Of a DNA stretch of 38,873 nucleotides, positions 1 through 38,873 are shown piece by piece. The notes beneath the pieces are model-generated. The model ran no database searches. It was not told where the DNA came from and saw only the letters and a list, made by a program, of their open reading frames with translations. Each line of letters starts with the position of its first letter. Positions within the stretch are counted from its first letter, which is position 1. Source of the stretch: a virus. Location: positions 1 to 38,873 of the IMG/VR virus record IMGVR_UViG_3300002138_000031; one strand, written 5' to 3'. A program made the position numbers and the translations under genes.

Positions 1-71
1 CTTAACCAACCTATCCAAGCAATAAGAAATTGGTTTAGAATATTGGCACAAGGTGGGCATCTAATTATTTG
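1..71. repeat. Direct terminal repeat, copy 1 (circular-closure overlap)
   Basis: 1..71 (cttaaccaacctatccaagc...ctaattatttg) is identical base for base to 38803..38873. The repeat lies inside an ORF that continues in frame across the junction. Confidence 0.95.
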
Positions 72-348
72 CGTACCTCATAGAGACTTATACGAGCGTA
101 AAAAGACATTACCTAGCAAATGGAATTTAGATCATAAGTTTTTTATATTACCTGACACAGAAGAAGCCCCCGACACTAAAAGTCTAAAAGGATTAATTGA
201 AACGGCTTTAGATGGGCAGTCTTACAAGATAATCAGCATAAAGACACAAGACACATCAACCAACAAAGATAAGCCAGAGGAACATGGTAATGGCGAATAT
301 CAAATAGAGGCAATAATCTACAAACCTAAAAAGAGAGGTAAAAAATAA
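1..348 (+). CDS. Class I SAM-dependent methyltransferase, 3' part (gene starts at 38569 and wraps the junction)
   Basis: Frame 1 is open from base 1 (LNQPIQAIRNWFRILAQGGHLIICVP...) and continues the ORF from ATG 38569 in frame. The joined product is 193 aa, with motif I VIDIGVG and a LAQGGHLII post-motif. Confidence 0.8.
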   Translation, partial: LNQPIQAIRNWFRILAQGGHLIICVPHRDLYERKKTLPSKWNLDHKFFILPDTEEAPDTKSLKGLIETALDGQSYKIISIKTQDTSTNKDKPEEHGNGEYQIEAIIYKPKKRGKK

Positions 349-356
349 TTATTCTC

Positions 357-381
357 AGTCGTCTTATAAAAAGAGATGACT
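357..381 (+). other. Hairpin after the methyltransferase stop (weak terminator or regulatory stem-loop)
   Basis: AGTCGTCT (357..364) pairs with AGATGACT (374..381), 8 bp with one G-U and a 9-nt loop. No U-tract follows. The 5' arm shares AGTCGTCTT with 9979..9987. Confidence 0.25.
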
Positions 382-457
382 AAGATAATAGAAATAAGAA
401 TAACCACTAACAGCCCACACGCTGTAAAAGATAACGCAACTAAACAAAAACAAGCTA

Positions 458-625
458 ATGGATAAGGCAGAGGTAAAAATTAAACTAGAGAGTTTGTTAA
501 AGGATATTCAAGAAGATTCAAACATCCCTTGTGATGACGATCAATGTGATGATGAGTGGTGTAATCTATCTAAAGCTATCTTAAACGTATTAAAATATCA
601 CTACGAAACTAATGGGCAGACCTAA
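458..625 (+). CDS. Small acidic Cys-rich hypothetical protein (55 aa)
   Basis: My own translation, below the track cutoff: ATG 458, TAA 623..625, MDKAEVKIKLESLLKDIQEDSNIPCDDDQCDDEWCNLSK... It overlaps the terS start by 14 nt and fills the gap upstream of terS. Confidence 0.3.
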   Translation: MDKAEVKIKLESLLKDIQEDSNIPCDDDQCDDEWCNLSKAILNVLKYHYETNGQT

Positions 626-1022
626 AGGAACTAAATACATAGAAACACCTGAAAAGATGTGGGAGTTATTCTGTAAGTATGCAGAGCAAGTTAAATCCAC
701 CCCACGTTTTAGAACTCAGTTTGTAGGTAGAGATGGGGAAATGGTTAAAGAACCGTTAGAAAGACCTTTAACAATGGAAGGGTTTGAATTGTATTGTGCT
801 GATAACATAGGATATGTACACCAATATTTTGTTAATCAAGATAATTTGTATGACGATTATATGAACATCTGCTCACGCATACGCAAAGAAATAAGAAGAG
901 ACCAGATAGAAGGGGGCATGGTTGGTCAGTATAACCCATCAATTACTCAGAGGTTAAATAACTTAGTTGAAAAGCAAGAAACTACAATAATTGAGCAGCC
1001 CCTTTTCCCAGAAGAAAGTTAA
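612..1022 (+). CDS. terS: Terminase small subunit (putative)
   Basis: 136 aa immediately upstream of terL. It has a basic N-terminus (GRPKGTKY) and a PLTMEGFELYC motif that recall small-terminase families. The call rests on position plus motif memory, with no search. Confidence 0.65.
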   Translation: MGRPKGTKYIETPEKMWELFCKYAEQVKSTPRFRTQFVGRDGEMVKEPLERPLTMEGFELYCADNIGYVHQYFVNQDNLYDDYMNICSRIRKEIRRDQIEGGMVGQYNPSITQRLNNLVEKQETTIIEQPLFPEES

Positions 1023-1141
1023 ACAAAACATATAATTAACCAGAACAAGGTTTTAATGAATATCAATAAGTTATATCAAAAATTACCGAGAAAACACAAA
1101 ATAATCCAGAACAAAGTAATAAGTATAAAAGTTAAACAAAA

Positions 1142-2302
1142 GTGTTTAAACGGACCACTGCAATAAATAAACTACTTAAACTAACTGCCCGTAAAAAGGT
1201 TGTTCAAGGTGGCACATCCGCAGCAAAGACATACGCTATACTTGCTATTCTAATTGATAAGGCAGCAAAGAAACCACATACAGAGATAAGCGTAGTATCA
1301 GAAACAATACCAGCTTTAAGGCGTGGAGCGATGAAAGACTTCATAAAGATAATGGAGTGGACCAATAGATTTATCCCTGACCATTGGAATAAAACACTTT
1401 TAACTTATACATTTGCTAATGGTTCTTTTATTGAGTTCTTTAGTGCCGATCAAGAAAGTAAATTAAGAGGGGCAAGGCGTGAAATACTTTATATTAATGA
1501 AGCAAACAATTTAACCTTTGAAGCATACCACCAATTAGCAATTAGAACAAGTGGAGAAATTTGGTTAGACTATAACCCAAGTGCTGAGTTCTGGGCTCAT
1601 ACGGAAGTAGCAAAAGAAAACGATGCTGAGTTAATTATTTTAACCTATAAAGATAATGAGAGTTTAAGTGATACGATTGTTAAAGATATTGAAAGTGCTA
1701 GGAGTAAAGCTGAAACTTCTACATATTGGGCAAATTGGTGGAAGGTTTACGGATTAGGGGAGGTAGGTAGTGTTCAAGGTACTATCTATACTAATTGGCA
1801 GTTAATAGACAATATACCAAGTGAAGCAAGATTGTTAGGTATTGGTTTAGACTTTGGCTATTCAGTTGATCCTACATCAGCAGTTGCAATTTATAAATAT
1901 AACAATCAATATATAATTGATGAGTTGATTTACCAAAAAGAATTAAGCAATAGAGATATTTATAACCTTCTAAAAGATAATAGAGATATTGTAATATGTG
2001 ATAGTGCTGAGCCTAAAAGTATAGCAGAGTTACAAAGTTATGGGTTAAGGTGTATGGGTGCGGTCAAAGGTCCAGATAGTATAAGAAACGGTATACAATT
2101 AATTCAACAGCAGGAATTACTTGTGACTAAAAGAAGTACTAACTTAATAAAAGAATTAAGGGCTTATGTTTGGGAAACGGATAGGAACGGCAAAGAGACG
2201 GGCAAACCTATTGACGCTATGAATCACTCAATGGATGCTATGAGGTATGGTTTTAGCCATTTAATAAAGAATCAAAACTATGGTAAATATCATGTTGCGT
2301 AA
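1142..2302 (+). CDS. terL: Terminase large subunit (PBSX/Terminase_3-like)
   Basis: GTG is the first start after the in-frame TAA at 1133..1135. Walker A-like VVQGGTSAAKT, Walker B-like EILYINEA, and a nuclease-half motif LDFGYSVDPTSAV. Confidence 0.9.
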   Translation: MFKRTTAINKLLKLTARKKVVQGGTSAAKTYAILAILIDKAAKKPHTEISVVSETIPALRRGAMKDFIKIMEWTNRFIPDHWNKTLLTYTFANGSFIEFFSADQESKLRGARREILYINEANNLTFEAYHQLAIRTSGEIWLDYNPSAEFWAHTEVAKENDAELIILTYKDNESLSDTIVKDIESARSKAETSTYWANWWKVYGLGEVGSVQGTIYTNWQLIDNIPSEARLLGIGLDFGYSVDPTSAVAIYKYNNQYIIDELIYQKELSNRDIYNLLKDNRDIVICDSAEPKSIAELQSYGLRCMGAVKGPDSIRNGIQLIQQQELLVTKRSTNLIKELRAYVWETDRNGKETGKPIDAMNHSMDAMRYGFSHLIKNQNYGKYHVA

Positions 2303-2308
2303 ATTCAT

Positions 2309-2316
2309 TATCTTTG
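2309..2316 (+). promoter_or_regulatory. Bacteroidota-type -7 promoter box TAtcTTTG, 4 nt before the start codon
   Basis: tatctttgtagtATG. The same 15-mer pattern (TATCTTTGTnnTATG) recurs at 22766..22780. No clear -33 TTTG. Confidence 0.45.
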
Positions 2317-2320
2317 TAGT

Positions 2321-2650
2321 ATGAAATACATTATTATAGTATTGCTTTTAATGTCTTGTAGTAAAGATAAATTAAAGTACAATGAATATGAGTTAATGAT
2401 TACCAATGCAGAGAGTTATTCAACTGTATTAATAAATGGCAAGTATCATTACCTTACAAAGGTCTACAAACAAAGTGTTAATAAAGGTGATGCCATTGAA
2501 TTGACCATAGAAGGGGCTGAAAGAAATGTAACAAGCAAAACACTTGTCGAGGTCTACAAAGGGGGTAAAAAGAAGTTTAGCAATATGGTTGTATCCCCTT
2601 TCTTCTTATCTGGTCACATTGAAAAGAAATTAACAGTAAATGTGCAATGA
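2321..2650 (+). CDS. Small lipoprotein (109 aa), moron-like
   Basis: N-terminus MKYIIIVLLLMSCSKDK gives a signal peptide plus lipobox (LMSC). It has its own -7 box directly upstream and sits between terL and the structural genes. Confidence 0.7.
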   Translation: MKYIIIVLLLMSCSKDKLKYNEYELMITNAESYSTVLINGKYHYLTKVYKQSVNKGDAIELTIEGAERNVTSKTLVEVYKGGKKKFSNMVVSPFFLSGHIEKKLTVNVQ

Positions 2651-2695
2651 TAAAACTTTTAATTATATTGATAATTGCCTTTATTTGCATTTATT

Positions 2696-2881
2696 ATGCC
2701 ACAAGAGATTGAAGAAGGGTACTACTATACTTACATGAGTGAGGATGGTTGGAGAATATACGAGTATAAAATTATGTCGTGGGGTTCTTTTTTCTTTGCT
2801 TGTGGTAGCGATGTTGCCTATGATGTAAGTGTATTTGACCAAGTTAAACCAGTACCAATGCCCAAAAGTGATGAATTATAG
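2696..2881 (+). CDS. Hypothetical protein (61 aa from ATG 2696)
   Basis: The track ORF 2675..2881 starts at TTG. The in-frame ATG at 2696 (MPQEIEEGYYY...) is the more likely start. Confidence 0.4.
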   Translation: MPQEIEEGYYYTYMSEDGWRIYEYKIMSWGSFFFACGSDVAYDVSVFDQVKPVPMPKSDEL

Positions 2882-3398
2882 TAATGTAACAATAGATCAA
2901 TTCCAAAGATTAACCCAAGTAGTTAAAATACACGATGGTAATGTCTTTATGATAGGGGCAAACATTATTAATATCTTTGAAGGGGTATCAATAGACGAGG
3001 TAAAATTATGGACGGTAAACAAATTAGAAAAGAAGATGGTTAAGTATTCTTTTTTAAACGATTCGATACCAGAAGATAATTGGGTTAAAGAATTTACCTT
3101 AGAAGATAAAACCTATAAAGTAATCCAAACACCTGATAAGTGGAATGTAGGGCAGTTTATTTCAATAGCATCACTTACTAAAACCCCCGAAGAAATAATA
3201 AGTAATTTACATTTAATCTTAGCCGCTATGGTATGCACTAATGAACACGATGTAATGGATACATCTAGGTTATTTAAAGAGCGTTTAAGTATAGACATAG
3301 CTTATCCAATAGGTCTTTTTTTTTGCGCTGTTATGCTGAAATTACCCAAAAGTATAACTCATTATTTGAAGGTGGAGTTGCAACATGGTTTGGATTAA
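2871..3398 (+). CDS. Hypothetical virion-assembly protein, 0-frame product of a putative -1 frameshift pair (tail-assembly-chaperone-like arrangement)
   Basis: ATG 2871 (MNYSNVTIDQFQRL) overlaps the previous stop. The 0 frame ends 25 codons after a T9 run, and the -1 frame stays open for about 75 more codons. Confidence 0.5.
   Translation: MNYSNVTIDQFQRLTQVVKIHDGNVFMIGANIINIFEGVSIDEVKLWTVNKLEKKMVKYSFLNDSIPEDNWVKEFTLEDKTYKVIQTPDKWNVGQFISIASLTKTPEEIISNLHLILAAMVCTNEHDVMDTSRLFKERLSIDIAYPIGLFFCAVMLKLPKSITHYLKVELQHGLD
3316..3324 (+). promoter_or_regulatory. T9 homopolymer: putative -1 ribosomal frameshift or transcriptional slippage site
   Basis: 0-frame codons are CTT TTT TTT TGC, giving a U_UUU_UUU heptamer at 3317..3323. 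It lies exactly where ORF 2871..3398 and ORF 3323..3547 overlap. Confidence 0.45.
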
Positions 3399-3547
3399 AG
3401 TGGGGATGGTATGATATAGCCGTTCATGTAGCAGGTGACTTGCTTAATCTCAATCGTCTTTATGATGTAGGCATTTATGATTTCTTAAACCATTTATCCT
3501 ACCAAAAAGACAAAGAGATATTTAAGAGTGAATCAAACGATAAGTGA
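3323..3547 (+). CDS. -1 frame extension ORF (no ATG start of its own)
   Basis: The translation (L)RCYAEITQKYNSLFEGGVATWFGLKWGWYDIAVHVAGD... looks protein-like. There is no in-frame ATG, and the ORF begins at the T9 run. Confidence 0.45.
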   Translation: MRCYAEITQKYNSLFEGGVATWFGLKWGWYDIAVHVAGDLLNLNRLYDVGIYDFLNHLSYQKDKEIFKSESNDK

Positions 3548-4067
3548 TAAAATATTTGCGGTTACTACTGAATGGGCTAATGAACGCATATTTCAGGCTA
3601 GAGAACTATTAAAAAGGTCTGGAATACATGAAGCACAACAATTACCCGCATCTATTCACTATGATTCTGAGTTAAGCCCACAAACTATAATCTTTTCTTT
3701 TTATGCTGCTGATTACTATATTTATGTTGATCAGGGTGTAGAGGGGTTAGGTCCTAATAAGAAACCCACAACGGGTAAATTTAAGTTTAAAACACTTTCA
3801 GTATCTAAGGGCATGGCTGCTAGTATTCAAGATTGGATAGCCAGAAAACCTATTTTAATTAGACAAGATAAAAAAGAATCGAGTAAGTCTAGTGTAATTC
3901 CTAGAGCGGTAAGTGTAAGTTATGCAATAGCAAAGACAATCAAAAAGACTGGTATAGGTAAAACATTATTTTGGTCAAATACATTTAATGAAAAGAGTTA
4001 TAAAGAATTAGGTAAAAGATTGGAAAAGTCTTTAGGTGAAGCATATAGAATAGAAATTAAGTTATGA
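3528..4067 (+). CDS. Hypothetical structural-module protein (179 aa)
   Basis: GTG start overlapping the previous ORF end, and ATGA overlap with the next gene. I recognised no motif. Confidence 0.55.
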   Translation: MNQTISDKIFAVTTEWANERIFQARELLKRSGIHEAQQLPASIHYDSELSPQTIIFSFYAADYYIYVDQGVEGLGPNKKPTTGKFKFKTLSVSKGMAASIQDWIARKPILIRQDKKESSKSSVIPRAVSVSYAIAKTIKKTGIGKTLFWSNTFNEKSYKELGKRLEKSLGEAYRIEIKL

Positions 4068-5308
4068 GTTTAACAATAGAGCAAAGCGCAGAAGATTTTG
4101 CCCCCGTATTTAATCCGATGGACTTTATTGTTTCATCAGATAATCTAATAGGCAATACTTTCTTTTTCTACTTAGTGAAAGTACAAGATGACAACGGAGA
4201 TACTATTAGCCAACATAGATACCTACCACGTCCAGACAATTCGTTATTAAAGTTTGATGCCTCAAGGATTTTAGAAAAATATACTTCTTATGATATTAGC
4301 GGTATTCAATCTGGTACTACTGGTTTTAGGCGCACTTCTAATGTTTACAAAGAATATAGATTACAATTTGTAGAGGAAACGGGTAGTGTAGCGAGTGCGG
4401 TTACTAGTGGGGCTACCACATCAACATCTTACAAATATGCTTTTAATGGTGCGTTAGATGATGTTATAGATTATGATTCTGATTTATGGGTTATATCTGA
4501 TTCTACTTTATTACCTTCATTGCAGCAACAAAGATTCTTAACCGATCAAAGAGGCGCAAACATTAGAATAAAAACCACTGAAAGTTTTGAGTTAGGAATG
4601 ATGACAACCGCAGGGAGTGGGCAAGGCGTTAAAAAAATAGTTGTAAAAACTTATGATATATCTAATAGTTTACTTGGCACTTATGAAATAACAAACGCTT
4701 ATGCAAGTGGGGTTACAACGCCTGATTTATTTTTAAGTTGTTTAGTTGGTCCAGTTGATTTGAATAGTACTACTTTGTCTAGTGGTAGCCAACCGATCAT
4801 AACTTCTTCAGTCGACAAATACACTGTATATACACAAAGTAATGCAGGTGATATTACAAGTGAAACATTAACTTTTAAAATAGATACAAGTTGTAACTCA
4901 GGCATAAGAATACACTACCTTAACCGATTAGGGCGTATAGATTCATTTACTTTTAACTTTGCTAATGATAGCAGTTTAGAAGTAACCAAGTCAGCATTTA
5001 GAAAATTGTCAGGGTCATTCAGTGGATCCACATTTGCGAGAACAAGATATGAAAGCGAAAGTACTAATTTCTTTACTCAAGTTGATAAAAAGATTAAAGT
5101 AAGAACAGATTATATAAGCGACACAGAAGCGGAGTGGTTACAATATATGGTTAGCAGTCCTATACATTGGGGTATTATTGATGGGGAGTTAGTTAATTTA
5201 GTTTTAGATACTAAAAGCTATAATGTTCAAACCGCTGAAAAAAATAAAATATTCTTTATTGAATGTGATTTTACCTTTAGTAAATCAATATACAGACAAA
5301 GACTATGA
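4064..5308 (+). CDS. Virion structural protein (414 aa), possibly distal tail or baseplate
   Basis: Long Ser/Thr-rich ORF coupled by ATGA overlaps to both neighbours in the block that precedes the tape-measure-like gene. Function is inferred from context only. Confidence 0.4.
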   Translation: MSLTIEQSAEDFAPVFNPMDFIVSSDNLIGNTFFFYLVKVQDDNGDTISQHRYLPRPDNSLLKFDASRILEKYTSYDISGIQSGTTGFRRTSNVYKEYRLQFVEETGSVASAVTSGATTSTSYKYAFNGALDDVIDYDSDLWVISDSTLLPSLQQQRFLTDQRGANIRIKTTESFELGMMTTAGSGQGVKKIVVKTYDISNSLLGTYEITNAYASGVTTPDLFLSCLVGPVDLNSTTLSSGSQPIITSSVDKYTVYTQSNAGDITSETLTFKIDTSCNSGIRIHYLNRLGRIDSFTFNFANDSSLEVTKSAFRKLSGSFSGSTFARTRYESESTNFFTQVDKKIKVRTDYISDTEAEWLQYMVSSPIHWGIIDGELVNLVLDTKSYNVQTAEKNKIFFIECDFTFSKSIYRQRL

Positions 5309-7986
5309 ACTATACTATTGAACTTGATGATGATAGTAACTTAGCAATAACTAAGGGTATCTATGATATTACACAACCAGACAAACGAAAGTCTAATTTT
5401 ACTAAAACAATAATAGTACCTTCAAGTGCTGAGAACGACCAAATATTTGCAAGTCAATTTGATGTTAATTTTAGTTTAGATGATAACACTCAATTTGCCC
5501 CTTACTTTAATCCTAATAAAAAAGCCCCCTGTAATATACACACTGATACAATAGAGCAAGTAACTGGGTATGCACAATTAACGGATATTGTTTTAAATAG
5601 GTACTCCAATAAGGTAGAATATAAATTAACTATCTATGGTGAGATTAGAGATTTATGGGCAGAGTTATCTAATAAAACATTAGCAGACTTAGACTTATCA
5701 GAATACAATCATACATACAATGAAACTAATATAGAAGCATCATGGTCCAATACTAGTGGCTACCTTTACCCTATGGTAGATTATGGGGACAACCACCAAA
5801 ACTATGACACTGGCACATTAATAAATGACTTTTGGATAACAGAACATTTTAAACCTTGGATATTTGTAAAGACAATTATTGATAAAATATTTCAAGATAC
5901 TTCATTTAAATACTATTCAGAGTTTTTTGAGACTGATGAATTTAAAAGTTTAATATATCAAGGGGATATTAACGGATTAACCTTAGACGATACTGAAATA
6001 GCAGCGTTAGCGGTGGTGGCAGAAAAAACAGGTACTACTAATTATTCTAGCGTGGGGTCTGCAAGGACTTCTACATATTGTTATACTAATTACCCTGTTA
6101 TATTTGATTCTGAAATATTAGACCCTGCTACTCAATACGACAATACAACGGGTTTAGTTACTATTGACACAGGTGGATTCTATGAATATCAATTTAGTTT
6201 TGAAGCTGATATTACTAATATAGGGGTAGTAGATTTCCCTAATGGTAGGCTAGTTATTAAAGTTGGTTTAGTTAATTCATCAGGTACTATATTAGCATTA
6301 GATGTAGTCAATATCCCCCCATCACAAGTATTCAACTTAGGCGTAGGGTCATCAACGGCTATCCCGATAGGCATGAACTTTAGCGGGGTTAGATTTGACG
6401 CAGCAGATACTTTTAAGTTGGCTATATTAGAATGTTCTATTTATGTAGGAACTCAAGTTCAAACATTAATTCAAGGAGTTAACACACGATTAGATGTTAA
6501 GGCTAATTCATCTTTCTACATCCAACCTCAACCACAAACATTCTACGGGCAAACTGTTAGAGTAAATAATCTTTTAGATACCAATAAAACACAAAAGGAC
6601 TTCTTAATGGATTTAGTTAAGATGTTTAACTTGTATATTGAGCCTTATTGGTTTAGAGAGGGTGACGACAATAGCGGTAAATTCAATCAATATCTTATTG
6701 AGCCTAGAGATGAATATTTTATAGATGAGGTAATTGATTGGACTTACAACTTAGATACTGAGAAAGATTTTACTATTAAACCTAATGCGTTAGTAGATTC
6801 TAAGTTCTATTATTTTTCTTACAAAAAAGATGTTGATTTATTAAACAATACTTATGAAGTACAAACTGGTCGTATATATGGTGACTATGTACATGATATT
6901 GATAACGACTTTACAAAAGGCACTAAGAAAATTGAAATAGGTATTTCACCTACTTTAATGTCTAGCACTTCACAGCTAGACCATTGGAATAGGGTAATGC
7001 CTGTTATTAAATCTGTAACGGGTGAACCTACTATAAATAGTAACCCTAGAATATTATTCTACAATGGGCTAAAAGATAGTACATGGAACTTTAACGGCAC
7101 TTATAAAACACAATATCCATTAGCTAGTAACTTTGATAATTGGGAAGCCCCTACTATTGACTTAAACTTTGCGCAGCCTTTAGTGGTTTACTATAAACCC
7201 GATTCAAGCGGTCAATTAACTTTTACAACGGGGACTTTATTTAATAGATACTATTATAGACAAATAGCAGAAACAACATCTTTAAATAGTAAAATGGTAG
7301 AATGTTATATAAGGCTTAGACCTTCTGATATTCATAACCTTTCTTTTAGACCTTTATATTTTATTGATAATGCTTATTATAGATTGTACGAAGTTGTAGA
7401 TCATAATTATACAGATACTACATTATGTAGATTCTTAAAAATAGATGTAGCCACTCCGATTACAAATGAAATAATAACTTCAAGAGGTGGGCGTAAAACA
7501 TTTACAACTAATCCAACAGGACCAGCAGAGAAAGCCCCAAGCCCAGATGGTAAAGGAGGTGGAGGCGGTGAAACAAAACAAGGGTTTAGACTTAACCCAA
7601 ATATAGGGATAGGCACAACTGGCAACCCTAATACTCAAATAGCAGGGAATAATATACTTCAATCTGGTATAAGTAGAGGCTATGTTATTAAAGATAATCT
7701 AATAGACTTAGGTTTTCAATACATGAATGTTACATCAGGTGCAACTACTTTAACAGGTCAAGAAGGTAGCCCGCTTTATGTAATAGCAGACACGACAGAT
7801 GGTAATGTATTATTATATTTGCCAGACGAGACATTATATGCAGGTTCGGTAATCCATACCAAAAAGACAGTAGCAGGTAATCAACTTCAAATATATTCAT
7901 CAGGTGACGTATTGCAAGAAACGTGTTCAAGTATAAATGAGGTCCACTTTTTTTTATTAACGACTGACGGTATAATTAAATTTTAA
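5305..7986 (+). CDS. Large virion structural protein (893 aa), possibly tail tip or baseplate
   Basis: Largest ORF. It has a Gly-rich linker (PSPDGKGGGGGETKQG) before a C-terminal domain of about 110 aa and sits next to the tape-measure-like gene. Function is inferred from context only. Confidence 0.4.
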   Translation: MNYTIELDDDSNLAITKGIYDITQPDKRKSNFTKTIIVPSSAENDQIFASQFDVNFSLDDNTQFAPYFNPNKKAPCNIHTDTIEQVTGYAQLTDIVLNRYSNKVEYKLTIYGEIRDLWAELSNKTLADLDLSEYNHTYNETNIEASWSNTSGYLYPMVDYGDNHQNYDTGTLINDFWITEHFKPWIFVKTIIDKIFQDTSFKYYSEFFETDEFKSLIYQGDINGLTLDDTEIAALAVVAEKTGTTNYSSVGSARTSTYCYTNYPVIFDSEILDPATQYDNTTGLVTIDTGGFYEYQFSFEADITNIGVVDFPNGRLVIKVGLVNSSGTILALDVVNIPPSQVFNLGVGSSTAIPIGMNFSGVRFDAADTFKLAILECSIYVGTQVQTLIQGVNTRLDVKANSSFYIQPQPQTFYGQTVRVNNLLDTNKTQKDFLMDLVKMFNLYIEPYWFREGDDNSGKFNQYLIEPRDEYFIDEVIDWTYNLDTEKDFTIKPNALVDSKFYYFSYKKDVDLLNNTYEVQTGRIYGDYVHDIDNDFTKGTKKIEIGISPTLMSSTSQLDHWNRVMPVIKSVTGEPTINSNPRILFYNGLKDSTWNFNGTYKTQYPLASNFDNWEAPTIDLNFAQPLVVYYKPDSSGQLTFTTGTLFNRYYYRQIAETTSLNSKMVECYIRLRPSDIHNLSFRPLYFIDNAYYRLYEVVDHNYTDTTLCRFLKIDVATPITNEIITSRGGRKTFTTNPTGPAEKAPSPDGKGGGGGETKQGFRLNPNIGIGTTGNPNTQIAGNNILQSGISRGYVIKDNLIDLGFQYMNVTSGATTLTGQEGSPLYVIADTTDGNVLLYLPDETLYAGSVIHTKKTVAGNQLQIYSSGDVLQETCSSINEVHFFLLTTDGIIKF

Positions 7987-7991
7987 ATAAC

Positions 7992-9851
7992 ATGGCAGAG
8001 AATGTAGAATTAGAAATAAAGGTAAAAGGTAGTGATTCGGTGCAAAACGCATCTGATAAATTAAAATCTGCTAAAACCCAATTAAGAGAGCTTAAAGACC
8101 TTTTAGCTAGTGGCACATTAGGTGGCCAAGAGTTTGAAAAGGTAGCAGCACAAGCAGGTGCATTAGAAGATAAGATAGGTGATGTAAACAAAAAAGTAAA
8201 AAACCTTTCAAGTGATACGGGTTTATTAGATGGCTTTACATCCGTCACTCAAGGTATAATAGGTGGATTTACGGCTGCTCAAGGTGCTATGGCTTTATTT
8301 GGGGATGAGAATAAAGACCTACAAAAACAATTAGTAAAAGTACAAGGGGCGGTAGCTTTGTTAAATGGATTCCAGGCGGTTGCCAATACCTTAAATAAGG
8401 ATAGTGCTGCAATGACCTTGTTACAATCTACAAGGTTAAAAGTATTAACTGCCATTCAAACACGCTACACATTAGTAGTTCAAGGCACAACGGGCGCAAT
8501 GAAAGCCCTAAGAATAGCAGGTGCGGCATTAGGTATAGGGTTAATAATTGCAGCAATAGCATTATTGATATCTAATTTTGATAAGATAAAGAAAGCAGTA
8601 TTAAATTTCTTACCATCATTAGAAACACTTAAAAACACTTTCTATGCCGTTAAAAATGCAATTACAGACTTCTTAGGCATAACTAGTGATGCCACACGAG
8701 AGTATGACAAATTAGAAAAGGCAACTGAAAAATACATAACCAAAGCAGAAGAAGAAATAGAGGTTATGAAGATAAGAGGGGAAACTGCATATAAAATATG
8801 GGTAGCTGAAAGAGAATTAATAAATAGAAAATTACAATTACTTCAAGCGTCATTGAAGGCGCATGGTGATTTAACTGATGAGGAATTAAAACAAGCGGAG
8901 GATCTACAAAGAGAAAAAAGGATATTAAATGAGACTTACTTTGCAAGTCAAGAGAAAGAAGCTGATAAAAATAATAAAGCTCAACAAGATAAAGCTAAAA
9001 AGAATAGTGAAGATAGAAAGAAACAAGCTGAACTAGATAAAGCTAATGCATTAACTGCTTCTAAAGAGTCTTTAAAAATAGCTGAAGATAGAGAAAATAT
9101 ATTAGGTACTTTAACACTTGATAGACAAAGATTTTATTTACAAGAAAAATTAAGATTAGGTATTTTATCACAAGATGAATACACTAATGCAATGTTATTA
9201 TCTGCTAAAACAGAAAGTGATTTAGAAGCTGAAAATAATCAAAAATCATTTGATGACTTATTTGCATCATTAGATGCTGAAGCTACATTAGAACAAGAAT
9301 ATAAAGATAAACAAAAGGCTATTGATGAGAAAGAAAGATTAGATAAAATCAATAATGAAAAGGCAGCCTATGAGCAAAGAGTGGCTATTGCTACCGATGG
9401 GTTAAATGCTTTATCTTCTTTAACCACTGCTTTTGCGAGTAAATCAGAGCAAGGGCAAAGACGGGCGTTTGCAATAAATAAAGCCTTAAATATAAGTACC
9501 GCAATTATTGACACCTATATGGCAGCGCAAAAAGCCTATACAAGTCAATTAAGCATACCTACTCCTGATGCACCTATAAGGGCGCAAGTGGCAGCAGGTG
9601 TAGCAATAGCAGGAGGTTTGGCAAGGGTAGCAGCGATTAGTAAAACCGAGTTTGGTAGTGGTAATGTGTCTAATGTAGGTGGCGGTTCGTTTAGTAATCA
9701 AGCCCCAAGAATACAAGGTTTCACAACTAACAATACACCACAACGTCAAACAGGGCAAAATGGTAACTTCAAAGTATATGTTACTGAAACAGATATAAGA
9801 AACGCAGGCAATAAAGTTGGTAGCATATATCAACAAGCTATGGTAGAGTAA
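7992..9851 (+). CDS. Tape measure protein (putative)
   Basis: 619 aa with Gly/Ala-rich hydrophobic segments (GIIGGFTAAQGAMALFG, LRIAGAALGIGLIIAAIALLISNF), a long K/E-rich coiled-coil middle, and a C-terminal AAGVAIAGGLARVAAIS. Confidence 0.65.
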   Translation: MAENVELEIKVKGSDSVQNASDKLKSAKTQLRELKDLLASGTLGGQEFEKVAAQAGALEDKIGDVNKKVKNLSSDTGLLDGFTSVTQGIIGGFTAAQGAMALFGDENKDLQKQLVKVQGAVALLNGFQAVANTLNKDSAAMTLLQSTRLKVLTAIQTRYTLVVQGTTGAMKALRIAGAALGIGLIIAAIALLISNFDKIKKAVLNFLPSLETLKNTFYAVKNAITDFLGITSDATREYDKLEKATEKYITKAEEEIEVMKIRGETAYKIWVAERELINRKLQLLQASLKAHGDLTDEELKQAEDLQREKRILNETYFASQEKEADKNNKAQQDKAKKNSEDRKKQAELDKANALTASKESLKIAEDRENILGTLTLDRQRFYLQEKLRLGILSQDEYTNAMLLSAKTESDLEAENNQKSFDDLFASLDAEATLEQEYKDKQKAIDEKERLDKINNEKAAYEQRVAIATDGLNALSSLTTAFASKSEQGQRRAFAINKALNISTAIIDTYMAAQKAYTSQLSIPTPDAPIRAQVAAGVAIAGGLARVAAISKTEFGSGNVSNVGGGSFSNQAPRIQGFTTNNTPQRQTGQNGNFKVYVTETDIRNAGNKVGSIYQQAMVE

Positions 9852-9857
9852 AAACAA

Positions 9858-9887
9858 AAAACCCCAATCAATCAAGACTGAGGTTTT
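9858..9887 (+). terminator. Weak intrinsic-terminator-like hairpin after the tape-measure gene
   Basis: AAAACCCCA ... TGAGGTTTT forms a 9-position stem with one C-A mismatch and a 12-nt loop. The U-run is only 4 nt. Confidence 0.3.
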
Positions 9888-9996
9888 ATGCAATGAAAAG
9901 CCAATATTACCCAAAAGGCAATACAAATATAAAGGTTACTTTCTAATAACCAAATAAAATACCCACTTTTTTTAAAATAGTCGTCTTTACTTATAG

Positions 9997-11109
9997 ATGG
10001 ACTTACCAGTTATTGAACTTACTTTAGAAGATTTAGAAAACGATCGTGTAGAGGCTATTGCCTTTGTCGACAATCCTGCTATTCAAAGAAATTGGATGGC
10101 GTTTAATTCTGATGACGCTAAACCTAAGTTTGAATTTAAAACTGCTGACACAGAAAAAAGAATAGTAGCAGGTCCTTTAATGGTGGCAGATATGCCTATA
10201 TATAGAAACTATGAAGGTAAAAAATTTTTTGTAGTCTTTAAAAAAGAAACCATTGAGCAGATAGTAAACAAGTTTATGAAAGAAGGTAGAGTTAGTGCAT
10301 TTAACAATATGCACAATGAAGCCGACAAACTTAGTAATGTCTACTTACAACAATCATTTATAATTGATTCTACTAAAGGTATTAACACCCCTATGGGTTA
10401 TGAGACTTTAAGTGATGGCAGTTGGTTTGGATTCGTTAAAGTTGATGACGATAAAATATGGAATGACTATGTTAAGACTGGTCAATTAAACGGGTTTAGT
10501 GTAGAAGGTCAATTTTCAGAAAAAAAACATTTTAATATAATGAACAAATTAGAAGAAATATTAGAGAAATTCTCTAAGAAATTTGGGTTAAACGAAGAAC
10601 CTAAAGAAGCACAAGCAGAACCAACTAAAGCGGTTATGGGTAGCGCAAAACTTACAGACGGCACTATGGTAACATGGGAGGGTGATTTAGCCGAAGGAAC
10701 GCCCGTAATGAGCGAAGCAGGTAGCCCCGTCGAAGATGGTGATTACACCTTTGAAGATGGTACGGTTATCAGTGTAGCAGGTGGGGTAGTCGCTGCAATA
10801 GCAAGTCCACAAGCACCAGCCGAACCCGCAGAGATGGCAGCAGAAACTATTGAGCCAAACGCTGAAATAGTAGCACTTAAAGCTGAAATCGAAACACTTA
10901 AAGCATCTATTGAATCTAACAAGCCTACTGATTATTCAGAGCAGTTTGCTAAAATAGATGAAAATATTAAAGACTTATTTGAGGCTATTAAACTTAGTTA
11001 TGAGGATAAAGATAACAAAGACTTAAAAGCTAAATTTAAGAATGACTTTGAACCCGTTAAAGGGTTAGGTCGTAGGTCGTCTAATTTTTTACAATCAAAA
11101 ACAAAATAA
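9997..11109 (+). CDS. Prohead protease (XkdF-like) fused to a scaffold-like C-terminus
   Basis: The N-terminus (VEAIAFVDNPAIQRNWMAF ... EKRIVAGPLMVADMPIYR ... FNNMHNE) resembles the XkdF/Peptidase_S78_2 family. The C-terminus is acidic and coiled-coil (IVALKAEIETLKASIES). It lies directly upstream of the capsid gene. Confidence 0.6.
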   Translation: MDLPVIELTLEDLENDRVEAIAFVDNPAIQRNWMAFNSDDAKPKFEFKTADTEKRIVAGPLMVADMPIYRNYEGKKFFVVFKKETIEQIVNKFMKEGRVSAFNNMHNEADKLSNVYLQQSFIIDSTKGINTPMGYETLSDGSWFGFVKVDDDKIWNDYVKTGQLNGFSVEGQFSEKKHFNIMNKLEEILEKFSKKFGLNEEPKEAQAEPTKAVMGSAKLTDGTMVTWEGDLAEGTPVMSEAGSPVEDGDYTFEDGTVISVAGGVVAAIASPQAPAEPAEMAAETIEPNAEIVALKAEIETLKASIESNKPTDYSEQFAKIDENIKDLFEAIKLSYEDKDNKDLKAKFKNDFEPVKGLGRRSSNFLQSKTK

Positions 11110-11116
11110 CAAATAC

Positions 11117-12058
11117 ATGAAATTAAAATTTGGATATGACGTGTCAGATTTGACCGCTTATGTCAATGAGGAAAAATTGCCGTTGTTAATGGCATCTGTA
11201 TTTAGTGGTGAATCTGCTGATTTCTTTGAATGGCAGCAAGGCATTAAGTATAAAGAAAAACTTAACTATATGGATATTGATATCCTTATGAGAGCCGACA
11301 CTGGATGTTCTACTTTTACAAGTTCGGGTGATACCACCTTTACTCAGAAAGAAATTTCAGTAGATAGCGCAATCCATGAAACTGCCCATTGCCCTGCTGA
11401 TTTAGAAGATTACTGGGCTAGAATTGGTCTACAAAAAGGATCTTATCAAGATGCTCTACCATTTGAACAAGAGTGGACTGGTTACTACAATGAGAAAGTA
11501 AAAGCAGTTGTAGAAACTCAAATTTGGCAAGGTAACAAATCAACTGGCTCAGGTAACTTAGCTTTAGTTAATGGATTTATCAAAGCTATTGACGATGACA
11601 CTGCAACAGTAGACGCAACCGCACAAGCAAGTATATCTACTACTACCATTATCGGTATATTGGATGACATGGTATCTAAATTACCAGCAGGTGTACAAGG
11701 TGCTGATGACTTGGTTTTCTGTATGGGTTGGGATACTTTCAGAATCTTATTGCAAAAATTGAGAGATTTGAACTACTTCCATATCAATGGTGCTGAGACT
11801 TCACCTTATACAAGTGGTGAATATATGTTAGATACTTGGGGTGTTAAAATCAAAGCCTTTAGAGGTTTGACAGGAACTAACCGTATCTTCTTGAGCCGTC
11901 AATCTAACTTTATAATCGGTACTGACTTACAAGGCGATTACGAGGCATATGATTTGTGGTACGAAAAGAAAGATGATAAAATTTTAACCCGTTTGAAATA
12001 CAAATTAGGTACTCAAATTAAATTTGGTGCTGAAATGGTTCAATACTCTAATTCTTAA
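11117..12058 (+). CDS. Major capsid protein (HK97-fold-like)
   Basis: 313 aa following the protease/scaffold gene. Capsid-like motifs include VETQIWQGN, LVNGFIKAI and FCMGWDTFRIL. A terminator follows one gene downstream. Confidence 0.75.
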   Translation: MKLKFGYDVSDLTAYVNEEKLPLLMASVFSGESADFFEWQQGIKYKEKLNYMDIDILMRADTGCSTFTSSGDTTFTQKEISVDSAIHETAHCPADLEDYWARIGLQKGSYQDALPFEQEWTGYYNEKVKAVVETQIWQGNKSTGSGNLALVNGFIKAIDDDTATVDATAQASISTTTIIGILDDMVSKLPAGVQGADDLVFCMGWDTFRILLQKLRDLNYFHINGAETSPYTSGEYMLDTWGVKIKAFRGLTGTNRIFLSRQSNFIIGTDLQGDYEAYDLWYEKKDDKILTRLKYKLGTQIKFGAEMVQYSNS

Positions 12059-12063
12059 TCAAT

Positions 12064-12582
12064 ATGAGTTGTATATTATCTTCAGATTTTACCCTACCAT
12101 GCCGTCGTAATAAGGGTGGTGTTCAAAAAGTTTATATTACTGAACTTGCTAACACTGCTACTTTAACAGTTGTGAGTGGTGCTGTAACTGTCTTTACCTT
12201 GTCTACTGGAAAAGAATTTTTCGAGTATAATTTAGGTATGGGCGGAAGCAATGCAACTGCAACAGTAGGCGGAGATAGGGCAGTACAATCAAGATTCTAT
12301 ACCCACTCAGTAAACATACAACTACCTCAACAAAGTACAGCACTCAGAAATGAGTTGCTTGTACTTGGGCAGGTAACTGTTCAAATAATCGTTTTAGACG
12401 AGAATGGTAAATACTTCTTGTATGGAGGGTATAGAGGCTTAGAAATTTCAGAAGGAACTGCACAAACTGGCACTGCATCAGCAGACCTCAATGGCTATAA
12501 CATTACCTTTGCAGGTGATGAATTAGATTTGCCTATTGAAGTACCGTCAGGATTAATAGCAGCCCTTATTGAACCCGCATAG
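12064..12582 (+). CDS. Abundant virion protein, possibly major tail (tube) protein
   Basis: 172 aa, 5 nt after the capsid gene and followed by a strong terminator. A beta-rich pattern (GGVQKVYITE ... VLDENGKYFLYGGYRGLE ... DLNGYNITFAG) recalls tail tube proteins. Unverified. Confidence 0.4.
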   Translation: MSCILSSDFTLPCRRNKGGVQKVYITELANTATLTVVSGAVTVFTLSTGKEFFEYNLGMGGSNATATVGGDRAVQSRFYTHSVNIQLPQQSTALRNELLVLGQVTVQIIVLDENGKYFLYGGYRGLEISEGTAQTGTASADLNGYNITFAGDELDLPIEVPSGLIAALIEPA

Positions 12583-12605
12583 TGTGTTTTCATAGTTTAT
12601 CTTCG

Positions 12606-12640
12606 AGGGGGTTGGTGGTCAAATACCACCCCCTTTATTT
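12606..12640 (+). terminator. Intrinsic terminator after the capsid/tube pair
   Basis: AGGGGG-tt-GGTGG / CCACC-CCCTTT hairpin (5 bp, a 2-nt bulge, then 6 bp including wobbles) with a 7-nt loop and a T-rich tail ending at the next ATG (12641). Confidence 0.7.
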
Positions 12641-13039
12641 ATGATAATATTAGAACCAAATACCGAGAACATTTTAGTTTTGTCATTATCTGAAAAGGTA
12701 ACGATACAAAACCCTATTTATCTATTTAGGTTTGTTTCAAAAGAATCTAAAGTAGAGTATGTGTGTATTAGCGCAGCGATTGACGATTATAGTTATGGTA
12801 GACAATCGTTTGAAGTAACAACCGTAACAAGTGGCGCAACTGCCTTAAATGGTGAAGTAGCCTTAATATATGGCGATGAGTATAATTATTACATATACGC
12901 CCAAACAAGTACAACGAATTTAGACTATACATTGAGCGATGAACTAATCCAAGAAGGATTGGCTAAGTTTAATAAACCGATAACAACACGAACAAATTAT
13001 GAGCGAGAACCTACAACCAGAAAAGTCTACCAAAGATAA
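12641..13039 (+). CDS. Hypothetical structural-module protein (132 aa)
   Basis: ORF between the terminator and the portal gene. I recognised no motif. Confidence 0.5.
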   Translation: MIILEPNTENILVLSLSEKVTIQNPIYLFRFVSKESKVEYVCISAAIDDYSYGRQSFEVTTVTSGATALNGEVALIYGDEYNYYIYAQTSTTNLDYTLSDELIQEGLAKFNKPITTRTNYEREPTTRKVYQR

Positions 13040-14807
13040 ATATGTCTTTGGGGCGTTCCCATTATATGAGCATAAAACACCTGAGTTCAGGGAAAAAAGT
13101 GGCTATGTGTATGTTCAATATGGGGATGATAATGCTTACCCTGATTACCTTGTATATCTTTATAACCGTTCTGCAATTCATAACGCAATAGTAAACGGCA
13201 AAGCAAGATTTATAAATGGTTTAGGGTGGCAGGTATCTGATGGCATGGTAGATGGTAACTTGACTAACTTTATGTCAAGGGTAAACCCATCTGATGACTT
13301 AAACGAATTAACACAAAAAGCCATTTTAGATAGGTTAATCTTTGGAGGTTATGCTTTAAGAGTGTTATGGATGGGCGGCAAAATAGTAAATATATATCAC
13401 CAACCTTTTCAAACTATAAGAACCGACGCTGAGCAAACTACATTTTATATCTCTAAGCAATGGACCAAAGAACAAAGCACTAAGGCTAAGTTTAAGGCAT
13501 CAAAGAAAATGCCAGAAGATGTAAGAGCAATAGCCCCATTTGATCCAAATACAAGAAACGGGGAACAATTACTATACATTGCAGATTACAGACCGCAAAT
13601 CAAAGTTTATCCATTACCTGAATACTTACCTGCCAACGCAGGAATAGAAACAGATATAGAAATAGACAACTTTCATTTGAATAATATTAAATCGGGGTTT
13701 GCAGCAGGTAATATGATAGTGATGTATAATGGTAAACCTGCACCCGAAGAAATGAGAAAAGTAGAACAAGATTTAAAAGATAAGTTCTATGGTACTGATA
13801 ACGGAGGGGAAGGGATATTATACTTTGCTGAACTAAATGAGACACCCCCTTTAATTGTTCCAATGAGGTCTAATGAATTAGATAAACAATATGAGCAGTT
13901 AAGTAAATCAACTATTGAAAAGATATTTATAGGTCATAACGTAACAAGCCCTCAATTATTTGGGTTAAAGCCTGAAAGTGGATTGACAGACGGATGGTCT
14001 AATATGGATATAGCCTGGCAGTTGATGAACATAAACTATGTAGAGCCACGCAGAAGGCAAATAGAAAGCGATTTTAACTACATATTAAAGTTTGCAGGGT
14101 TTGATAAAAGGATTGAATTAAAACCATTACAAAGATTAAAAACTCCTATAAGTGAATCTATGTTAATGGCTAATCTAACAAGAGCAGAATTAAGACAATT
14201 AATAGATAGTAGTTTAGATATTGACTTAGCAGTCGAGCCTACTACTCAAATGGCTAAAAATGATTTAGGCAATTTTGAAAGTATATTGATAAATAGATTA
14301 TCTCAAATTGGCATAAGTGCTGATGGGTTAGAGTTTGCGGATATCAATATAGGTGAAGATGAAAAAAAGGTCCTTAATTATATTAAAGGCAAAAAAACTA
14401 TTGATATTAAAAAGGCTACCAAAGATTTAGGTATTGATGTAGCCAAAATAATGAAACGGCTAATTGAAAACAATGTAGTAGTAGGGGCGACTCAAGCAAG
14501 TGGTAATATAGACATTAAAGAAATCAACGTACCAAAAGACGAGCCAAATGTAAGTGTAGCTACTATGTGGAAGTACTCAGGACCTCAAGACGATAAGAAT
14601 AGAAGTTTTTGTGCGAAAATACTACAAATGAATCGTCTCTATACTAGAGAGGAAATAGACCAATTGAATAATGACATGAAAGAGTATAACCAAGATGTAT
14701 GGAAATATAGAGGCGGTTGGATGACCGTGCCTGATACGGATGGTTTACTTCATGTGCCTTATTGCAGACATACATGGAAACAAGTATTAGTTAAAAAAAG
14801 AAATTAA
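12999..14807 (+). CDS. Portal protein with C-terminal MuF/SPP1 gp7-like head-morphogenesis domain
   Basis: 602 aa and the only portal-sized candidate. The N-terminal part (AYPDYLVYLYNRSAIHNAIVNGKARFINGLGW) is portal-like. The C-terminus (NRSFCAKIL...YTREEIDQLNN...WKYRGGW...HVPYCRHTW) matches my memory of the MuF-like motif. Confidence 0.6.
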   Translation: MSENLQPEKSTKDKYVFGAFPLYEHKTPEFREKSGYVYVQYGDDNAYPDYLVYLYNRSAIHNAIVNGKARFINGLGWQVSDGMVDGNLTNFMSRVNPSDDLNELTQKAILDRLIFGGYALRVLWMGGKIVNIYHQPFQTIRTDAEQTTFYISKQWTKEQSTKAKFKASKKMPEDVRAIAPFDPNTRNGEQLLYIADYRPQIKVYPLPEYLPANAGIETDIEIDNFHLNNIKSGFAAGNMIVMYNGKPAPEEMRKVEQDLKDKFYGTDNGGEGILYFAELNETPPLIVPMRSNELDKQYEQLSKSTIEKIFIGHNVTSPQLFGLKPESGLTDGWSNMDIAWQLMNINYVEPRRRQIESDFNYILKFAGFDKRIELKPLQRLKTPISESMLMANLTRAELRQLIDSSLDIDLAVEPTTQMAKNDLGNFESILINRLSQIGISADGLEFADINIGEDEKKVLNYIKGKKTIDIKKATKDLGIDVAKIMKRLIENNVVVGATQASGNIDIKEINVPKDEPNVSVATMWKYSGPQDDKNRSFCAKILQMNRLYTREEIDQLNNDMKEYNQDVWKYRGGWMTVPDTDGLLHVPYCRHTWKQVLVKKRN

Positions 14808-15350
14808 ATGGCATTAATACCAGCGTTTATAGAAATAGATAGGCTAAAGGAATTTAGTGTAATAAGTGAAAACTTAGACAACAAACTATTAGAACCTACT
14901 TTAATAGCGGTCCAAGACTTATATTTAAGAGACGTTTTAGGGGCTGACTTGTATGCTGAGTTAATTACTCAAATCAATGCCGACACTACTACCGTACTTA
15001 ATCAAACTTTATTGAATGATTATATTGAGCCGTATTTAATAAATAAGGTAATAAGCGAGAGTGTAATTGATATAACTTATAAATTAAGGAATAAAGCAAT
15101 ACAGACAACTAATTCAGATTTTGGGCAAGTTGCTAATTTAACAGATTTAAGTAAAGTACAAGGTCAATATAACAACCGAGCCGAAGGATATAGAAAGTTG
15201 CTACAAGATTACTTATGTGATAATGGTAGCGATTACCCATTATACTGTCCTAAGAATACAGAGAGCAGTGTAGGCGGTTTTTATTTAGGCAATAAAAGAG
15301 TTGATCCAAGAGATTACTACTATGCAAATAAATATAGAGAAAATAAGTAA
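14808..15350 (+). CDS. Head-tail connector/adaptor (gp6-like), putative
   Basis: 180 aa immediately after the portal gene. The N-terminal pattern LLEPTLIAVQDLYLRDVLGADLYAEL recalls gp6-like head-tail connector proteins. Confidence 0.45.
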   Translation: MALIPAFIEIDRLKEFSVISENLDNKLLEPTLIAVQDLYLRDVLGADLYAELITQINADTTTVLNQTLLNDYIEPYLINKVISESVIDITYKLRNKAIQTTNSDFGQVANLTDLSKVQGQYNNRAEGYRKLLQDYLCDNGSDYPLYCPKNTESSVGGFYLGNKRVDPRDYYYANKYRENK

Positions 15351-15394
15351 GATAGCAGGGGTTAGCAAAAAGAACCTCATAAAGCTGATAAAAC

Positions 15395-16219
15395 ATGAAA
15401 ACGATAAACCAGATAAAAAAAGTATTCCAAGATTACGCAAGTAGTCACTTACAAATCAATACATTTGGTTATGGTCAGGAGTTTGAGCAACAAGCCGTAG
15501 AGGGTATTGAATACCCTTTATTATGGGTAGTGCCTGTTAGTAGCACTGTAAATAAAGTTGATTTAGATAGGACTTATAGAATAATAGTAGTTGATAGGGT
15601 TAGAAAAGATGAAAGCGATGAGTTAGATGTTGAGAGTGATACCGAGTTAATATTATTAGATTCATTAAGTTATCTTTACAAGTACTCTTTACAAAACAAC
15701 TTAGATTTATTAGATAATCAAAGCATCAGTCATGTTTGGGAAAAATGGAGTGATGAGGTAAGCGGACATTATACAGATATAACTATACAAGATTACTTCG
15801 ATTGGGATAGTTGTAATTTACCTTTAGCGGATGAAATACCTAGTGGGGAGTTCCCTGATATTGCGGGTGTTTATGTTTCCCCTCAAGTATTTAGTAAGGG
15901 TGTTACAATCCCAAGCCCATTGATTACTGATGATATACCTTTGTTTTTTACATTTACCGCTATAACAGTAAGACAAATTAATGACGTAATAGATGGGACT
16001 TCATTGAGTTACAATATTTACTTTGACGAGGATAAAAATAGCGTTTCGCCAACTAAACTATGGGATACAGATAGAGTAGTAACGAGTGAGGCGGGGAGTG
16101 AATCAGAAATATTTGATAATAGATTGATACCTATAAATAATTGGGTATGGATTAAACCGAGCGATGTATCATCGGTAACAACTTTTGCATTTAACATATT
16201 TTATAAAATAATCATATAA
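15395..16219 (+). CDS. Hypothetical structural protein (274 aa)
   Basis: ORF in the head-tail joining region. I recognised no motif. Confidence 0.5.
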   Translation: MKTINQIKKVFQDYASSHLQINTFGYGQEFEQQAVEGIEYPLLWVVPVSSTVNKVDLDRTYRIIVVDRVRKDESDELDVESDTELILLDSLSYLYKYSLQNNLDLLDNQSISHVWEKWSDEVSGHYTDITIQDYFDWDSCNLPLADEIPSGEFPDIAGVYVSPQVFSKGVTIPSPLITDDIPLFFTFTAITVRQINDVIDGTSLSYNIYFDEDKNSVSPTKLWDTDRVVTSEAGSESEIFDNRLIPINNWVWIKPSDVSSVTTFAFNIFYKIII

Positions 16220-16635
16220 TGGCAACATATAACAAATTTAACAGCTTTGTAGAGGCATTAGCCGAGAAGGTACACAATTTAGGTTCTGATACTTTGACGG
16301 TAGCTTTATGCGCAACGGCAAACGCCCCAATAGCGTCTAATACCCAATTAAGTAATCTTACCCAAATATCTTATACCAATTTATCTAGCAGGGTATTAAC
16401 GGTATCGGCAAGTTCACAAACATCTGGAACGTATAAACTTGTGATTGATGACCTTACATTAACGGCATCAGGCGGGGCAGTAGCAGCATTTCAGTATATT
16501 GCTATTTATAACGATACTGCTACAAATGATGAGTTGATTGCATGGTTTGACTATGGAAGCGCTTTGACTTTAGCAGATGGGGAAAGTTTGACTTTAGACT
16601 TTGACGCAACTAACGGGTTATTGCAAATAGCATAA
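16219..16635 (+). CDS. Conserved-looking phage virion protein of unknown function (138 aa)
   Basis: TAATG overlap with the previous gene. A beta-rich sequence (LTVALCATANAP ... FQYIAIYNDTATNDELIAWFDYG) directly upstream of the fibre gene. Confidence 0.5.
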   Translation: MATYNKFNSFVEALAEKVHNLGSDTLTVALCATANAPIASNTQLSNLTQISYTNLSSRVLTVSASSQTSGTYKLVIDDLTLTASGGAVAAFQYIAIYNDTATNDELIAWFDYGSALTLADGESLTLDFDATNGLLQIA

Positions 16636-16638
16636 TAA

Positions 16639-18543
16639 GTGGCTACCATACCTAGTATAGCATCATCTACGAGTGCGCTTGGTACTGGTACAACATCAAG
16701 CACGCGTAGTTTAACATTACCTGCAACAATAAATGCAGGGGATTTACTTCTTATATATGCCATTAATGATGATAGTACAGACACTTACCAATTCAATGGT
16801 CAAACACCCCCTTCTGGTTTTACATTTTTAAAGGAGATAGGTTCTTCTAATGCTGACACTCATATTGGTTTATGGTGGAAAATAGCAGACGGTACAGAAG
16901 ATAGTTCAAGCGTAACTATTACAGCACAGTCATCTGATGATATGTGTGCTGTGTGTTTAAGAATTATTGATGCCGATACGACCAACCCTATTGGAATAGT
17001 CGGGGGCGGTATTGATTCTGCAAGTACGGCATCTCTTGTTATTCCTGCAATTACTACCGTAAATGACGATAGTTTAGCTTTATACTTTTTAAGTTCTGAT
17101 GGGGCTGATTGTAACCCATTTGGGCAACCTACTGGATGGACTGAATTAGGGGAATATGAGCCAAGTGGTGGGACACCAGCTAGTACAGTAGCAGGTGCGA
17201 TAGGTTATAAATCTATGGCAACGGCAGGGGATACTGGTACAGCTACCGTTTCTTTTAGTGCTACCGATGGTGGCATAGGTTTCCAAATGTCTATTAATCC
17301 AGTTGGTGTGCCTAATACTGGCTATATGGGGACTGTTGCTATATTACCTAATGATAGTGGTGAACAAGGTAATACGGATTATTGGGGTTGTAAGTGGACT
17401 GCGCCTAAAAGTGGGGCTATAACAGGTCATGTATATATGCAGGGCACTTCATCTGGCAGTAACAGAATGGCTATATATGCTGATAGTGCAGGTGCTCCAG
17501 GTGCTTTATTAGCAGATTCTAGTTCAAGTGGTTCAATCACAACGACAGCAGCATGGGTGACAGTGCCATTTAGTTATTCAGTTACAGCAGGGGTTACATA
17601 CCATTTAGCTATTTGGGGTGGCACATTTAGATACCATTTCTGGTATGGTACAGGGCAATATAAACAATCATGGATAGATCAATCATTTACTTTCCCAACA
17701 TGGGAAGACCCGCAAAGTACACCTGCAAACTATTTTGCCTATGATATAAGTGCTTATATTGAGATAGCAGGAGCAGCGGGGGGGTATGATCTTACAATTA
17801 CTCAAGGCAGTTATTCACTAACGGGACAAAGTGTAGGTTTAAAAAGACAATTAAAGTTAAGTTGTAATCAAGGTTCTTATTCTTTATCGGGTCAGGCAGT
17901 AGCACTTAAAAAAGGAGTTACCCTACCTATTAATCAAGGGGCTTATACTCTATCAGGGCAATCTGTTAATTTTAAACGTGCATTAAAAGTAAGTTTAAAT
18001 AATGGTTCTTATTCACTAAGTGGGCAGACCGTTGGGCTCAAAAGGGTGTTAATGGTTTCAGTATCTCAGGGTTCTTACTCTTTAAGCGGGCAGGATATAG
18101 CATATTCACTTGATAAAAACATTTCAATTACTCAAGGTTCATATCTTTTGTCAGGGCAGACACTTGGGTTAAAGAGACAATTAAGAGTAAGTATAAGTCA
18201 AGGTAGCTATTCTTTAAGTGGGCAGAGTATAGCATTTAATAACGATGCTGCTGTAACTTTACAAGGTGGTACTTATAGTTTAAGTGGGCAGCCATTAGGA
18301 CTTAAAAGGTCTTTAATATTAAGCATTAGTAAAGGGAGTTATACTTTAGATGGTCAAGGGTTAAATTTTGAAGTAGGCAAAAGTGTAAATTTAGAAACTG
18401 GTAATTTTGTTTTATCGGGTCAATCTGTTACATTTGTAAGGGGTCTACGTTTATCCATTGATAGTGGTGTTTATTCCTTGAATGGTCAAGCGGTTAATTT
18501 TAGTTTACAAGCCAATAGAAGGCGTTATATTTTAATAAGTTGA
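16639..18543 (+). CDS. Tail fibre / receptor-binding protein with 11 x 22-aa C-terminal repeats
   Basis: GTG start, 634 aa. The N-terminal part of about 385 aa is Ser/Thr/Gly-rich with beta-sandwich-like stretches (KWTAPKSGAITGHVYMQG...RMAIYADSAGAPGALL...GVTYHLAIWG). It is followed by repeats of QGSYSLSGQxVxLKRxLxVSxx. Confidence 0.7.
   Translation: MATIPSIASSTSALGTGTTSSTRSLTLPATINAGDLLLIYAINDDSTDTYQFNGQTPPSGFTFLKEIGSSNADTHIGLWWKIADGTEDSSSVTITAQSSDDMCAVCLRIIDADTTNPIGIVGGGIDSASTASLVIPAITTVNDDSLALYFLSSDGADCNPFGQPTGWTELGEYEPSGGTPASTVAGAIGYKSMATAGDTGTATVSFSATDGGIGFQMSINPVGVPNTGYMGTVAILPNDSGEQGNTDYWGCKWTAPKSGAITGHVYMQGTSSGSNRMAIYADSAGAPGALLADSSSSGSITTTAAWVTVPFSYSVTAGVTYHLAIWGGTFRYHFWYGTGQYKQSWIDQSFTFPTWEDPQSTPANYFAYDISAYIEIAGAAGGYDLTITQGSYSLTGQSVGLKRQLKLSCNQGSYSLSGQAVALKKGVTLPINQGAYTLSGQSVNFKRALKVSLNNGSYSLSGQTVGLKRVLMVSVSQGSYSLSGQDIAYSLDKNISITQGSYLLSGQTLGLKRQLRVSISQGSYSLSGQSIAFNNDAAVTLQGGTYSLSGQPLGLKRSLILSISKGSYTLDGQGLNFEVGKSVNLETGNFVLSGQSVTFVRGLRLSIDSGVYSLNGQAVNFSLQANRRRYILIS
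17803..18528 (+). repeat. Eleven tandem 66-bp (22-codon) diverged coding repeats
   Basis: Repeat units begin QGSYSLTGQ, QGSYSLSGQ, QGAYTLSGQ, NGSYSLSGQ, QGSYSLSGQ, QGSYLLSGQ, QGSYSLSGQ, GGTYSLSGQ, KGSYTLDGQ, TGNFVLSGQ, SGVYSLNGQ. The period is exactly 22 aa (first unit at 17803, second at 17869). Confidence 0.9.
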
Positions 18544-19430
18544 GAGATAGATTATACATAACATTCAATCCACCGTATGTAGCACCCGTACAAGGTCCAC
18601 AACCTGAAACAATTGCTTATTTAGATGCGGTTGGCATAGTAGATGATGGAACTGTTTATTTTACAGGTACGGCACAAGAAACAACGGGTGCTTTAATTTG
18701 GGGTTATTTAGATACAAGGGTTGTTAATATTAAAAATTTATTGGGGCTACCTTTAAATGTAGATAATTTAGGCAGTATATTAGGTTATTGGTATCCTAGA
18801 ATAAGTGTTAATACAAATGGTGTTATAAAGAATATTGCTGATATTTCAAGATATTCAGGCACTTTATTTGGCGGTTATACAATAAGTTCAACGGGTATCT
18901 TATATAACGGCACAAATGGTTATATGTCAACGGGCGCAACTATGAAAACATTAAATACTAATGTAGGCATGAGTAATAGTAAATGTGCTTATGGTATAAT
19001 TGTTAAAACGAATGTAAGTGGTACTTATGTTGACTTCGGGGCATTAGATAATAGCGGGGGTTTAGATACTCATATAGCCTTATATTCAAGAAATGGTAGT
19101 GGTAATATGGTTATGCGTAATTTTGTAGCAGGCGTTAACTATAATGTTGCAGTGGCTAATAGTTTAGGTCATTGCTATATGGTAAGAGACACTACTACCC
19201 AATTCAAAGCATACAAAGACACAAGTTTATTATTAACACAAGCAACGGCAGCAGCATCAACATCTTATGGGCTAGAAGTAATTACTGAAGGGGCTTTGAA
19301 TAATGACGGCAGTATTATACAATATGCACCTAGAGAATATACCTCATTGTGGTGTGGTTGTGTTACCCCTGCAGAAGCACTATTAATAGATATTGAATTA
19401 AGAGGACTAGACACAGATTTAAACAGATAA
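18540..19430 (+). CDS. Fibre-associated protein, LamG/concanavalin-like lectin fold (putative)
   Basis: TTG start in a TTGA overlap with the fibre stop, with no in-frame ATG nearby. The Gly/Asn/Thr-rich beta pattern (GTLFGGYTISSTGILYNGTNGYM ... YGIIVKTNVSGTYVDFGALD) is typical of LamG-like domains. Confidence 0.4.
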   Translation: MRDRLYITFNPPYVAPVQGPQPETIAYLDAVGIVDDGTVYFTGTAQETTGALIWGYLDTRVVNIKNLLGLPLNVDNLGSILGYWYPRISVNTNGVIKNIADISRYSGTLFGGYTISSTGILYNGTNGYMSTGATMKTLNTNVGMSNSKCAYGIIVKTNVSGTYVDFGALDNSGGLDTHIALYSRNGSGNMVMRNFVAGVNYNVAVANSLGHCYMVRDTTTQFKAYKDTSLLLTQATAAASTSYGLEVITEGALNNDGSIIQYAPREYTSLWCGCVTPAEALLIDIELRGLDTDLNR

Positions 19431-19909
19431 TGAAAAAAGTAGCAGAAATATCAATTTCACAATACAGACAATTAGTAGGGCAATTATGTTCTAATGATTG
19501 GTATTTTAACCCCACCGTTATGACGGATGGTAGGTTCTTCATAAGCGAAGAAGAAATAAACGCTTATAGTGGTCAAGACTTCGCATATATCAAAGATTTA
19601 ACTTTAATTGATTATGTTAATGTTATACCAGATACGACACCACCAACGCCAACGGGTTACGGAATTGAGATACCTTCAAAGTATTTAGGTTTAGGGTTGT
19701 TCCCTAATGATTCTTTTAGTTTAAACGGCTTTACAATTCCATTGACTGCATATAATAGTGGTTTGGCAGTAGACTTGGCTTATTTAGGTTGGGAAGCCTT
19801 TAGAAATGAGCAAGATTACAAATATAATGAAGCTGTTAAAAATAGTTTTAGCCAATTATGGTATGAATTATTAACTTTGTATCAAAATAATCAAATAGTA
19901 CAACTATAA
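19430..19909 (+). CDS. Hypothetical protein (159 aa), fibre/lysis boundary
   Basis: TAATG overlaps at both ends. I recognised no motif. Confidence 0.5.
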   Translation: MKKVAEISISQYRQLVGQLCSNDWYFNPTVMTDGRFFISEEEINAYSGQDFAYIKDLTLIDYVNVIPDTTPPTPTGYGIEIPSKYLGLGLFPNDSFSLNGFTIPLTAYNSGLAVDLAYLGWEAFRNEQDYKYNEAVKNSFSQLWYELLTLYQNNQIVQL

Positions 19910-20460
19910 TGGAAAATCTACAAATATTAATGGTTCACACTCCTTTTAATTGGAAACGACCACTTACAATAATAAGTCATTTAATAAGAAAGGTCACGTG
20001 CCACTTCTTTAATCATGGTAGCGTTAGAATACTTTTAGAGGGTAAATGGTTTATAGTTGAATCCGATATTAAAGGTGTTATACTTATACCTTATGAAGAT
20101 TGGGTAAAAGAACAAATAGTAGATGTATGGATACCGCCAAACGCACATGAAATAGAAGCAGCCAACTTACCTTTTAATAATAAGACAGTCCGTCAAAGAT
20201 TACTTTCAAAGGTTGGTAAAACTAAATATGATTTCTTATCTTTGTTTTGGTTTATGCTAGTTTATAAATTAACGGGTAAGTTCTACGGATTTACAAGTGA
20301 AAGAAAGGCAACTAAGACACTTTATTGCTTTGAATATATAGCATGGGCATTTGGCTACAAAGAATGGTTTAAAGTGGATGGTGGTGCTATGGAGACCGCA
20401 TTAAAAGAAAATAGTGCATGGAGAAAACATAACAGAATACACGCAAAAGAATTATTATGA
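19909..20460 (+). CDS. Permuted papain-like (NlpC/P60 superfamily, YiiX/C92-like) hydrolase, putative
   Basis: FNHGSVRILLEGKWFIVESDIKGVILIPYEDWV (His region) precedes TLYCFEYIAWAFG (Cys region). This matches the His-before-Cys order of permuted NlpC/P60 amidases. It sits next to the small TM proteins. Confidence 0.45.
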   Translation: MENLQILMVHTPFNWKRPLTIISHLIRKVTCHFFNHGSVRILLEGKWFIVESDIKGVILIPYEDWVKEQIVDVWIPPNAHEIEAANLPFNNKTVRQRLLSKVGKTKYDFLSLFWFMLVYKLTGKFYGFTSERKATKTLYCFEYIAWAFGYKEWFKVDGGAMETALKENSAWRKHNRIHAKELL

Positions 20461-20524
20461 GTATTAAAAAACATTTAGAAGAAATAACTGCATTTTTAAC
20501 ATCAATACTGTATCATTTATTTGG

Positions 20525-20740
20525 ATGAAAGTAGTCTATGCCGTTCACCATTGTTACCAAAATGCAGAGGTAATAACTGCCATGTTTACGGGTGGAACTA
20601 CTTCTTATGTTTTAATGGGCGGTGGTATAAATTGGAGTGAACAAGTAGCACGTTTCTGTTTTAGTATAGCAGCCTCTTTATTGTCTGCTTATTTCGTTAA
20701 TAAAATTAAAAATTTCAAAGATGGCAAGAAAAAGAACTAA
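20525..20740 (+). CDS. Holin-like small membrane protein (71 aa)
   Basis: Two hydrophobic segments (VITAMFTGGTTSYVLMGGG and FCFSIAASLLSAYFV) followed by a basic tail, NKIKNFKDGKKKN. Located in the lysis region. Confidence 0.5.
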   Translation: MKVVYAVHHCYQNAEVITAMFTGGTTSYVLMGGGINWSEQVARFCFSIAASLLSAYFVNKIKNFKDGKKKN

Positions 20741-20951
20741 AGTAACACCGAGATGGTTAAGTTTAACTAGGAGTGTTTATGCTTATATTACGGGTAGTAG
20801 TTTAATTAGTATGACCTTAGAAAACTTTGGGTGGACACCGCAAGGGATATTGACGTTTATAGGTTGGTGGGGGGTTTTAGGGGTTGCTATTCAATTCGGT
20901 TGTGATACATCAGATGAAAATAAGAAAATAGACCCTATAAAACCTCAATAA
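20721..20951 (+). CDS. Second small membrane protein (76 aa), holin/antiholin-like
   Basis: Basic N-terminus MARKRTKVTPRW, two hydrophobic segments (VYAYITGSSLISMTL and ILTFIGWWGVLGVAIQFG), and an acidic/basic tail. Confidence 0.45.
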   Translation: MARKRTKVTPRWLSLTRSVYAYITGSSLISMTLENFGWTPQGILTFIGWWGVLGVAIQFGCDTSDENKKIDPIKPQ

Positions 20952-21955
20952 TGTCATATAAAATTACTCAAATCGGTAAAGTTGCATTAGAATATCTAGC
21001 GCAATACAAAGATTCTAGTAAACGGACAATAGCCACTTTAATGGCATTAGAACATCCAGAACTATACTCAAGCGTAGAACACGCAAGGGGAGTTATTAGA
21101 AAGTATACTAATGCAAGTGGGACAAGTAAAGTTAAAAATCCAGTAGACCATAATACACAATATTCAAGAGAAAACCCTTTCGGAATCCCTGAAAGTACGG
21201 GTAAGATTAGACAATATTTTAAAGTAAAAGGTAAAAAGGTTTTATGGCTTTCAGATATTCATTTTCCTAACCATGATATAGGGGCGTTAAACGCAGCACT
21301 TCAATTTGGCAAAGATGATAAAATTGATACTATTATTATAGGCGGGGACTTATTGGATAATGAACCATTTACAAATCACTTAAACCCTCCACCAATTCTT
21401 ACAGATGTAAAGAGATGGTTTGATATGATTATTGAGTTTTTAGATATGTTAAAAATTCAATTCCCTAAAGCTGAAATACACTTTATGGAGGGCAATCATG
21501 ATGCGTGGTATAAAAGATGGTTAATGAGTAAGGCTCAACTATTATTCCATGATGAATACTATACGTTGTCATCAAGATTAAAGTTAAGAGAAAAAGGCAT
21601 ACAATGGCATGGTGAAAGTATTATAGTTCAAGCGGGTAAATTACCTATGACACATGGGCATTTAATTGTAAAGGGATTCTTTAGCCCTGTAAACCCTGCA
21701 AGGGGTGTATTTAATAAACTTAAATCTAGTATGTTAATTGGGCATTGTCATCAAACATCAGAACACTCAGAAAGTAATTTAAGTGGTGAGGTAATTACAA
21801 CTTATTCAACGGGGTGTTTGTGTACGTTAGCCCCCGACTACGACCCATTTAATACTAGACATAATTTAGGGTTTGCCCGTATAGATGTTGATAGTAGTGA
21901 TAATTACAAAGTATTTAATAAAAGAATTGATTTACATACTAAAGATATTTACTAA
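20951..21955 (+). CDS. Calcineurin-like metallophosphoesterase
   Basis: Full motif set: LSDIHF (DxH), GGDLLD (GDxxD), EGNHDAWY (GNHD), THGH and GHCHQ (GHxH). An N-terminal extension of about 90 aa has unknown function. Confidence 0.85.
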   Translation: MSYKITQIGKVALEYLAQYKDSSKRTIATLMALEHPELYSSVEHARGVIRKYTNASGTSKVKNPVDHNTQYSRENPFGIPESTGKIRQYFKVKGKKVLWLSDIHFPNHDIGALNAALQFGKDDKIDTIIIGGDLLDNEPFTNHLNPPPILTDVKRWFDMIIEFLDMLKIQFPKAEIHFMEGNHDAWYKRWLMSKAQLLFHDEYYTLSSRLKLREKGIQWHGESIIVQAGKLPMTHGHLIVKGFFSPVNPARGVFNKLKSSMLIGHCHQTSEHSESNLSGEVITTYSTGCLCTLAPDYDPFNTRHNLGFARIDVDSSDNYKVFNKRIDLHTKDIY

Positions 21956-22227
21956 TGAAGATTAAATTACCAGTTGTAGACCTTTCTTATTTACTATCTG
22001 ATGATGAGTTAGAGGATTTAGGTATGACACCCCCAAATGATGATGAAATAGATTATGATTCTTTACCTGTAACAGATAATATATTTTATATGGTTCACTC
22101 TATAAGACCTATAAACTCCCATTACTCTGCTTTATGTGTAGCGGGTTATGAATGGACTATTAAACTACCTTTAAGGGCGTTAGAAAGTAAAATAGACAAA
22201 GCAAGATTTAATATAAATGATAATTAA
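21955..22227 (+). CDS. Acidic hypothetical protein (90 aa)
   Basis: TAATG overlap with the previous gene. I recognised no motif. Confidence 0.45.
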   Translation: MKIKLPVVDLSYLLSDDELEDLGMTPPNDDEIDYDSLPVTDNIFYMVHSIRPINSHYSALCVAGYEWTIKLPLRALESKIDKARFNINDN

Positions 22228-22267
22228 AATGTTTACAAAACAAGAAAATAGAACCAATTAAACCGCA

Positions 22268-22723
22268 ATGAAACTAATACAAATAGCAGAAAAAGAAATA
22301 GGGACAAAAGAAAGTCCTAAAAATTCTAATAAAACTAAATACGGCAAGTGGTTTGGGCTTGATGGGTTTGCCTGGTGCGGAATGTTTGTTAGTTGGGTGT
22401 ATGACCAAGCAGAAATGAGGTTGCCTAAAATCGGATTTACTAAAGGTTTTGCAGGGTGTCAAACGGCGGTTGCTTATTTCAAAAAGAATAAACAAATTGT
22501 TAAAGTACCAAAAGAGGGTGACATTGTTTTCTTTGATTGGAATAAAGACGGAAGATATGATCATACAGGCATCTTTGTAAAAGACATTGACGGAGTAACC
22601 TTTGAATCAATAGAAGGTAATACAGCTTTTGGCAATGATAGTAATGGCGGTGAAGTAATGAGGCGTAGACGTTCTTATACTTATGCTATATTTGCCCGTC
22701 CGTTTCCTGACAATCATTTATAA
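22268..22723 (+). CDS. CHAP-domain peptidoglycan hydrolase (endolysin)
   Basis: Catalytic-type motifs FAWCGMFVSWV (Cys), YDHTGIFV (His) and SIEGNT. 151 aa with no signal peptide. Confidence 0.85.
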   Translation: MKLIQIAEKEIGTKESPKNSNKTKYGKWFGLDGFAWCGMFVSWVYDQAEMRLPKIGFTKGFAGCQTAVAYFKKNKQIVKVPKEGDIVFFDWNKDGRYDHTGIFVKDIDGVTFESIEGNTAFGNDSNGGEVMRRRRSYTYAIFARPFPDNHL

Positions 22724-22740
22724 CCGATTCTAAAAATAAA

Positions 22741-22773
22741 TTTGTTTCTTCAATAAGGTATTATATATCTTTG
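22741..22773 (+). promoter_or_regulatory. Bacteroidota-type promoter (-33 TTTG, -7 TAtcTTTG)
   Basis: TTTG at 22741..22744 and TAtcTTTG at 22766..22773, with a 21-nt spacer. The start codon (22778) is 4 nt after the -7 box. Confidence 0.55.
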
Positions 22774-22777
22774 TGCT

Positions 22778-23374
22778 ATGGTGAAAATAATAATACTAGT
22801 CTTTTACATCCTTCTTTTTACATTAGGATTAAACGCTCAAAACAGACCAACGGCAAACAATGACACCACTTATAGTAACTCTGTCAATGTGCTTTTAAAT
22901 GATTCTGATTTAGACAATGATGCACTACGCATTTTAGATTATCAAATCAACGGGGTTAAATACTCTACAAGAAATTCATCAAGACAAACCGATTACGGGC
23001 AAATTACTTTTAATTCAAGCGGTGATGTAATATGTGATTCAATTTGTAGTTTCATGTATAGAATAAGCGACGGCAATAGAGGTGTAGATACTGCTTATGT
23101 TACCTTTTTAAAGCCCTTAGAAGTAATTGGAGATACTAATAAAATGGTTTTAACCAATACTATTTGGGTAAGTTGGACTAAAAAAGTGAACTGCATTAAT
23201 AATCCAAACGGATCTATTAAAGTAGAGGTTCAAAATAATGACGGCACGATGTTGTTAAATGGTGTTTTAAAGCCTAATGACTGGATATATTGTATTGAAG
23301 GTGCAAAGCAATACTCTTTTATAATTAACCATGAACTTGCATTGAAAATTGAAAATGAAGGATGTAAAGAGTAA
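22778..23374 (+). CDS. Secreted protein with cadherin-like/VCBS-type N-terminal domain
   Basis: Signal peptide MVKIIILVFYILLFTLGLNA|Q, then PTANNDTTYSNSVNVLLNDSDLDNDALRI, which resembles the xNDxDxDxDxL motif of bacterial cadherin-like repeats. Confidence 0.55.
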   Translation: MVKIIILVFYILLFTLGLNAQNRPTANNDTTYSNSVNVLLNDSDLDNDALRILDYQINGVKYSTRNSSRQTDYGQITFNSSGDVICDSICSFMYRISDGNRGVDTAYVTFLKPLEVIGDTNKMVLTNTIWVSWTKKVNCINNPNGSIKVEVQNNDGTMLLNGVLKPNDWIYCIEGAKQYSFIINHELALKIENEGCKE

Positions 23375-23765
23375 GTTTGCTGTAAAATTACTAAGTTATA
23401 AGCATTGCATTGAGTGTAGAAAAAAGTTATTAAGTGAAGGTGTAGAGGTCGGTGTAATATATAGAAATGCAGTTGGCAAATATATTATAGTATCAAGCAA
23501 TGAGGTAATCATTAGAAATGAAAAGTTTGTTAAGGATAGAAAAATAAAGGCGGTAATTTATCCTAAAGGGTATATTCATGTAGATGAAAGTAAAAAGCGA
23601 AAACGCAAGAACCAGCCAAGTTTAAATGAGTTCCCAAAATTAAAGGCTAAAGTAAAGGATTATAAAGGTGCTATTAAATTATTTGGCAGTACATTAAGAC
23701 CTTTAGAGGCTAGTAGATCAAAGAAGTTTCAAAAGATATTACAAGGTGTAGAAAGTATTTTATAG
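23349..23765 (+). CDS. Basic hypothetical protein (138 aa)
   Basis: Last ORF before the strong terminator. Lys/Arg-rich (SKKRKRKNQPS). I recognised no motif. Confidence 0.45.
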   Translation: MKMKDVKSKFAVKLLSYKHCIECRKKLLSEGVEVGVIYRNAVGKYIIVSSNEVIIRNEKFVKDRKIKAVIYPKGYIHVDESKKRKRKNQPSLNEFPKLKAKVKDYKGAIKLFGSTLRPLEASRSKKFQKILQGVESIL

Positions 23766-23785
23766 ACACAAATAACCAAAATAAG

Positions 23786-23816
23786 AACCTCTACTTTAAT
23801 CGGTAGGGGTTTTTTA
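23786..23816 (+). terminator. Intrinsic terminator ending the long late transcription unit
   Basis: AACCTCTAC (23786..23794) pairs with GTAGGGGTT (23803..23811), 9 bp with one G-U and an 8-nt loop, followed by a T-run to about 23816. Confidence 0.8.
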
Positions 23817-23921
23817 TTATTAAAATATGTAAAAAAGGGCTAATTATATGTTTTTGCATACAATAATATGTATTTAGTAATCAACTATTTAAGGTTTAAT
23901 TTAAGTTATTTTTAAAATAAA

Positions 23922-23953
23922 TTTGTAAGTACGGATTATTGTATGTACGTTTG
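23922..23953 (+). promoter_or_regulatory. Early promoter P1 (-33 TTTG, -7 TAcgTTTG, then CAATACA)
   Basis: TTTG at 23922..23925 and TAcgTTTG at 23946..23953, with a 20-nt spacer. The TTGCAATA extension is shared with 26263 and 29490. A 7-bp inverted repeat (ATTGTAT/ATACAAT) brackets the -7 box. Confidence 0.6.
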
Positions 23954-23974
23954 CAATACAATTAAGAAATTAAC

Positions 23975-24130
23975 ATGACTAAAAAACAAATAAAAGATAG
24001 GGCTAATTTTAGATTTGATAAATTTGATTTAGCGAAGTGGAAAAAGAAAGCAAAAAAGCATAGTATTACACTTACTGAGTATTTAACTAGAAAGGCTAAC
24101 GATGATAATGATAAACATTTATTTATATGA
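23975..24130 (+). CDS. Small ribbon-helix-helix-like DNA-binding protein (51 aa)
   Basis: My own translation: MTKKQIKDRANFRFDKFDLAKWKKKAKKHSITLTEYLTRKANDDNDKHLFI. The xxFRFDxxxxxxWKxxAxxxxxTLTEYL pattern resembles RHH/CopG-like regulators. First gene after P1. Confidence 0.45.
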   Translation: MTKKQIKDRANFRFDKFDLAKWKKKAKKHSITLTEYLTRKANDDNDKHLFI

Positions 24131-24255
24131 CCTTAATAATAAATAAGCACCATAGTAGTTATTCATCTTTTATAGATGGTAAATACATAGAATCAAACAA
24201 CCTAGAAAACTTAATTAAATTAGCAAACAATTACAATAAAATCATAATAAAATGA
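24127..24255 (+). CDS. Mini-ORF (42 aa), translationally coupled
   Basis: My own translation: MTLIINKHHSSYSSFIDGKYIESNNLENLIKLANNYNKIIIK. ATGA overlaps at both ends (24127..24130 and 24252..24255). Confidence 0.3.
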   Translation: MTLIINKHHSSYSSFIDGKYIESNNLENLIKLANNYNKIIIK

Positions 24256-24563
24256 AAATTACAATTAAACAAACAATCGAAAAAGAAGTACAAGTACCTC
24301 ACTATTTTATGTCTGATGAAAAAGTTTATAGACACGATGGTGATGAAAAGTTTACCTGTATATATAATTACAATGCAATTAAAATAACAGTAATACGCAA
24401 AGGGGATGATGGTAGTATGATTAATTGGGATGATATTACTATTATATCACAGAATCAATTTAAAGCAGTCTTTTTAACCGCTATTGCAGAGATAGCAGGT
24501 TTTGAAATAGACACTTGGGAGGACTTAGAATCAGATGTACAAGCTAAATCAATAGGAAAATGA
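24252..24563 (+). CDS. Early hypothetical protein (103 aa)
   Basis: Track ORF in the ATGA-coupled early chain. Confidence 0.55.
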   Translation: MKITIKQTIEKEVQVPHYFMSDEKVYRHDGDEKFTCIYNYNAIKITVIRKGDDGSMINWDDITIISQNQFKAVFLTAIAEIAGFEIDTWEDLESDVQAKSIGK

Positions 24564-24970
24564 ATACAAAAATAATAATAGCATCTCAAACTAGTAATAA
24601 TGATTGGTGCAACATCAAAACCCCAGAAGGTAAAGAAATCTCTTTAAACCTTAAATCTAACCCTATAACCGCTAAATTAATTCAAGATGGGGCTAAAGAA
24701 GTTGAAGTAAACTTAGTTGATAAAAATGGTAAATTCTATGCTTGGGATATTAAAGAGCAAAAGAGTGGGGGTTTCGCTAAACTAACATCTGAGCAATTAG
24801 CAGAAAAAAAACAAAGAGAAGATCATACGCAAAGAATGATAGTAGCACAAAACTGCATGAGTAATGCAACTAACTTTTATTCTCAAAGTACTGGTAAAAC
24901 ATTTGTAGATATTGCAGCAATGGCAAAAGATATGTATGCGTGGGTAATGACAATAAGCAAAGATGAATAA
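24560..24970 (+). CDS. Early hypothetical protein (136 aa)
   Basis: Track ORF in the ATGA-coupled early chain. Confidence 0.55.
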   Translation: MNTKIIIASQTSNNDWCNIKTPEGKEISLNLKSNPITAKLIQDGAKEVEVNLVDKNGKFYAWDIKEQKSGGFAKLTSEQLAEKKQREDHTQRMIVAQNCMSNATNFYSQSTGKTFVDIAAMAKDMYAWVMTISKDE

Positions 24971-25310
24971 ATTAATATCAAACGAGCAAGTAGATAAGAT
25001 AGTTACTATACTTTCACAAGCAAAGGACAGACTATCTATGTGGAGTGATAATTATGCTACTGAGCATGGATTACCCCAAAAGTCAGAAGATACTATCTTA
25101 GATTCAAAACTAAGTAAGTTAATAGCAGAGATTCAAACCTTATCACCTGCATTGACTGGTAACTTTGGCAAATCAATAAGAGAACCTAAATGGGATAACT
25201 TAGAATCTGAGTATTTTAAAATCACAGGGGAAACAATAGCAATATCTAGCCAAGTAGAATATGAAACCTATACTTTAGAACTTAATAAAATTAATCACTT
25301 AAACGTATGA
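24963..25310 (+). CDS. Early hypothetical protein (115 aa)
   Basis: Track ORF that overlaps the neighbouring genes. Confidence 0.55.
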   Translation: MNKLISNEQVDKIVTILSQAKDRLSMWSDNYATEHGLPQKSEDTILDSKLSKLIAEIQTLSPALTGNFGKSIREPKWDNLESEYFKITGETIAISSQVEYETYTLELNKINHLNV

Positions 25311-25543
25311 ACGATTGGCAAAGATCATTAGATAAATATTTAACTAGTGAACCTAATGATGGGTTTAATAACTGGGTTGAATTATTAGTAGATGAACTTA
25401 ATGATGAGACATATTTAAAGCATGAAGATTGGTTATTATTTAGTAGCGAGTCTAGCGAATGGTTTGGAGAATTGTTTGATAGAGGATATAACCCCCAAAA
25501 AGGCGCAGAAATAATAGAAAGAATTTTAAAATATAAAATATGA
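25307..25543 (+). CDS. Early acidic Trp-rich hypothetical protein (78 aa)
   Basis: Track ORF with ATGA coupling. Confidence 0.5.
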   Translation: MNDWQRSLDKYLTSEPNDGFNNWVELLVDELNDETYLKHEDWLLFSSESSEWFGELFDRGYNPQKGAEIIERILKYKI

Positions 25544-25890
25544 TAATCATTCCTACAATAATAGAAAGTATAGCCACTAGAAAAGATAACACTATAAGCA
25601 TTAGATTAGCGTGTAATGAACTTGCCCCATCTGATGTAGGGGTTATTATGTCAATGCACAATAAATACGCTTACGCTGCAATTAAACCTGAAAATTTCAC
25701 AAAGACTGAATTAGATTTAATACAGAATTTAAAAGTAGATGAAAGTATAGGTAAAAGCCCAAGTCAAAGGTTAAGGGGTGTAATGTTTAGAAATTGGGAG
25801 AATGAGAATGAGGGTTATAAAGATTTTGAAGGTTACTACATTAATAAAATGGATCAAATCATAACACATTTAAAAAACAAATTACAATGA
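25540..25890 (+). CDS. Early hypothetical protein (116 aa)
   Basis: Track ORF with ATGA coupling. Confidence 0.55.
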   Translation: MIIIPTIIESIATRKDNTISIRLACNELAPSDVGVIMSMHNKYAYAAIKPENFTKTELDLIQNLKVDESIGKSPSQRLRGVMFRNWENENEGYKDFEGYYINKMDQIITHLKNKLQ

Positions 25891-26096
25891 AAACAACTGA
25901 ACAAATAAACGGCTTTGAAGTAAACATTGAATGGGAGTTTAAAGAAATAGTAGACACCCATGATAGCAACTGGGCAGAATGGTCGGTAATCGGTAAAAGT
26001 GAAGATGGCAGAAAATATCAAGGCACTTGCTTTGCTGATGCTACCTTCCCGACATCTCAATATGACAAACAAATTTTAAACATTGAAGAAATATGA
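25887..26096 (+). CDS. Early hypothetical protein (69 aa)
   Basis: Track ORF with ATGA coupling. Confidence 0.5.
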   Translation: MKTTEQINGFEVNIEWEFKEIVDTHDSNWAEWSVIGKSEDGRKYQGTCFADATFPTSQYDKQILNIEEI

Positions 26097-26236
26097 CACC
26101 ATCACAATTAAGCGTACAGACAATAGATTATTGCAATGTAATGAACTACAATGCTATCTTAGTTGCTAAATTAAAGCGTTTTCATCAAATACAATTAATC
26201 AGAATTAACCACAAAAAAACATTAAAAAGTAAATAA
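26093..26236 (+). CDS. Mini-ORF (47 aa) ending early operon 1
   Basis: My own translation: MTPSQLSVQTIDYCNVMNYNAILVAKLKRFHQIQLIRINHKKTLKSK. ATGA overlap with the previous stop. Confidence 0.35.
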   Translation: MTPSQLSVQTIDYCNVMNYNAILVAKLKRFHQIQLIRINHKKTLKSK

Positions 26237-26238
26237 TA

Positions 26239-26270
26239 TTTGTTTATTTAAATAAATAACTTTAATGTTG
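26239..26270 (+). promoter_or_regulatory. Early promoter P2 (-33 TTTG, -7 TAatGTTG, then CAATACA)
   Basis: TTTG at 26239..26242 and TAatGTTG at 26263..26270, with a 20-nt spacer. The palindrome TTATTTAAATAA lies between the two boxes. Confidence 0.5.
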
Positions 26271-26275
26271 CAATA

Positions 26276-26368
26276 CATTACGCCAAAATAAAAAAAACAT
26301 TTACCCCCTTTCTTCTCAATTATTCTTTACTGGCGTAATGGTATGCCGAGTGGATAAGGGGGTTTTTT
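26276..26368 (+). promoter_or_regulatory. Structured 5' leader: two crossing helices plus U-tract (attenuator/terminator-like)
   Basis: CATTACGCCA (26276..26285) is a perfect complement of TGGCGTAATG (26331..26340). ACCCCCTT (26303..26310) is a perfect complement of AAGGGGGT (26356..26363), followed by T6. An alternative local hairpin GGCGTA/TATGCC lies at 26332..26347. Confidence 0.6.
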
Positions 26369-26378
26369 ATAAAAAAAT

Positions 26379-27746
26379 ATGAACTACAAAGAATTTATAG
26401 AATCAAAAAAACACTCAATAGGTAATTTTGGATTTGATCCTAAATATATACCCGATATTGCGTTTGACTTCCAACAAGAAATTATTACAAGAGCTGTAAA
26501 AAAAGGTCGTATGGCTGTTTTTGCCGATACTGGACTAGGTAAAACATTAATACAATTAGCAATAGCTAAAAATATAATCGAAGAAACAAATAAAAAGGTC
26601 TTGATATTAACACCATTAGCAGTGGCATTCCAATTTATATTAGAAGCCAATAAACTAGGCATAGATGACATTGAATATTCTAAAGATGGTAATCACACCA
26701 AAAAAATAGTTATATGCAATTATGAGCGTTTACATTATTTCAATAGCGAAGATTTTGTCGGGGTTATTTTAGACGAAAGTTCTATATTGAAAAACTTTGA
26801 CGGCAAAATAAAAGGTCAAGTTACTGCATTTGTAAAGAAGATACCTTATAGATTTTTAAGCACTGCAACCCCAAGCCCTAATGATTTTATTGAATTAGGT
26901 ACAAGTTCAGAAGCTTTAGGGTATATGGGATATATGGATATGCTAGGTAAGTTTTTTAAGAACAATCAAAATAGCGTAGATTCAAACAATAGAAATATAG
27001 GCGAAAAGTTCTATTTAAAGCCACACGCTGAAACGGATTTTTTTGCATGGGTGAATCAATGGGCTATTATGGTAAAAATGCCTAGTGACTTAGGATTTTC
27101 AAATGAAAGATACCAGTTGCCAAATTTAATAGTGAATAAACACATTGTTAAAAATCAATCATTAATTGATATAAACGGTCAAGTGCAACTATTCACACCA
27201 ATGGCAAAGTCAATGACAGAGGTAAGGCACGAGCAAAAACAAACAGAAGAAAAAAGATGTGAAAAGGCTATCGAGTTGGCTGATGGTAAAACCTCTGTAT
27301 ATTGGTGCAACACTAACAACGAAAGTGCAATATTAAAGGCTTCTGATAAAGAAGCTGTAGAAATTATAGGCAGTCAATCAATAGATAAAAAAGAAGAAAT
27401 ACTTTTAGCGTTTGCAAATGGCGAAATTAAAAGACTTATAACTAAAGCTAAAATGACATCAATGGGGTTAAACTGGCAACATTGCAATCATTCAGTATTT
27501 TTCCCTACATGGTCATACGAGCAATATTACCAAGCAATTAGAAGGTTTTGGAGGTTTGGACAAACTAAAGACGTAACTATTGAAATGGTTTTATCCGATG
27601 GGCAAACAAGGGTAACTGAGGCTTTAGAACAAAAAACCAAAAAGGCTATTGAATTATATGAGAATTTGACAAAAAATGTCAATCAATCATTTGAAAACAA
27701 AAACAAAGAATTTAACAAACAAATAATAAAACCATCATTTATATGA
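26379..27746 (+). CDS. SNF2/DEAD-like superfamily 2 helicase
   Basis: Motif I FADTGLGKT, motif II VILDESSILKN, motif III LSTATPSPND, and a C-terminal helicase domain (TSMGLNWQHCNHSVFF ... QAIRRFWRFGQ). Confidence 0.85.
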   Translation: MNYKEFIESKKHSIGNFGFDPKYIPDIAFDFQQEIITRAVKKGRMAVFADTGLGKTLIQLAIAKNIIEETNKKVLILTPLAVAFQFILEANKLGIDDIEYSKDGNHTKKIVICNYERLHYFNSEDFVGVILDESSILKNFDGKIKGQVTAFVKKIPYRFLSTATPSPNDFIELGTSSEALGYMGYMDMLGKFFKNNQNSVDSNNRNIGEKFYLKPHAETDFFAWVNQWAIMVKMPSDLGFSNERYQLPNLIVNKHIVKNQSLIDINGQVQLFTPMAKSMTEVRHEQKQTEEKRCEKAIELADGKTSVYWCNTNNESAILKASDKEAVEIIGSQSIDKKEEILLAFANGEIKRLITKAKMTSMGLNWQHCNHSVFFPTWSYEQYYQAIRRFWRFGQTKDVTIEMVLSDGQTRVTEALEQKTKKAIELYENLTKNVNQSFENKNKEFNKQIIKPSFI

Positions 27747-28753
27747 GCCAAGTAAAAGACCAATTAATCACAGACAAGTACGCAATTTATAACGGGGATT
27801 GTATGGATGTTCTCCCAAAAATAGAGGACAATAGTATAGACCTATGTATTTATAGCCCCCCATTTGCAAACTTGTACACCTATTCAAGCTCTGAAAAAGA
27901 TTTTAGTAATGTTTCAGATACGAATGAATTTTTAACACAATTTGAATTTTTAGTAAAAGAGCTTTCAAGGGTAACAAAGTTGGGTAGAATAAATGCTTTA
28001 CACGTTACCGATATTTGCGATGTGTCTGGAACGTTATCTGACTTCCCAAATAAAATAATAGAATTGTATAAAAAAAACGGTTTTGAATATAAAAATAAGA
28101 TTACTGTCTGGAAAGAACCCTTAAAGGTAAGAATAAGAACGATGGTACAAAGTTTAATGCACAAATTTATAGTAGAAGATAGTACCAAATGTTTTACCGC
28201 AAATCCCGACTATATTCTAATTTTTAGAAAAAAAGGAGAAAATAAAGTACCAGTAACTCACCCATTCGGGTTAACCCATTATGCTGGGGAAATTCCAATT
28301 TTACCAAATATGTTAAGGGCTTACAATAATGCAAACAATACAAAATTCACTGCTGATGAAATGTGGGAATATCTTTTAAAAACAAATGAAGAAGATAAAA
28401 TAACTAAGTTAAATCATTATATTTGGCAAAGGTACGCTTCAAGTGTTTGGGATGATGTAAGAGAGGGGAATGTTATGCCATTCCATGACGCAAAAGAAGA
28501 AGATGACGAGAAACACGTCACGCCCACTCAATTAGATGTTTTAGATAGGTTAGTTGATTTATATAGCAATCCCAATGAAGTTGTATTAAGTCCATTTATG
28601 GGTGTAGGTAGTGACATTTTCAGTCCAGTTTCAATGGGTCGTAAAGCAATAGGTATAGAATTAAAAGATAGTTACTATAAACAAGCTATTTTGAATTTAA
28701 AAGAAGCTGAAAAGAGATACAAACAGAAAGTAAAACAGGAAAGTATGTTTTAA
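27743..28753 (+). CDS. Beta-class N4/N6 DNA methyltransferase (SPPF motif suggests N4-cytosine)
   Basis: An N-terminal catalytic motif IDLCIYSPPFANLYTY precedes the C-terminal AdoMet motif VVLSPFMGVGSD. This is the N6_N4_Mtase (beta) motif order. SPP[FY] rather than DPPY is typical of m4C enzymes. Confidence 0.85.
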   Translation: MSQVKDQLITDKYAIYNGDCMDVLPKIEDNSIDLCIYSPPFANLYTYSSSEKDFSNVSDTNEFLTQFEFLVKELSRVTKLGRINALHVTDICDVSGTLSDFPNKIIELYKKNGFEYKNKITVWKEPLKVRIRTMVQSLMHKFIVEDSTKCFTANPDYILIFRKKGENKVPVTHPFGLTHYAGEIPILPNMLRAYNNANNTKFTADEMWEYLLKTNEEDKITKLNHYIWQRYASSVWDDVREGNVMPFHDAKEEDDEKHVTPTQLDVLDRLVDLYSNPNEVVLSPFMGVGSDIFSPVSMGRKAIGIELKDSYYKQAILNLKEAEKRYKQKVKQESMF

Positions 28754-28765
28754 AGTAAATAAACC

Positions 28766-29050
28766 ATGAATCAACTATCATTTTTCAATACAACAGGGGA
28801 AAGCGGTGAAACCTTAGAAAAACAGGTTAAAAAAGCAACCCATCAAAACGAGGTAATACTTTCGGTATTTAAAAGATATGAAGGCGCTGAGTTTACTGGG
28901 TCTGATATTTGCAATATGACAAGGTATTTACTTACATCATGTAGACGTAGTATAACGGTCTTACACGACAAAGAATTGCTTATCAGAACAGGTAAAAGAT
29001 GGAATAAAGATACTGGAGCAAATGAATTTACTTACAGATTTAAAAATTAA
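28766..29050 (+). CDS. Small winged-helix-like DNA-binding protein (putative)
   Basis: 94 aa. ICNMTRYLLTSCRRSITVLHDKELLIRTGKRW resembles a recognition helix plus wing. Located between the two DNA methyltransferase genes. Confidence 0.35.
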   Translation: MNQLSFFNTTGESGETLEKQVKKATHQNEVILSVFKRYEGAEFTGSDICNMTRYLLTSCRRSITVLHDKELLIRTGKRWNKDTGANEFTYRFKN

Positions 29051-29464
29051 ATGAAGAATAGAAATTTAACACATAGCGATAATTGGGCTACTCCAAAAGA
29101 GTTGTACGATATGTTAAACACTGAGTTTAATTTTGATTTTGACCCATGCCCATTACATTCTAACTTCGATGGGTTATTAATTGAGTGGGGTAAATCTAAT
29201 TTCATTAATCCTCCTTATTCGAGATTATTGAAAGAGGCTTTTATAATAAAGGCAATCGAAGAAAGTAAAAAAGGTAAACTATGTGTAATGTTATTACCAG
29301 TCAGCACAAGTACAAAAATATTCCATGATCACATATTGCCAAATGCAAAAGAGATCCGATTCTTAAAGGGGAGAGTTAAATTTTTAGGGCTAAATACCAA
29401 AGGTGAATATGTTACAAATAAAGCACCTATGCACGATTCAATGATTATAATATTTAAAAATTAA
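29051..29464 (+). CDS. Phage Dam-type N6-adenine DNA methyltransferase
   Basis: NWATPKELYDMLNTEFNFDFDPCP at the N-terminus and the catalytic NFINPPYS (NPPY) match the small phage Dam family layout. Confidence 0.8.
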   Translation: MKNRNLTHSDNWATPKELYDMLNTEFNFDFDPCPLHSNFDGLLIEWGKSNFINPPYSRLLKEAFIIKAIEESKKGKLCVMLLPVSTSTKIFHDHILPNAKEIRFLKGRVKFLGLNTKGEYVTNKAPMHDSMIIIFKN

Positions 29465-29466
29465 CC

Positions 29467-29497
29467 TTTGATATTTCAAAAATAAATATTAGGTTTG
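29467..29497 (+). promoter_or_regulatory. Early promoter P3 (-33 TTTG, -7 TAggTTTG, then CAATAAG)
   Basis: TTTG at 29467..29470 and TAggTTTG at 29490..29497, with a 19-nt spacer. Confidence 0.55.
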
Positions 29498-29506
29498 CAA
29501 TAAGTA

Positions 29507-29594
29507 CTACCACATGATCAATAAACTTTATACATTAAAACCCCTTAATCAATCTAATGCCTGTGGTAGGGCTAAGTGCGAAAGAGGGGTTTTT
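29507..29594 (+). promoter_or_regulatory. Structured 5' leader, second copy of the crossing-helix plus U-tract architecture
   Basis: CTACCACA (29507..29514) complements TGTGGTAG (29562..29569). AAAACCCCT (29537..29545) complements AGGGGTTTT (29585..29593), with a U-run. The geometry matches 26276..26368 but the helix sequences differ. Confidence 0.6.
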
Positions 29595-29611
29595 ATATTT
29601 TTACACAAATA

Positions 29612-30283
29612 ATGGCTAAAAGATTTACTGACACATCTAAATGGAATAAACCCTTTGTAAGGGGCTTAGACGCACCTTATAAACTATTTTGGTTTTATAT
29701 ACTAGACGATTGCGACCATGCTGGGATTTGGCAAGTTGATATTGAAGTTGCTCAAATAAGAATAGGTTGTAATATAGATTTAATTTCAGCGTTAAAGGTT
29801 TTTAATAATCATATAAAAGTATTTGACGATGGGCAAAAATGGTTTATACCTGATTTTATAGACTTCCAATATGGTGAACTTAACCCTGCTAATCGTGTAC
29901 ATCAGTCTATTTTATTATTACATAAGAAATATAAAATTAAGCCCCTAACAAGCCCCTTACAAGGTGCTATAGATAAAGATAAAGACAAGGATAAAGATAA
30001 AGATAAAGACAGCGACAAAACTGAATTTCAACAAACATTTGATTCTTTTTTAGAAATGAGAAAGAAGATAAAAAAACCTGCAACCGATACCGCAATAGAT
30101 TTACTTAAAAAGAAACTGACTACACTTTCAAATAGTAATACAGATTTAGCGATAAAGATATTAAACCAATCAATTATTAATTCATGGCAAGATGTGTATG
30201 AACTTAAAGTAGATAAGCAAAAATCAATAGACTTAGCCCCGAAAAAATTAAGAGACATTAACATTGATGAAATCAAATATTAA
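29612..30283 (+). CDS. Replication initiation/organiser protein with DnaD-like C-terminal domain
   Basis: ATG 29612 (MAKRFTDTSKWNKPF...). The track's GTG at 29576 lies inside the leader hairpin. A (KD)n linker DKDKDKDKDKDKDKDSDK is followed by FDSFLEMRKKIKKP...ILNQSIINSWQDVY, which is DnaD-like. Unverified. Confidence 0.5.
   Translation: MAKRFTDTSKWNKPFVRGLDAPYKLFWFYILDDCDHAGIWQVDIEVAQIRIGCNIDLISALKVFNNHIKVFDDGQKWFIPDFIDFQYGELNPANRVHQSILLLHKKYKIKPLTSPLQGAIDKDKDKDKDKDKDSDKTEFQQTFDSFLEMRKKIKKPATDTAIDLLKKKLTTLSNSNTDLAIKILNQSIINSWQDVYELKVDKQKSIDLAPKKLRDINIDEIKY
29972..30018 (+). repeat. Hexanucleotide GATAAA-type microsatellite encoding a (DK)n linker
   Basis: gataaagataaagacaaggataaagataaagataaagacagcgacaaa, in frame within the replication protein. 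Confidence 0.85.
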
Positions 30284-30860
30284 ATTATACCCGCAAAAAT
30301 TATTAGTATCTGTTTGGCAAAGGTACGGTGAAAAGGTTTACAGAGGTTTTCAAGTAGATCAAGAGTGCGCTCATTACGTTAGATTCTTTTGCCAGGAGCG
30401 TGAACAATATTACCCAGCTTTAAAAGATAATCCAAATAAAGGGTTTTTTGTTTATGGTTCTAAGGGGGTTGGCAAGACATTAAATTTCTTTGTTTATAGG
30501 AAAATACAAACTAAATACGGAGAACGTGGTATGATGATAATTTCAGCTAAACAGATTGAAACTAATTTTAAAATAAATGGTGAGGCTTATATTTCTATGT
30601 TGGTAAATGTTCCTGAGTTAATGATTGATGATATAGGAACTGAGAGCCAAGTATTAAAAGATTACGGCACTGATAGGAATTTGATACATGATATTTTAAT
30701 TCAGAGGTATGTAGGATTTCAGAGGGGTGAAAATATAACACATGGCACAACTAATTTAAGTATGGATTTATTAAAGCAGTTTTACGATGCTAGGTTATTT
30801 GATAGAATGAAGGAAATGTTTATCCCTAAAAAGATAGTAGGAGAATCTAAAAGAAAATGA
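30264..30860 (+). CDS. DnaC/IstB-like AAA+ ATPase (helicase loader)
   Basis: Walker A FVYGSKGVGKT and Walker B ELMIDDIGTE. 198 aa, directly after the DnaD-like gene. Confidence 0.7.
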   Translation: MMKSNIKLYPQKLLVSVWQRYGEKVYRGFQVDQECAHYVRFFCQEREQYYPALKDNPNKGFFVYGSKGVGKTLNFFVYRKIQTKYGERGMMIISAKQIETNFKINGEAYISMLVNVPELMIDDIGTESQVLKDYGTDRNLIHDILIQRYVGFQRGENITHGTTNLSMDLLKQFYDARLFDRMKEMFIPKKIVGESKRK

Positions 30861-31054
30861 CAAAAGATTTAATAGCAGATATAGTATTAATGTATATAGG
30901 GGAGTTTAAAGATTCTACTATTAATGGGTCTATATTAGTTGTTAAATTTCAAGATAAAGAAACTATGTTTTTAGATTTAAACCAGATGCAATATTTATAC
31001 GAAACAGACCAATTAGAAAAAGAAATTTATGATAAGATTAACGGAAATAAATAG
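30857..31054 (+). CDS. Hypothetical protein (65 aa)
   Basis: Track ORF with ATGA coupling. Confidence 0.45.
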   Translation: MTKDLIADIVLMYIGEFKDSTINGSILVVKFQDKETMFLDLNQMQYLYETDQLEKEIYDKINGNK

Positions 31055-31436
31055 TGAGATATTCAAATTGAATAACCAAATAATAGATTTAATAAAAGAA
31101 AGGGATTTATTGATCGGGGATATAATTAGTGTTCCTTTAAATAAACACGATATAATTATAAAGGTAGTATCTGAAACAACTGGTGTGTCTATTGATTTTA
31201 TAAAGGCAAAAGATAGGCATAGACATATAGTTGAGGCAAGACATATAACGTCAGTATTACTTAAAAAATATACAAAATATTCATTGTCTATGATTGGGCA
31301 AATATTAGGGTTAAAAGACCATGCAACGGTCATACACGCAATAAATAAACATGAAGATAGATTGTGTATAAATGATAAAAAGTATATAGAGTTATACGAA
31401 CAATGTGAAAACAATTTAAACAAAATAATACAATGA
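31029..31436 (+). CDS. DnaA C-terminal (domain IV) HTH protein
   Basis: GVSIDFIKAKDRHRHIVEARHITSVLLKKYTKYSLSMIGQILGLKDHATVIHAINK matches the Bac_DnaA_C pattern (R..iv.aR.ia.yL....t..S...IG..fg.rDHsTVihA). Confidence 0.8.
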   Translation: MIRLTEINSEIFKLNNQIIDLIKERDLLIGDIISVPLNKHDIIIKVVSETTGVSIDFIKAKDRHRHIVEARHITSVLLKKYTKYSLSMIGQILGLKDHATVIHAINKHEDRLCINDKKYIELYEQCENNLNKIIQ

Positions 31437-31561
31437 AAAAGACAATTTACATTTTACTAATTATATTATCTATATTGCTAATGGTAAAATATACAGATAA
31501 ACCATGCACAAAAAAAGAGTGTTATGGTAGAGGGTTTCACGCTAAACACATAGACAAATGA
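31433..31561 (+). CDS. Mini-ORF (42 aa) with N-terminal hydrophobic segment
   Basis: My own translation: MKKTIYILLIILSILLMVKYTDKPCTKKECYGRGFHAKHIDK. ATGA overlaps at both ends. Confidence 0.35.
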   Translation: MKKTIYILLIILSILLMVKYTDKPCTKKECYGRGFHAKHIDK

Positions 31562-31647
31562 CGTACATTTACTTTTTAGATTTAGTGGTAATAGGCTGCT
31601 TTACATTAATGGTTAGAAATAATATTTTAAATAAAATAAAGTTATGA
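31558..31647 (+). CDS. Mini-ORF (29 aa) membrane peptide
   Basis: My own translation: MTYIYFLDLVVIGCFTLMVRNNILNKIKL. ATGA overlaps at both ends, linking 31433..31561 to 31644..31880. Confidence 0.3.
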   Translation: MTYIYFLDLVVIGCFTLMVRNNILNKIKL

Positions 31648-31880
31648 CCAATGAACAAATATATGAGTTAGTCTGTAAATTACACTTTAAAACAGATTTA
31701 AGTAATGCTGAAATAGCAAAGGAATTACAGAAAGAAGGTGTTACTCAATATACACATCAAGCAATGTCCTTAGTAGTTTATGACGACTTAAATATAGCGG
31801 TAAGTAGAATAATCAGAAGTGAACAAATAAGCCATGAAAAGGCAAAAGAATTTACAAAAAATAGAAAAATATATTGGTAA
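31644..31880 (+). CDS. Small HTH-like protein (78 aa)
   Basis: KTDLSNAEIAKELQKEGVTQYTHQAMS resembles a helix-turn-helix. Confidence 0.35.
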   Translation: MTNEQIYELVCKLHFKTDLSNAEIAKELQKEGVTQYTHQAMSLVVYDDLNIAVSRIIRSEQISHEKAKEFTKNRKIYW

Positions 31881-32146
31881 TGGCAACAGGCGAATTACAA
31901 CTATTTTTAGAGATATGGTCAGAGAGAGAACATATTTCTGAGTTAAGTGGTAAGCCTTTATTAAATATTGGGCATAGTAAGTGGCATTGGCAGTTCCTTC
32001 ATGTGTTACCCAAAGGACGTTTTAAAAGTTTGAGATTAGATAAGAGAAACATATTACTTGCATTGCCAGAAGAACACGATCACCAAGATAGGTATGAAGT
32101 ATTTGTTAAGCGCAAAGAGGAGTTACTTTTAGAAATATATGGGTAA
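31874..32146 (+). CDS. Degenerate HNH-like protein lacking the zinc cysteines
   Basis: LFLEIWSEREHISELSGKPL ... FLHVLPKGRFKSLRLDKRNILLALPEEHD parallels small phage HNH proteins, but the usual Cys positions are S/L/A. Confidence 0.35.
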   Translation: MVMATGELQLFLEIWSEREHISELSGKPLLNIGHSKWHWQFLHVLPKGRFKSLRLDKRNILLALPEEHDHQDRYEVFVKRKEELLLEIYG

Positions 32147-32218
32147 GATAATTAGCGATTTAAGGTATAAAAATAAACAATAACTTATAAAACACTTTTT
32201 TAATTGAAATATATTTAT

Positions 32219-32226
32219 TAGATTTG
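32219..32226 (+). promoter_or_regulatory. -7 promoter box TAgaTTTG, 4 nt before the start codon
   Basis: ttagatttgaagtATG, in an 84-nt AT-rich gap after the replication operon. Confidence 0.45.
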
Positions 32227-32230
32227 AAGT

Positions 32231-32464
32231 ATGAGAAAAGTAATATTTATAAACGAGCCTGAGAAATCAGAAGGAAAAGGAGTTGAATTTACGCATTGTA
32301 AGGATGGCGTTAAGGGATGGGTTAAAGCTATTTCAAAACCCAATAATTATGGAAAGGTAGTTTATTTAGGTAAATGTGAGAGAGATGGGGATGTGTTTGC
32401 CGCTTATAATATTATAGGGAATATTCTTATTTACAAAGGTCACTTAAACAACGGAACATATTGA
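32231..32464 (+). CDS. Small hypothetical protein (77 aa) with its own promoter
   Basis: Track ORF. First gene of the accessory block. Confidence 0.5.
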   Translation: MRKVIFINEPEKSEGKGVEFTHCKDGVKGWVKAISKPNNYGKVVYLGKCERDGDVFAAYNIIGNILIYKGHLNNGTY

Positions 32465-32470
32465 TTAAAC

Positions 32471-32638
32471 ATGAAGGACTACCCTCACATAAAAAAGAGT
32501 AAATTAGAGCGTAAAGAGATAGCAGAAAGGCTACGCTATAAGAATGTAAATAGTTTTAGAAATACAAGTAAATATACGCTTATACTTGAACTTGTTGAAC
32601 ATTCTATAAAACTTGGAACTGAGATAAAAGATGAATAA
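32471..32638 (+). CDS. Small HTH-like protein (55 aa)
   Basis: My own translation: MKDYPHIKKSKLERKEIAERLRYKNVNSFRNTSKYTLILELVEHSIKLGTEIKDE. It fills a gap that the track leaves to an antisense ORF. Confidence 0.35.
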   Translation: MKDYPHIKKSKLERKEIAERLRYKNVNSFRNTSKYTLILELVEHSIKLGTEIKDE

Positions 32639-32750
32639 AATAACTCTTGAATATATTAAAGGATATGAATGCAGTTACTTTATAGGCACGATTGAAGAAG
32701 TAGAAAAAGAGAAGATTAAACTTGAAAAAAAGGATATAAAACAAAAATAA
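32631..32750 (+). CDS. Mini-ORF (39 aa)
   Basis: My own translation: MNKITLEYIKGYECSYFIGTIEEVEKEKIKLEKKDIKQK. It overlaps the previous ORF by 8 nt and ends 1 nt before the ATG at 32752. Confidence 0.3.
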   Translation: MNKITLEYIKGYECSYFIGTIEEVEKEKIKLEKKDIKQK

Positions 32751-32751
32751 C

Positions 32752-33063
32752 ATGAATAAAGAACAAATACACATAGGAGAAGTTGTGGGCGATGAATGGG
32801 GTATAAAAGACGAACTACTATGTATAGAAATGATGGCTAAATTTGATATTGTCAAGTCAGCATATCGCAAACCACCAAAAGCATCGTTAGCAAGTTTATT
32901 TTCTAAAGAATCAGATAGACCACAAAAACCAAGATATTTTAAAGTATCTTATAGAATAACAACACTTGGTTTATTAGCTATGACTGATGAACAACTGGGT
33001 CAGCACATAAAAGGTCTAATATCACAATTAGAAACTAACATTAAAGAACGAGGATTAGAATAA
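32752..33063 (+). CDS. Hypothetical protein (103 aa)
   Basis: Track ORF. Confidence 0.5.
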   Translation: MNKEQIHIGEVVGDEWGIKDELLCIEMMAKFDIVKSAYRKPPKASLASLFSKESDRPQKPRYFKVSYRITTLGLLAMTDEQLGQHIKGLISQLETNIKERGLE

Positions 33064-33075
33064 AACATAAATAAA

Positions 33076-33489
33076 ATGAAAACGATTCTACTTATAACAA
33101 CTATACTTTTACTTTCATCTTGCAGTCAAAAGCATTGGCAGTCAAGAGGATTTAAAAAGGGATGGGTAGACACTACGACAATTACAAAGCACGATACTAT
33201 TCGGGGGTTCGACACAACCGTTTTAAGAGTGTTTGACACATTAACCCATAGTGATACACTATTCGTTATAAAAGATGGCGTTAAAGTAAAAACAATTATC
33301 CAATGGAAGGATAGAATAGTAGAGCAGCAAATTACAAAATTAGATACGATAGTAAAGTGGAAAACAAAGCAAACAATTATAAGTGATTGCCCTAAAATTA
33401 AATGGTATGAATGGTGGTATATTGGAGTGATAGGTACTTTGATCTTAATACTTCTATTTGGAATATTGATTGGATATTTAAAAAAGTAA
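33076..33489 (+). CDS. Lipoprotein with C-terminal transmembrane anchor (u-spanin-like architecture)
   Basis: Lipobox MKTILLITTILLLSSC|SQ, a beta-rich middle, and a C-terminal TM segment WWYIGVIGTLILILLFGILIGYLKK. Six D-T-[TIL] tripeptides lie in the middle part. Confidence 0.6.
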   Translation: MKTILLITTILLLSSCSQKHWQSRGFKKGWVDTTTITKHDTIRGFDTTVLRVFDTLTHSDTLFVIKDGVKVKTIIQWKDRIVEQQITKLDTIVKWKTKQTIISDCPKIKWYEWWYIGVIGTLILILLFGILIGYLKK

Positions 33490-33490
33490 T

Positions 33491-34027
33491 ATGCAGCATT
33501 TAATATTAGGGGAGTCAAATAATGAAATATATAGAGCAAGAAATATATTGTTCTTTTATAATAATAAATACTTTTTAGTGTCATCATGGCTTTCTGGTTA
33601 TGATTCTGATTGCGATTTTATACTAGACTTAATACAAAAGAATAACCAAAAGAGTAGGCAAAAAGAAATTGATTACCCTTATGAAGTTTCAAAATCGAAT
33701 AGACTTGAAAGTGATTTCAGAAATAGTGGGAATGATTTTATAGCAGCAACTAAGAAAGCAGTATATGAAACTAATTATATTTATTACGATAATGCAGGTA
33801 AAAGATACGCAGTACAAAGCCAAAAACCATATACAGAAGCTATATTAAATGCTACTGACTTGTATGATGAAATAGATAAATGTAAAGATATGTTGACTAG
33901 GTTTAAGTTAGATTACCTTATCGAAAGTGCAGAAGATTTGTTACGTGCAAATATTGTGTATGATATTAAAGATAGAAAATACTTACAAAAAACAGAAGAA
34001 ATAATAAAATATATAAACAATCAATAA
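33491..34027 (+). CDS. Hypothetical protein (178 aa)
   Basis: Track ORF. Confidence 0.5.
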   Translation: MQHLILGESNNEIYRARNILFFYNNKYFLVSSWLSGYDSDCDFILDLIQKNNQKSRQKEIDYPYEVSKSNRLESDFRNSGNDFIAATKKAVYETNYIYYDNAGKRYAVQSQKPYTEAILNATDLYDEIDKCKDMLTRFKLDYLIESAEDLLRANIVYDIKDRKYLQKTEEIIKYINNQ

Positions 34028-34029
34028 TA

Positions 34030-34254
34030 ATGAAAAGTACTAAAAACCCATCCGCAAAAGAATTATTCACTCATGCTTTCGATATGATGTTACTTCTTAA
34101 ACAAAAGGCTATTTCAGTAGAAGAAGCCAAAGCACAAGCCAACTTATTAAAACAATCTAACAACTTATTAAAGTATGAATTAGATCGTGCAATCGCTATT
34201 TGCAAATACGAATCTATAACCATTAGAGAAATAGAGGGTAGAAGTGAATCTTAA
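34030..34254 (+). CDS. Hypothetical protein (74 aa)
   Basis: Track ORF. Confidence 0.45.
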   Translation: MKSTKNPSAKELFTHAFDMMLLLKQKAISVEEAKAQANLLKQSNNLLKYELDRAIAICKYESITIREIEGRSES

Positions 34255-34326
34255 CCGATAGAATACTAACTAAATTATTTGGTAAGTTATGAAATCAAAG
34301 ACCCTGCTATATAACAAAGAAAAGAA

Positions 34327-34992
34327 ATGAAAGATAATAATTCAAATACAAAACAATCTACAGATTGCTCAAAGCCACTGTTACAAGACGGTTTTTCTCT
34401 TTCGATTGATGATTTAGAAGGTGAAATTTGGGTTGATGCCATTGGATTTGATGGGATTTATGAAGTTTCTAATTTAGGCAGAGTAAAATCATTAGGTAGA
34501 TGGGTTTCTAACGGTAAATCCGAAAGATGGGTTAAGGATAGAATCAGAAAATTATGGAAAGGGGAAAAAGACCAAAGGGTAACTATGAATTTTAGTGTTG
34601 TAAATGTGCGTTATTCAGTAAATCTACCTGAACTTATCTATTTGTCATTCAATCCAAAAGAAAACTTAAACGGATATGTAATTGCTCATTTAGACAAAAT
34701 AGCATACAATAATAAATTATCTAATTTAAAAAAATTAACTGTTTCAGAATCGAGAAAAATAAGCGAAAAACTAGGAAACTTAAAACCTATACCTATTCGT
34801 GGAGAATTAAAATACACAAGGGAAAATACAGTTGTTAAAAATGGAATAGTTACAGAAAAGAAATGTAAAAAATGTAATTCAGTAAAAAATATTTCTCTTT
34901 TTGAAAAATTCAGAAATACTTGCCTTGAATGTAGAGGCAGATTAAGAAAAAAAGATGTCGTTAAAGATTCGGTTTCTGAAACTGTCTTGTAA
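34327..34992 (+). mobile_element. Free-standing HNH homing endonuclease (NUMOD4 + HNH_3 type) gene
   Basis: GEIWVDAIGFDGIYEVSNLGRVKS (NUMOD4-like), YVIAHLDKIAYNNKLSNL (HNH_3-like H..D..NN..NL), and a C-terminal CKKCNS...CLECRG zinc-finger-like pair. It is flanked by non-coding gaps, unlike its neighbours. Confidence 0.75.
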
Positions 34993-35038
34993 CTAGATAA
35001 TACACGAAGTAAAAAAATATATAAAAACAAAATAACCA

Positions 35039-35257
35039 ATGGCAGCCATAGACGACTACATAAAAGACCTACAATATGCACTTCATAAAAAATATGGGCA
35101 TTGTCAAGTAAACAGACAGTATTTAAGTAACTGCGTTCACTTCTTTTATAAACCTGAGCCAACTGCTTTAAAAGATTTTAAACTAACCTACACCGAACTT
35201 GAAGAAAACATGAACAATAAAACAATACCTGAAAAAATAAATCAATTACTGAAATAA
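35039..35257 (+). CDS. Hypothetical protein (72 aa)
   Basis: Track ORF. Confidence 0.45.
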   Translation: MAAIDDYIKDLQYALHKKYGHCQVNRQYLSNCVHFFYKPEPTALKDFKLTYTELEENMNNKTIPEKINQLLK

Positions 35258-35260
35258 TAC

Positions 35261-35268
35261 TATATTTG
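35261..35268 (+). promoter_or_regulatory. -7 promoter box TAtaTTTG, 4 nt before the GTG start of the sigma-like gene
   Basis: tatatttgtggtGTG. Confidence 0.4.
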
Positions 35269-35272
35269 TGGT

Positions 35273-35764
35273 GTGTCAAGGTCTCAAATACTTACCGTTT
35301 ACCACCATAAGACATTTATGAGTGCCTGTAAAAATATAGGTGGGCAAGATTGGGAAGATTTAAGAAATGAGGTAGTACTAAAGATGTATGAATTATCAGA
35401 TGAAAGATACACAAACATAAAAAACCATTTGGCATTTATGATAAGAGTGGCGCAAACCACTTCTATTGATAAGGCTAAAAAACACTCAAACAAGTATGAG
35501 TGGGTATTAAATAACCCTGAGTGGTTTTGCAATATTGCAGAAGTAGTAACCGATTTTGATAATGAGACTGATATAACGGCTAAATTAAAAAAAGACATTG
35601 ACGATCCAAAAAGACTTTACCATAGTAGAATATTTGTATATTGCAACATTTACGGAAGTATTAAAGAATGTTCAAGAAAGATAGGCATACCATATAAAGA
35701 AGTTAGGACCACATACAACGATTATAAATTATATTTAAAAAATTGGTTAAAGTCGCATATATAA
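35273..35764 (+). CDS. Sigma-70 family (ECF-like) RNA polymerase sigma factor, putative
   Basis: Region 2-like WEDLRNEVVLKMYE...HLAFMIRVAQTTSIDKAKKHS and region 4-like SRIFVYCNIYGSIKECSRKIGIPYKEVRTTYNDYKLYLKNWL. Confidence 0.55.
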   Translation: MSRSQILTVYHHKTFMSACKNIGGQDWEDLRNEVVLKMYELSDERYTNIKNHLAFMIRVAQTTSIDKAKKHSNKYEWVLNNPEWFCNIAEVVTDFDNETDITAKLKKDIDDPKRLYHSRIFVYCNIYGSIKECSRKIGIPYKEVRTTYNDYKLYLKNWLKSHI

Positions 35765-36717
35765 AGAACGCAAGTCCTGGAGTTAATTACCATAGGCTTG
35801 AGGTACCTTTTGCTTTAATAGCAGAAGATGAACGGTTTAAGGTGTTTGAAGTTCAAATTGCTACGGATGAATATGACGTAATAGTATTTAATCGCATACC
35901 GTTCCAACCATTAAGCACACTTCAAAGACTTAAAAAACAAGGCATTAAAATAATATTTGATATTGACGATTACTGGATGAGACCGATATGGCATACTAAC
36001 TTTTCAAACCAATGGGAGTTAGAATTTTGTGCAGAGATAATTAAGTTTTTAAGACTTGCAGATATTGTTTGGGTGTCAACACCTTACCTTCAACAAAAGA
36101 TAGCAGAAATGCTAATAGAATCAGTTTTGATCCCTAATGCTTTGCTATATGAGGAAGCCCAATTTAATAGGGTTAATATAGAACGTGACACTATTAATTG
36201 TGGGTGGGTAGGTGGCATAGCGCACCATAGAGACATAAATTTACTTACTGAGCCGTTAAAACAACCGCACAAAGCTAAAATGGTATTGGGTGGTGTAAGT
36301 GATATTAATAATAAATATTGGCAATATATTGGGCAAGTATTAGGCGGGGGCAAAATAAAGAACGTTCAAATACTTACACACGAAAATCAATACAACTATG
36401 GGTTTATGTATAATTATTTAGACATAGTTTTACTGCCTTCTTTCAATGATACTTATACCATGTGTAAATCTAATTTAAAAATATTAGAGGCAGGGGCGCA
36501 TAATTTACCAGTTATTACTAATGGGGTTATTTATAAAGAAGTAACCGATAAAATGGGCATAAGGGTAAATGGTCAAAGGGATTGGGTTAAAGGTATTAAG
36601 AAACTAACAGAAAGTAAAAGAATGAGAACTGAGTTAGGTTTGGCACTTGGTGAATATACCAGAGAAAAGTACGACATCTTTAAGATAAACGAAAAAAGAA
36701 AACAAACGATATTATGA
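35743..36717 (+). CDS. Glycosyltransferase, GT-B (group 1-like), putative
   Basis: TTG start overlapping the sigma gene end. GWVGGIAHHRDINLL, and the C-terminal CKSNLKILEAGAHNLPVITNG resembles the GT1 nucleotide-sugar binding motif. Confidence 0.5.
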   Translation: MVKVAYIKNASPGVNYHRLEVPFALIAEDERFKVFEVQIATDEYDVIVFNRIPFQPLSTLQRLKKQGIKIIFDIDDYWMRPIWHTNFSNQWELEFCAEIIKFLRLADIVWVSTPYLQQKIAEMLIESVLIPNALLYEEAQFNRVNIERDTINCGWVGGIAHHRDINLLTEPLKQPHKAKMVLGGVSDINNKYWQYIGQVLGGGKIKNVQILTHENQYNYGFMYNYLDIVLLPSFNDTYTMCKSNLKILEAGAHNLPVITNGVIYKEVTDKMGIRVNGQRDWVKGIKKLTESKRMRTELGLALGEYTREKYDIFKINEKRKQTIL

Positions 36718-36938
36718 CACCAAAAGAAAAGGCACAGGAGCTAATAGACAAATTTAAAGGGTATGCAGATGACAGTACATCAAGTTGTATTGATAATGCT
36801 AAATATATTGCTTTATTTTGTGTAGATGAACTCATCAAGTATCTACCCTCATCAAATGGCAACCATCCAAACCTTCAAGAAAATGAATATAATAGTGAAT
36901 GGTGGGAAGAAGTCAAACAAGAAATAAGAGCGATATGA
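36714..36938 (+). CDS. Hypothetical protein (74 aa)
   Basis: Track ORF with ATGA coupling. Confidence 0.45.
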   Translation: MTPKEKAQELIDKFKGYADDSTSSCIDNAKYIALFCVDELIKYLPSSNGNHPNLQENEYNSEWWEEVKQEIRAI

Positions 36939-37150
36939 CACCTGACCAAAAAGAACGCATTAAAGAAGGTATGGAAGCCTACCTTTACTATGAGGCAAAT
37001 GGTATATCTGTATATAAAACACCTATGATAGACGCAGCACAAAAAGTAAAGAAGGAGTTAGGAATGAGTAACATTAGTGTTTGCAAAGGTTGTTTAGACG
37101 AAATCCACACATACATGGCAGAAATTTATAAAATATATGAAAATAGTTAA
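36935..37150 (+). CDS. Hypothetical protein (71 aa from ATG 36935)
   Basis: The in-frame ATG at 36935 forms an ATGA overlap with the previous stop. The track's earlier start at 36899 is less likely. Confidence 0.45.
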   Translation: MTPDQKERIKEGMEAYLYYEANGISVYKTPMIDAAQKVKKELGMSNISVCKGCLDEIHTYMAEIYKIYENS

Positions 37151-37913
37151 AGTATCACACTCAGGGAATACGGGCGATATTATTTATTCACTCCCATCGT
37201 TAAAAGAATATTGCCATCAGCATGACTGCAAAATAGAATATCTTTTAAAATTAGACCGACCTTCAAACTTTAATTTAATTAACCACCCACTAGGCGATGT
37301 TATGTTAAATGAAACAATGGCTAATATGCTTAAACCTTTATTAGAACATCAGTCTTATATTGATAGCGTAAGATTATTAGGCAAGTTTGAAAATGAGAAA
37401 GTAGACTTTGACTTAGATTCATTTAGATCCGAAAATAAAAACCTTTCAGCAGGTAACATAGCTTTATGGAATCAGATAGTATACCCACAACTTAGAGGCA
37501 AGATACATGAAATTAGCATAGATGCCACCCCAATAGAAAATGATTACATTATAATTAACAGAACAATCCGTTATAATAACCCTTTAATTGATTACACTAT
37601 ACTAGAGGGCAATGTAAAGTTTGTAGGAGTAGAAAGTGAGTTTAAGATAATGAAGGCTATTAACCCAAGTGTAGAACATTTGCAAGTTAAAGACTTTTAC
37701 GAATTGGCTAAGTATATAGCAGGGTGTAAGTTATTTGTAGGTAATCAATCAATGGCTTATTCAATAGCCGAAGGGCTAAAGGTTAAGAGAGTATTGGAGC
37801 AGTACTATGCTGCCCCTAATGTAATACCTCAAGGCGGGGATTGTTATGTGTTCCAAACGCAAAAACAATTTGACAATTTAATAAATAACTATATATTTGC
37901 ATTAGATAAATAA
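37137..37913 (+). CDS. GT9 (heptosyltransferase)-like glycosyltransferase, putative
   Basis: N-terminal VSHSGNTGDIIYSLPSLKEY and C-terminal ELAKYIAGCKLFVGNQSMAYSIAEGLKVKRV parallel the GT9 motifs (lGD.....P.l..l; l.vgnDSG..HlAaAlg.P). Confidence 0.45.
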   Translation: MKIVKVSHSGNTGDIIYSLPSLKEYCHQHDCKIEYLLKLDRPSNFNLINHPLGDVMLNETMANMLKPLLEHQSYIDSVRLLGKFENEKVDFDLDSFRSENKNLSAGNIALWNQIVYPQLRGKIHEISIDATPIENDYIIINRTIRYNNPLIDYTILEGNVKFVGVESEFKIMKAINPSVEHLQVKDFYELAKYIAGCKLFVGNQSMAYSIAEGLKVKRVLEQYYAAPNVIPQGGDCYVFQTQKQFDNLINNYIFALDK

Positions 37914-37915
37914 AT

Positions 37916-38569
37916 ATGCCACAAAACAATTATTTTAAAACAGAAGAAGGTAGTTACAAATCAGATTTATTTGGCAATCCTAGTCAAATTTATTTAGATA
38001 ACTACTGGAGTAATCCAATCCGTTCAACTATTGATGAGCAGATTTATAATGTAAAAGATAAAAACAAACTTGTTAAAAAGGAACTAACAAAGATATATCC
38101 TAAGTCTTATTTAGAGATTGGGTGCGCACCTGGTTTATTATTGGGGGAAATGAGTGAGATAGGCAAGGCAACGGGTATTGAAGTAGACCCTAGATATAAA
38201 GAACAACTTCAAAAGTATTCAAAGAGTGCTGAGTTATCGTTTGGTTTCTTCCCTGAGATTAGTAAAGATTGGGATAGTGCTAAGTTTTCTAATATAGTTG
38301 CCTTAGATGTATTTGAACACGTTGAGGATGGTAATGCCTTTTTAAAGGAGTGTAATAGACTTTTAGTTAAAGGAGGTGTATTAGTAATCCAATGCCCTAT
38401 AATCTTACAGGATGGCAAAACAGAGGCTACGATGTTTAATGAAAGGGAACATATATGGTACTATTGTATAGAACACTTAAATTATATGTTAATAGATAAC
38501 GGGTTTAAGGTAAAGAACATAGATAGGTTTATAGTAGGGCATGAACAAATAAGTGCAAAGAAAATATAA
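37916..38569 (+). CDS. Class I SAM-dependent methyltransferase
   Basis: Motif I YLEIGCAPGLL, then NIVALDVFEHVEDGNAFLKECNRLLVKGGVLVIQCP (Methyltransf_11/23-like). Confidence 0.8.
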   Translation: MPQNNYFKTEEGSYKSDLFGNPSQIYLDNYWSNPIRSTIDEQIYNVKDKNKLVKKELTKIYPKSYLEIGCAPGLLLGEMSEIGKATGIEVDPRYKEQLQKYSKSAELSFGFFPEISKDWDSAKFSNIVALDVFEHVEDGNAFLKECNRLLVKGGVLVIQCPIILQDGKTEATMFNEREHIWYYCIEHLNYMLIDNGFKVKNIDRFIVGHEQISAKKI

Positions 38570-38873
38570 TGGCAGAAACAAGTAAAGCATACGAGCGCAG
38601 AGTAAAAGAAGGATTCTTTGAAAAGTACGTTAAGGGTAAAGTAATAGACATTGGCGTGGGTAGAATAGATACACACGATGGCGCAGACCCATTGACTCCA
38701 ACTTGTGATACATGGGATAAAGACAATGGTAATGCAGAAATAATGCAAAGCGTATCAGATGAAACCTATGATACCGTTTATAATTCTCATTTATTAGAAC
38801 ACCTTAACCAACCTATCCAAGCAATAAGAAATTGGTTTAGAATATTGGCACAAGGTGGGCATCTAATTATTTG
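38569..38873 (+). CDS. Class I SAM-dependent methyltransferase, 5' part (continues at 1..348 across the circular junction)
   Basis: ATG 38569 lies in a TAATG overlap with the previous stop. My own translation: MAETSKAYERRVKEGFFEKYVKGKVIDIGVGRID...YNSHLLEHLNQPIQAIRNWFRILAQGGH. The ORF is open to the window end. Confidence 0.8.
   Translation, partial: MAETSKAYERRVKEGFFEKYVKGKVIDIGVGRIDTHDGADPLTPTCDTWDKDNGNAEIMQSVSDETYDTVYNSHLLEHLNQPIQAIRNWFRILAQGGHLII
38803..38873. repeat. Direct terminal repeat, copy 2
   Basis: Identical to 1..71. Confidence 0.95.

Follow-up and report, generated by a model that had tools for sequence, protein, structure and literature searches.

The region upstream of the helicase gene in this phage contains a small cassette, in which a host-type promoter is followed by a leader segment complementary to the apical region of a terminator hairpin. 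A second cassette precedes the replication-initiator operon of the same genome, which is that of a Flavobacterium siphophage-like phage (33% G+C, nearly all genes on the + strand). In total, 63 distinct cassettes were found at 49 related phage loci, falling into 53 sequence families. Judged from the sequences of these relatives, the leader-loop pairing is well supported as a real and selected RNA structure. The conserved feature is an intramolecular loop-loop contact (kissing or pseudoknot) of the 5′ hairpin with the apical loop of the terminator, and it is compatible with the terminator stem. The cassette probably, though by no means certainly, acts as a promoter-proximal attenuator whose long-range pairing adjusts or regulates termination and read-through.

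The two cassettes of the window

The window is the whole stretch of DNA analysed here, 38,873 nucleotides in length. Its structural genes are closed by a conventional terminator, after which an early operon (23975-26236) encodes nine unannotated small ORFs. This operon holds no attenuator, its last ORF ends at 26236, and no other terminator lies between 26236 and the first cassette hairpin at 26303. The features used below are as follows.

23783-23814: conventional terminator with a 6-nt loop, closing the structural genes (terminator scan)
23946: consensus promoter TACGTTTG, opening the early operon
26239-26242, + strand: cassette 1, −33 element TTTG, 20-nt spacer to the −7 box (direct reading)
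26263-26270, + strand: cassette 1, −7 box TAATGTTG, one mismatch against the Bacteroidetes consensus TAnnTTTG
26276-26285, + strand: cassette 1, seg1 CATTACGCCA, the 5′-terminal leader segment and partner of seg3
26286-26302, + strand: cassette 1, A-rich unstructured linker (direct reading)
26303-26310, + strand: cassette 1, seg2 ACCCCCTT, 5′ arm of the terminator lower stem
26303-26363, + strand: cassette 1, terminator hairpin (nested minimum free energy fold)
26331-26340, + strand: cassette 1, seg3 TGGCGTAATG, within the terminator apical region, complementary to seg1
26356-26363, + strand: cassette 1, seg4 AAGGGGGT, 3′ arm of the terminator lower stem
26363-26368, + strand: cassette 1, U-tract (T6), ending 10 nt 5′ of the helicase ATG
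26379-27746, + strand: SF2 DNA helicase, first gene after cassette 1 (PHROG phrog_62, 7e-51)
27743-28753, + strand: DNA methyltransferase, after the helicase (PHROG phrog_67, 2e-34)
29467-29497, + strand: cassette 2, promoter, with TTTG at 29467-29470, a 19-nt spacer and TAGGTTTG at 29490-29497 (direct reading)
29507-29514, + strand: cassette 2, seg1 CTACCACA, pairing with seg3
29537-29593, + strand: cassette 2, terminator hairpin, lower stem 29537-29546:29584-29593 (direct reading, folding)
29562-29569, + strand: cassette 2, seg3 TGTGGTAG, displayed by the apical hairpin GCCU[GUGGUA]GGGC
29612-30283, + strand: replication-initiator-like protein, first gene after cassette 2 (PHROG phrog_678, 5e-11)
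30267-30860, + strand: DnaC-like loader (PHROG phrog_50, 1.5e-16)

A preliminary description of this DNA had placed four segments, a U-tract and a promoter in cassette 1, and direct reading found all of them in place, the promoter being of the Bacteroidetes type. We take transcription to start at ~26274 (±2 nt), as expected of Bacteroidetes promoters in general. Seg1 and seg3 form a perfect 10-bp helix and seg2 and seg4 a perfect 8-bp helix, as had been claimed, and the two cross in the order 1-2-1′-2′. The G+C-rich stem ACCCCCUU/AAGGGGGU followed by T6 (26303-26368) has the character of an intrinsic terminator. The stem had been described as one of 8 bp, which proved too short: beyond the lower stem (26303-26310:26356-26363) it continues through 26311-26313:26352-26354 and 26315-26317:26348-26350. 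A local fold of seg3 (26332-26347), also foreseen, appears in the nested minimum free energy structure as the upper stem GGCGUA/UAUGCC (26332-26337:26342-26347), with one G·U pair.

That structure is a long irregular hairpin of −24.0 kcal/mol. Its z-score is modest (−2.5 on the + strand, −1.7 on the − strand), as is that of cassette 2 (−1.3), and these values are uninformative alone because nested folding leaves out the crossing helix. The seg1:seg3 duplex has an energy of −14.2 kcal/mol, against −5.5 kcal/mol for the upper stem that competes with it, and this accessory upper stem (6 nt) is the only part of the terminator that seg3 overlaps. Judging by loop lengths of 17, 13-20 and 7-15 nt, the pseudoknot looks permissive for coexistence of the two helices.

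The terminator stems enclose interiors of 45 nt in cassette 1 and 37 nt in cassette 2, well outside the 3-8-nt loops that intrinsic terminators typically have. A standard terminator scan with loops of 3-8 nt listed neither cassette, though it did list the conventional terminator at 23783-23814.

Cassette 1 has the layout of an attenuator, with the −7 box (26263-26270), the terminator (26303-26368) and the ATG (26379) in that order. Since the 10 nt between U-tract and ATG are too few to contain a second promoter, all transcripts entering the helicase operon must pass the terminator, which bears out the earlier view of an obligatory passage. The same view held that the terminator is promoter-proximal and not an operon-end terminator, and a relative agrees with this: in Flavobacterium phage hattifnatt9-1 a plain terminator already precedes one of the cassettes, so the cassette terminator there would act on the transcripts of its own promoter. 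Firing of the cassette 1 promoter, RNA 3′ ends at its terminator and read-through into the operon are predictions from these elements. Regulated read-through, as in the true antitermination that had also been suggested, is a possibility.

The preliminary description had also pointed to 29507-29594 as a related region. This proved to be a second copy (29467-29594), with the elements in the same order and with helix sequences unrelated to those of cassette 1. Its terminator consists of the stem AAAACCCCUU/GAGGGGUUUU and a U-tract that begins at 29590 (29537-29602 in all). In both window copies seg1 is linear, and neither has the 5′ hairpin stem found in most relatives.

Crossing helices alone prove nothing, because combinations of 7 + 7 bp are abundant by chance in a window of 33% G+C (71 per strand). 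The more telling comparison is with shuffled leaders. When the leader was shuffled with its dinucleotides preserved, the helix between leader and terminator interior was equalled in 15 of 5000 cases for cassette 1 (p ~0.003) and in 93 of 5000 for cassette 2 (p = 0.019). Among the 12 terminator-like hairpins of the window, the two cassettes rank first and second by this leader:interior helix (z = −3.8 and −3.76).

Homologues of cassette 1 itself were sought in three ways. The exact seg1..seg3 pattern, searched in IMG/VR, matched only an unrelated GC-rich palindrome; the route through the helicase in IMG/VR and metagenomes led to a closest helicase of 89% amino acid identity and to no cassette 1 homologue; and short-word blastn of all loci gave no match spanning the cassette 1 helices. 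The single blastn match to cassette 1 was 18 nt long, on the reverse strand and within the terminator interior (E = 0.002). The helices of cassette 1 are therefore best called probable, by analogy with the relatives and by shuffling, without direct covariation of their own.

Cassettes in related phages

Relatives were retrieved through the helicase, at 80 IMG/VR loci and 80 metagenome loci. The window helicase has 83% amino acid identity to those of the Flavobacterium phages hattifnatt9-1 and snusmum6-1. In many helicase-upstream regions of relatives, the order of the elements is kept and the sequences are entirely different. A terminator lies 70 nt or less from the ATG in 35 of 120 distinct regions of this kind; a −7 box accompanies it in 25 of the 35, and the pairing is present in 20 of those 25.

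The association of pairing with promoter was measured on 83 related loci and the window, which together contain 243 distinct terminator-like hairpins. A perfect leader:interior complement of at least 7 bp occurs in 20 of 30 hairpins with an exact TAnnTTTG 20-75 nt upstream, against 17 of 207 without such a box (Fisher p = 3.8e-12). Leaders also fit their own loops better than those of other cassettes. When leaders and loops were swapped between cassettes, which preserves composition, the non-cognate helix score was 13.2 ± 2.9, against a mean of 18.5 for cognate pairs (Mann-Whitney p = 4e-17). The loops of conventional terminators in these genomes measure 4-8 nt and have no leader complement.

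The pairs themselves vary freely. In hattifnatt, the leader GCTTCGAC is complementary to GTCGAAGC, which lies inside the GCCUAUUUGUA/UACAGAUAGGC terminator, and three other relatives have the leader/loop pairs ACCGCCAAG/CTTGGCGGT (L009), ACTGGAACT/AGTTCCAGT (L083) and GTGTAGGAG/CTCCTACAC (L053). Two relatives of cassette 2 (L086 and L088) keep seg1 and seg3 and have a different terminator stem that is still complementary.

A consensus layout emerges from the relatives: −7 box, 5′ segment, A/U-rich linker, long terminator hairpin with a complementary apical loop, U-tract and start codon (medians from 36 cassettes, promoter counts from 60). An exact TAnnTTTG serves as the −7 box in 45 of 60 cassettes, and a TTG lies 17-22 nt upstream of it in 29 of 60 (48%), compared with 12% at random positions. 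About 6 nt past the −7 box a 5-bp hairpin begins whose loop is seg1; its stem is present in 27 of 36 relatives, and the leader hairpin or seg1 begins ~2-3 nt from the predicted 5′ end. The leader-loop helix has a median of 8 bp (range 7-12), and the linker, with a median of 23 nt, is A/U-rich and G-poor. The terminator is ~50 nt long and bipartite, often with a purine-rich internal loop, and its apical loop of ~8 nt is seg3; in 26 of 40 relatives the terminator fold pairs no more than 2 nt of this segment. The hairpins (~−20 kcal/mol) are followed by a median of 7 U in the 9 nt past the stem, so that the cassette terminators look strong, and the gap from U-tract to ATG is 10-20 nt across cassettes.

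No nucleotides are conserved in seg1, which has 34 distinct sequences among 36 cassettes. The motif ACAT, seen in 14 of 36 linkers, is explained by family relatedness. Short ORFs run through the hairpin in 40 of 63 cassettes, a weak excess over the 32.6 ± 3.9 expected; a leader peptide appears doubtful.

The cassettes are confined to the early/replication region, with 2-3 per genome, and hattifnatt has three, all within its rightward replication region. Loop pairs within one genome all differ, and loop variants co-vary between strains. The genes downstream are diverse, including helicase, initiator and HNH endonucleases. One gene can have different cassettes in different phages, and cassettes lie at mosaic boundaries. 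Cassettes are not universal in Flavobacterium phages, because none were found in the early/replication region of the F. columnare phage FCV-1 (record 28000-46450) or in a scan of the whole genome of the helicase relative LS06-2018-MD05.

Covariation was assessed in one family of seven sequences that aligns on sequence alone (91% identity over 124 columns, four loop variants, a single gap in one row). All seven sequences can form the leader-loop helix, in which both partners have changed at 4 of 8 pairs; the terminator helices are likewise paired throughout, and both partners differ at 3 of 16 pairs. Overall, about 99-100% of cells are paired. This pattern was reached by none of 500 shuffles, and no slid register comes near it. 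A further case is the change from GTGAGACG/CGTCTCAC in hattifnatt to GTGGAACG/CGTTCCAC in snusmum, in cassettes that are otherwise near-identical. Homologous regions in relatives thus keep both pairings with compensatory changes; the preliminary description had named their loss in relatives as evidence against it.

The + strand form is the more stable in 34 of 37 hairpins and G·U pairs number 63 of 613 against 22 of 564, a strand comparison that is biased by a cassette finder accepting G·U on the scanned strand. With that bias in mind, the G·U pairs and strand-specific stability indicate that the structure is probably formed by the sense-strand RNA.

Proposed action of the contact and rival explanations

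When the growing transcript was modelled at equilibrium, no structure formed in the leader before seg3 was made; from then until the appearance of seg4, seg1:seg3 was the sole stable fold (−12.8 and −13.1 kcal/mol). Pairing of the seg1:seg3 type has a probability of at least 0.9 (mostly ~1.0) in 21 of 25 cassettes. The mean falls as upstream context is added (0.89, 0.74, 0.57), and both window cassettes stay at or above 0.88; a discrimination between own-promoter and read-through transcripts is therefore unsupported. By rough energy sums, the pseudoknot is only about iso-energetic with the nested terminator fold.

These results suggest the following sequence of events. Host sigma-A RNA polymerase would start at ~26274. 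Seg1, made first, would remain single-stranded across the A-rich linker and pair with the emerging seg3 while seg4, the terminator's 3′ arm, is still to be made. The seg2:seg4 stem would then have to close round the pre-formed seg1:seg3 helix, giving a pseudoknot; the equivalent in relatives would be a kissing complex of the 5′ hairpin loop with the terminator loop. The long-range contact may determine what share of the polymerases continues into the helicase/methyltransferase operon, possibly under regulation by a host factor, and cassette 2 would exert the same control over the replication-initiator operon. Polymerases that stop would release a ~90-nt leader RNA with a paired 5′ end.

We infer in this scheme that the promoter fires and that the hairpin terminates, as we do the direction and size of the effect of pairing on termination. 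Tuning of termination is favored because read-through is obligatory, because the terminators look strong, and because the pairing sets them apart from operon-end terminators. The contact might just as well leave termination unaffected or favor it, since seg3 in most relatives is an unpaired apical loop far from the stem next to the U-tract. For this reason a classical, mutually exclusive antiterminator was rejected: seg3 spares the stem needed for termination, and in cassette 1 it takes up the upper stem only. Competition of this kind with a weak upper stem is confined to that copy. The preliminary description had offered a pseudoknot or mutually exclusive folds. The crossing, kissing contact stands, and strict exclusivity looks unlikely, given the relatives in which the terminator fold leaves seg3 nearly free.

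A more specific version of the attenuator is possible but tentative. Control of a new class could be exerted by RNA only and be addressed by sequence, each 5′ loop recognizing its own terminator loop and so deciding whether polymerase passes, and leader RNAs that have accumulated could act in trans on other nascent transcripts from the same cassette. If true, trans-acting leader RNAs would provide operon-specific feedback or strain-specific cross-talk between co-infecting phages, the latter analogous to plasmid incompatibility or to the heteroimmunity determinants of P1 and P7.

The pairing may instead have no effect on termination, a reading we regard as somewhat doubtful. It would then be an RNA-stability device, or the ~90-nt leader RNA would itself be the functional product. 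As a stability device, a buried 5′ end and a reinforced 3′ hairpin would guard against 5′-end-dependent and 3′ exonucleolytic decay, protecting the terminated leader, the 3′ end of the upstream operon's RNA and the 5′ UTR of the read-through mRNA. The closeness of the leader hairpin or seg1 to the predicted 5′ end (~2-3 nt) fits either idea, as does a contact of 7-9 bp between ~7-10-nt loops that accommodates a fully formed terminator in most relatives. Terminators that look strong should also cause short RNAs to accumulate. However, a plain 5′ hairpin would be enough for 5′ protection, and a trans-acting small RNA should keep its seed, yet almost every seg1 (34 among 36 cassettes) is distinct. 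The design is also linked to terminators that must be read through and not to those at operon ends, which counts against both ideas.

It is unlikely that the kissing or pseudoknot structure is a handle for a structure-specific trans factor, either a phage early protein or a host protein, that switches the terminators off in the passage from early to middle expression. There are analogies in lambda N/boxB, in LoaP-type leader elements and in the Rom protein, which binds kissing complexes regardless of sequence. A factor that reads shape could tolerate free sequence within a fixed geometry, and several cassettes per genome, all before replication genes, lie downstream of an early operon that is itself free of attenuators. 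The difficulty is the factor. Pfam and PHROG searches of the nine early ORFs gave no significant match and assigned no function, and in particular no match to an antiterminator, NusG-like or RNA-binding family. At tblastn E ≤ 1e-3, the window phage and hattifnatt have in common the helicase, the methyltransferase and one weak match of 32% identity, with no other detectable common early protein; the window phage and MD05 have four genes in common. The lack of a common early protein with hattifnatt favors an autonomous or host-factor mechanism and makes a phage-encoded factor less likely, as far as gene content can indicate.

A DNA-level element is very unlikely. The interleaved inverted repeats could act as operators for proteins, as a cruciform or origin, or in recombination in the manner of PeSLs, which are promoter + stem-loop cassettes implicated in modular shuffling (PMC2839356). 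The location of cassettes at mosaic boundaries, and of different cassettes before the same gene in different phages, would suit such a role. Half-sites that differ within one genome make a common binding protein improbable, though, and the G·U pairs and strand asymmetry point to RNA. A loop-loop contact is moreover impossible in duplex DNA, and the PeSL stem-loop lies before the start site (PMC2839356), whereas the cassette hairpin lies after it.

Two further readings have little to recommend them. An ordinary terminator of the upstream operon, placed past the next promoter and with chance seg1:seg3 complementarity, would agree with the 71 chance crossings per strand and with the lack of another terminator between 26236 and 26303, but is made extremely improbable by the shuffles (p = 0.003 and 0.019), the promoter association (p = 3.8e-12), the cognate scores (p = 4e-17) and the compensatory changes. 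A riboswitch is hardly credible. The terminator would in that case be the expression platform of a pseudoknot aptamer that senses a ligand, as in the SAM-II, preQ1 or fluoride classes. The H-type topology in a 5′ leader ahead of a methyltransferase-containing operon is suggestive, but no nucleotides are conserved between the window copies or among the 53 families, and the downstream genes are diverse. A search of the window and 11 relatives against Rfam 15 (4227 families) at gathering score gave 0 hits, both cassettes gave only noise at E ≤ 10, and a tRNA/tmRNA scan of the window found none.

Relation to known systems

To our knowledge, almost nothing is known about the timing of gene expression in Bacteroidetes phages, and the transcription and translation signals of Bacteroidetes differ from those of model systems. 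Within ~130 bp, the cassette described here joins a host promoter of consensus type to a 5′ hairpin, a terminator and a loop-loop contact that can be programmed, and the arrangement is repeated ahead of replication genes in dozens of uncultured Flavobacterium phages from fresh water and the Baltic. It offers a testable handle on early-to-middle switching and a natural case for studying what a tertiary contact with the loop of an intrinsic terminator does to termination. As a structured RNA motif it lies outside the 4227 families of Rfam 15, and Bacteroidetes genetics could gain from it an orthogonal, modular part for regulation. Published systems offer analogies, but no terminator with a loop that pairs to the hairpin of its own 5′ leader was found in the literature searched or in Rfam 15. 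The cassette seems to be a kind of RNA control element not described before, a variant of leader attenuators with a well-supported structure and a function that we infer.

A close phage parallel in layout is lambda pR′-tR′, where a strong promoter is followed by an intrinsic terminator within ~100-200 nt, 6S RNA is the default product and Q brings about read-through. Here too a promoter and then a terminator precede an operon that needs to be expressed. Unlike lambda, these phages have several cassettes per genome, and the pairing of leader with terminator loop has no lambda counterpart. No Q-like protein and no binding or pause site for one was found; the nine upstream ORFs have no significant Pfam or PHROG match, though an analogue free of homology is possible among them.

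Loop-loop pairing is best known from antisense and immunity RNAs, such as ColE1 RNA I/II, R1 CopA/CopT, the pT181-type RNAs, P4 CI and P1/P7 c4, which act in trans and come from an antisense promoter or a processed RNA. The cassettes resemble them in pairing loops of 7-9 nt with free, co-varying sequences, and the action of several of these RNAs ends in premature termination. The difference is that both cassette loops lie on one nascent transcript. Among the matches listed, there is no TAnnTTTG-like box on the − strand between 26207 and 27128, and so no sign of the antisense promoter opposite the cassette 1 leader that countertranscript-driven attenuation of the pT181/pIP501/pCF10 type would call for.

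In HK022 put, two hairpins just past a phage promoter act in cis without a phage protein, and the cassettes share the arrangement of the two hairpins. The put RNA binds polymerase and acts on distant terminators; neither of its hairpins is a terminator, and no kissing contact is known between them. There is no sequence or Rfam similarity between the cassettes and put.

Among leader attenuators, the zipper-type attenuator in conjugation operons of the pLS20 plasmid family follows a similar logic, since an upstream part of its leader pairs with the terminator's 5′ stem and loop (PMC13401043). Like the cassettes, it is a leader terminator before the first gene, with an antiterminated state by default and no known ligand sensor (PMC13401043). 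In the cassettes, by contrast, the partner is approximately the apical loop only, with ~8 bp of pairing and the stem left free, and the leader is ~90 nt long instead of 456 nt (PMC13401043).

Finally, the PeSLs of T4-type phages are, like the cassettes, small promoter and terminator-like units repeated before early genes in mosaic regions (PMC2839356). The PeSL stem-loop lies upstream of the −35 box, between or overlapping the boxes, or just before the start site (PMC2839356), and it stops only transcripts from upstream. The cassette hairpin, unlike that of a PeSL, would be transcribed from its own promoter, ~30 nt past the predicted start, and part of it is complementary to the 5′ end of its own transcript. 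The cassettes could have a part in recombination as well as an RNA function.

Cassettes and the genes behind them

Searched by tblastn, window 23975-38871 shares a helicase and a methyltransferase with two related phages, hattifnatt9-1 (L097, MN812207) and LS06-2018-MD05 (L200). Beyond these two genes, hattifnatt9-1 gave one weak match and LS06-2018-MD05 gave three, and the remaining early and replication ORFs of the interval had no match in either phage. Judged from these comparisons, mosaicism is extreme. Two further loci, L086 and L088, carry a cassette of the same sequence family as cassette 2 (the one before the replication-initiator operon), with identical seg1 and seg3 and with GCCTGTGGTAGGGCTAAG conserved. 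The first gene behind it (MTDPAFLFYPSDFL...) differs from the window's, and therefore inheritance does not keep a cassette and its controlled gene together as a unit.

The loops themselves also vary. Alignment A2, a single cassette family aligned by sequence (L016, L020, L026, L102, L110, L114 and L128), holds four distinct complementary loop pairs on one cassette scaffold, and half of the kissing-helix columns are variable. This variation hints at diversifying selection for specificity. One exact match to the window's seg1 and seg3 words, formed by the tandem palindromes CATTACGCCAATTTGGCGTAATG and ACTACGCCAATTTGGCGTAGT at 1394-1473 of L084 (IMGVR_UViG_3300022742_000063), was rejected as a cassette; the contig is viral, unrelated and GC-rich, and the match is coincidental.

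Reading frames around the terminators

In hattifnatt9-1 (9441-9479), the annotated helicase start (record position 9441, MQIQIGIFILNIM...) falls within the cassette's terminator hairpin. Judging by an alignment to the helicase of the window, the downstream ATG (ATGACAGAT, MTDYEKF...) is probably the true start. Short ORFs that begin within a terminator and read through it occur in the window at:

26338-26382, in cassette 1 (before the helicase), 14 codons, its terminal ATGA overlapping the helicase start
29557-29619, short ORF
29514-29612, short ORF

Such ORFs are found in 40 of the 63 distinct cassettes collected from related loci, against 32.6 ± 3.9 expected. Because this excess is weak, translational coupling is no more than a possibility.

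Other repeats and hairpins

Two further structures lie elsewhere in the window:

23857-23867 (CATACAATAAT) and 23935-23945 (ATTATTGTATG), perfect 11-bp inverted repeat
9858-9887, 12-bp hairpin with an A-run and a T-run on its flanks, directly after the ORF ending at 9851

The right arm of the inverted repeat, ATTATTGTATG, adjoins the -7 box TACGTTTG (23946) of an attenuator-free early promoter, and an early or a late regulator could use the repeat as its operator. The hairpin looks like a conventional bidirectional terminator within the structural region.

Among the cassette terminators of many relatives (L001, L025, L039, L047, L051 and others), a purine-rich internal loop, 5' GGA, GGC or GGG opposite 3' AAA or GAA, recurs between the lower and upper stems. 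This loop may be a tandem G.A motif, or it may introduce a bend.

Follow-up and report, generated by a model that had tools for sequence, protein, structure and literature searches.

The put RNA of phage HK022 is a cis-acting, protein-independent antiterminator RNA that forms two hairpins downstream of the early promoters. HK022 carries two put copies (putL and putR) with covarying stems, and put lies upstream of separate terminators. Loop-loop pairing has, to our knowledge, not been described for HK022 put. Loop-loop or loop-strand pairing over 6-10 nt decides the fate of a leader in the plasmids pT181 and pIP501 with their countertranscripts, in the RNA I/RNA II system of ColE1, and in phage P4 with its CI RNA. 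Tertiary structure is coupled to an expression signal in the cobalamin riboswitch, through the kissing loop L5-L13, and in the fluoride and preQ1 riboswitches, through pseudoknots. As regards the temporal control of transcription in phages of Bacteroidota, we are aware of almost nothing that is known.

The leader described here lies in the window, i.e., the whole stretch of 38,873 nucleotides that was analysed (IMG/VR record IMGVR_UViG_3300002138_000031); it is a complete phage genome, assembled as a circle with bases 38803-38873 identical to bases 1-71, and has a G+C content of 33% and all genes on the + strand. No tRNA or tmRNA was found in it. Among cultured phages, Baltic Flavobacterium siphophages are its nearest relatives; the helicase shares 83.5% protein identity with its counterparts in vB_FspS_hattifnatt9-1 and the snusmum phages, with 76.6% nucleotide identity over part of the gene. 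The early region consists of nine small ORFs from 23975, the helicase and DNA methyltransferases from 26379, and a replication O-like protein, a DnaC-like loader, a DnaA-C-like protein and others from 29612. The leader in front of the last of these operons (copy 2, 29467-29611) has the following anatomy.

29467..29470, + strand: -33 element TTTG of the leader-2 promoter, read directly, 19 nt upstream of the -7 box
29490-29497, + strand: -7 element TAGGTTTG, extended as TTGCAATA to 29502; predicted transcript start near 29502
29507..29514, + strand: seg1 CTACCACA, single-stranded 5' partner of the pseudoknot, approximately +6 to +13 of the RNA
29515..29536, + strand: A-rich linker with ACATT at its end, directly 5' of the terminator stem
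29537-29545, + strand: seg2 AAAACCCCT, 5' arm of the terminator base stem (arm 29537..29546), pairing with 29584-29593
29559..29572, + strand: apical hairpin GCC-seg3-GGC, from constrained folds
29562-29569, + strand: seg3 TGTGGTAG, the whole 8-nt apical loop, closed by GCC/GGC
29585-29593, + strand: seg4 AGGGGTTTT, 3' arm of the terminator base stem (arm 29584..29593)
29590..29602, + strand: U-run (T5, ATA, T5), with T-runs at 29590-29594 and 29598-29602
29612..30283, + strand: replication initiation O-like/DnaD-like protein (PHROG 678, E 5e-11), the first gene behind copy 2

A predicted terminator inside a pseudoknot

The four segments follow one another in the order seg1 < seg2 < seg3 < seg4 and pair 1 with 3 and 2 with 4, so that the two helices are interleaved and have no bases in common. 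The base stem formed by seg2 and seg4 comprises 9-10 bp and is followed by T5, as in the sequence of an intrinsic terminator; together with the U-run it has the form of one, and transcript release at this site is predicted. Because the apical loop seg3 pairs with seg1, this terminator is embedded in an H-type pseudoknot, which is the predicted fold of the copy 2 leader. The gaps between seg1 and seg2, seg2 and seg3, and seg3 and seg4 are 22, 16 and 15 nt, respectively, and 18 nt separate the end of the stem from the start codon. These gaps, together with the promoter, the four segments, the T-run and the ATG at 29612, agree exactly with a first-pass annotation of this DNA. That annotation had also described a four-segment layout that recurs in the genome and acts at the RNA level; recurrence and RNA level both stand, but the pairings are those of a pseudoknot or loop-loop kiss and not of alternative hairpins. 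A classical four-segment attenuator with alternative hairpins is excluded here, as the two pairings compete for no bases.

The seg1:seg3 duplex of copy 2 has a calculated energy of -10.7 kcal/mol, and 8 bp of complementarity to seg3 were reached in 126 of 20000 shuffles of the 5' part. The nested fold alone is unremarkable in stability (z = -1.07). The -7 element of Flavobacterium johnsoniae is numbered T-12 A-11 .. G-5 (PMC6847099); by this numbering the RNA of copy 2 would start near 29502, hence seg1 would begin at about +6, and a transcript ending in the U-run would be ~92-96 nt long.

A second copy and a leaderless promoter

Another copy of the leader precedes the helicase. It is listed below with the first early promoter of the genome and with an ordinary terminator for contrast.

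26263..26368, + strand: leader copy 1, with the -7 box TAATGTTG at 26263-26270
26276-26285, + strand: seg1 of copy 1, CATTACGCCA
26303-26310 with 26356-26363, + strand: stem of copy 1, 8 bp, then T6
26331-26340, + strand: seg3 of copy 1, TGGCGTAATG
26363-26368, + strand: T6 of copy 1; ATG at 26379
26379..27746, + strand: helicase, the first gene behind copy 1
23946..23958, + strand: first early promoter TACGTTTGCAATA, without leader; ATG at 23975
23785..23812, + strand: ordinary compact terminator with an 11-bp stem and a 6-nt loop

In copy 1 the seg1:seg3 duplex amounts to about -13 kcal/mol, the complement was reached in 23 of 20000 shuffles of the 5' part, and the nested fold (z = -2.87) is better than that of copy 2. 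Its RNA probably starts near 26275, which would place the beginning of seg1 at about +2. The existence of copy 1 had been recognized in the earlier annotation; its gaps, given there as 17, 20 and 15 nt, were found to be 16, 21 and 18 nt, the mismatch arising because the segments had been cut at different limits. Copies 1 and 2 are the only long-range perfect stems with a T-run in the whole window. As had also been noticed, the helices of the two copies differ in sequence and remain complementary, and the first early promoter (23946, ATG at 23975) has the common promoter extension and no leader. This extension, TTGCAATA, is common to all three early promoters on the + strand (23951, 26268 and 29495). 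The promoter of copy 2 is of the Bacteroidetes type. The promoter consensus of F. johnsoniae is TTTG/TANNTTTG (PMC6847099), from which the three early promoters depart slightly, with G at -10/-9 or G at -8.

A family of kissing leaders

Related loci were gathered by a helicase search of viral contigs (80 loci taken from ~600 matches), by a search with the replication protein (80 more loci) and by a scan of species-representative genomes (33 loci, nearly all of them metagenome-bin contigs). The loci were thus gathered around two replication genes, and the link of the leaders to replication operons is therefore partly a sampling effect. At least about 45 distinct copies were found in Flavobacterium-type phage contigs, and 38 distinct leaders with different helix sequences were listed. 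A second search, anchored on the promoter box and not requiring a T-run, gave 60 candidates. In addition, the interior of each terminator hairpin was compared with the 70 nt upstream in the window and 81 related loci (235 terminators), with three controls (upstream sequence reversed, 70 nt downstream, expectation from shuffles).

Complementarity score >= 16: observed 23/235; reversed 3; downstream 2; shuffles 1.9
Complementarity score >= 14: observed 59/235; reversed 13; downstream 14; shuffles 7.9

The layout of the family follows from the listed leaders. An exact TAnnTTTG box is present upstream in 28 of the 38, against a background of 4.9%, and lies 9-17 nt before seg1 in 26 of these 28. 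In most relatives a short 5' hairpin presents seg1 in its loop, so that the contact becomes a loop-loop kiss; seg1 is flanked by a stem of 5 bp or more in 71% of cases, compared with 22% in shuffles. The two copies of the window represent a minority subtype without this 5' hairpin, to which L007, L029, L071 and L135, among other leaders, belong as well. The linker of the relatives measures 15-35 nt (most 20-27), is A-rich and often ends in AAAACAUU. The base stem of the terminator has 6-18 bp, followed by an apical stem of 3-6 bp, and the hairpin frequently includes a purine 3x3 internal loop (GGA/AAA). Seg3 lies inside the apical hairpin loop in 33/38 leaders, and full complementarity of 6-nt loops occurs in some copies (e.g., GGUCAG/CUGACC). 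At least 5 T occur within the 8 nt after the stem in 44 of the 60 candidates (background 6.3%). The start codon follows 7-24 nt past the stem in 34/38 leaders, a distance that leaves no room for a further promoter. Predicted RNA lengths were 79-103 nt in 25 of the 28 leaders that were measured.

No match to Rfam 15 was found for the whole window at the gathering score or for the canonical copies in hattifnatt9-1, and E-value scans of both window leaders returned chance-level matches only. MAFFT was unable to align the family. Two covariance models built on canonical copies (R1 and R2) are narrow, with 8 matches at E <= 5e-10, from which it follows that a canonical core exists; with filters off, R2 places copy 1 as the best window match (20.3 bits, E 0.085) and misses copy 2. 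The models thus confirm the canonical core and are unfit as a family detector. Full-text literature searching yielded no account of such leaders, and a large screen of structured RNAs in viruses does not mention Flavobacterium, Bacteroidetes or kissing loops. The same screen lists many terminator-containing candidates. The leader represents a large uncatalogued family in Flavobacterium-type phages, whose members head replication and recombination operons.

Covariation of the helices

A structure-guided alignment of 23 leaders and 27 pairs (A2) was used to examine the helices. In this alignment, 22 of the 27 pairs change on both sides, including all of the lettered kiss pairs (9/9), and the covariation score is 0.692, against 0.130 for shuffled and 0.03-0.07 for slid controls. 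Since the proposed pairs themselves served to construct A2, its figure of 98.7% paired positions is circular; the information lies in the range of pair types. The only near-constant positions in the family are the G-C first kiss pair (19/23) and the A-rich linker motif.

Close relatives give individual examples. The copy 3 leaders of hattifnatt9-1 and snusmum6-1 are 90% identical overall, and their seg1/seg3 pairs, GTGAGACG/CGTCTCAC and GTGGAACG/CGTTCCAC, respectively, differ by a double compensatory change. L014, L018 and L024 have common flanks and the seg1 sequences GGTCGAATC, GGTAGAAGC and GAGGTAGTATC, each with a fitting seg3. The leader at 8425 in L029, situated before the orthologue of ORF 29612, shares with copy 2 the context gcc-seg3-ggctaagt; five of the eight kiss positions are changed between the two, and all five changes are compensated. 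The RNA-level function assumed in the first-pass annotation is strongly borne out by this comparative covariation. Diversifying selection on the kiss, of the sort that a specificity or immunity determinant would show, is excluded, as close relatives differ by 7.3% at the kiss and by 9.4% elsewhere. Pairing in trans between the copies of one genome is excluded too: their kiss sequences are unrelated and not cross-complementary.

Distribution and genes behind the leaders

Three copies each are present in hattifnatt9-1 and snusmum6-1, where they precede the helicase, an HNH endonuclease and an operon containing a primase or helicase. Both phages also have separate compact terminators that are used at operon ends, and in both a compact terminator lies directly upstream of the copy 3 promoter (14274-14295 in hattifnatt9-1). 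The upstream operon thus does not depend on the terminator of copy 3 for its end. The Flavobacterium columnare myophage FCV-1 carries one canonical copy (35875-35979) among otherwise compact terminators. LS06-2018-MD05 has no clear leader copy, yet its helicase is 80% identical. The coexistence of compact terminators, the single copy in FCV-1 and the case of LS06-2018-MD05 exclude a general terminator shape of these hosts or phages. L117, a contig from a Bacteroidales bin, has a copy with a 10-bp kiss, and L095, a contig of 50% GC with a sigma-70-like promoter, shows the same architecture with no convincing ORF after the copy. A prophage or immunity context was rejected: the genome scan gave almost only metagenome-bin contigs and no prophage in cultured Flavobacterium.

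The genes behind the leaders encode helicases (12), homologues of ORF 29612 (9), HNH endonucleases, a primase/VirE-like protein, a DnaB-like helicase, RecT-like proteins and small unknown proteins. No structural genes were found behind leaders in this sample, which is anchored on replication genes and hence biased. In the whole genomes of the window phage, hattifnatt9-1, snusmum6-1 and FCV-1, no clear copy is associated with the structural module; each stands before a helicase, endonuclease or replication gene or before a small gene without annotation. In the window itself, copy 1 heads the helicase/methylase operon and copy 2 the replication operon. From 29612 onward no strong + strand terminator was found until 23785, across the circular junction; leader 2 may thus control access to most of the rest of the genome and, with it, the switch to late genes. 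Operon 3 includes a possible ECF-type sigma factor (35273-35764).

Proposed function

The anatomy of the leader, its conservation, the covariation of its helices and its position relative to promoter and gene are direct observations. From these we infer that it is probably a promoter-proximal attenuator with a pseudoknotted terminator, releasing a short RNA of ~90 nt. Polymerases arriving from the local promoter or from the upstream operon would reach the terminator before the start codon; most of them would release the short RNA, again of ~90 nt, and a controlled fraction would continue into the operon. Transcription reaches seg3 ahead of seg4, which allows the kiss to form prior to stem closure, and the kiss would thus be placed to set or regulate the read-through fraction. 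Closure of the stem after the kiss would create a true pseudoknot in which the linker crosses the stem, and this crossing may explain the constrained length of the linker. The kiss might slow stem closure and so favour read-through, provide a recognition surface or stabilise the released RNA; it has no overlap with the terminator stem, and the sequence is silent on whether it helps or hinders termination. A tentative and rather doubtful extension of this proposal is that the family constitutes a new class of self-contained RNA switch acting on intrinsic termination. The kiss would then decide whether the terminator closes in time, and competitors for the 5' loop, or the speed of folding, would tune termination without a dedicated antiterminator protein. 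The released, kissed RNA of ~90 nt may equally well be a new type of phage small RNA.

Other readings place control elsewhere. The first-pass annotation had proposed that operon 1 (23975-26236) encodes a read-through factor, and scans of the early ORFs against Pfam, PHROG and NCBIfam found nothing in support of it. In this model the leaders would be default-off terminators and an operon-1 protein would modify RNA polymerase or bind the leader in the manner of lambda N/Q, which we consider rather unlikely; the corollary that the helicase/methylase and replication operons are delayed-early appears doubtful to a similar degree, and a two-tier temporal cascade as such is plausible. Operon 1 has the same promoter extension and lacks a leader, and both hattifnatt9-1 and snusmum6-1 show the same succession: first an operon without a leader that encodes small unknown proteins, then replication operons headed by leaders. 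This gene order supports the model in three phages. A constitutive promoter directly before a terminator is also the lambdoid PR'-tR' arrangement (PMC7547250). ORF 23975 encodes a very basic protein of 51 aa with 15 K+R, and the AAAACAUU linker and the purine 3x3 internal loop could be a protein-recognition surface. However, the nine ORFs have no Pfam match above threshold and no PHROG family, and a scan covering operon 1, the genes that open operons 2 and 3 and the majority of the remaining early-region ORFs detected no Q-, N- or NusG-like domain. Of the nine, orf25540 alone has homologues elsewhere, in 8 loci, and their presence does not track the leaders; neither does that of the DnaA-C-like ORF 31029. 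When all early ORFs were compared with the loci by tblastn in search of a co-occurring protein factor, only the helicase and the methylase were present everywhere. The family spans phages with unrelated early genes, and the kiss would be superfluous for an antiterminator directed at polymerase. A further reading makes the leaders chiefly genes for small stable RNAs that act in trans, for example as a decoy of a host protein, with operon expression as leak-through. A promoter and a terminator ~80-100 nt apart are the standard layout of such genes, the leader has a single self-consistent fold with no competing alternative, the copy in L095 has no convincing ORF behind it, and the short PR' transcript of lambdoid phages acts in trans (PMC7547250). 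This reading is nevertheless clearly unlikely, since the variable loops are buried in the kiss and leave no conserved exposed pairing sequence, almost all copies end 7-24 nt before an operon that has no other promoter, and the copies within one genome differ in sequence.

It is very unlikely that the fold serves as a 5' stabiliser of the mRNA and a Shine-Dalgarno-free translation platform with little real termination. Most copies have the 5' end of the RNA in paired form, 7-24 nt separate the hairpin from the ATG, and Flavobacterium mRNAs, which are without Shine-Dalgarno sequences, favour unstructured A-rich regions before the start (PMC6847099); against this, the U-run is strongly enriched, and a stem with a G+C-rich base and 5-8 U directly behind it is what marks an intrinsic terminator. 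This base resembles that of the operon-end terminators of the same phages. Ribosome-mediated attenuation would operate through a leader ORF (29514-29612, 32 codons, with its stop overlapping the ATG) whose translation blocks the hairpin. Copy 2, L029 8425 and L007 do have an ATG directly after seg1 and an open frame to the gene start, but an ATG ORF runs through the terminator in only 11/38 leaders and the peptides are unrelated, which excludes leader-peptide control as the general mechanism. Moreover, copy 1 has ATA where copy 2 has ATG, an AT-rich spacer can be expected to contain stop codons close to the gene start, and the helices are not mutually exclusive, so that this reading appears extremely unlikely. 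The chance that the complementarity is accidental around an ordinary terminator, or that the element acts as DNA (an origin or a cruciform), is next to negligible. The leaders adjoin replication genes, in an AT-rich region with inverted repeats; nevertheless, the complementarity is enriched over the controls, close relatives carry compensatory changes, the position relative to the promoter is fixed, the element lies on one strand only with the U-run on that strand, and there are three copies per genome.

If confirmed, the leaders would form a widespread class of leader RNA with a distinctive structure, occurring in phages of Bacteroidota, Flavobacteria included. With a leader of ~95 nt, many natural compensatory variants and cultured phages, the effect of the kiss on termination is directly testable. 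Use of the fold as a modular expression part in Bacteroidota is also conceivable.

Comparison with known systems

The leaders would share with the lambdoid PR'-tR'-Q system an active promoter directly before an intrinsic terminator, a short RNA (6S/StxS in the lambdoid phages) and a dependence on read-through (PMC7547250). Lambdoid Q is loaded via a DNA site at the promoter, without an RNA tertiary fold, whereas the leaders have a covarying pseudoknot or kiss; moreover, the Q system heads the late operon, whereas several leaders occur per genome and head replication operons. No Q-family protein was found with Pfam, PHROG and NCBIfam in the early-region ORFs tested, a result that applies to detectable homology only. 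Compared with lambda N/nut, no box sequence is conserved across the family, and the small basic ORF 23975 has no significant family match. The leaders of the window resemble HK022 put in that an RNA that would act in cis follows directly after early promoters, occurs in two copies and has covarying stems; put contains no terminator, however, and the leaders contain one.

Covarying pairing in a nascent leader that precedes replication genes is likewise a feature of the plasmid and P4 kissing systems. There, two separate RNAs pair, whereas both partners of the leader kiss are in one RNA. The leader kiss neither frees nor blocks an arm of the terminator, and its positions evolve no faster than the flanks. 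As in the cobalamin, fluoride and preQ1 riboswitches, pairing links a loop of the expression-platform hairpin to an upstream element. The invariant ligand-binding core of riboswitches contrasts with the near absence of invariant nucleotides in the leaders; all leader helices vary, which sets the family outside the riboswitches. The element is kin to promoter-proximal attenuators and leader terminators, and there is a real chance that a tertiary contact here controls intrinsic termination in a new way.

Genome ends and early promoters

The first and last 71 bases of the window are identical (1-71 = 38803-38873), and the window is therefore a complete genome, assembled as a circle. A methyltransferase-like ORF starts at 38569 and runs over the circular junction to ~348. 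The three early promoters (at 23946, 26263 and 29490) share the extension TTGCAATA; the whole window contains 11 occurrences of it, where 4.1 would be expected. None of the three fits the host -7 consensus TAHHTTTG exactly: 23946 has G at -9, 26263 has G at -8, and 29490 has G at both -10 and -9.

ORFs with sub-threshold matches

23975-24130: first early ORF, 51 aa, strongly basic (15 K+R)
35273-35764: possible ECF-type sigma factor ORF, 163 aa, in the leader-gated replication operon (operon 3)
37137-37913: ORF with a Cas6b-like N-terminal match, 258 aa

The only matches of the first early ORF are NikA/MbpA-like (ribbon-helix-helix type), all of them sub-threshold. Several ECF-type sigma-factor families match the 163-aa ORF weakly: NF040705 at E 1.2e-6, a Bacteroidetes ECF sigma family at E 0.002 and phrog_1740 at E 0.003, every one far under the curated cut-offs. 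The ORF may encode a late sigma factor. The 258-aa ORF matches the Pfam Cas6b N-terminal domain marginally below threshold (E 7.5e-5; 23.2 bits versus a cut-off of 25), and PHROG, NCBIfam and PDB sequence searches gave no match. The Cas6b match may be a chance hit; if true, a hairpin-binding RNase fold would be of interest in a phage that carries structured leaders.

Possible transcription beyond the second leader

15244-15278, plus strand: weak terminator candidate
9859-9886, minus strand: compact terminator-like hairpin, 11-bp stem including G-U pairs, then a T-run

From the replication operon ATG at 29612 over the junction to 23785, simple terminator scans found no strong plus-strand terminator, the weak candidate at 15244-15278 being the sole find. 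Read-through of copy 2, the leader preceding this operon, could in principle continue into the replication genes and all late genes. The hairpin at 9859-9886 is good on the minus strand only; the plus strand has C-A mismatches where the minus strand has G-U pairs. It is present despite the genome having no convincing minus-strand genes.

AUGAAAA downstream of seg1

In leaders of the subtype without a 5' hairpin (L007, L029 at 8425, L071, L135 and window copy 2), AUGAAAA often lies directly 3' of seg1, the segment that kisses the terminator loop; copy 2, with its AUG at 29514, reads AUGAUCAAUAAA. This AUG starts an open frame that reads through the terminator, and window copy 1, which precedes the helicase gene, has AUA in its place. 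The motif may reflect common descent instead of a leader peptide.

Leaders in other genomes

L095 ~4700-4830 (plus-strand coordinates), minus strand: leader-like element
L085 (Flavobacterium phage FCV-1) 35875-35979: canonical kissing-loop leader, between gp51 and gp52

Contig L095 has 50% GC and was assigned to Pseudomonadota by binning; its leader architecture matches that of the Flavobacterium-type copies. A sigma-70-like promoter (TTGAAC .. CATAAT) is followed by a 5' hairpin (CUGUCA/UGACAG) whose loop holds a 10-nt seg1, a 10-bp kiss (GCCGGGAAGC/GCUUCCCGGC) and a terminator with U7; no convincing ORF was found behind the leader. The leader design may extend beyond Bacteroidota phages. In the FCV-1 leader the 5' hairpin has 9 bp, the kiss is formed by GTAGAGAG/CTCTCTAC, and there is an internal loop GGA/AAA; FCV-1, a cultured F. 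columnare myophage, would offer a handy experimental system.

Follow-up and report, generated by a model that had tools for sequence, protein, structure and literature searches.

The chlorovirus PBCV-1 couples virus-encoded cytoplasmic transferases to a sugar O-methyltransferase to place a methyl-capped glycan on its major capsid protein, and its A064R protein combines a methyltransferase domain with two of rhamnosyltransferase type. Seroconverting temperate phages also encode their own sugar transferases and use them to alter a surface glycan; their GtrABC-type modules for O-antigen modification are integral membrane proteins. The virulent E. coli phage phi92 has a cluster of four soluble transferases (gp163–gp166, phrog_7162) between its endolysin and DNA polymerase genes. 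The surrounding 13 kb have no annotated methyltransferase, and no reported function for the cluster was found in the literature. Soluble glycosyltransferases and methyltransferases encoded by phages are likewise described for Actinomycetota phages, in glycosylation clusters from 2023 work summarised in PMC11600133.

The cassette described here comes from an uncultured Bacteroidota phage and was analysed in a window consisting of the whole stretch of 38,873 nucleotides. It resembles the PBCV-1 system, by analogy, in the coupling of transferases to methyltransferases, although PBCV-1 is a eukaryotic virus that uses other enzyme families. Its proteins, unlike those of the GtrABC-type systems, are all soluble, and no integrase was detected in the phage. 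Like phi92, this phage is virulent and has several adjacent soluble transferases, and gp164 is 31% identical to the first of them (P1) over 96% of P1 length, but the phi92 cluster lacks an enzyme of the type of the second (P4). As far as they are summarised in PMC11600133, the Actinomycetota clusters share with this cassette an accessory and sporadic nature, phages without lysogeny genes, and a methylated glycan as predicted product. They belong to another host phylum, and no sequence relationship was detected; the present cassette has a GT9-like enzyme with a CxxC partner, and attachment of its glycan to virions is a prediction.

The phage genome is circular, with its ends duplicated in the window. 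The last 71 bp (38803-38873) are an exact copy of bases 1-71, which leaves a true circle of 38802 bp. Naive joining of the ends breaks the last open reading frame after ~108 codons, whereas removal of the duplicate gives a gene that reads 38569..38802+1..348, as in the initial annotation, and encodes a product of 193 aa. All six coupled frames of that annotation are present on the + strand at the coordinates given there, the first starting at 35743 and the last passing the junction to end at 348. These genes and their neighbours are as follows:

35273..35764, + strand: sigma-like gene (context), ECF-type region-2-like protein, with its stop overlapping the P1 start
35743..36717, + strand: P1, 324 aa, TTG start, GT4-type retaining glycosyltransferase of GT-B fold
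36714..36938, + strand: P2, 74 aa, small acidic protein, sporadic accessory gene
36935..37150, + strand: P3, 71 aa (more likely start), small CxxC protein, conserved partner of P4
37137..37913, + strand: P4, 258 aa, compact GT9-like GT-B glycosyltransferase
37916..38569, + strand: P5, 217 aa, class I SAM-dependent methyltransferase of small-molecule/O-methyltransferase type
38569..38873, + strand: 5' part of P6, unique sequence to 38802, motif I (VIDIGVG) at residues 25-31
1..348, + strand: 3' part of P6, full protein 193 aa, class I SAM methyltransferase of a subfamily other than that of P5
376-465 (29 aa) and 458-625 (55 aa), + strand: two tiny overlapping frames (context) filling the gap between the cassette and terS
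612-1022, + strand: terS, packaging gene, downstream context
1142-2302, + strand: terL, packaging gene, downstream context

The genes are tightly coupled. The sigma-like stop (35764) overlaps the TTG start of P1 (35743), P1 and P2 share an ATGA overlap (36714-36717), the P3 stop and P4 start overlap by 14 nt, P4 and P5 are 2 nt apart, and P5 and P6 overlap by 1 nt (TAATG). The number of database homologues (24 for P1 besides itself, 315 for P4 and 348 for P6) and a gene order kept across dozens of independent viral contigs indicate that these are real genes and not chance frames.

The sigma-like neighbour named in the initial annotation has a homologue upstream of a P1-type gene in 19 related loci, while its family assignment is based on weak matches (NCBIfam NF040705, 1.2e-6, below cutoff; phrog_1740 sigma factor, 2.9e-3). 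A Bacteroidota-type -7 box (TATATTTG) is located at 35261. Downstream, the two tiny frames, the second of which overlaps the terS start at 612, mean that the cassette is not immediately beside terS. The packaging genes themselves are recognised by Pfam GP3_package (1.1e-9), Terminase_3C (1.5e-16) and Terminase_3 (2.9e-9) and by phrog_606 and phrog_2; the closest terL from an isolate, in Flavobacterium psychrophilum phages, is 58% identical. No terminator or recognisable promoter was found between the cassette and either neighbour, and with no such boundary on either side its proposed place at the head of the late operon cannot be demonstrated. Among the annotated frames, no integrase or repressor was found, and the phage also encodes two conventional DNA methyltransferases.

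The earlier GT-B-like call for P1 is upheld, and the enzyme is of GT4 type. It matches phrog_7162 ('glycosyltransferase') at 3.2e-51 and, in profile comparisons, MshA (3c4q, 1e-4) and WbnH; its Pfam Glyco_trans_1_4 score of 20.9 bits is under the 27-bit cutoff. The best Foldseek matches of its AF2 model (pLDDT 95.8) are SPS, PglA, MshA, HepE, BshA, PimA, TarM and WaaG. The consensus of its homologues opens at the same residue as P1. The family is essentially phage-specific and common to E. coli phi92-like phages, with tblastn matches mostly in enterobacterial phages. A second match is present in most records that P1 matches, which would fit paralogous copies. The acceptor domain of P1 has a pI of 5.1.

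The family of P4 is large (3148 representatives) and unannotated, and all 315 homologues of P4 are labelled 'hypothetical'. There is no sequence match to P4 in Pfam, PHROG, NCBIfam or PDB, including PF01075 and the NCBIfam heptosyltransferase models, and none in cultured phages. The earlier GT9-like assignment thus holds by fold only: the top nine PDB matches of the AF2 model (pLDDT 93.6, pTM 0.92) are GT9 proteins, namely 3tov, WaaC and WaaF, followed by TibC, with EarP among the weak matches. Local alignment with the GT9 (PF01075) enzymes WaaC and WaaF (hhalign E 0.07) pairs an N-terminal G-D motif, in P4 SGNxGDIIYSLP with G13-D14 invariant, and a C-terminal nucleotide-sugar-binding helix motif, conserved in P4 as GNQSxxFAIAEGLK. 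P4 differs from GT9 in being 60-90 residues shorter, in having GNQS where GT9 has (N)DSG, and in its acceptor domain, which is acidic (mean pI 5.5 in phage copies) rather than basic as in WaaC and WaaF, whose lipid A-Kdo-binding domains have a pI of ~10.

Cellular homologues of P4 occur in LPS-type loci near an MsbA-like flippase gene. An orthologous ABC transporter lies on the same strand in ~50/80 species loci, within ~250 bp in 25 and within 1.5 kb in 38, and among NCBIfam models it scores best against the MsbA lipid A flippase, with 513 bits for a cutoff of 602. Genes for GT2, GT4 and canonical GT9 enzymes, GmhA and Wzy_C are also found in these loci. Every cellular homologue has a ~58-aa basic N-terminal extension (mean +5.8) that phage copies lack. 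H50, R97 and W111 in the N-domain are invariant in both clades, which suggests a similar sugar acceptor in the two. Natural fusions join the P4 domain to the sugar O-methyltransferase TylF and to FkbM, Methyltransf_23, GT2 and RgpF, and one natural protein combines two P4-like domains with a canonical GT9 domain. In BFVD, the top viral structural match is a fusion of a P4-like domain and a methyltransferase from an uncultured phage, and P4-like folds are also found in giant viruses.

The two small frames of the initial annotation both exist but are not equivalent. P2 (pI 4.6) matches phrog_21441, of unknown function (3.3e-13), and is present in only 8/80 related loci, at variable positions. 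A P3-like frame of 50-89 aa (mostly 60-89) with a conserved C-x-x-C precedes P4 in 78 of the 80 viral loci, ending at its start or running into it. P3 itself has no family match in Pfam, PHROG or NCBIfam searches. The more likely P3 start, judged from the ATGA overlap with the P2 stop, is the ATG at 36935, giving 71 aa; the mechanically called frame from 36899 has 83 aa. P3 has no homology to the N-terminal extension that cellular relatives of P4 carry.

P5 and P6, both reported as class I SAM methyltransferases, score above the Pfam Methyltransf_23 cutoff of 27 bits (P5 6.4e-15, 55.7 bits; P6 2.4e-9, 37.5 bits). P5 also matches Methyltransf_11 (4.8e-10), a UbiG-like profile (4.8e-9) and PDB 3cc8 (7e-8). 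Identity between the two is limited to 23% over 48 aa. The P6 homologues are 52-85% identical to it and come mainly from phage-sized contigs, and an unrelated DnaB/SSB phage likewise carries a P6-like gene paired with a homologue of P4.

Related uncultured phages commonly carry the cassette, as an exchangeable accessory island just upstream of the terminase genes. A methyltransferase from one of three non-orthologous subfamilies lies immediately 3' of P4 in 60/73 loci; the gene directly after P4 is P5-like in 21 of the 73 and P6-like in 23. P1-type and P4 genes occur on the same strand in 54 of the 65 loci with room for both. Only 4/29 loci with related terminases and enough upstream sequence have P4, so virion assembly does not require the cassette. 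Highly divergent terminases (~40% identity) accompany it as well. In sister phages (terL ~65% identical) the same slot holds a GT4, a GT2 and a PLOD-type transferase domain (PF25342, 6e-22), and one of them also has a rhamnosyl-O-methyltransferase-like gene. The PF25342 family is named after a protein (collagen hydroxylysine) glycosyltransferase. In other relatives, Mom and ParB-like genes occupy the same boundary between early and packaging modules.

The product of the cassette is most likely a short methylated sugar chain. This had been proposed earlier, and the nearly constant adjacency of P4 and methyltransferases, together with the P4 fusions to TylF, FkbM and Methyltransf_23, strengthens the proposal. 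We infer that P1 would place the first sugar from a host nucleotide-sugar, P4 with P3 would add a further sugar, and P5 and P6 would O-methylate the glycan. Assembly would occur in the cytoplasm on a soluble acceptor rather than on a membrane lipid, with structural proteins of the phage itself, one or several, as the most likely acceptor. Sequence alone does not decide the target, as the initial annotation already stated, and we prefer a soluble acceptor, probably one of the virion proteins, only tentatively. No hydrophobic segment was found in the six cassette proteins (maximum KD19 1.5), which with the missing basic extension of phage P4 and the acidic acceptor domains favours a soluble acceptor that is neither lipid nor DNA; the charge argument is indirect. 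The PLOD-type domain in sister phages and the match of P4 to TibC, a cytoplasmic protein heptosyltransferase, hint at a protein target. Several points count against a virion target: the structural proteins show no obvious glycosylation tract (no collagen-like repeats or Ser/Thr-rich tails), the cassette is sporadic and dispensable for assembly of the virion, recognition of a virion acceptor would need to tolerate structural proteins as divergent as the accompanying terminases, and we know of no report of virion glycosylation for phages of Bacteroidota.

The only informative cellular context of P4 is of LPS type, beside msbA, and P4 may simply keep that job. P4, as a descendant of a host LPS-type transferase, and P1 would then add a methylated sugar branch or cap, at the inner membrane face, to the host's lipid A-core or some other lipid-linked glycan, and the altered surface could block superinfection or adsorption of progeny to infected cells and debris. 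The residues shared by the phage and cellular clades fit such remodelling, as do WaaG, PglA, PimA and WbnH among P1 relatives and the P4 fusions to GT2 and RgpF, which place the family in polysaccharide synthesis; the swapping of transferases and methyltransferases resembles diversification of O-antigen loci. We nevertheless rank it second and consider it rather unlikely. The loss of the basic extension and the acidic acceptor domains are unlike WaaC and WaaF, and the non-membrane cassette proteins come with no Gtr-like flippase or bactoprenol transferase that could be found. A host-specific acceptor in the envelope is also disfavoured by the P1 family, which is essentially confined to phages and has members in E. 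coli phages, whose hosts have unrelated LPS. During a purely lytic cycle, new LPS forms a small share of the outer membrane. Lysogenic conversion is disfavoured by the missing integrase and repressor and by a phage-type cassette in only 1 of the 80 best genome loci, a 5-kb MAG contig; it was not seen in prophages.

A different soluble acceptor, either a host cytoplasmic protein modified for takeover or anti-defence or a free methylated oligosaccharide or glycoside, seems unlikely. It would suit the soluble, acidic components, the GT4 relatives of P1 that act on small soluble acceptors (MshA, BshA, sucrose-phosphate synthase, TreT and GlgM) or make mycobacterial methylmannose polysaccharide (its mannosyltransferase), and a module boundary where relatives hold takeover or anti-defence genes. 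EarP, which glycosylates an EF-P arginine, points the same way, but this match and the small-molecule GT4 matches reflect generic GT-B similarity, no specific candidate can be named, and diversified tailoring enzymes would suit a glycan exposed at a surface more than a metabolite inside the cell. Phage DNA, another target suggested initially, is now very improbable. Sugars on modified bases could evade restriction as in T-even phages, T4 glucosylates its DNA with GT-B enzymes, and both the neighbouring packaging genes and the Mom gene in the same slot of relatives are compatible with this. However, no dCMP/dUMP hydroxymethylase or thymidylate-synthase-like gene occurs among the frames of at least 200 aa, all of which were scanned; the phage already has its conventional DNA methyltransferases, P5 and P6 are of UbiG/Methyltransf_23 type rather than DNA methyltransferases, acidic acceptor domains are unfavourable for DNA binding, and P4-family fusions and contexts are all polysaccharide-related.

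With glycosylation of a virion protein as the tentatively preferred reading, the partnerships of P4, the replacement of genes within the slot, and the P4-domain fusions suggest a module that makes a variable methylated glycan. Exchange of the second transferase and the methyltransferases between related phages would diversify the structure of that glycan.

The window (38,873 bp, 33% G+C) is the closed, circular assembly of a phage genome of 38,802 bp, as its ends share an exact 71-bp direct repeat (1-71 and 38803-38873). The repeat is an assembly overlap, and the genome is circular or circularly permuted. Naive joining of the ends interrupts P6, as it does any junction-crossing ORF unless one repeat copy is removed; once the duplicate is taken out, P6 is a protein of 193 aa ending at 348. 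The plus strand carries nearly all sizeable ORFs. The initial annotation had described six coupled genes between a sigma-like gene and the terminase genes, and an ORF check found all six in place and translationally coupled, with overlaps or 2-nt spacing at the junctions inspected. The terminase genes terS and terL follow the cassette, as identified with Pfam and PHROGs.

35273-35764, sigma-like gene, upstream of P1
35743-36717, + strand, P1, GT4-type glycosyltransferase (324 aa)
36714-36938, + strand, P2, small protein from a PHROG of unknown function
36935-37150, + strand, P3, CxxC mini-protein
37137-37913, + strand, P4, GT9-like fold (258 aa)
37916-38569, + strand, P5, class I SAM methyltransferase
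38569-38802 continuing through 1-348, + strand, P6, class I SAM methyltransferase
376-465 and 458-625, two mini-ORFs between P6 and terS
612-1022, terS
1142-2302, terL

The sigma-like stop (35764) overlaps the TTG start of P1 (35743), an ATGA overlap joins P1 and P2, the P3 stop and P4 start overlap by 14 nt, P4 and P5 are spaced by 2 nt, and P5 and P6 overlap by 1 nt. The start of P3 is probably the ATG at 36935, in an ATGA overlap with the P2 stop, giving a protein of 71 aa. The terS–terL gap (1023-1141) is a 119-bp A-rich noncoding stretch, an uncommon arrangement for two genes that usually lie coupled.

The enzyme assignments proposed for P1, P4, P5, and P6 held up, that of P4 at the level of the fold. 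Both P5 (Methyltransf_23, 55.7 bits; Methyltransf_11, 40.4 bits) and P6 (37.5 and 32.8 bits) exceed the Pfam cutoffs for the two models. With the glycine-rich motif I, which reads LEIGCAPG in P5 and VIDIGVG in P6, this places them among the Rossmann-type class I SAM methyltransferases. The nearest named models are UbiG-type O-methyltransferases, which match well below their cutoffs, and the two proteins are only about 23% identical to each other over 48 residues.

P1, called GT-B-like at the outset, matches the PHROG family phrog_7162, "glycosyltransferase" (3e-51), and falls just under the 27-bit cutoff of Pfam Glyco_trans_1_4 (PF13692) at 20.9 bits. Precomputed PF13692 and/or PF00534 matches exist for eleven homologues, and a profile built from P1 homologues matches the GT4 enzymes MshA (1.2e-4) and WbnH; the P1 sequence itself found nothing significant in the PDB. 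The AlphaFold (AF2) model (pLDDT 95.8) has a GT-B fold closest to the retaining GT4 enzymes, with Foldseek matches to sucrose-phosphate synthase (SPS) 6kih (5e-13), PglA, MshA, HepE, BshA, PimA, TarM, and WaaG at TMq 0.6-0.72. Of the E-x7-E motif expected in the C-terminal domain, only the second Glu is there, and it is invariant (E249, in K-S-N-L-K-x-L-E-A-G); the first position is Cys241. Among cultured phages, the closest relatives of P1 belong to phi92-like E. coli phages and are of the gp164 type, with 31% identity. About 140 enterobacterial phage records related to phi92 have a P1 homologue, as phi92 itself does, and in phi92 four consecutive predicted glycosyltransferases, gp163-gp166, lie together (4704-7880 of the fetched locus). 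A literature search returned no established function for the phi92 transferase cluster or for flavophage glycosyltransferases.

P4 has no match in Pfam, PHROGs, NCBIfam, or PDB sequences; PF01075 does not match even at E<=1, nor does any NCBIfam heptosyltransferase model. A profile of its homologues retrieves only chance-level matches from the PDB and no GT9 chain, and hhalign of the family against E. coli WaaC and WaaF gives a nonsignificant E of 0.07. All 315 homologues are annotated "hypothetical." The structural prediction, made from a 34-sequence alignment (AF2, pLDDT 93.6, pTM 0.92), is a GT-B fold of two Rossmann domains nearest the heptosyltransferases. The first nine Foldseek PDB ranks are all GT9 (E 9e-8 to 4e-6; TMq 0.50-0.64), among them a Veillonella protein (3tov), WaaC (6dfe, 2gt1, 2h1h, 2h1f), and WaaF (1psw), and the next is the protein heptosyltransferase TibC. 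The "GT9-like" label therefore stands for the fold, while sequence membership in PF01075, which no search at the curated threshold or below it recovered, does not. GT9 enzymes have a conserved N-terminal Gly-Asp, the catalytic base in WaaC, and a C-terminal D(S/T)G donor-binding motif. P4 has an invariant G13-D14 across the 34 sequences, in a motif similar to "RYGDILNILP" in the canonical GT9 part of P0295, a protein that fuses P4-like domains to such a GT9. Its C-terminal GNQS aligns locally with the "NDSGLMH" of WaaF, in the segment where this motif is expected, and Gln replaces the Asp of the (N)DSG found in GT9. The PF01075 match of P0295 was considered as a sequence bridge between the P4 family and GT9 and was rejected, as the match falls in another domain. 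Among viral structures, the top match is a P4-like protein fused to a methyltransferase, from an uncultured phage; giant-virus transferases come next. A tblastn search with P4 found no match in cultured phages, which leaves no isolate to compare, and the DNA of the region had no similarity match among 50,697 phage records.

A scan of IMG/VR with the P4 alignment confirmed 474 contigs, and the best 80 were analyzed; the cassette is widely distributed in uncultured Bacteroidota phages. Among these 80 loci, an ORF of 50-89 aa (mostly 60-89) with a conserved CxxC motif ends at or overlaps the start of P4 in 78, so P3, which has no family match of its own, is a conserved partner and not filler. The idea that P3 corresponds to the N-terminal extension of cellular P4 homologues was rejected on comparison. 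A class I methyltransferase is the gene directly after P4 in 60 of 73 loci from the same set, and it comes from three subfamilies: P6-like (23), P5-like (21), and a third Methyltransf_23 type (16). Of the 65 loci with enough flank, 54 have a P1-type transferase on the strand of P4; in the closest clade this gene stands upstream of P4, in others 0.8-3.7 kb downstream. Terminase genes are downstream of the cassette wherever they fall inside the fetched flank. The P6–P4 pair also occurs in an unrelated phage of the DnaB/SSB type.

Anchored on terL, the view is different: among 29 loci with 5 kb or more of upstream sequence, P4 occurs in only 4, and each of these has a terL at least 72% identical. 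Sister phages with terL about 65% identical lack P4, and the same slot is filled by another set. Besides a sigma-like gene and a P1-type GT4, it comprises a small Cys-motif protein and a GT2, together with a PLOD-type transferase domain (PF25342, 6e-22). This second flavor was located in three sister loci.

L195, 1714-5598, second island flavor of a sister phage
L178, 2554-6614, second island flavor of a sister phage
L185, 1375-6215, second island flavor of a sister phage

One of them, L178, adds a gene like Methyltransf_24 or rhamnosyl-O-methyltransferase. With different gene sets in the same slot of related phages, the position before terS is a modular, exchangeable glycosylation island. A hidden Markov model of the P3 family gives only weak matches in these P4-less loci (E 1e-4 to 1e-6), for which no CxxC conservation is claimed. 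In another P4 clade (L062, 6752-8695; also L076 and L053), the third methyltransferase type, a ParB-like gene, and a Mom-family DNA-modification gene (PF25680, 3.6e-45) stand between P4 and the P1-type transferase; the slot before the terminase gathers several sorts of accessory genes.

The P4 family extends well beyond phages. An exhaustive profile search gathered 3148 representatives, and when one genome per species was scanned, 309 species proved to have a relative. The best 80 cellular loci come mainly from Sphingobacteriales, Chitinophagales, Cytophagales, and Chlorobi; the genome loci are L086-L164, and examples are as follows.

L003, 7385-10945, cellular locus of the P4 family
L168, 6930-12441, cellular locus of the P4 family

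At the N terminus, every cellular copy is extended by a basic stretch of about 58 aa, with a mean net charge of +5.8, that all phage copies lack. On the strand of the P4 homologue, about 50 of the 80 loci also encode an orthologous ABC transporter (60-69% identical); the distance is no more than about 250 bp in 25 loci and no more than 1.5 kb in 38. Among NCBIfam models, this transporter matches the lipid A flippase MsbA best, at 513 bits against a cutoff of 602. A Pedobacter locus has Wzy_C, several GT2s, a GT11, and FkbM near the homologue, and a Ferruginibacter locus has a canonical GT9, a GT4, GmhA, and LptC. Multidomain members are fused to TylF, FkbM, Methyltransf_23, GT2, or RgpF, or carry a canonical GT9 as a separate domain. 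The cellular branch, "hypothetical" in all annotations and without a Pfam model, is probably an uncharacterized LPS-related glycosyltransferase encoded beside msbA.

Elsewhere in the phage genome, genes were identified for a tape-measure protein, portal, endolysin, helicase, replication initiator, DnaC-like loader, HNH endonuclease, and two DNA methyltransferases. The last two lie in the replication module (27743-28753 and 29051-29464; phrog_67, 2e-34, and phrog_111, 2e-36) and probably supply conventional anti-restriction methylation. Lytic Flavobacterium psychrophilum phages have a large terminase 58% identical to the one in the window, and the scanned ORFs gave no match to an integrase or repressor. 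The order of the structural genes is unusual, with the tape-measure-like gene (7992-9851) and proteins of 414 and 893 aa, for which no family match was found, upstream of protease- and capsid-like genes and the portal.

4064-9851, structural module stretch
12999-14807, portal

Bacteroidota-type -7 boxes (TAnnTTTG) number 47 on the plus strand against roughly 20 expected from base composition, by a rough estimate. They are concentrated in intergenic gaps (2309, 22737, 22766, 23918, 23946, 29490, 32219, and 35261), and the one at 35261 immediately precedes the sigma-like gene. Clear structures of a hairpin plus a T run lie at 12,583-12,640 and about 23,790; going through the junction from about 26.4 kb to 12.6 kb there are no terminator-like hairpins. 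The arrangement is compatible with a single transcription unit of the sigma-like gene, cassette, and terminase genes, and is no evidence of timing; the place at the head of the late operon that was given to the cassette at the outset is putative. The early region probably starts at the pair of boxes at 23918 and 23946, behind the strong terminator-like hairpin near 23,790. The hairpin at 12583-12640 is strong and G+C rich, is followed by a T run (GAGGGGGTTGGTGG...CCACCCCCTTTATTT), and comes directly after a 172-aa ORF behind the putative capsid gene, where an attenuating terminator may follow the highly expressed head genes. Scans for sigma-70-type promoters and for terminators stayed at background level and are uninformative for a Bacteroidota phage.

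The suggestion that the cassette makes a methylated glycan is well supported as sugar transfer followed by sugar methylation, because P4-methyltransferase fusions of the Rosetta stone kind and the adjacency statistics agree. The P5 and P6 substrate would be a sugar hydroxyl, judging from the adjacency of P4 and methyltransferase genes and from the P4 fusions to TylF, FkbM, and Methyltransf_23. Well-studied phage glycosylation comprises DNA modification in the T-even phages, lysogenic O-antigen conversion, and, recently, mycobacteriophage virions. Phage DNA is a very improbable target here. T-even glucosylation combines a pyrimidine hydroxymethylase with a DNA alpha- or beta-glucosyltransferase, whereas no ORF of at least 200 aa in the window resembles a hydroxymethylase or thymidylate synthase, and T4 AGT and BGT are absent from the top 50 structural matches of P1 and P4. 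Conventional DNA methyltransferases are also already present in the genome, P5 and P6 are of the small-molecule type, and the contexts of P4 are all polysaccharide related.

Host LPS or another lipid-linked glycan has more in its favor: the ancestry of P4 lies beside msbA, and residues of its N-terminal domain are conserved between phage and cellular clades. This target is nonetheless unlikely, as the basic extension has been lost from phage copies and the acceptor domains are acidic (mean pI 5.5 for phage P4 and 5.1 for P1), in contrast to the lipid A-Kdo-binding domains of WaaC and WaaF at pI about 10. GT9 heptosyltransferases take ADP-heptose as donor and lipid A-Kdo or core as acceptor; for the P4 family, GmhA lies in the context of one cellular genome, and the acidic acceptor domain of phage P4 argues against an anionic lipid acceptor. 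Gtr seroconversion modules consist of a membrane flippase, a bactoprenol transferase, and a serotype-specific transferase in a temperate phage. The cassette differs from them, because none of its six proteins has a hydrophobic segment and no integrase is found among the scanned ORFs. The absence of a membrane protein among the cassette products and of lysogeny genes among the scanned ORFs both weigh against an envelope target. The phage-type cassette appeared in just 1 of the 80 best genome matches, a 5-kb MAG contig, so these phages are not seen as prophages, and members of the P1 family also occur in E. coli phages, which infect hosts with unrelated LPS.

A soluble protein as acceptor, in the simplest case virion proteins, is favored, if tentatively and at rather less than an even chance, because of the PLOD-type transferase in the sister island, the existence of a GT9-fold protein glycosyltransferase in TibC, and the mycobacteriophage precedent. 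According to PMC11600133, an O-methyltransferase and glycosyltransferases carry out modification of the capsid and of the tail tube of mycobacteriophages. The window shares with those systems that genes for glycosyltransferases and O-methyltransferases are adjacent and that the phage shows no lysogeny functions among the scanned ORFs; there the glycan is attached covalently to capsid and/or tail proteins, and here such attachment is putative. The structural proteins showed no notable collagen-like repeats or Ser/Thr-rich tracts when scanned for them. An added glycosylation tail was sought by comparing the putative major capsid protein (11117-12058) with Flavobacterium phages that lack the cassette, and the protein has no homologue in any isolate or cultured phage. 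Some other soluble molecule as acceptor is improbable.

A fuller picture built on the virion reading is speculative and, taken whole, unlikely. A host-LPS GT9-like enzyme, stripped of its membrane-binding extension and given a new CxxC adaptor, would place an O-methyl-capped glycan on structural proteins, and swapping of the methyltransferase and second transferase would diversify that glycan. Such a virion-decorating island, spread over at least 474 IMG/VR contigs, would be the first in phages that infect Gram-negative (Bacteroidota) hosts.

Phage glycosylation cassettes are already known, and what is new here is the unannotated GT9-like family, the conserved CxxC partner, and the modular swapping of tailoring enzymes. 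The enzymes differ from those of known systems in combining a GT9-like family of thousands of members, a phage-specific GT4, interchangeable sugar-type methyltransferases, and a CxxC mini-protein, in abundant uncultured environmental phages of Bacteroidota. The cellular P4 branch merits definition as a family whatever the phage target is. If LPS is remodeled, surface conversion would be carried out by phages in which no lysogeny genes were seen and which were not found as prophages here. If virions are decorated, glycan coats on phage particles would not be limited to mycobacteriophages, and such a coat would be a factor in stability, attachment to particles or mucus, and evasion of recognition.
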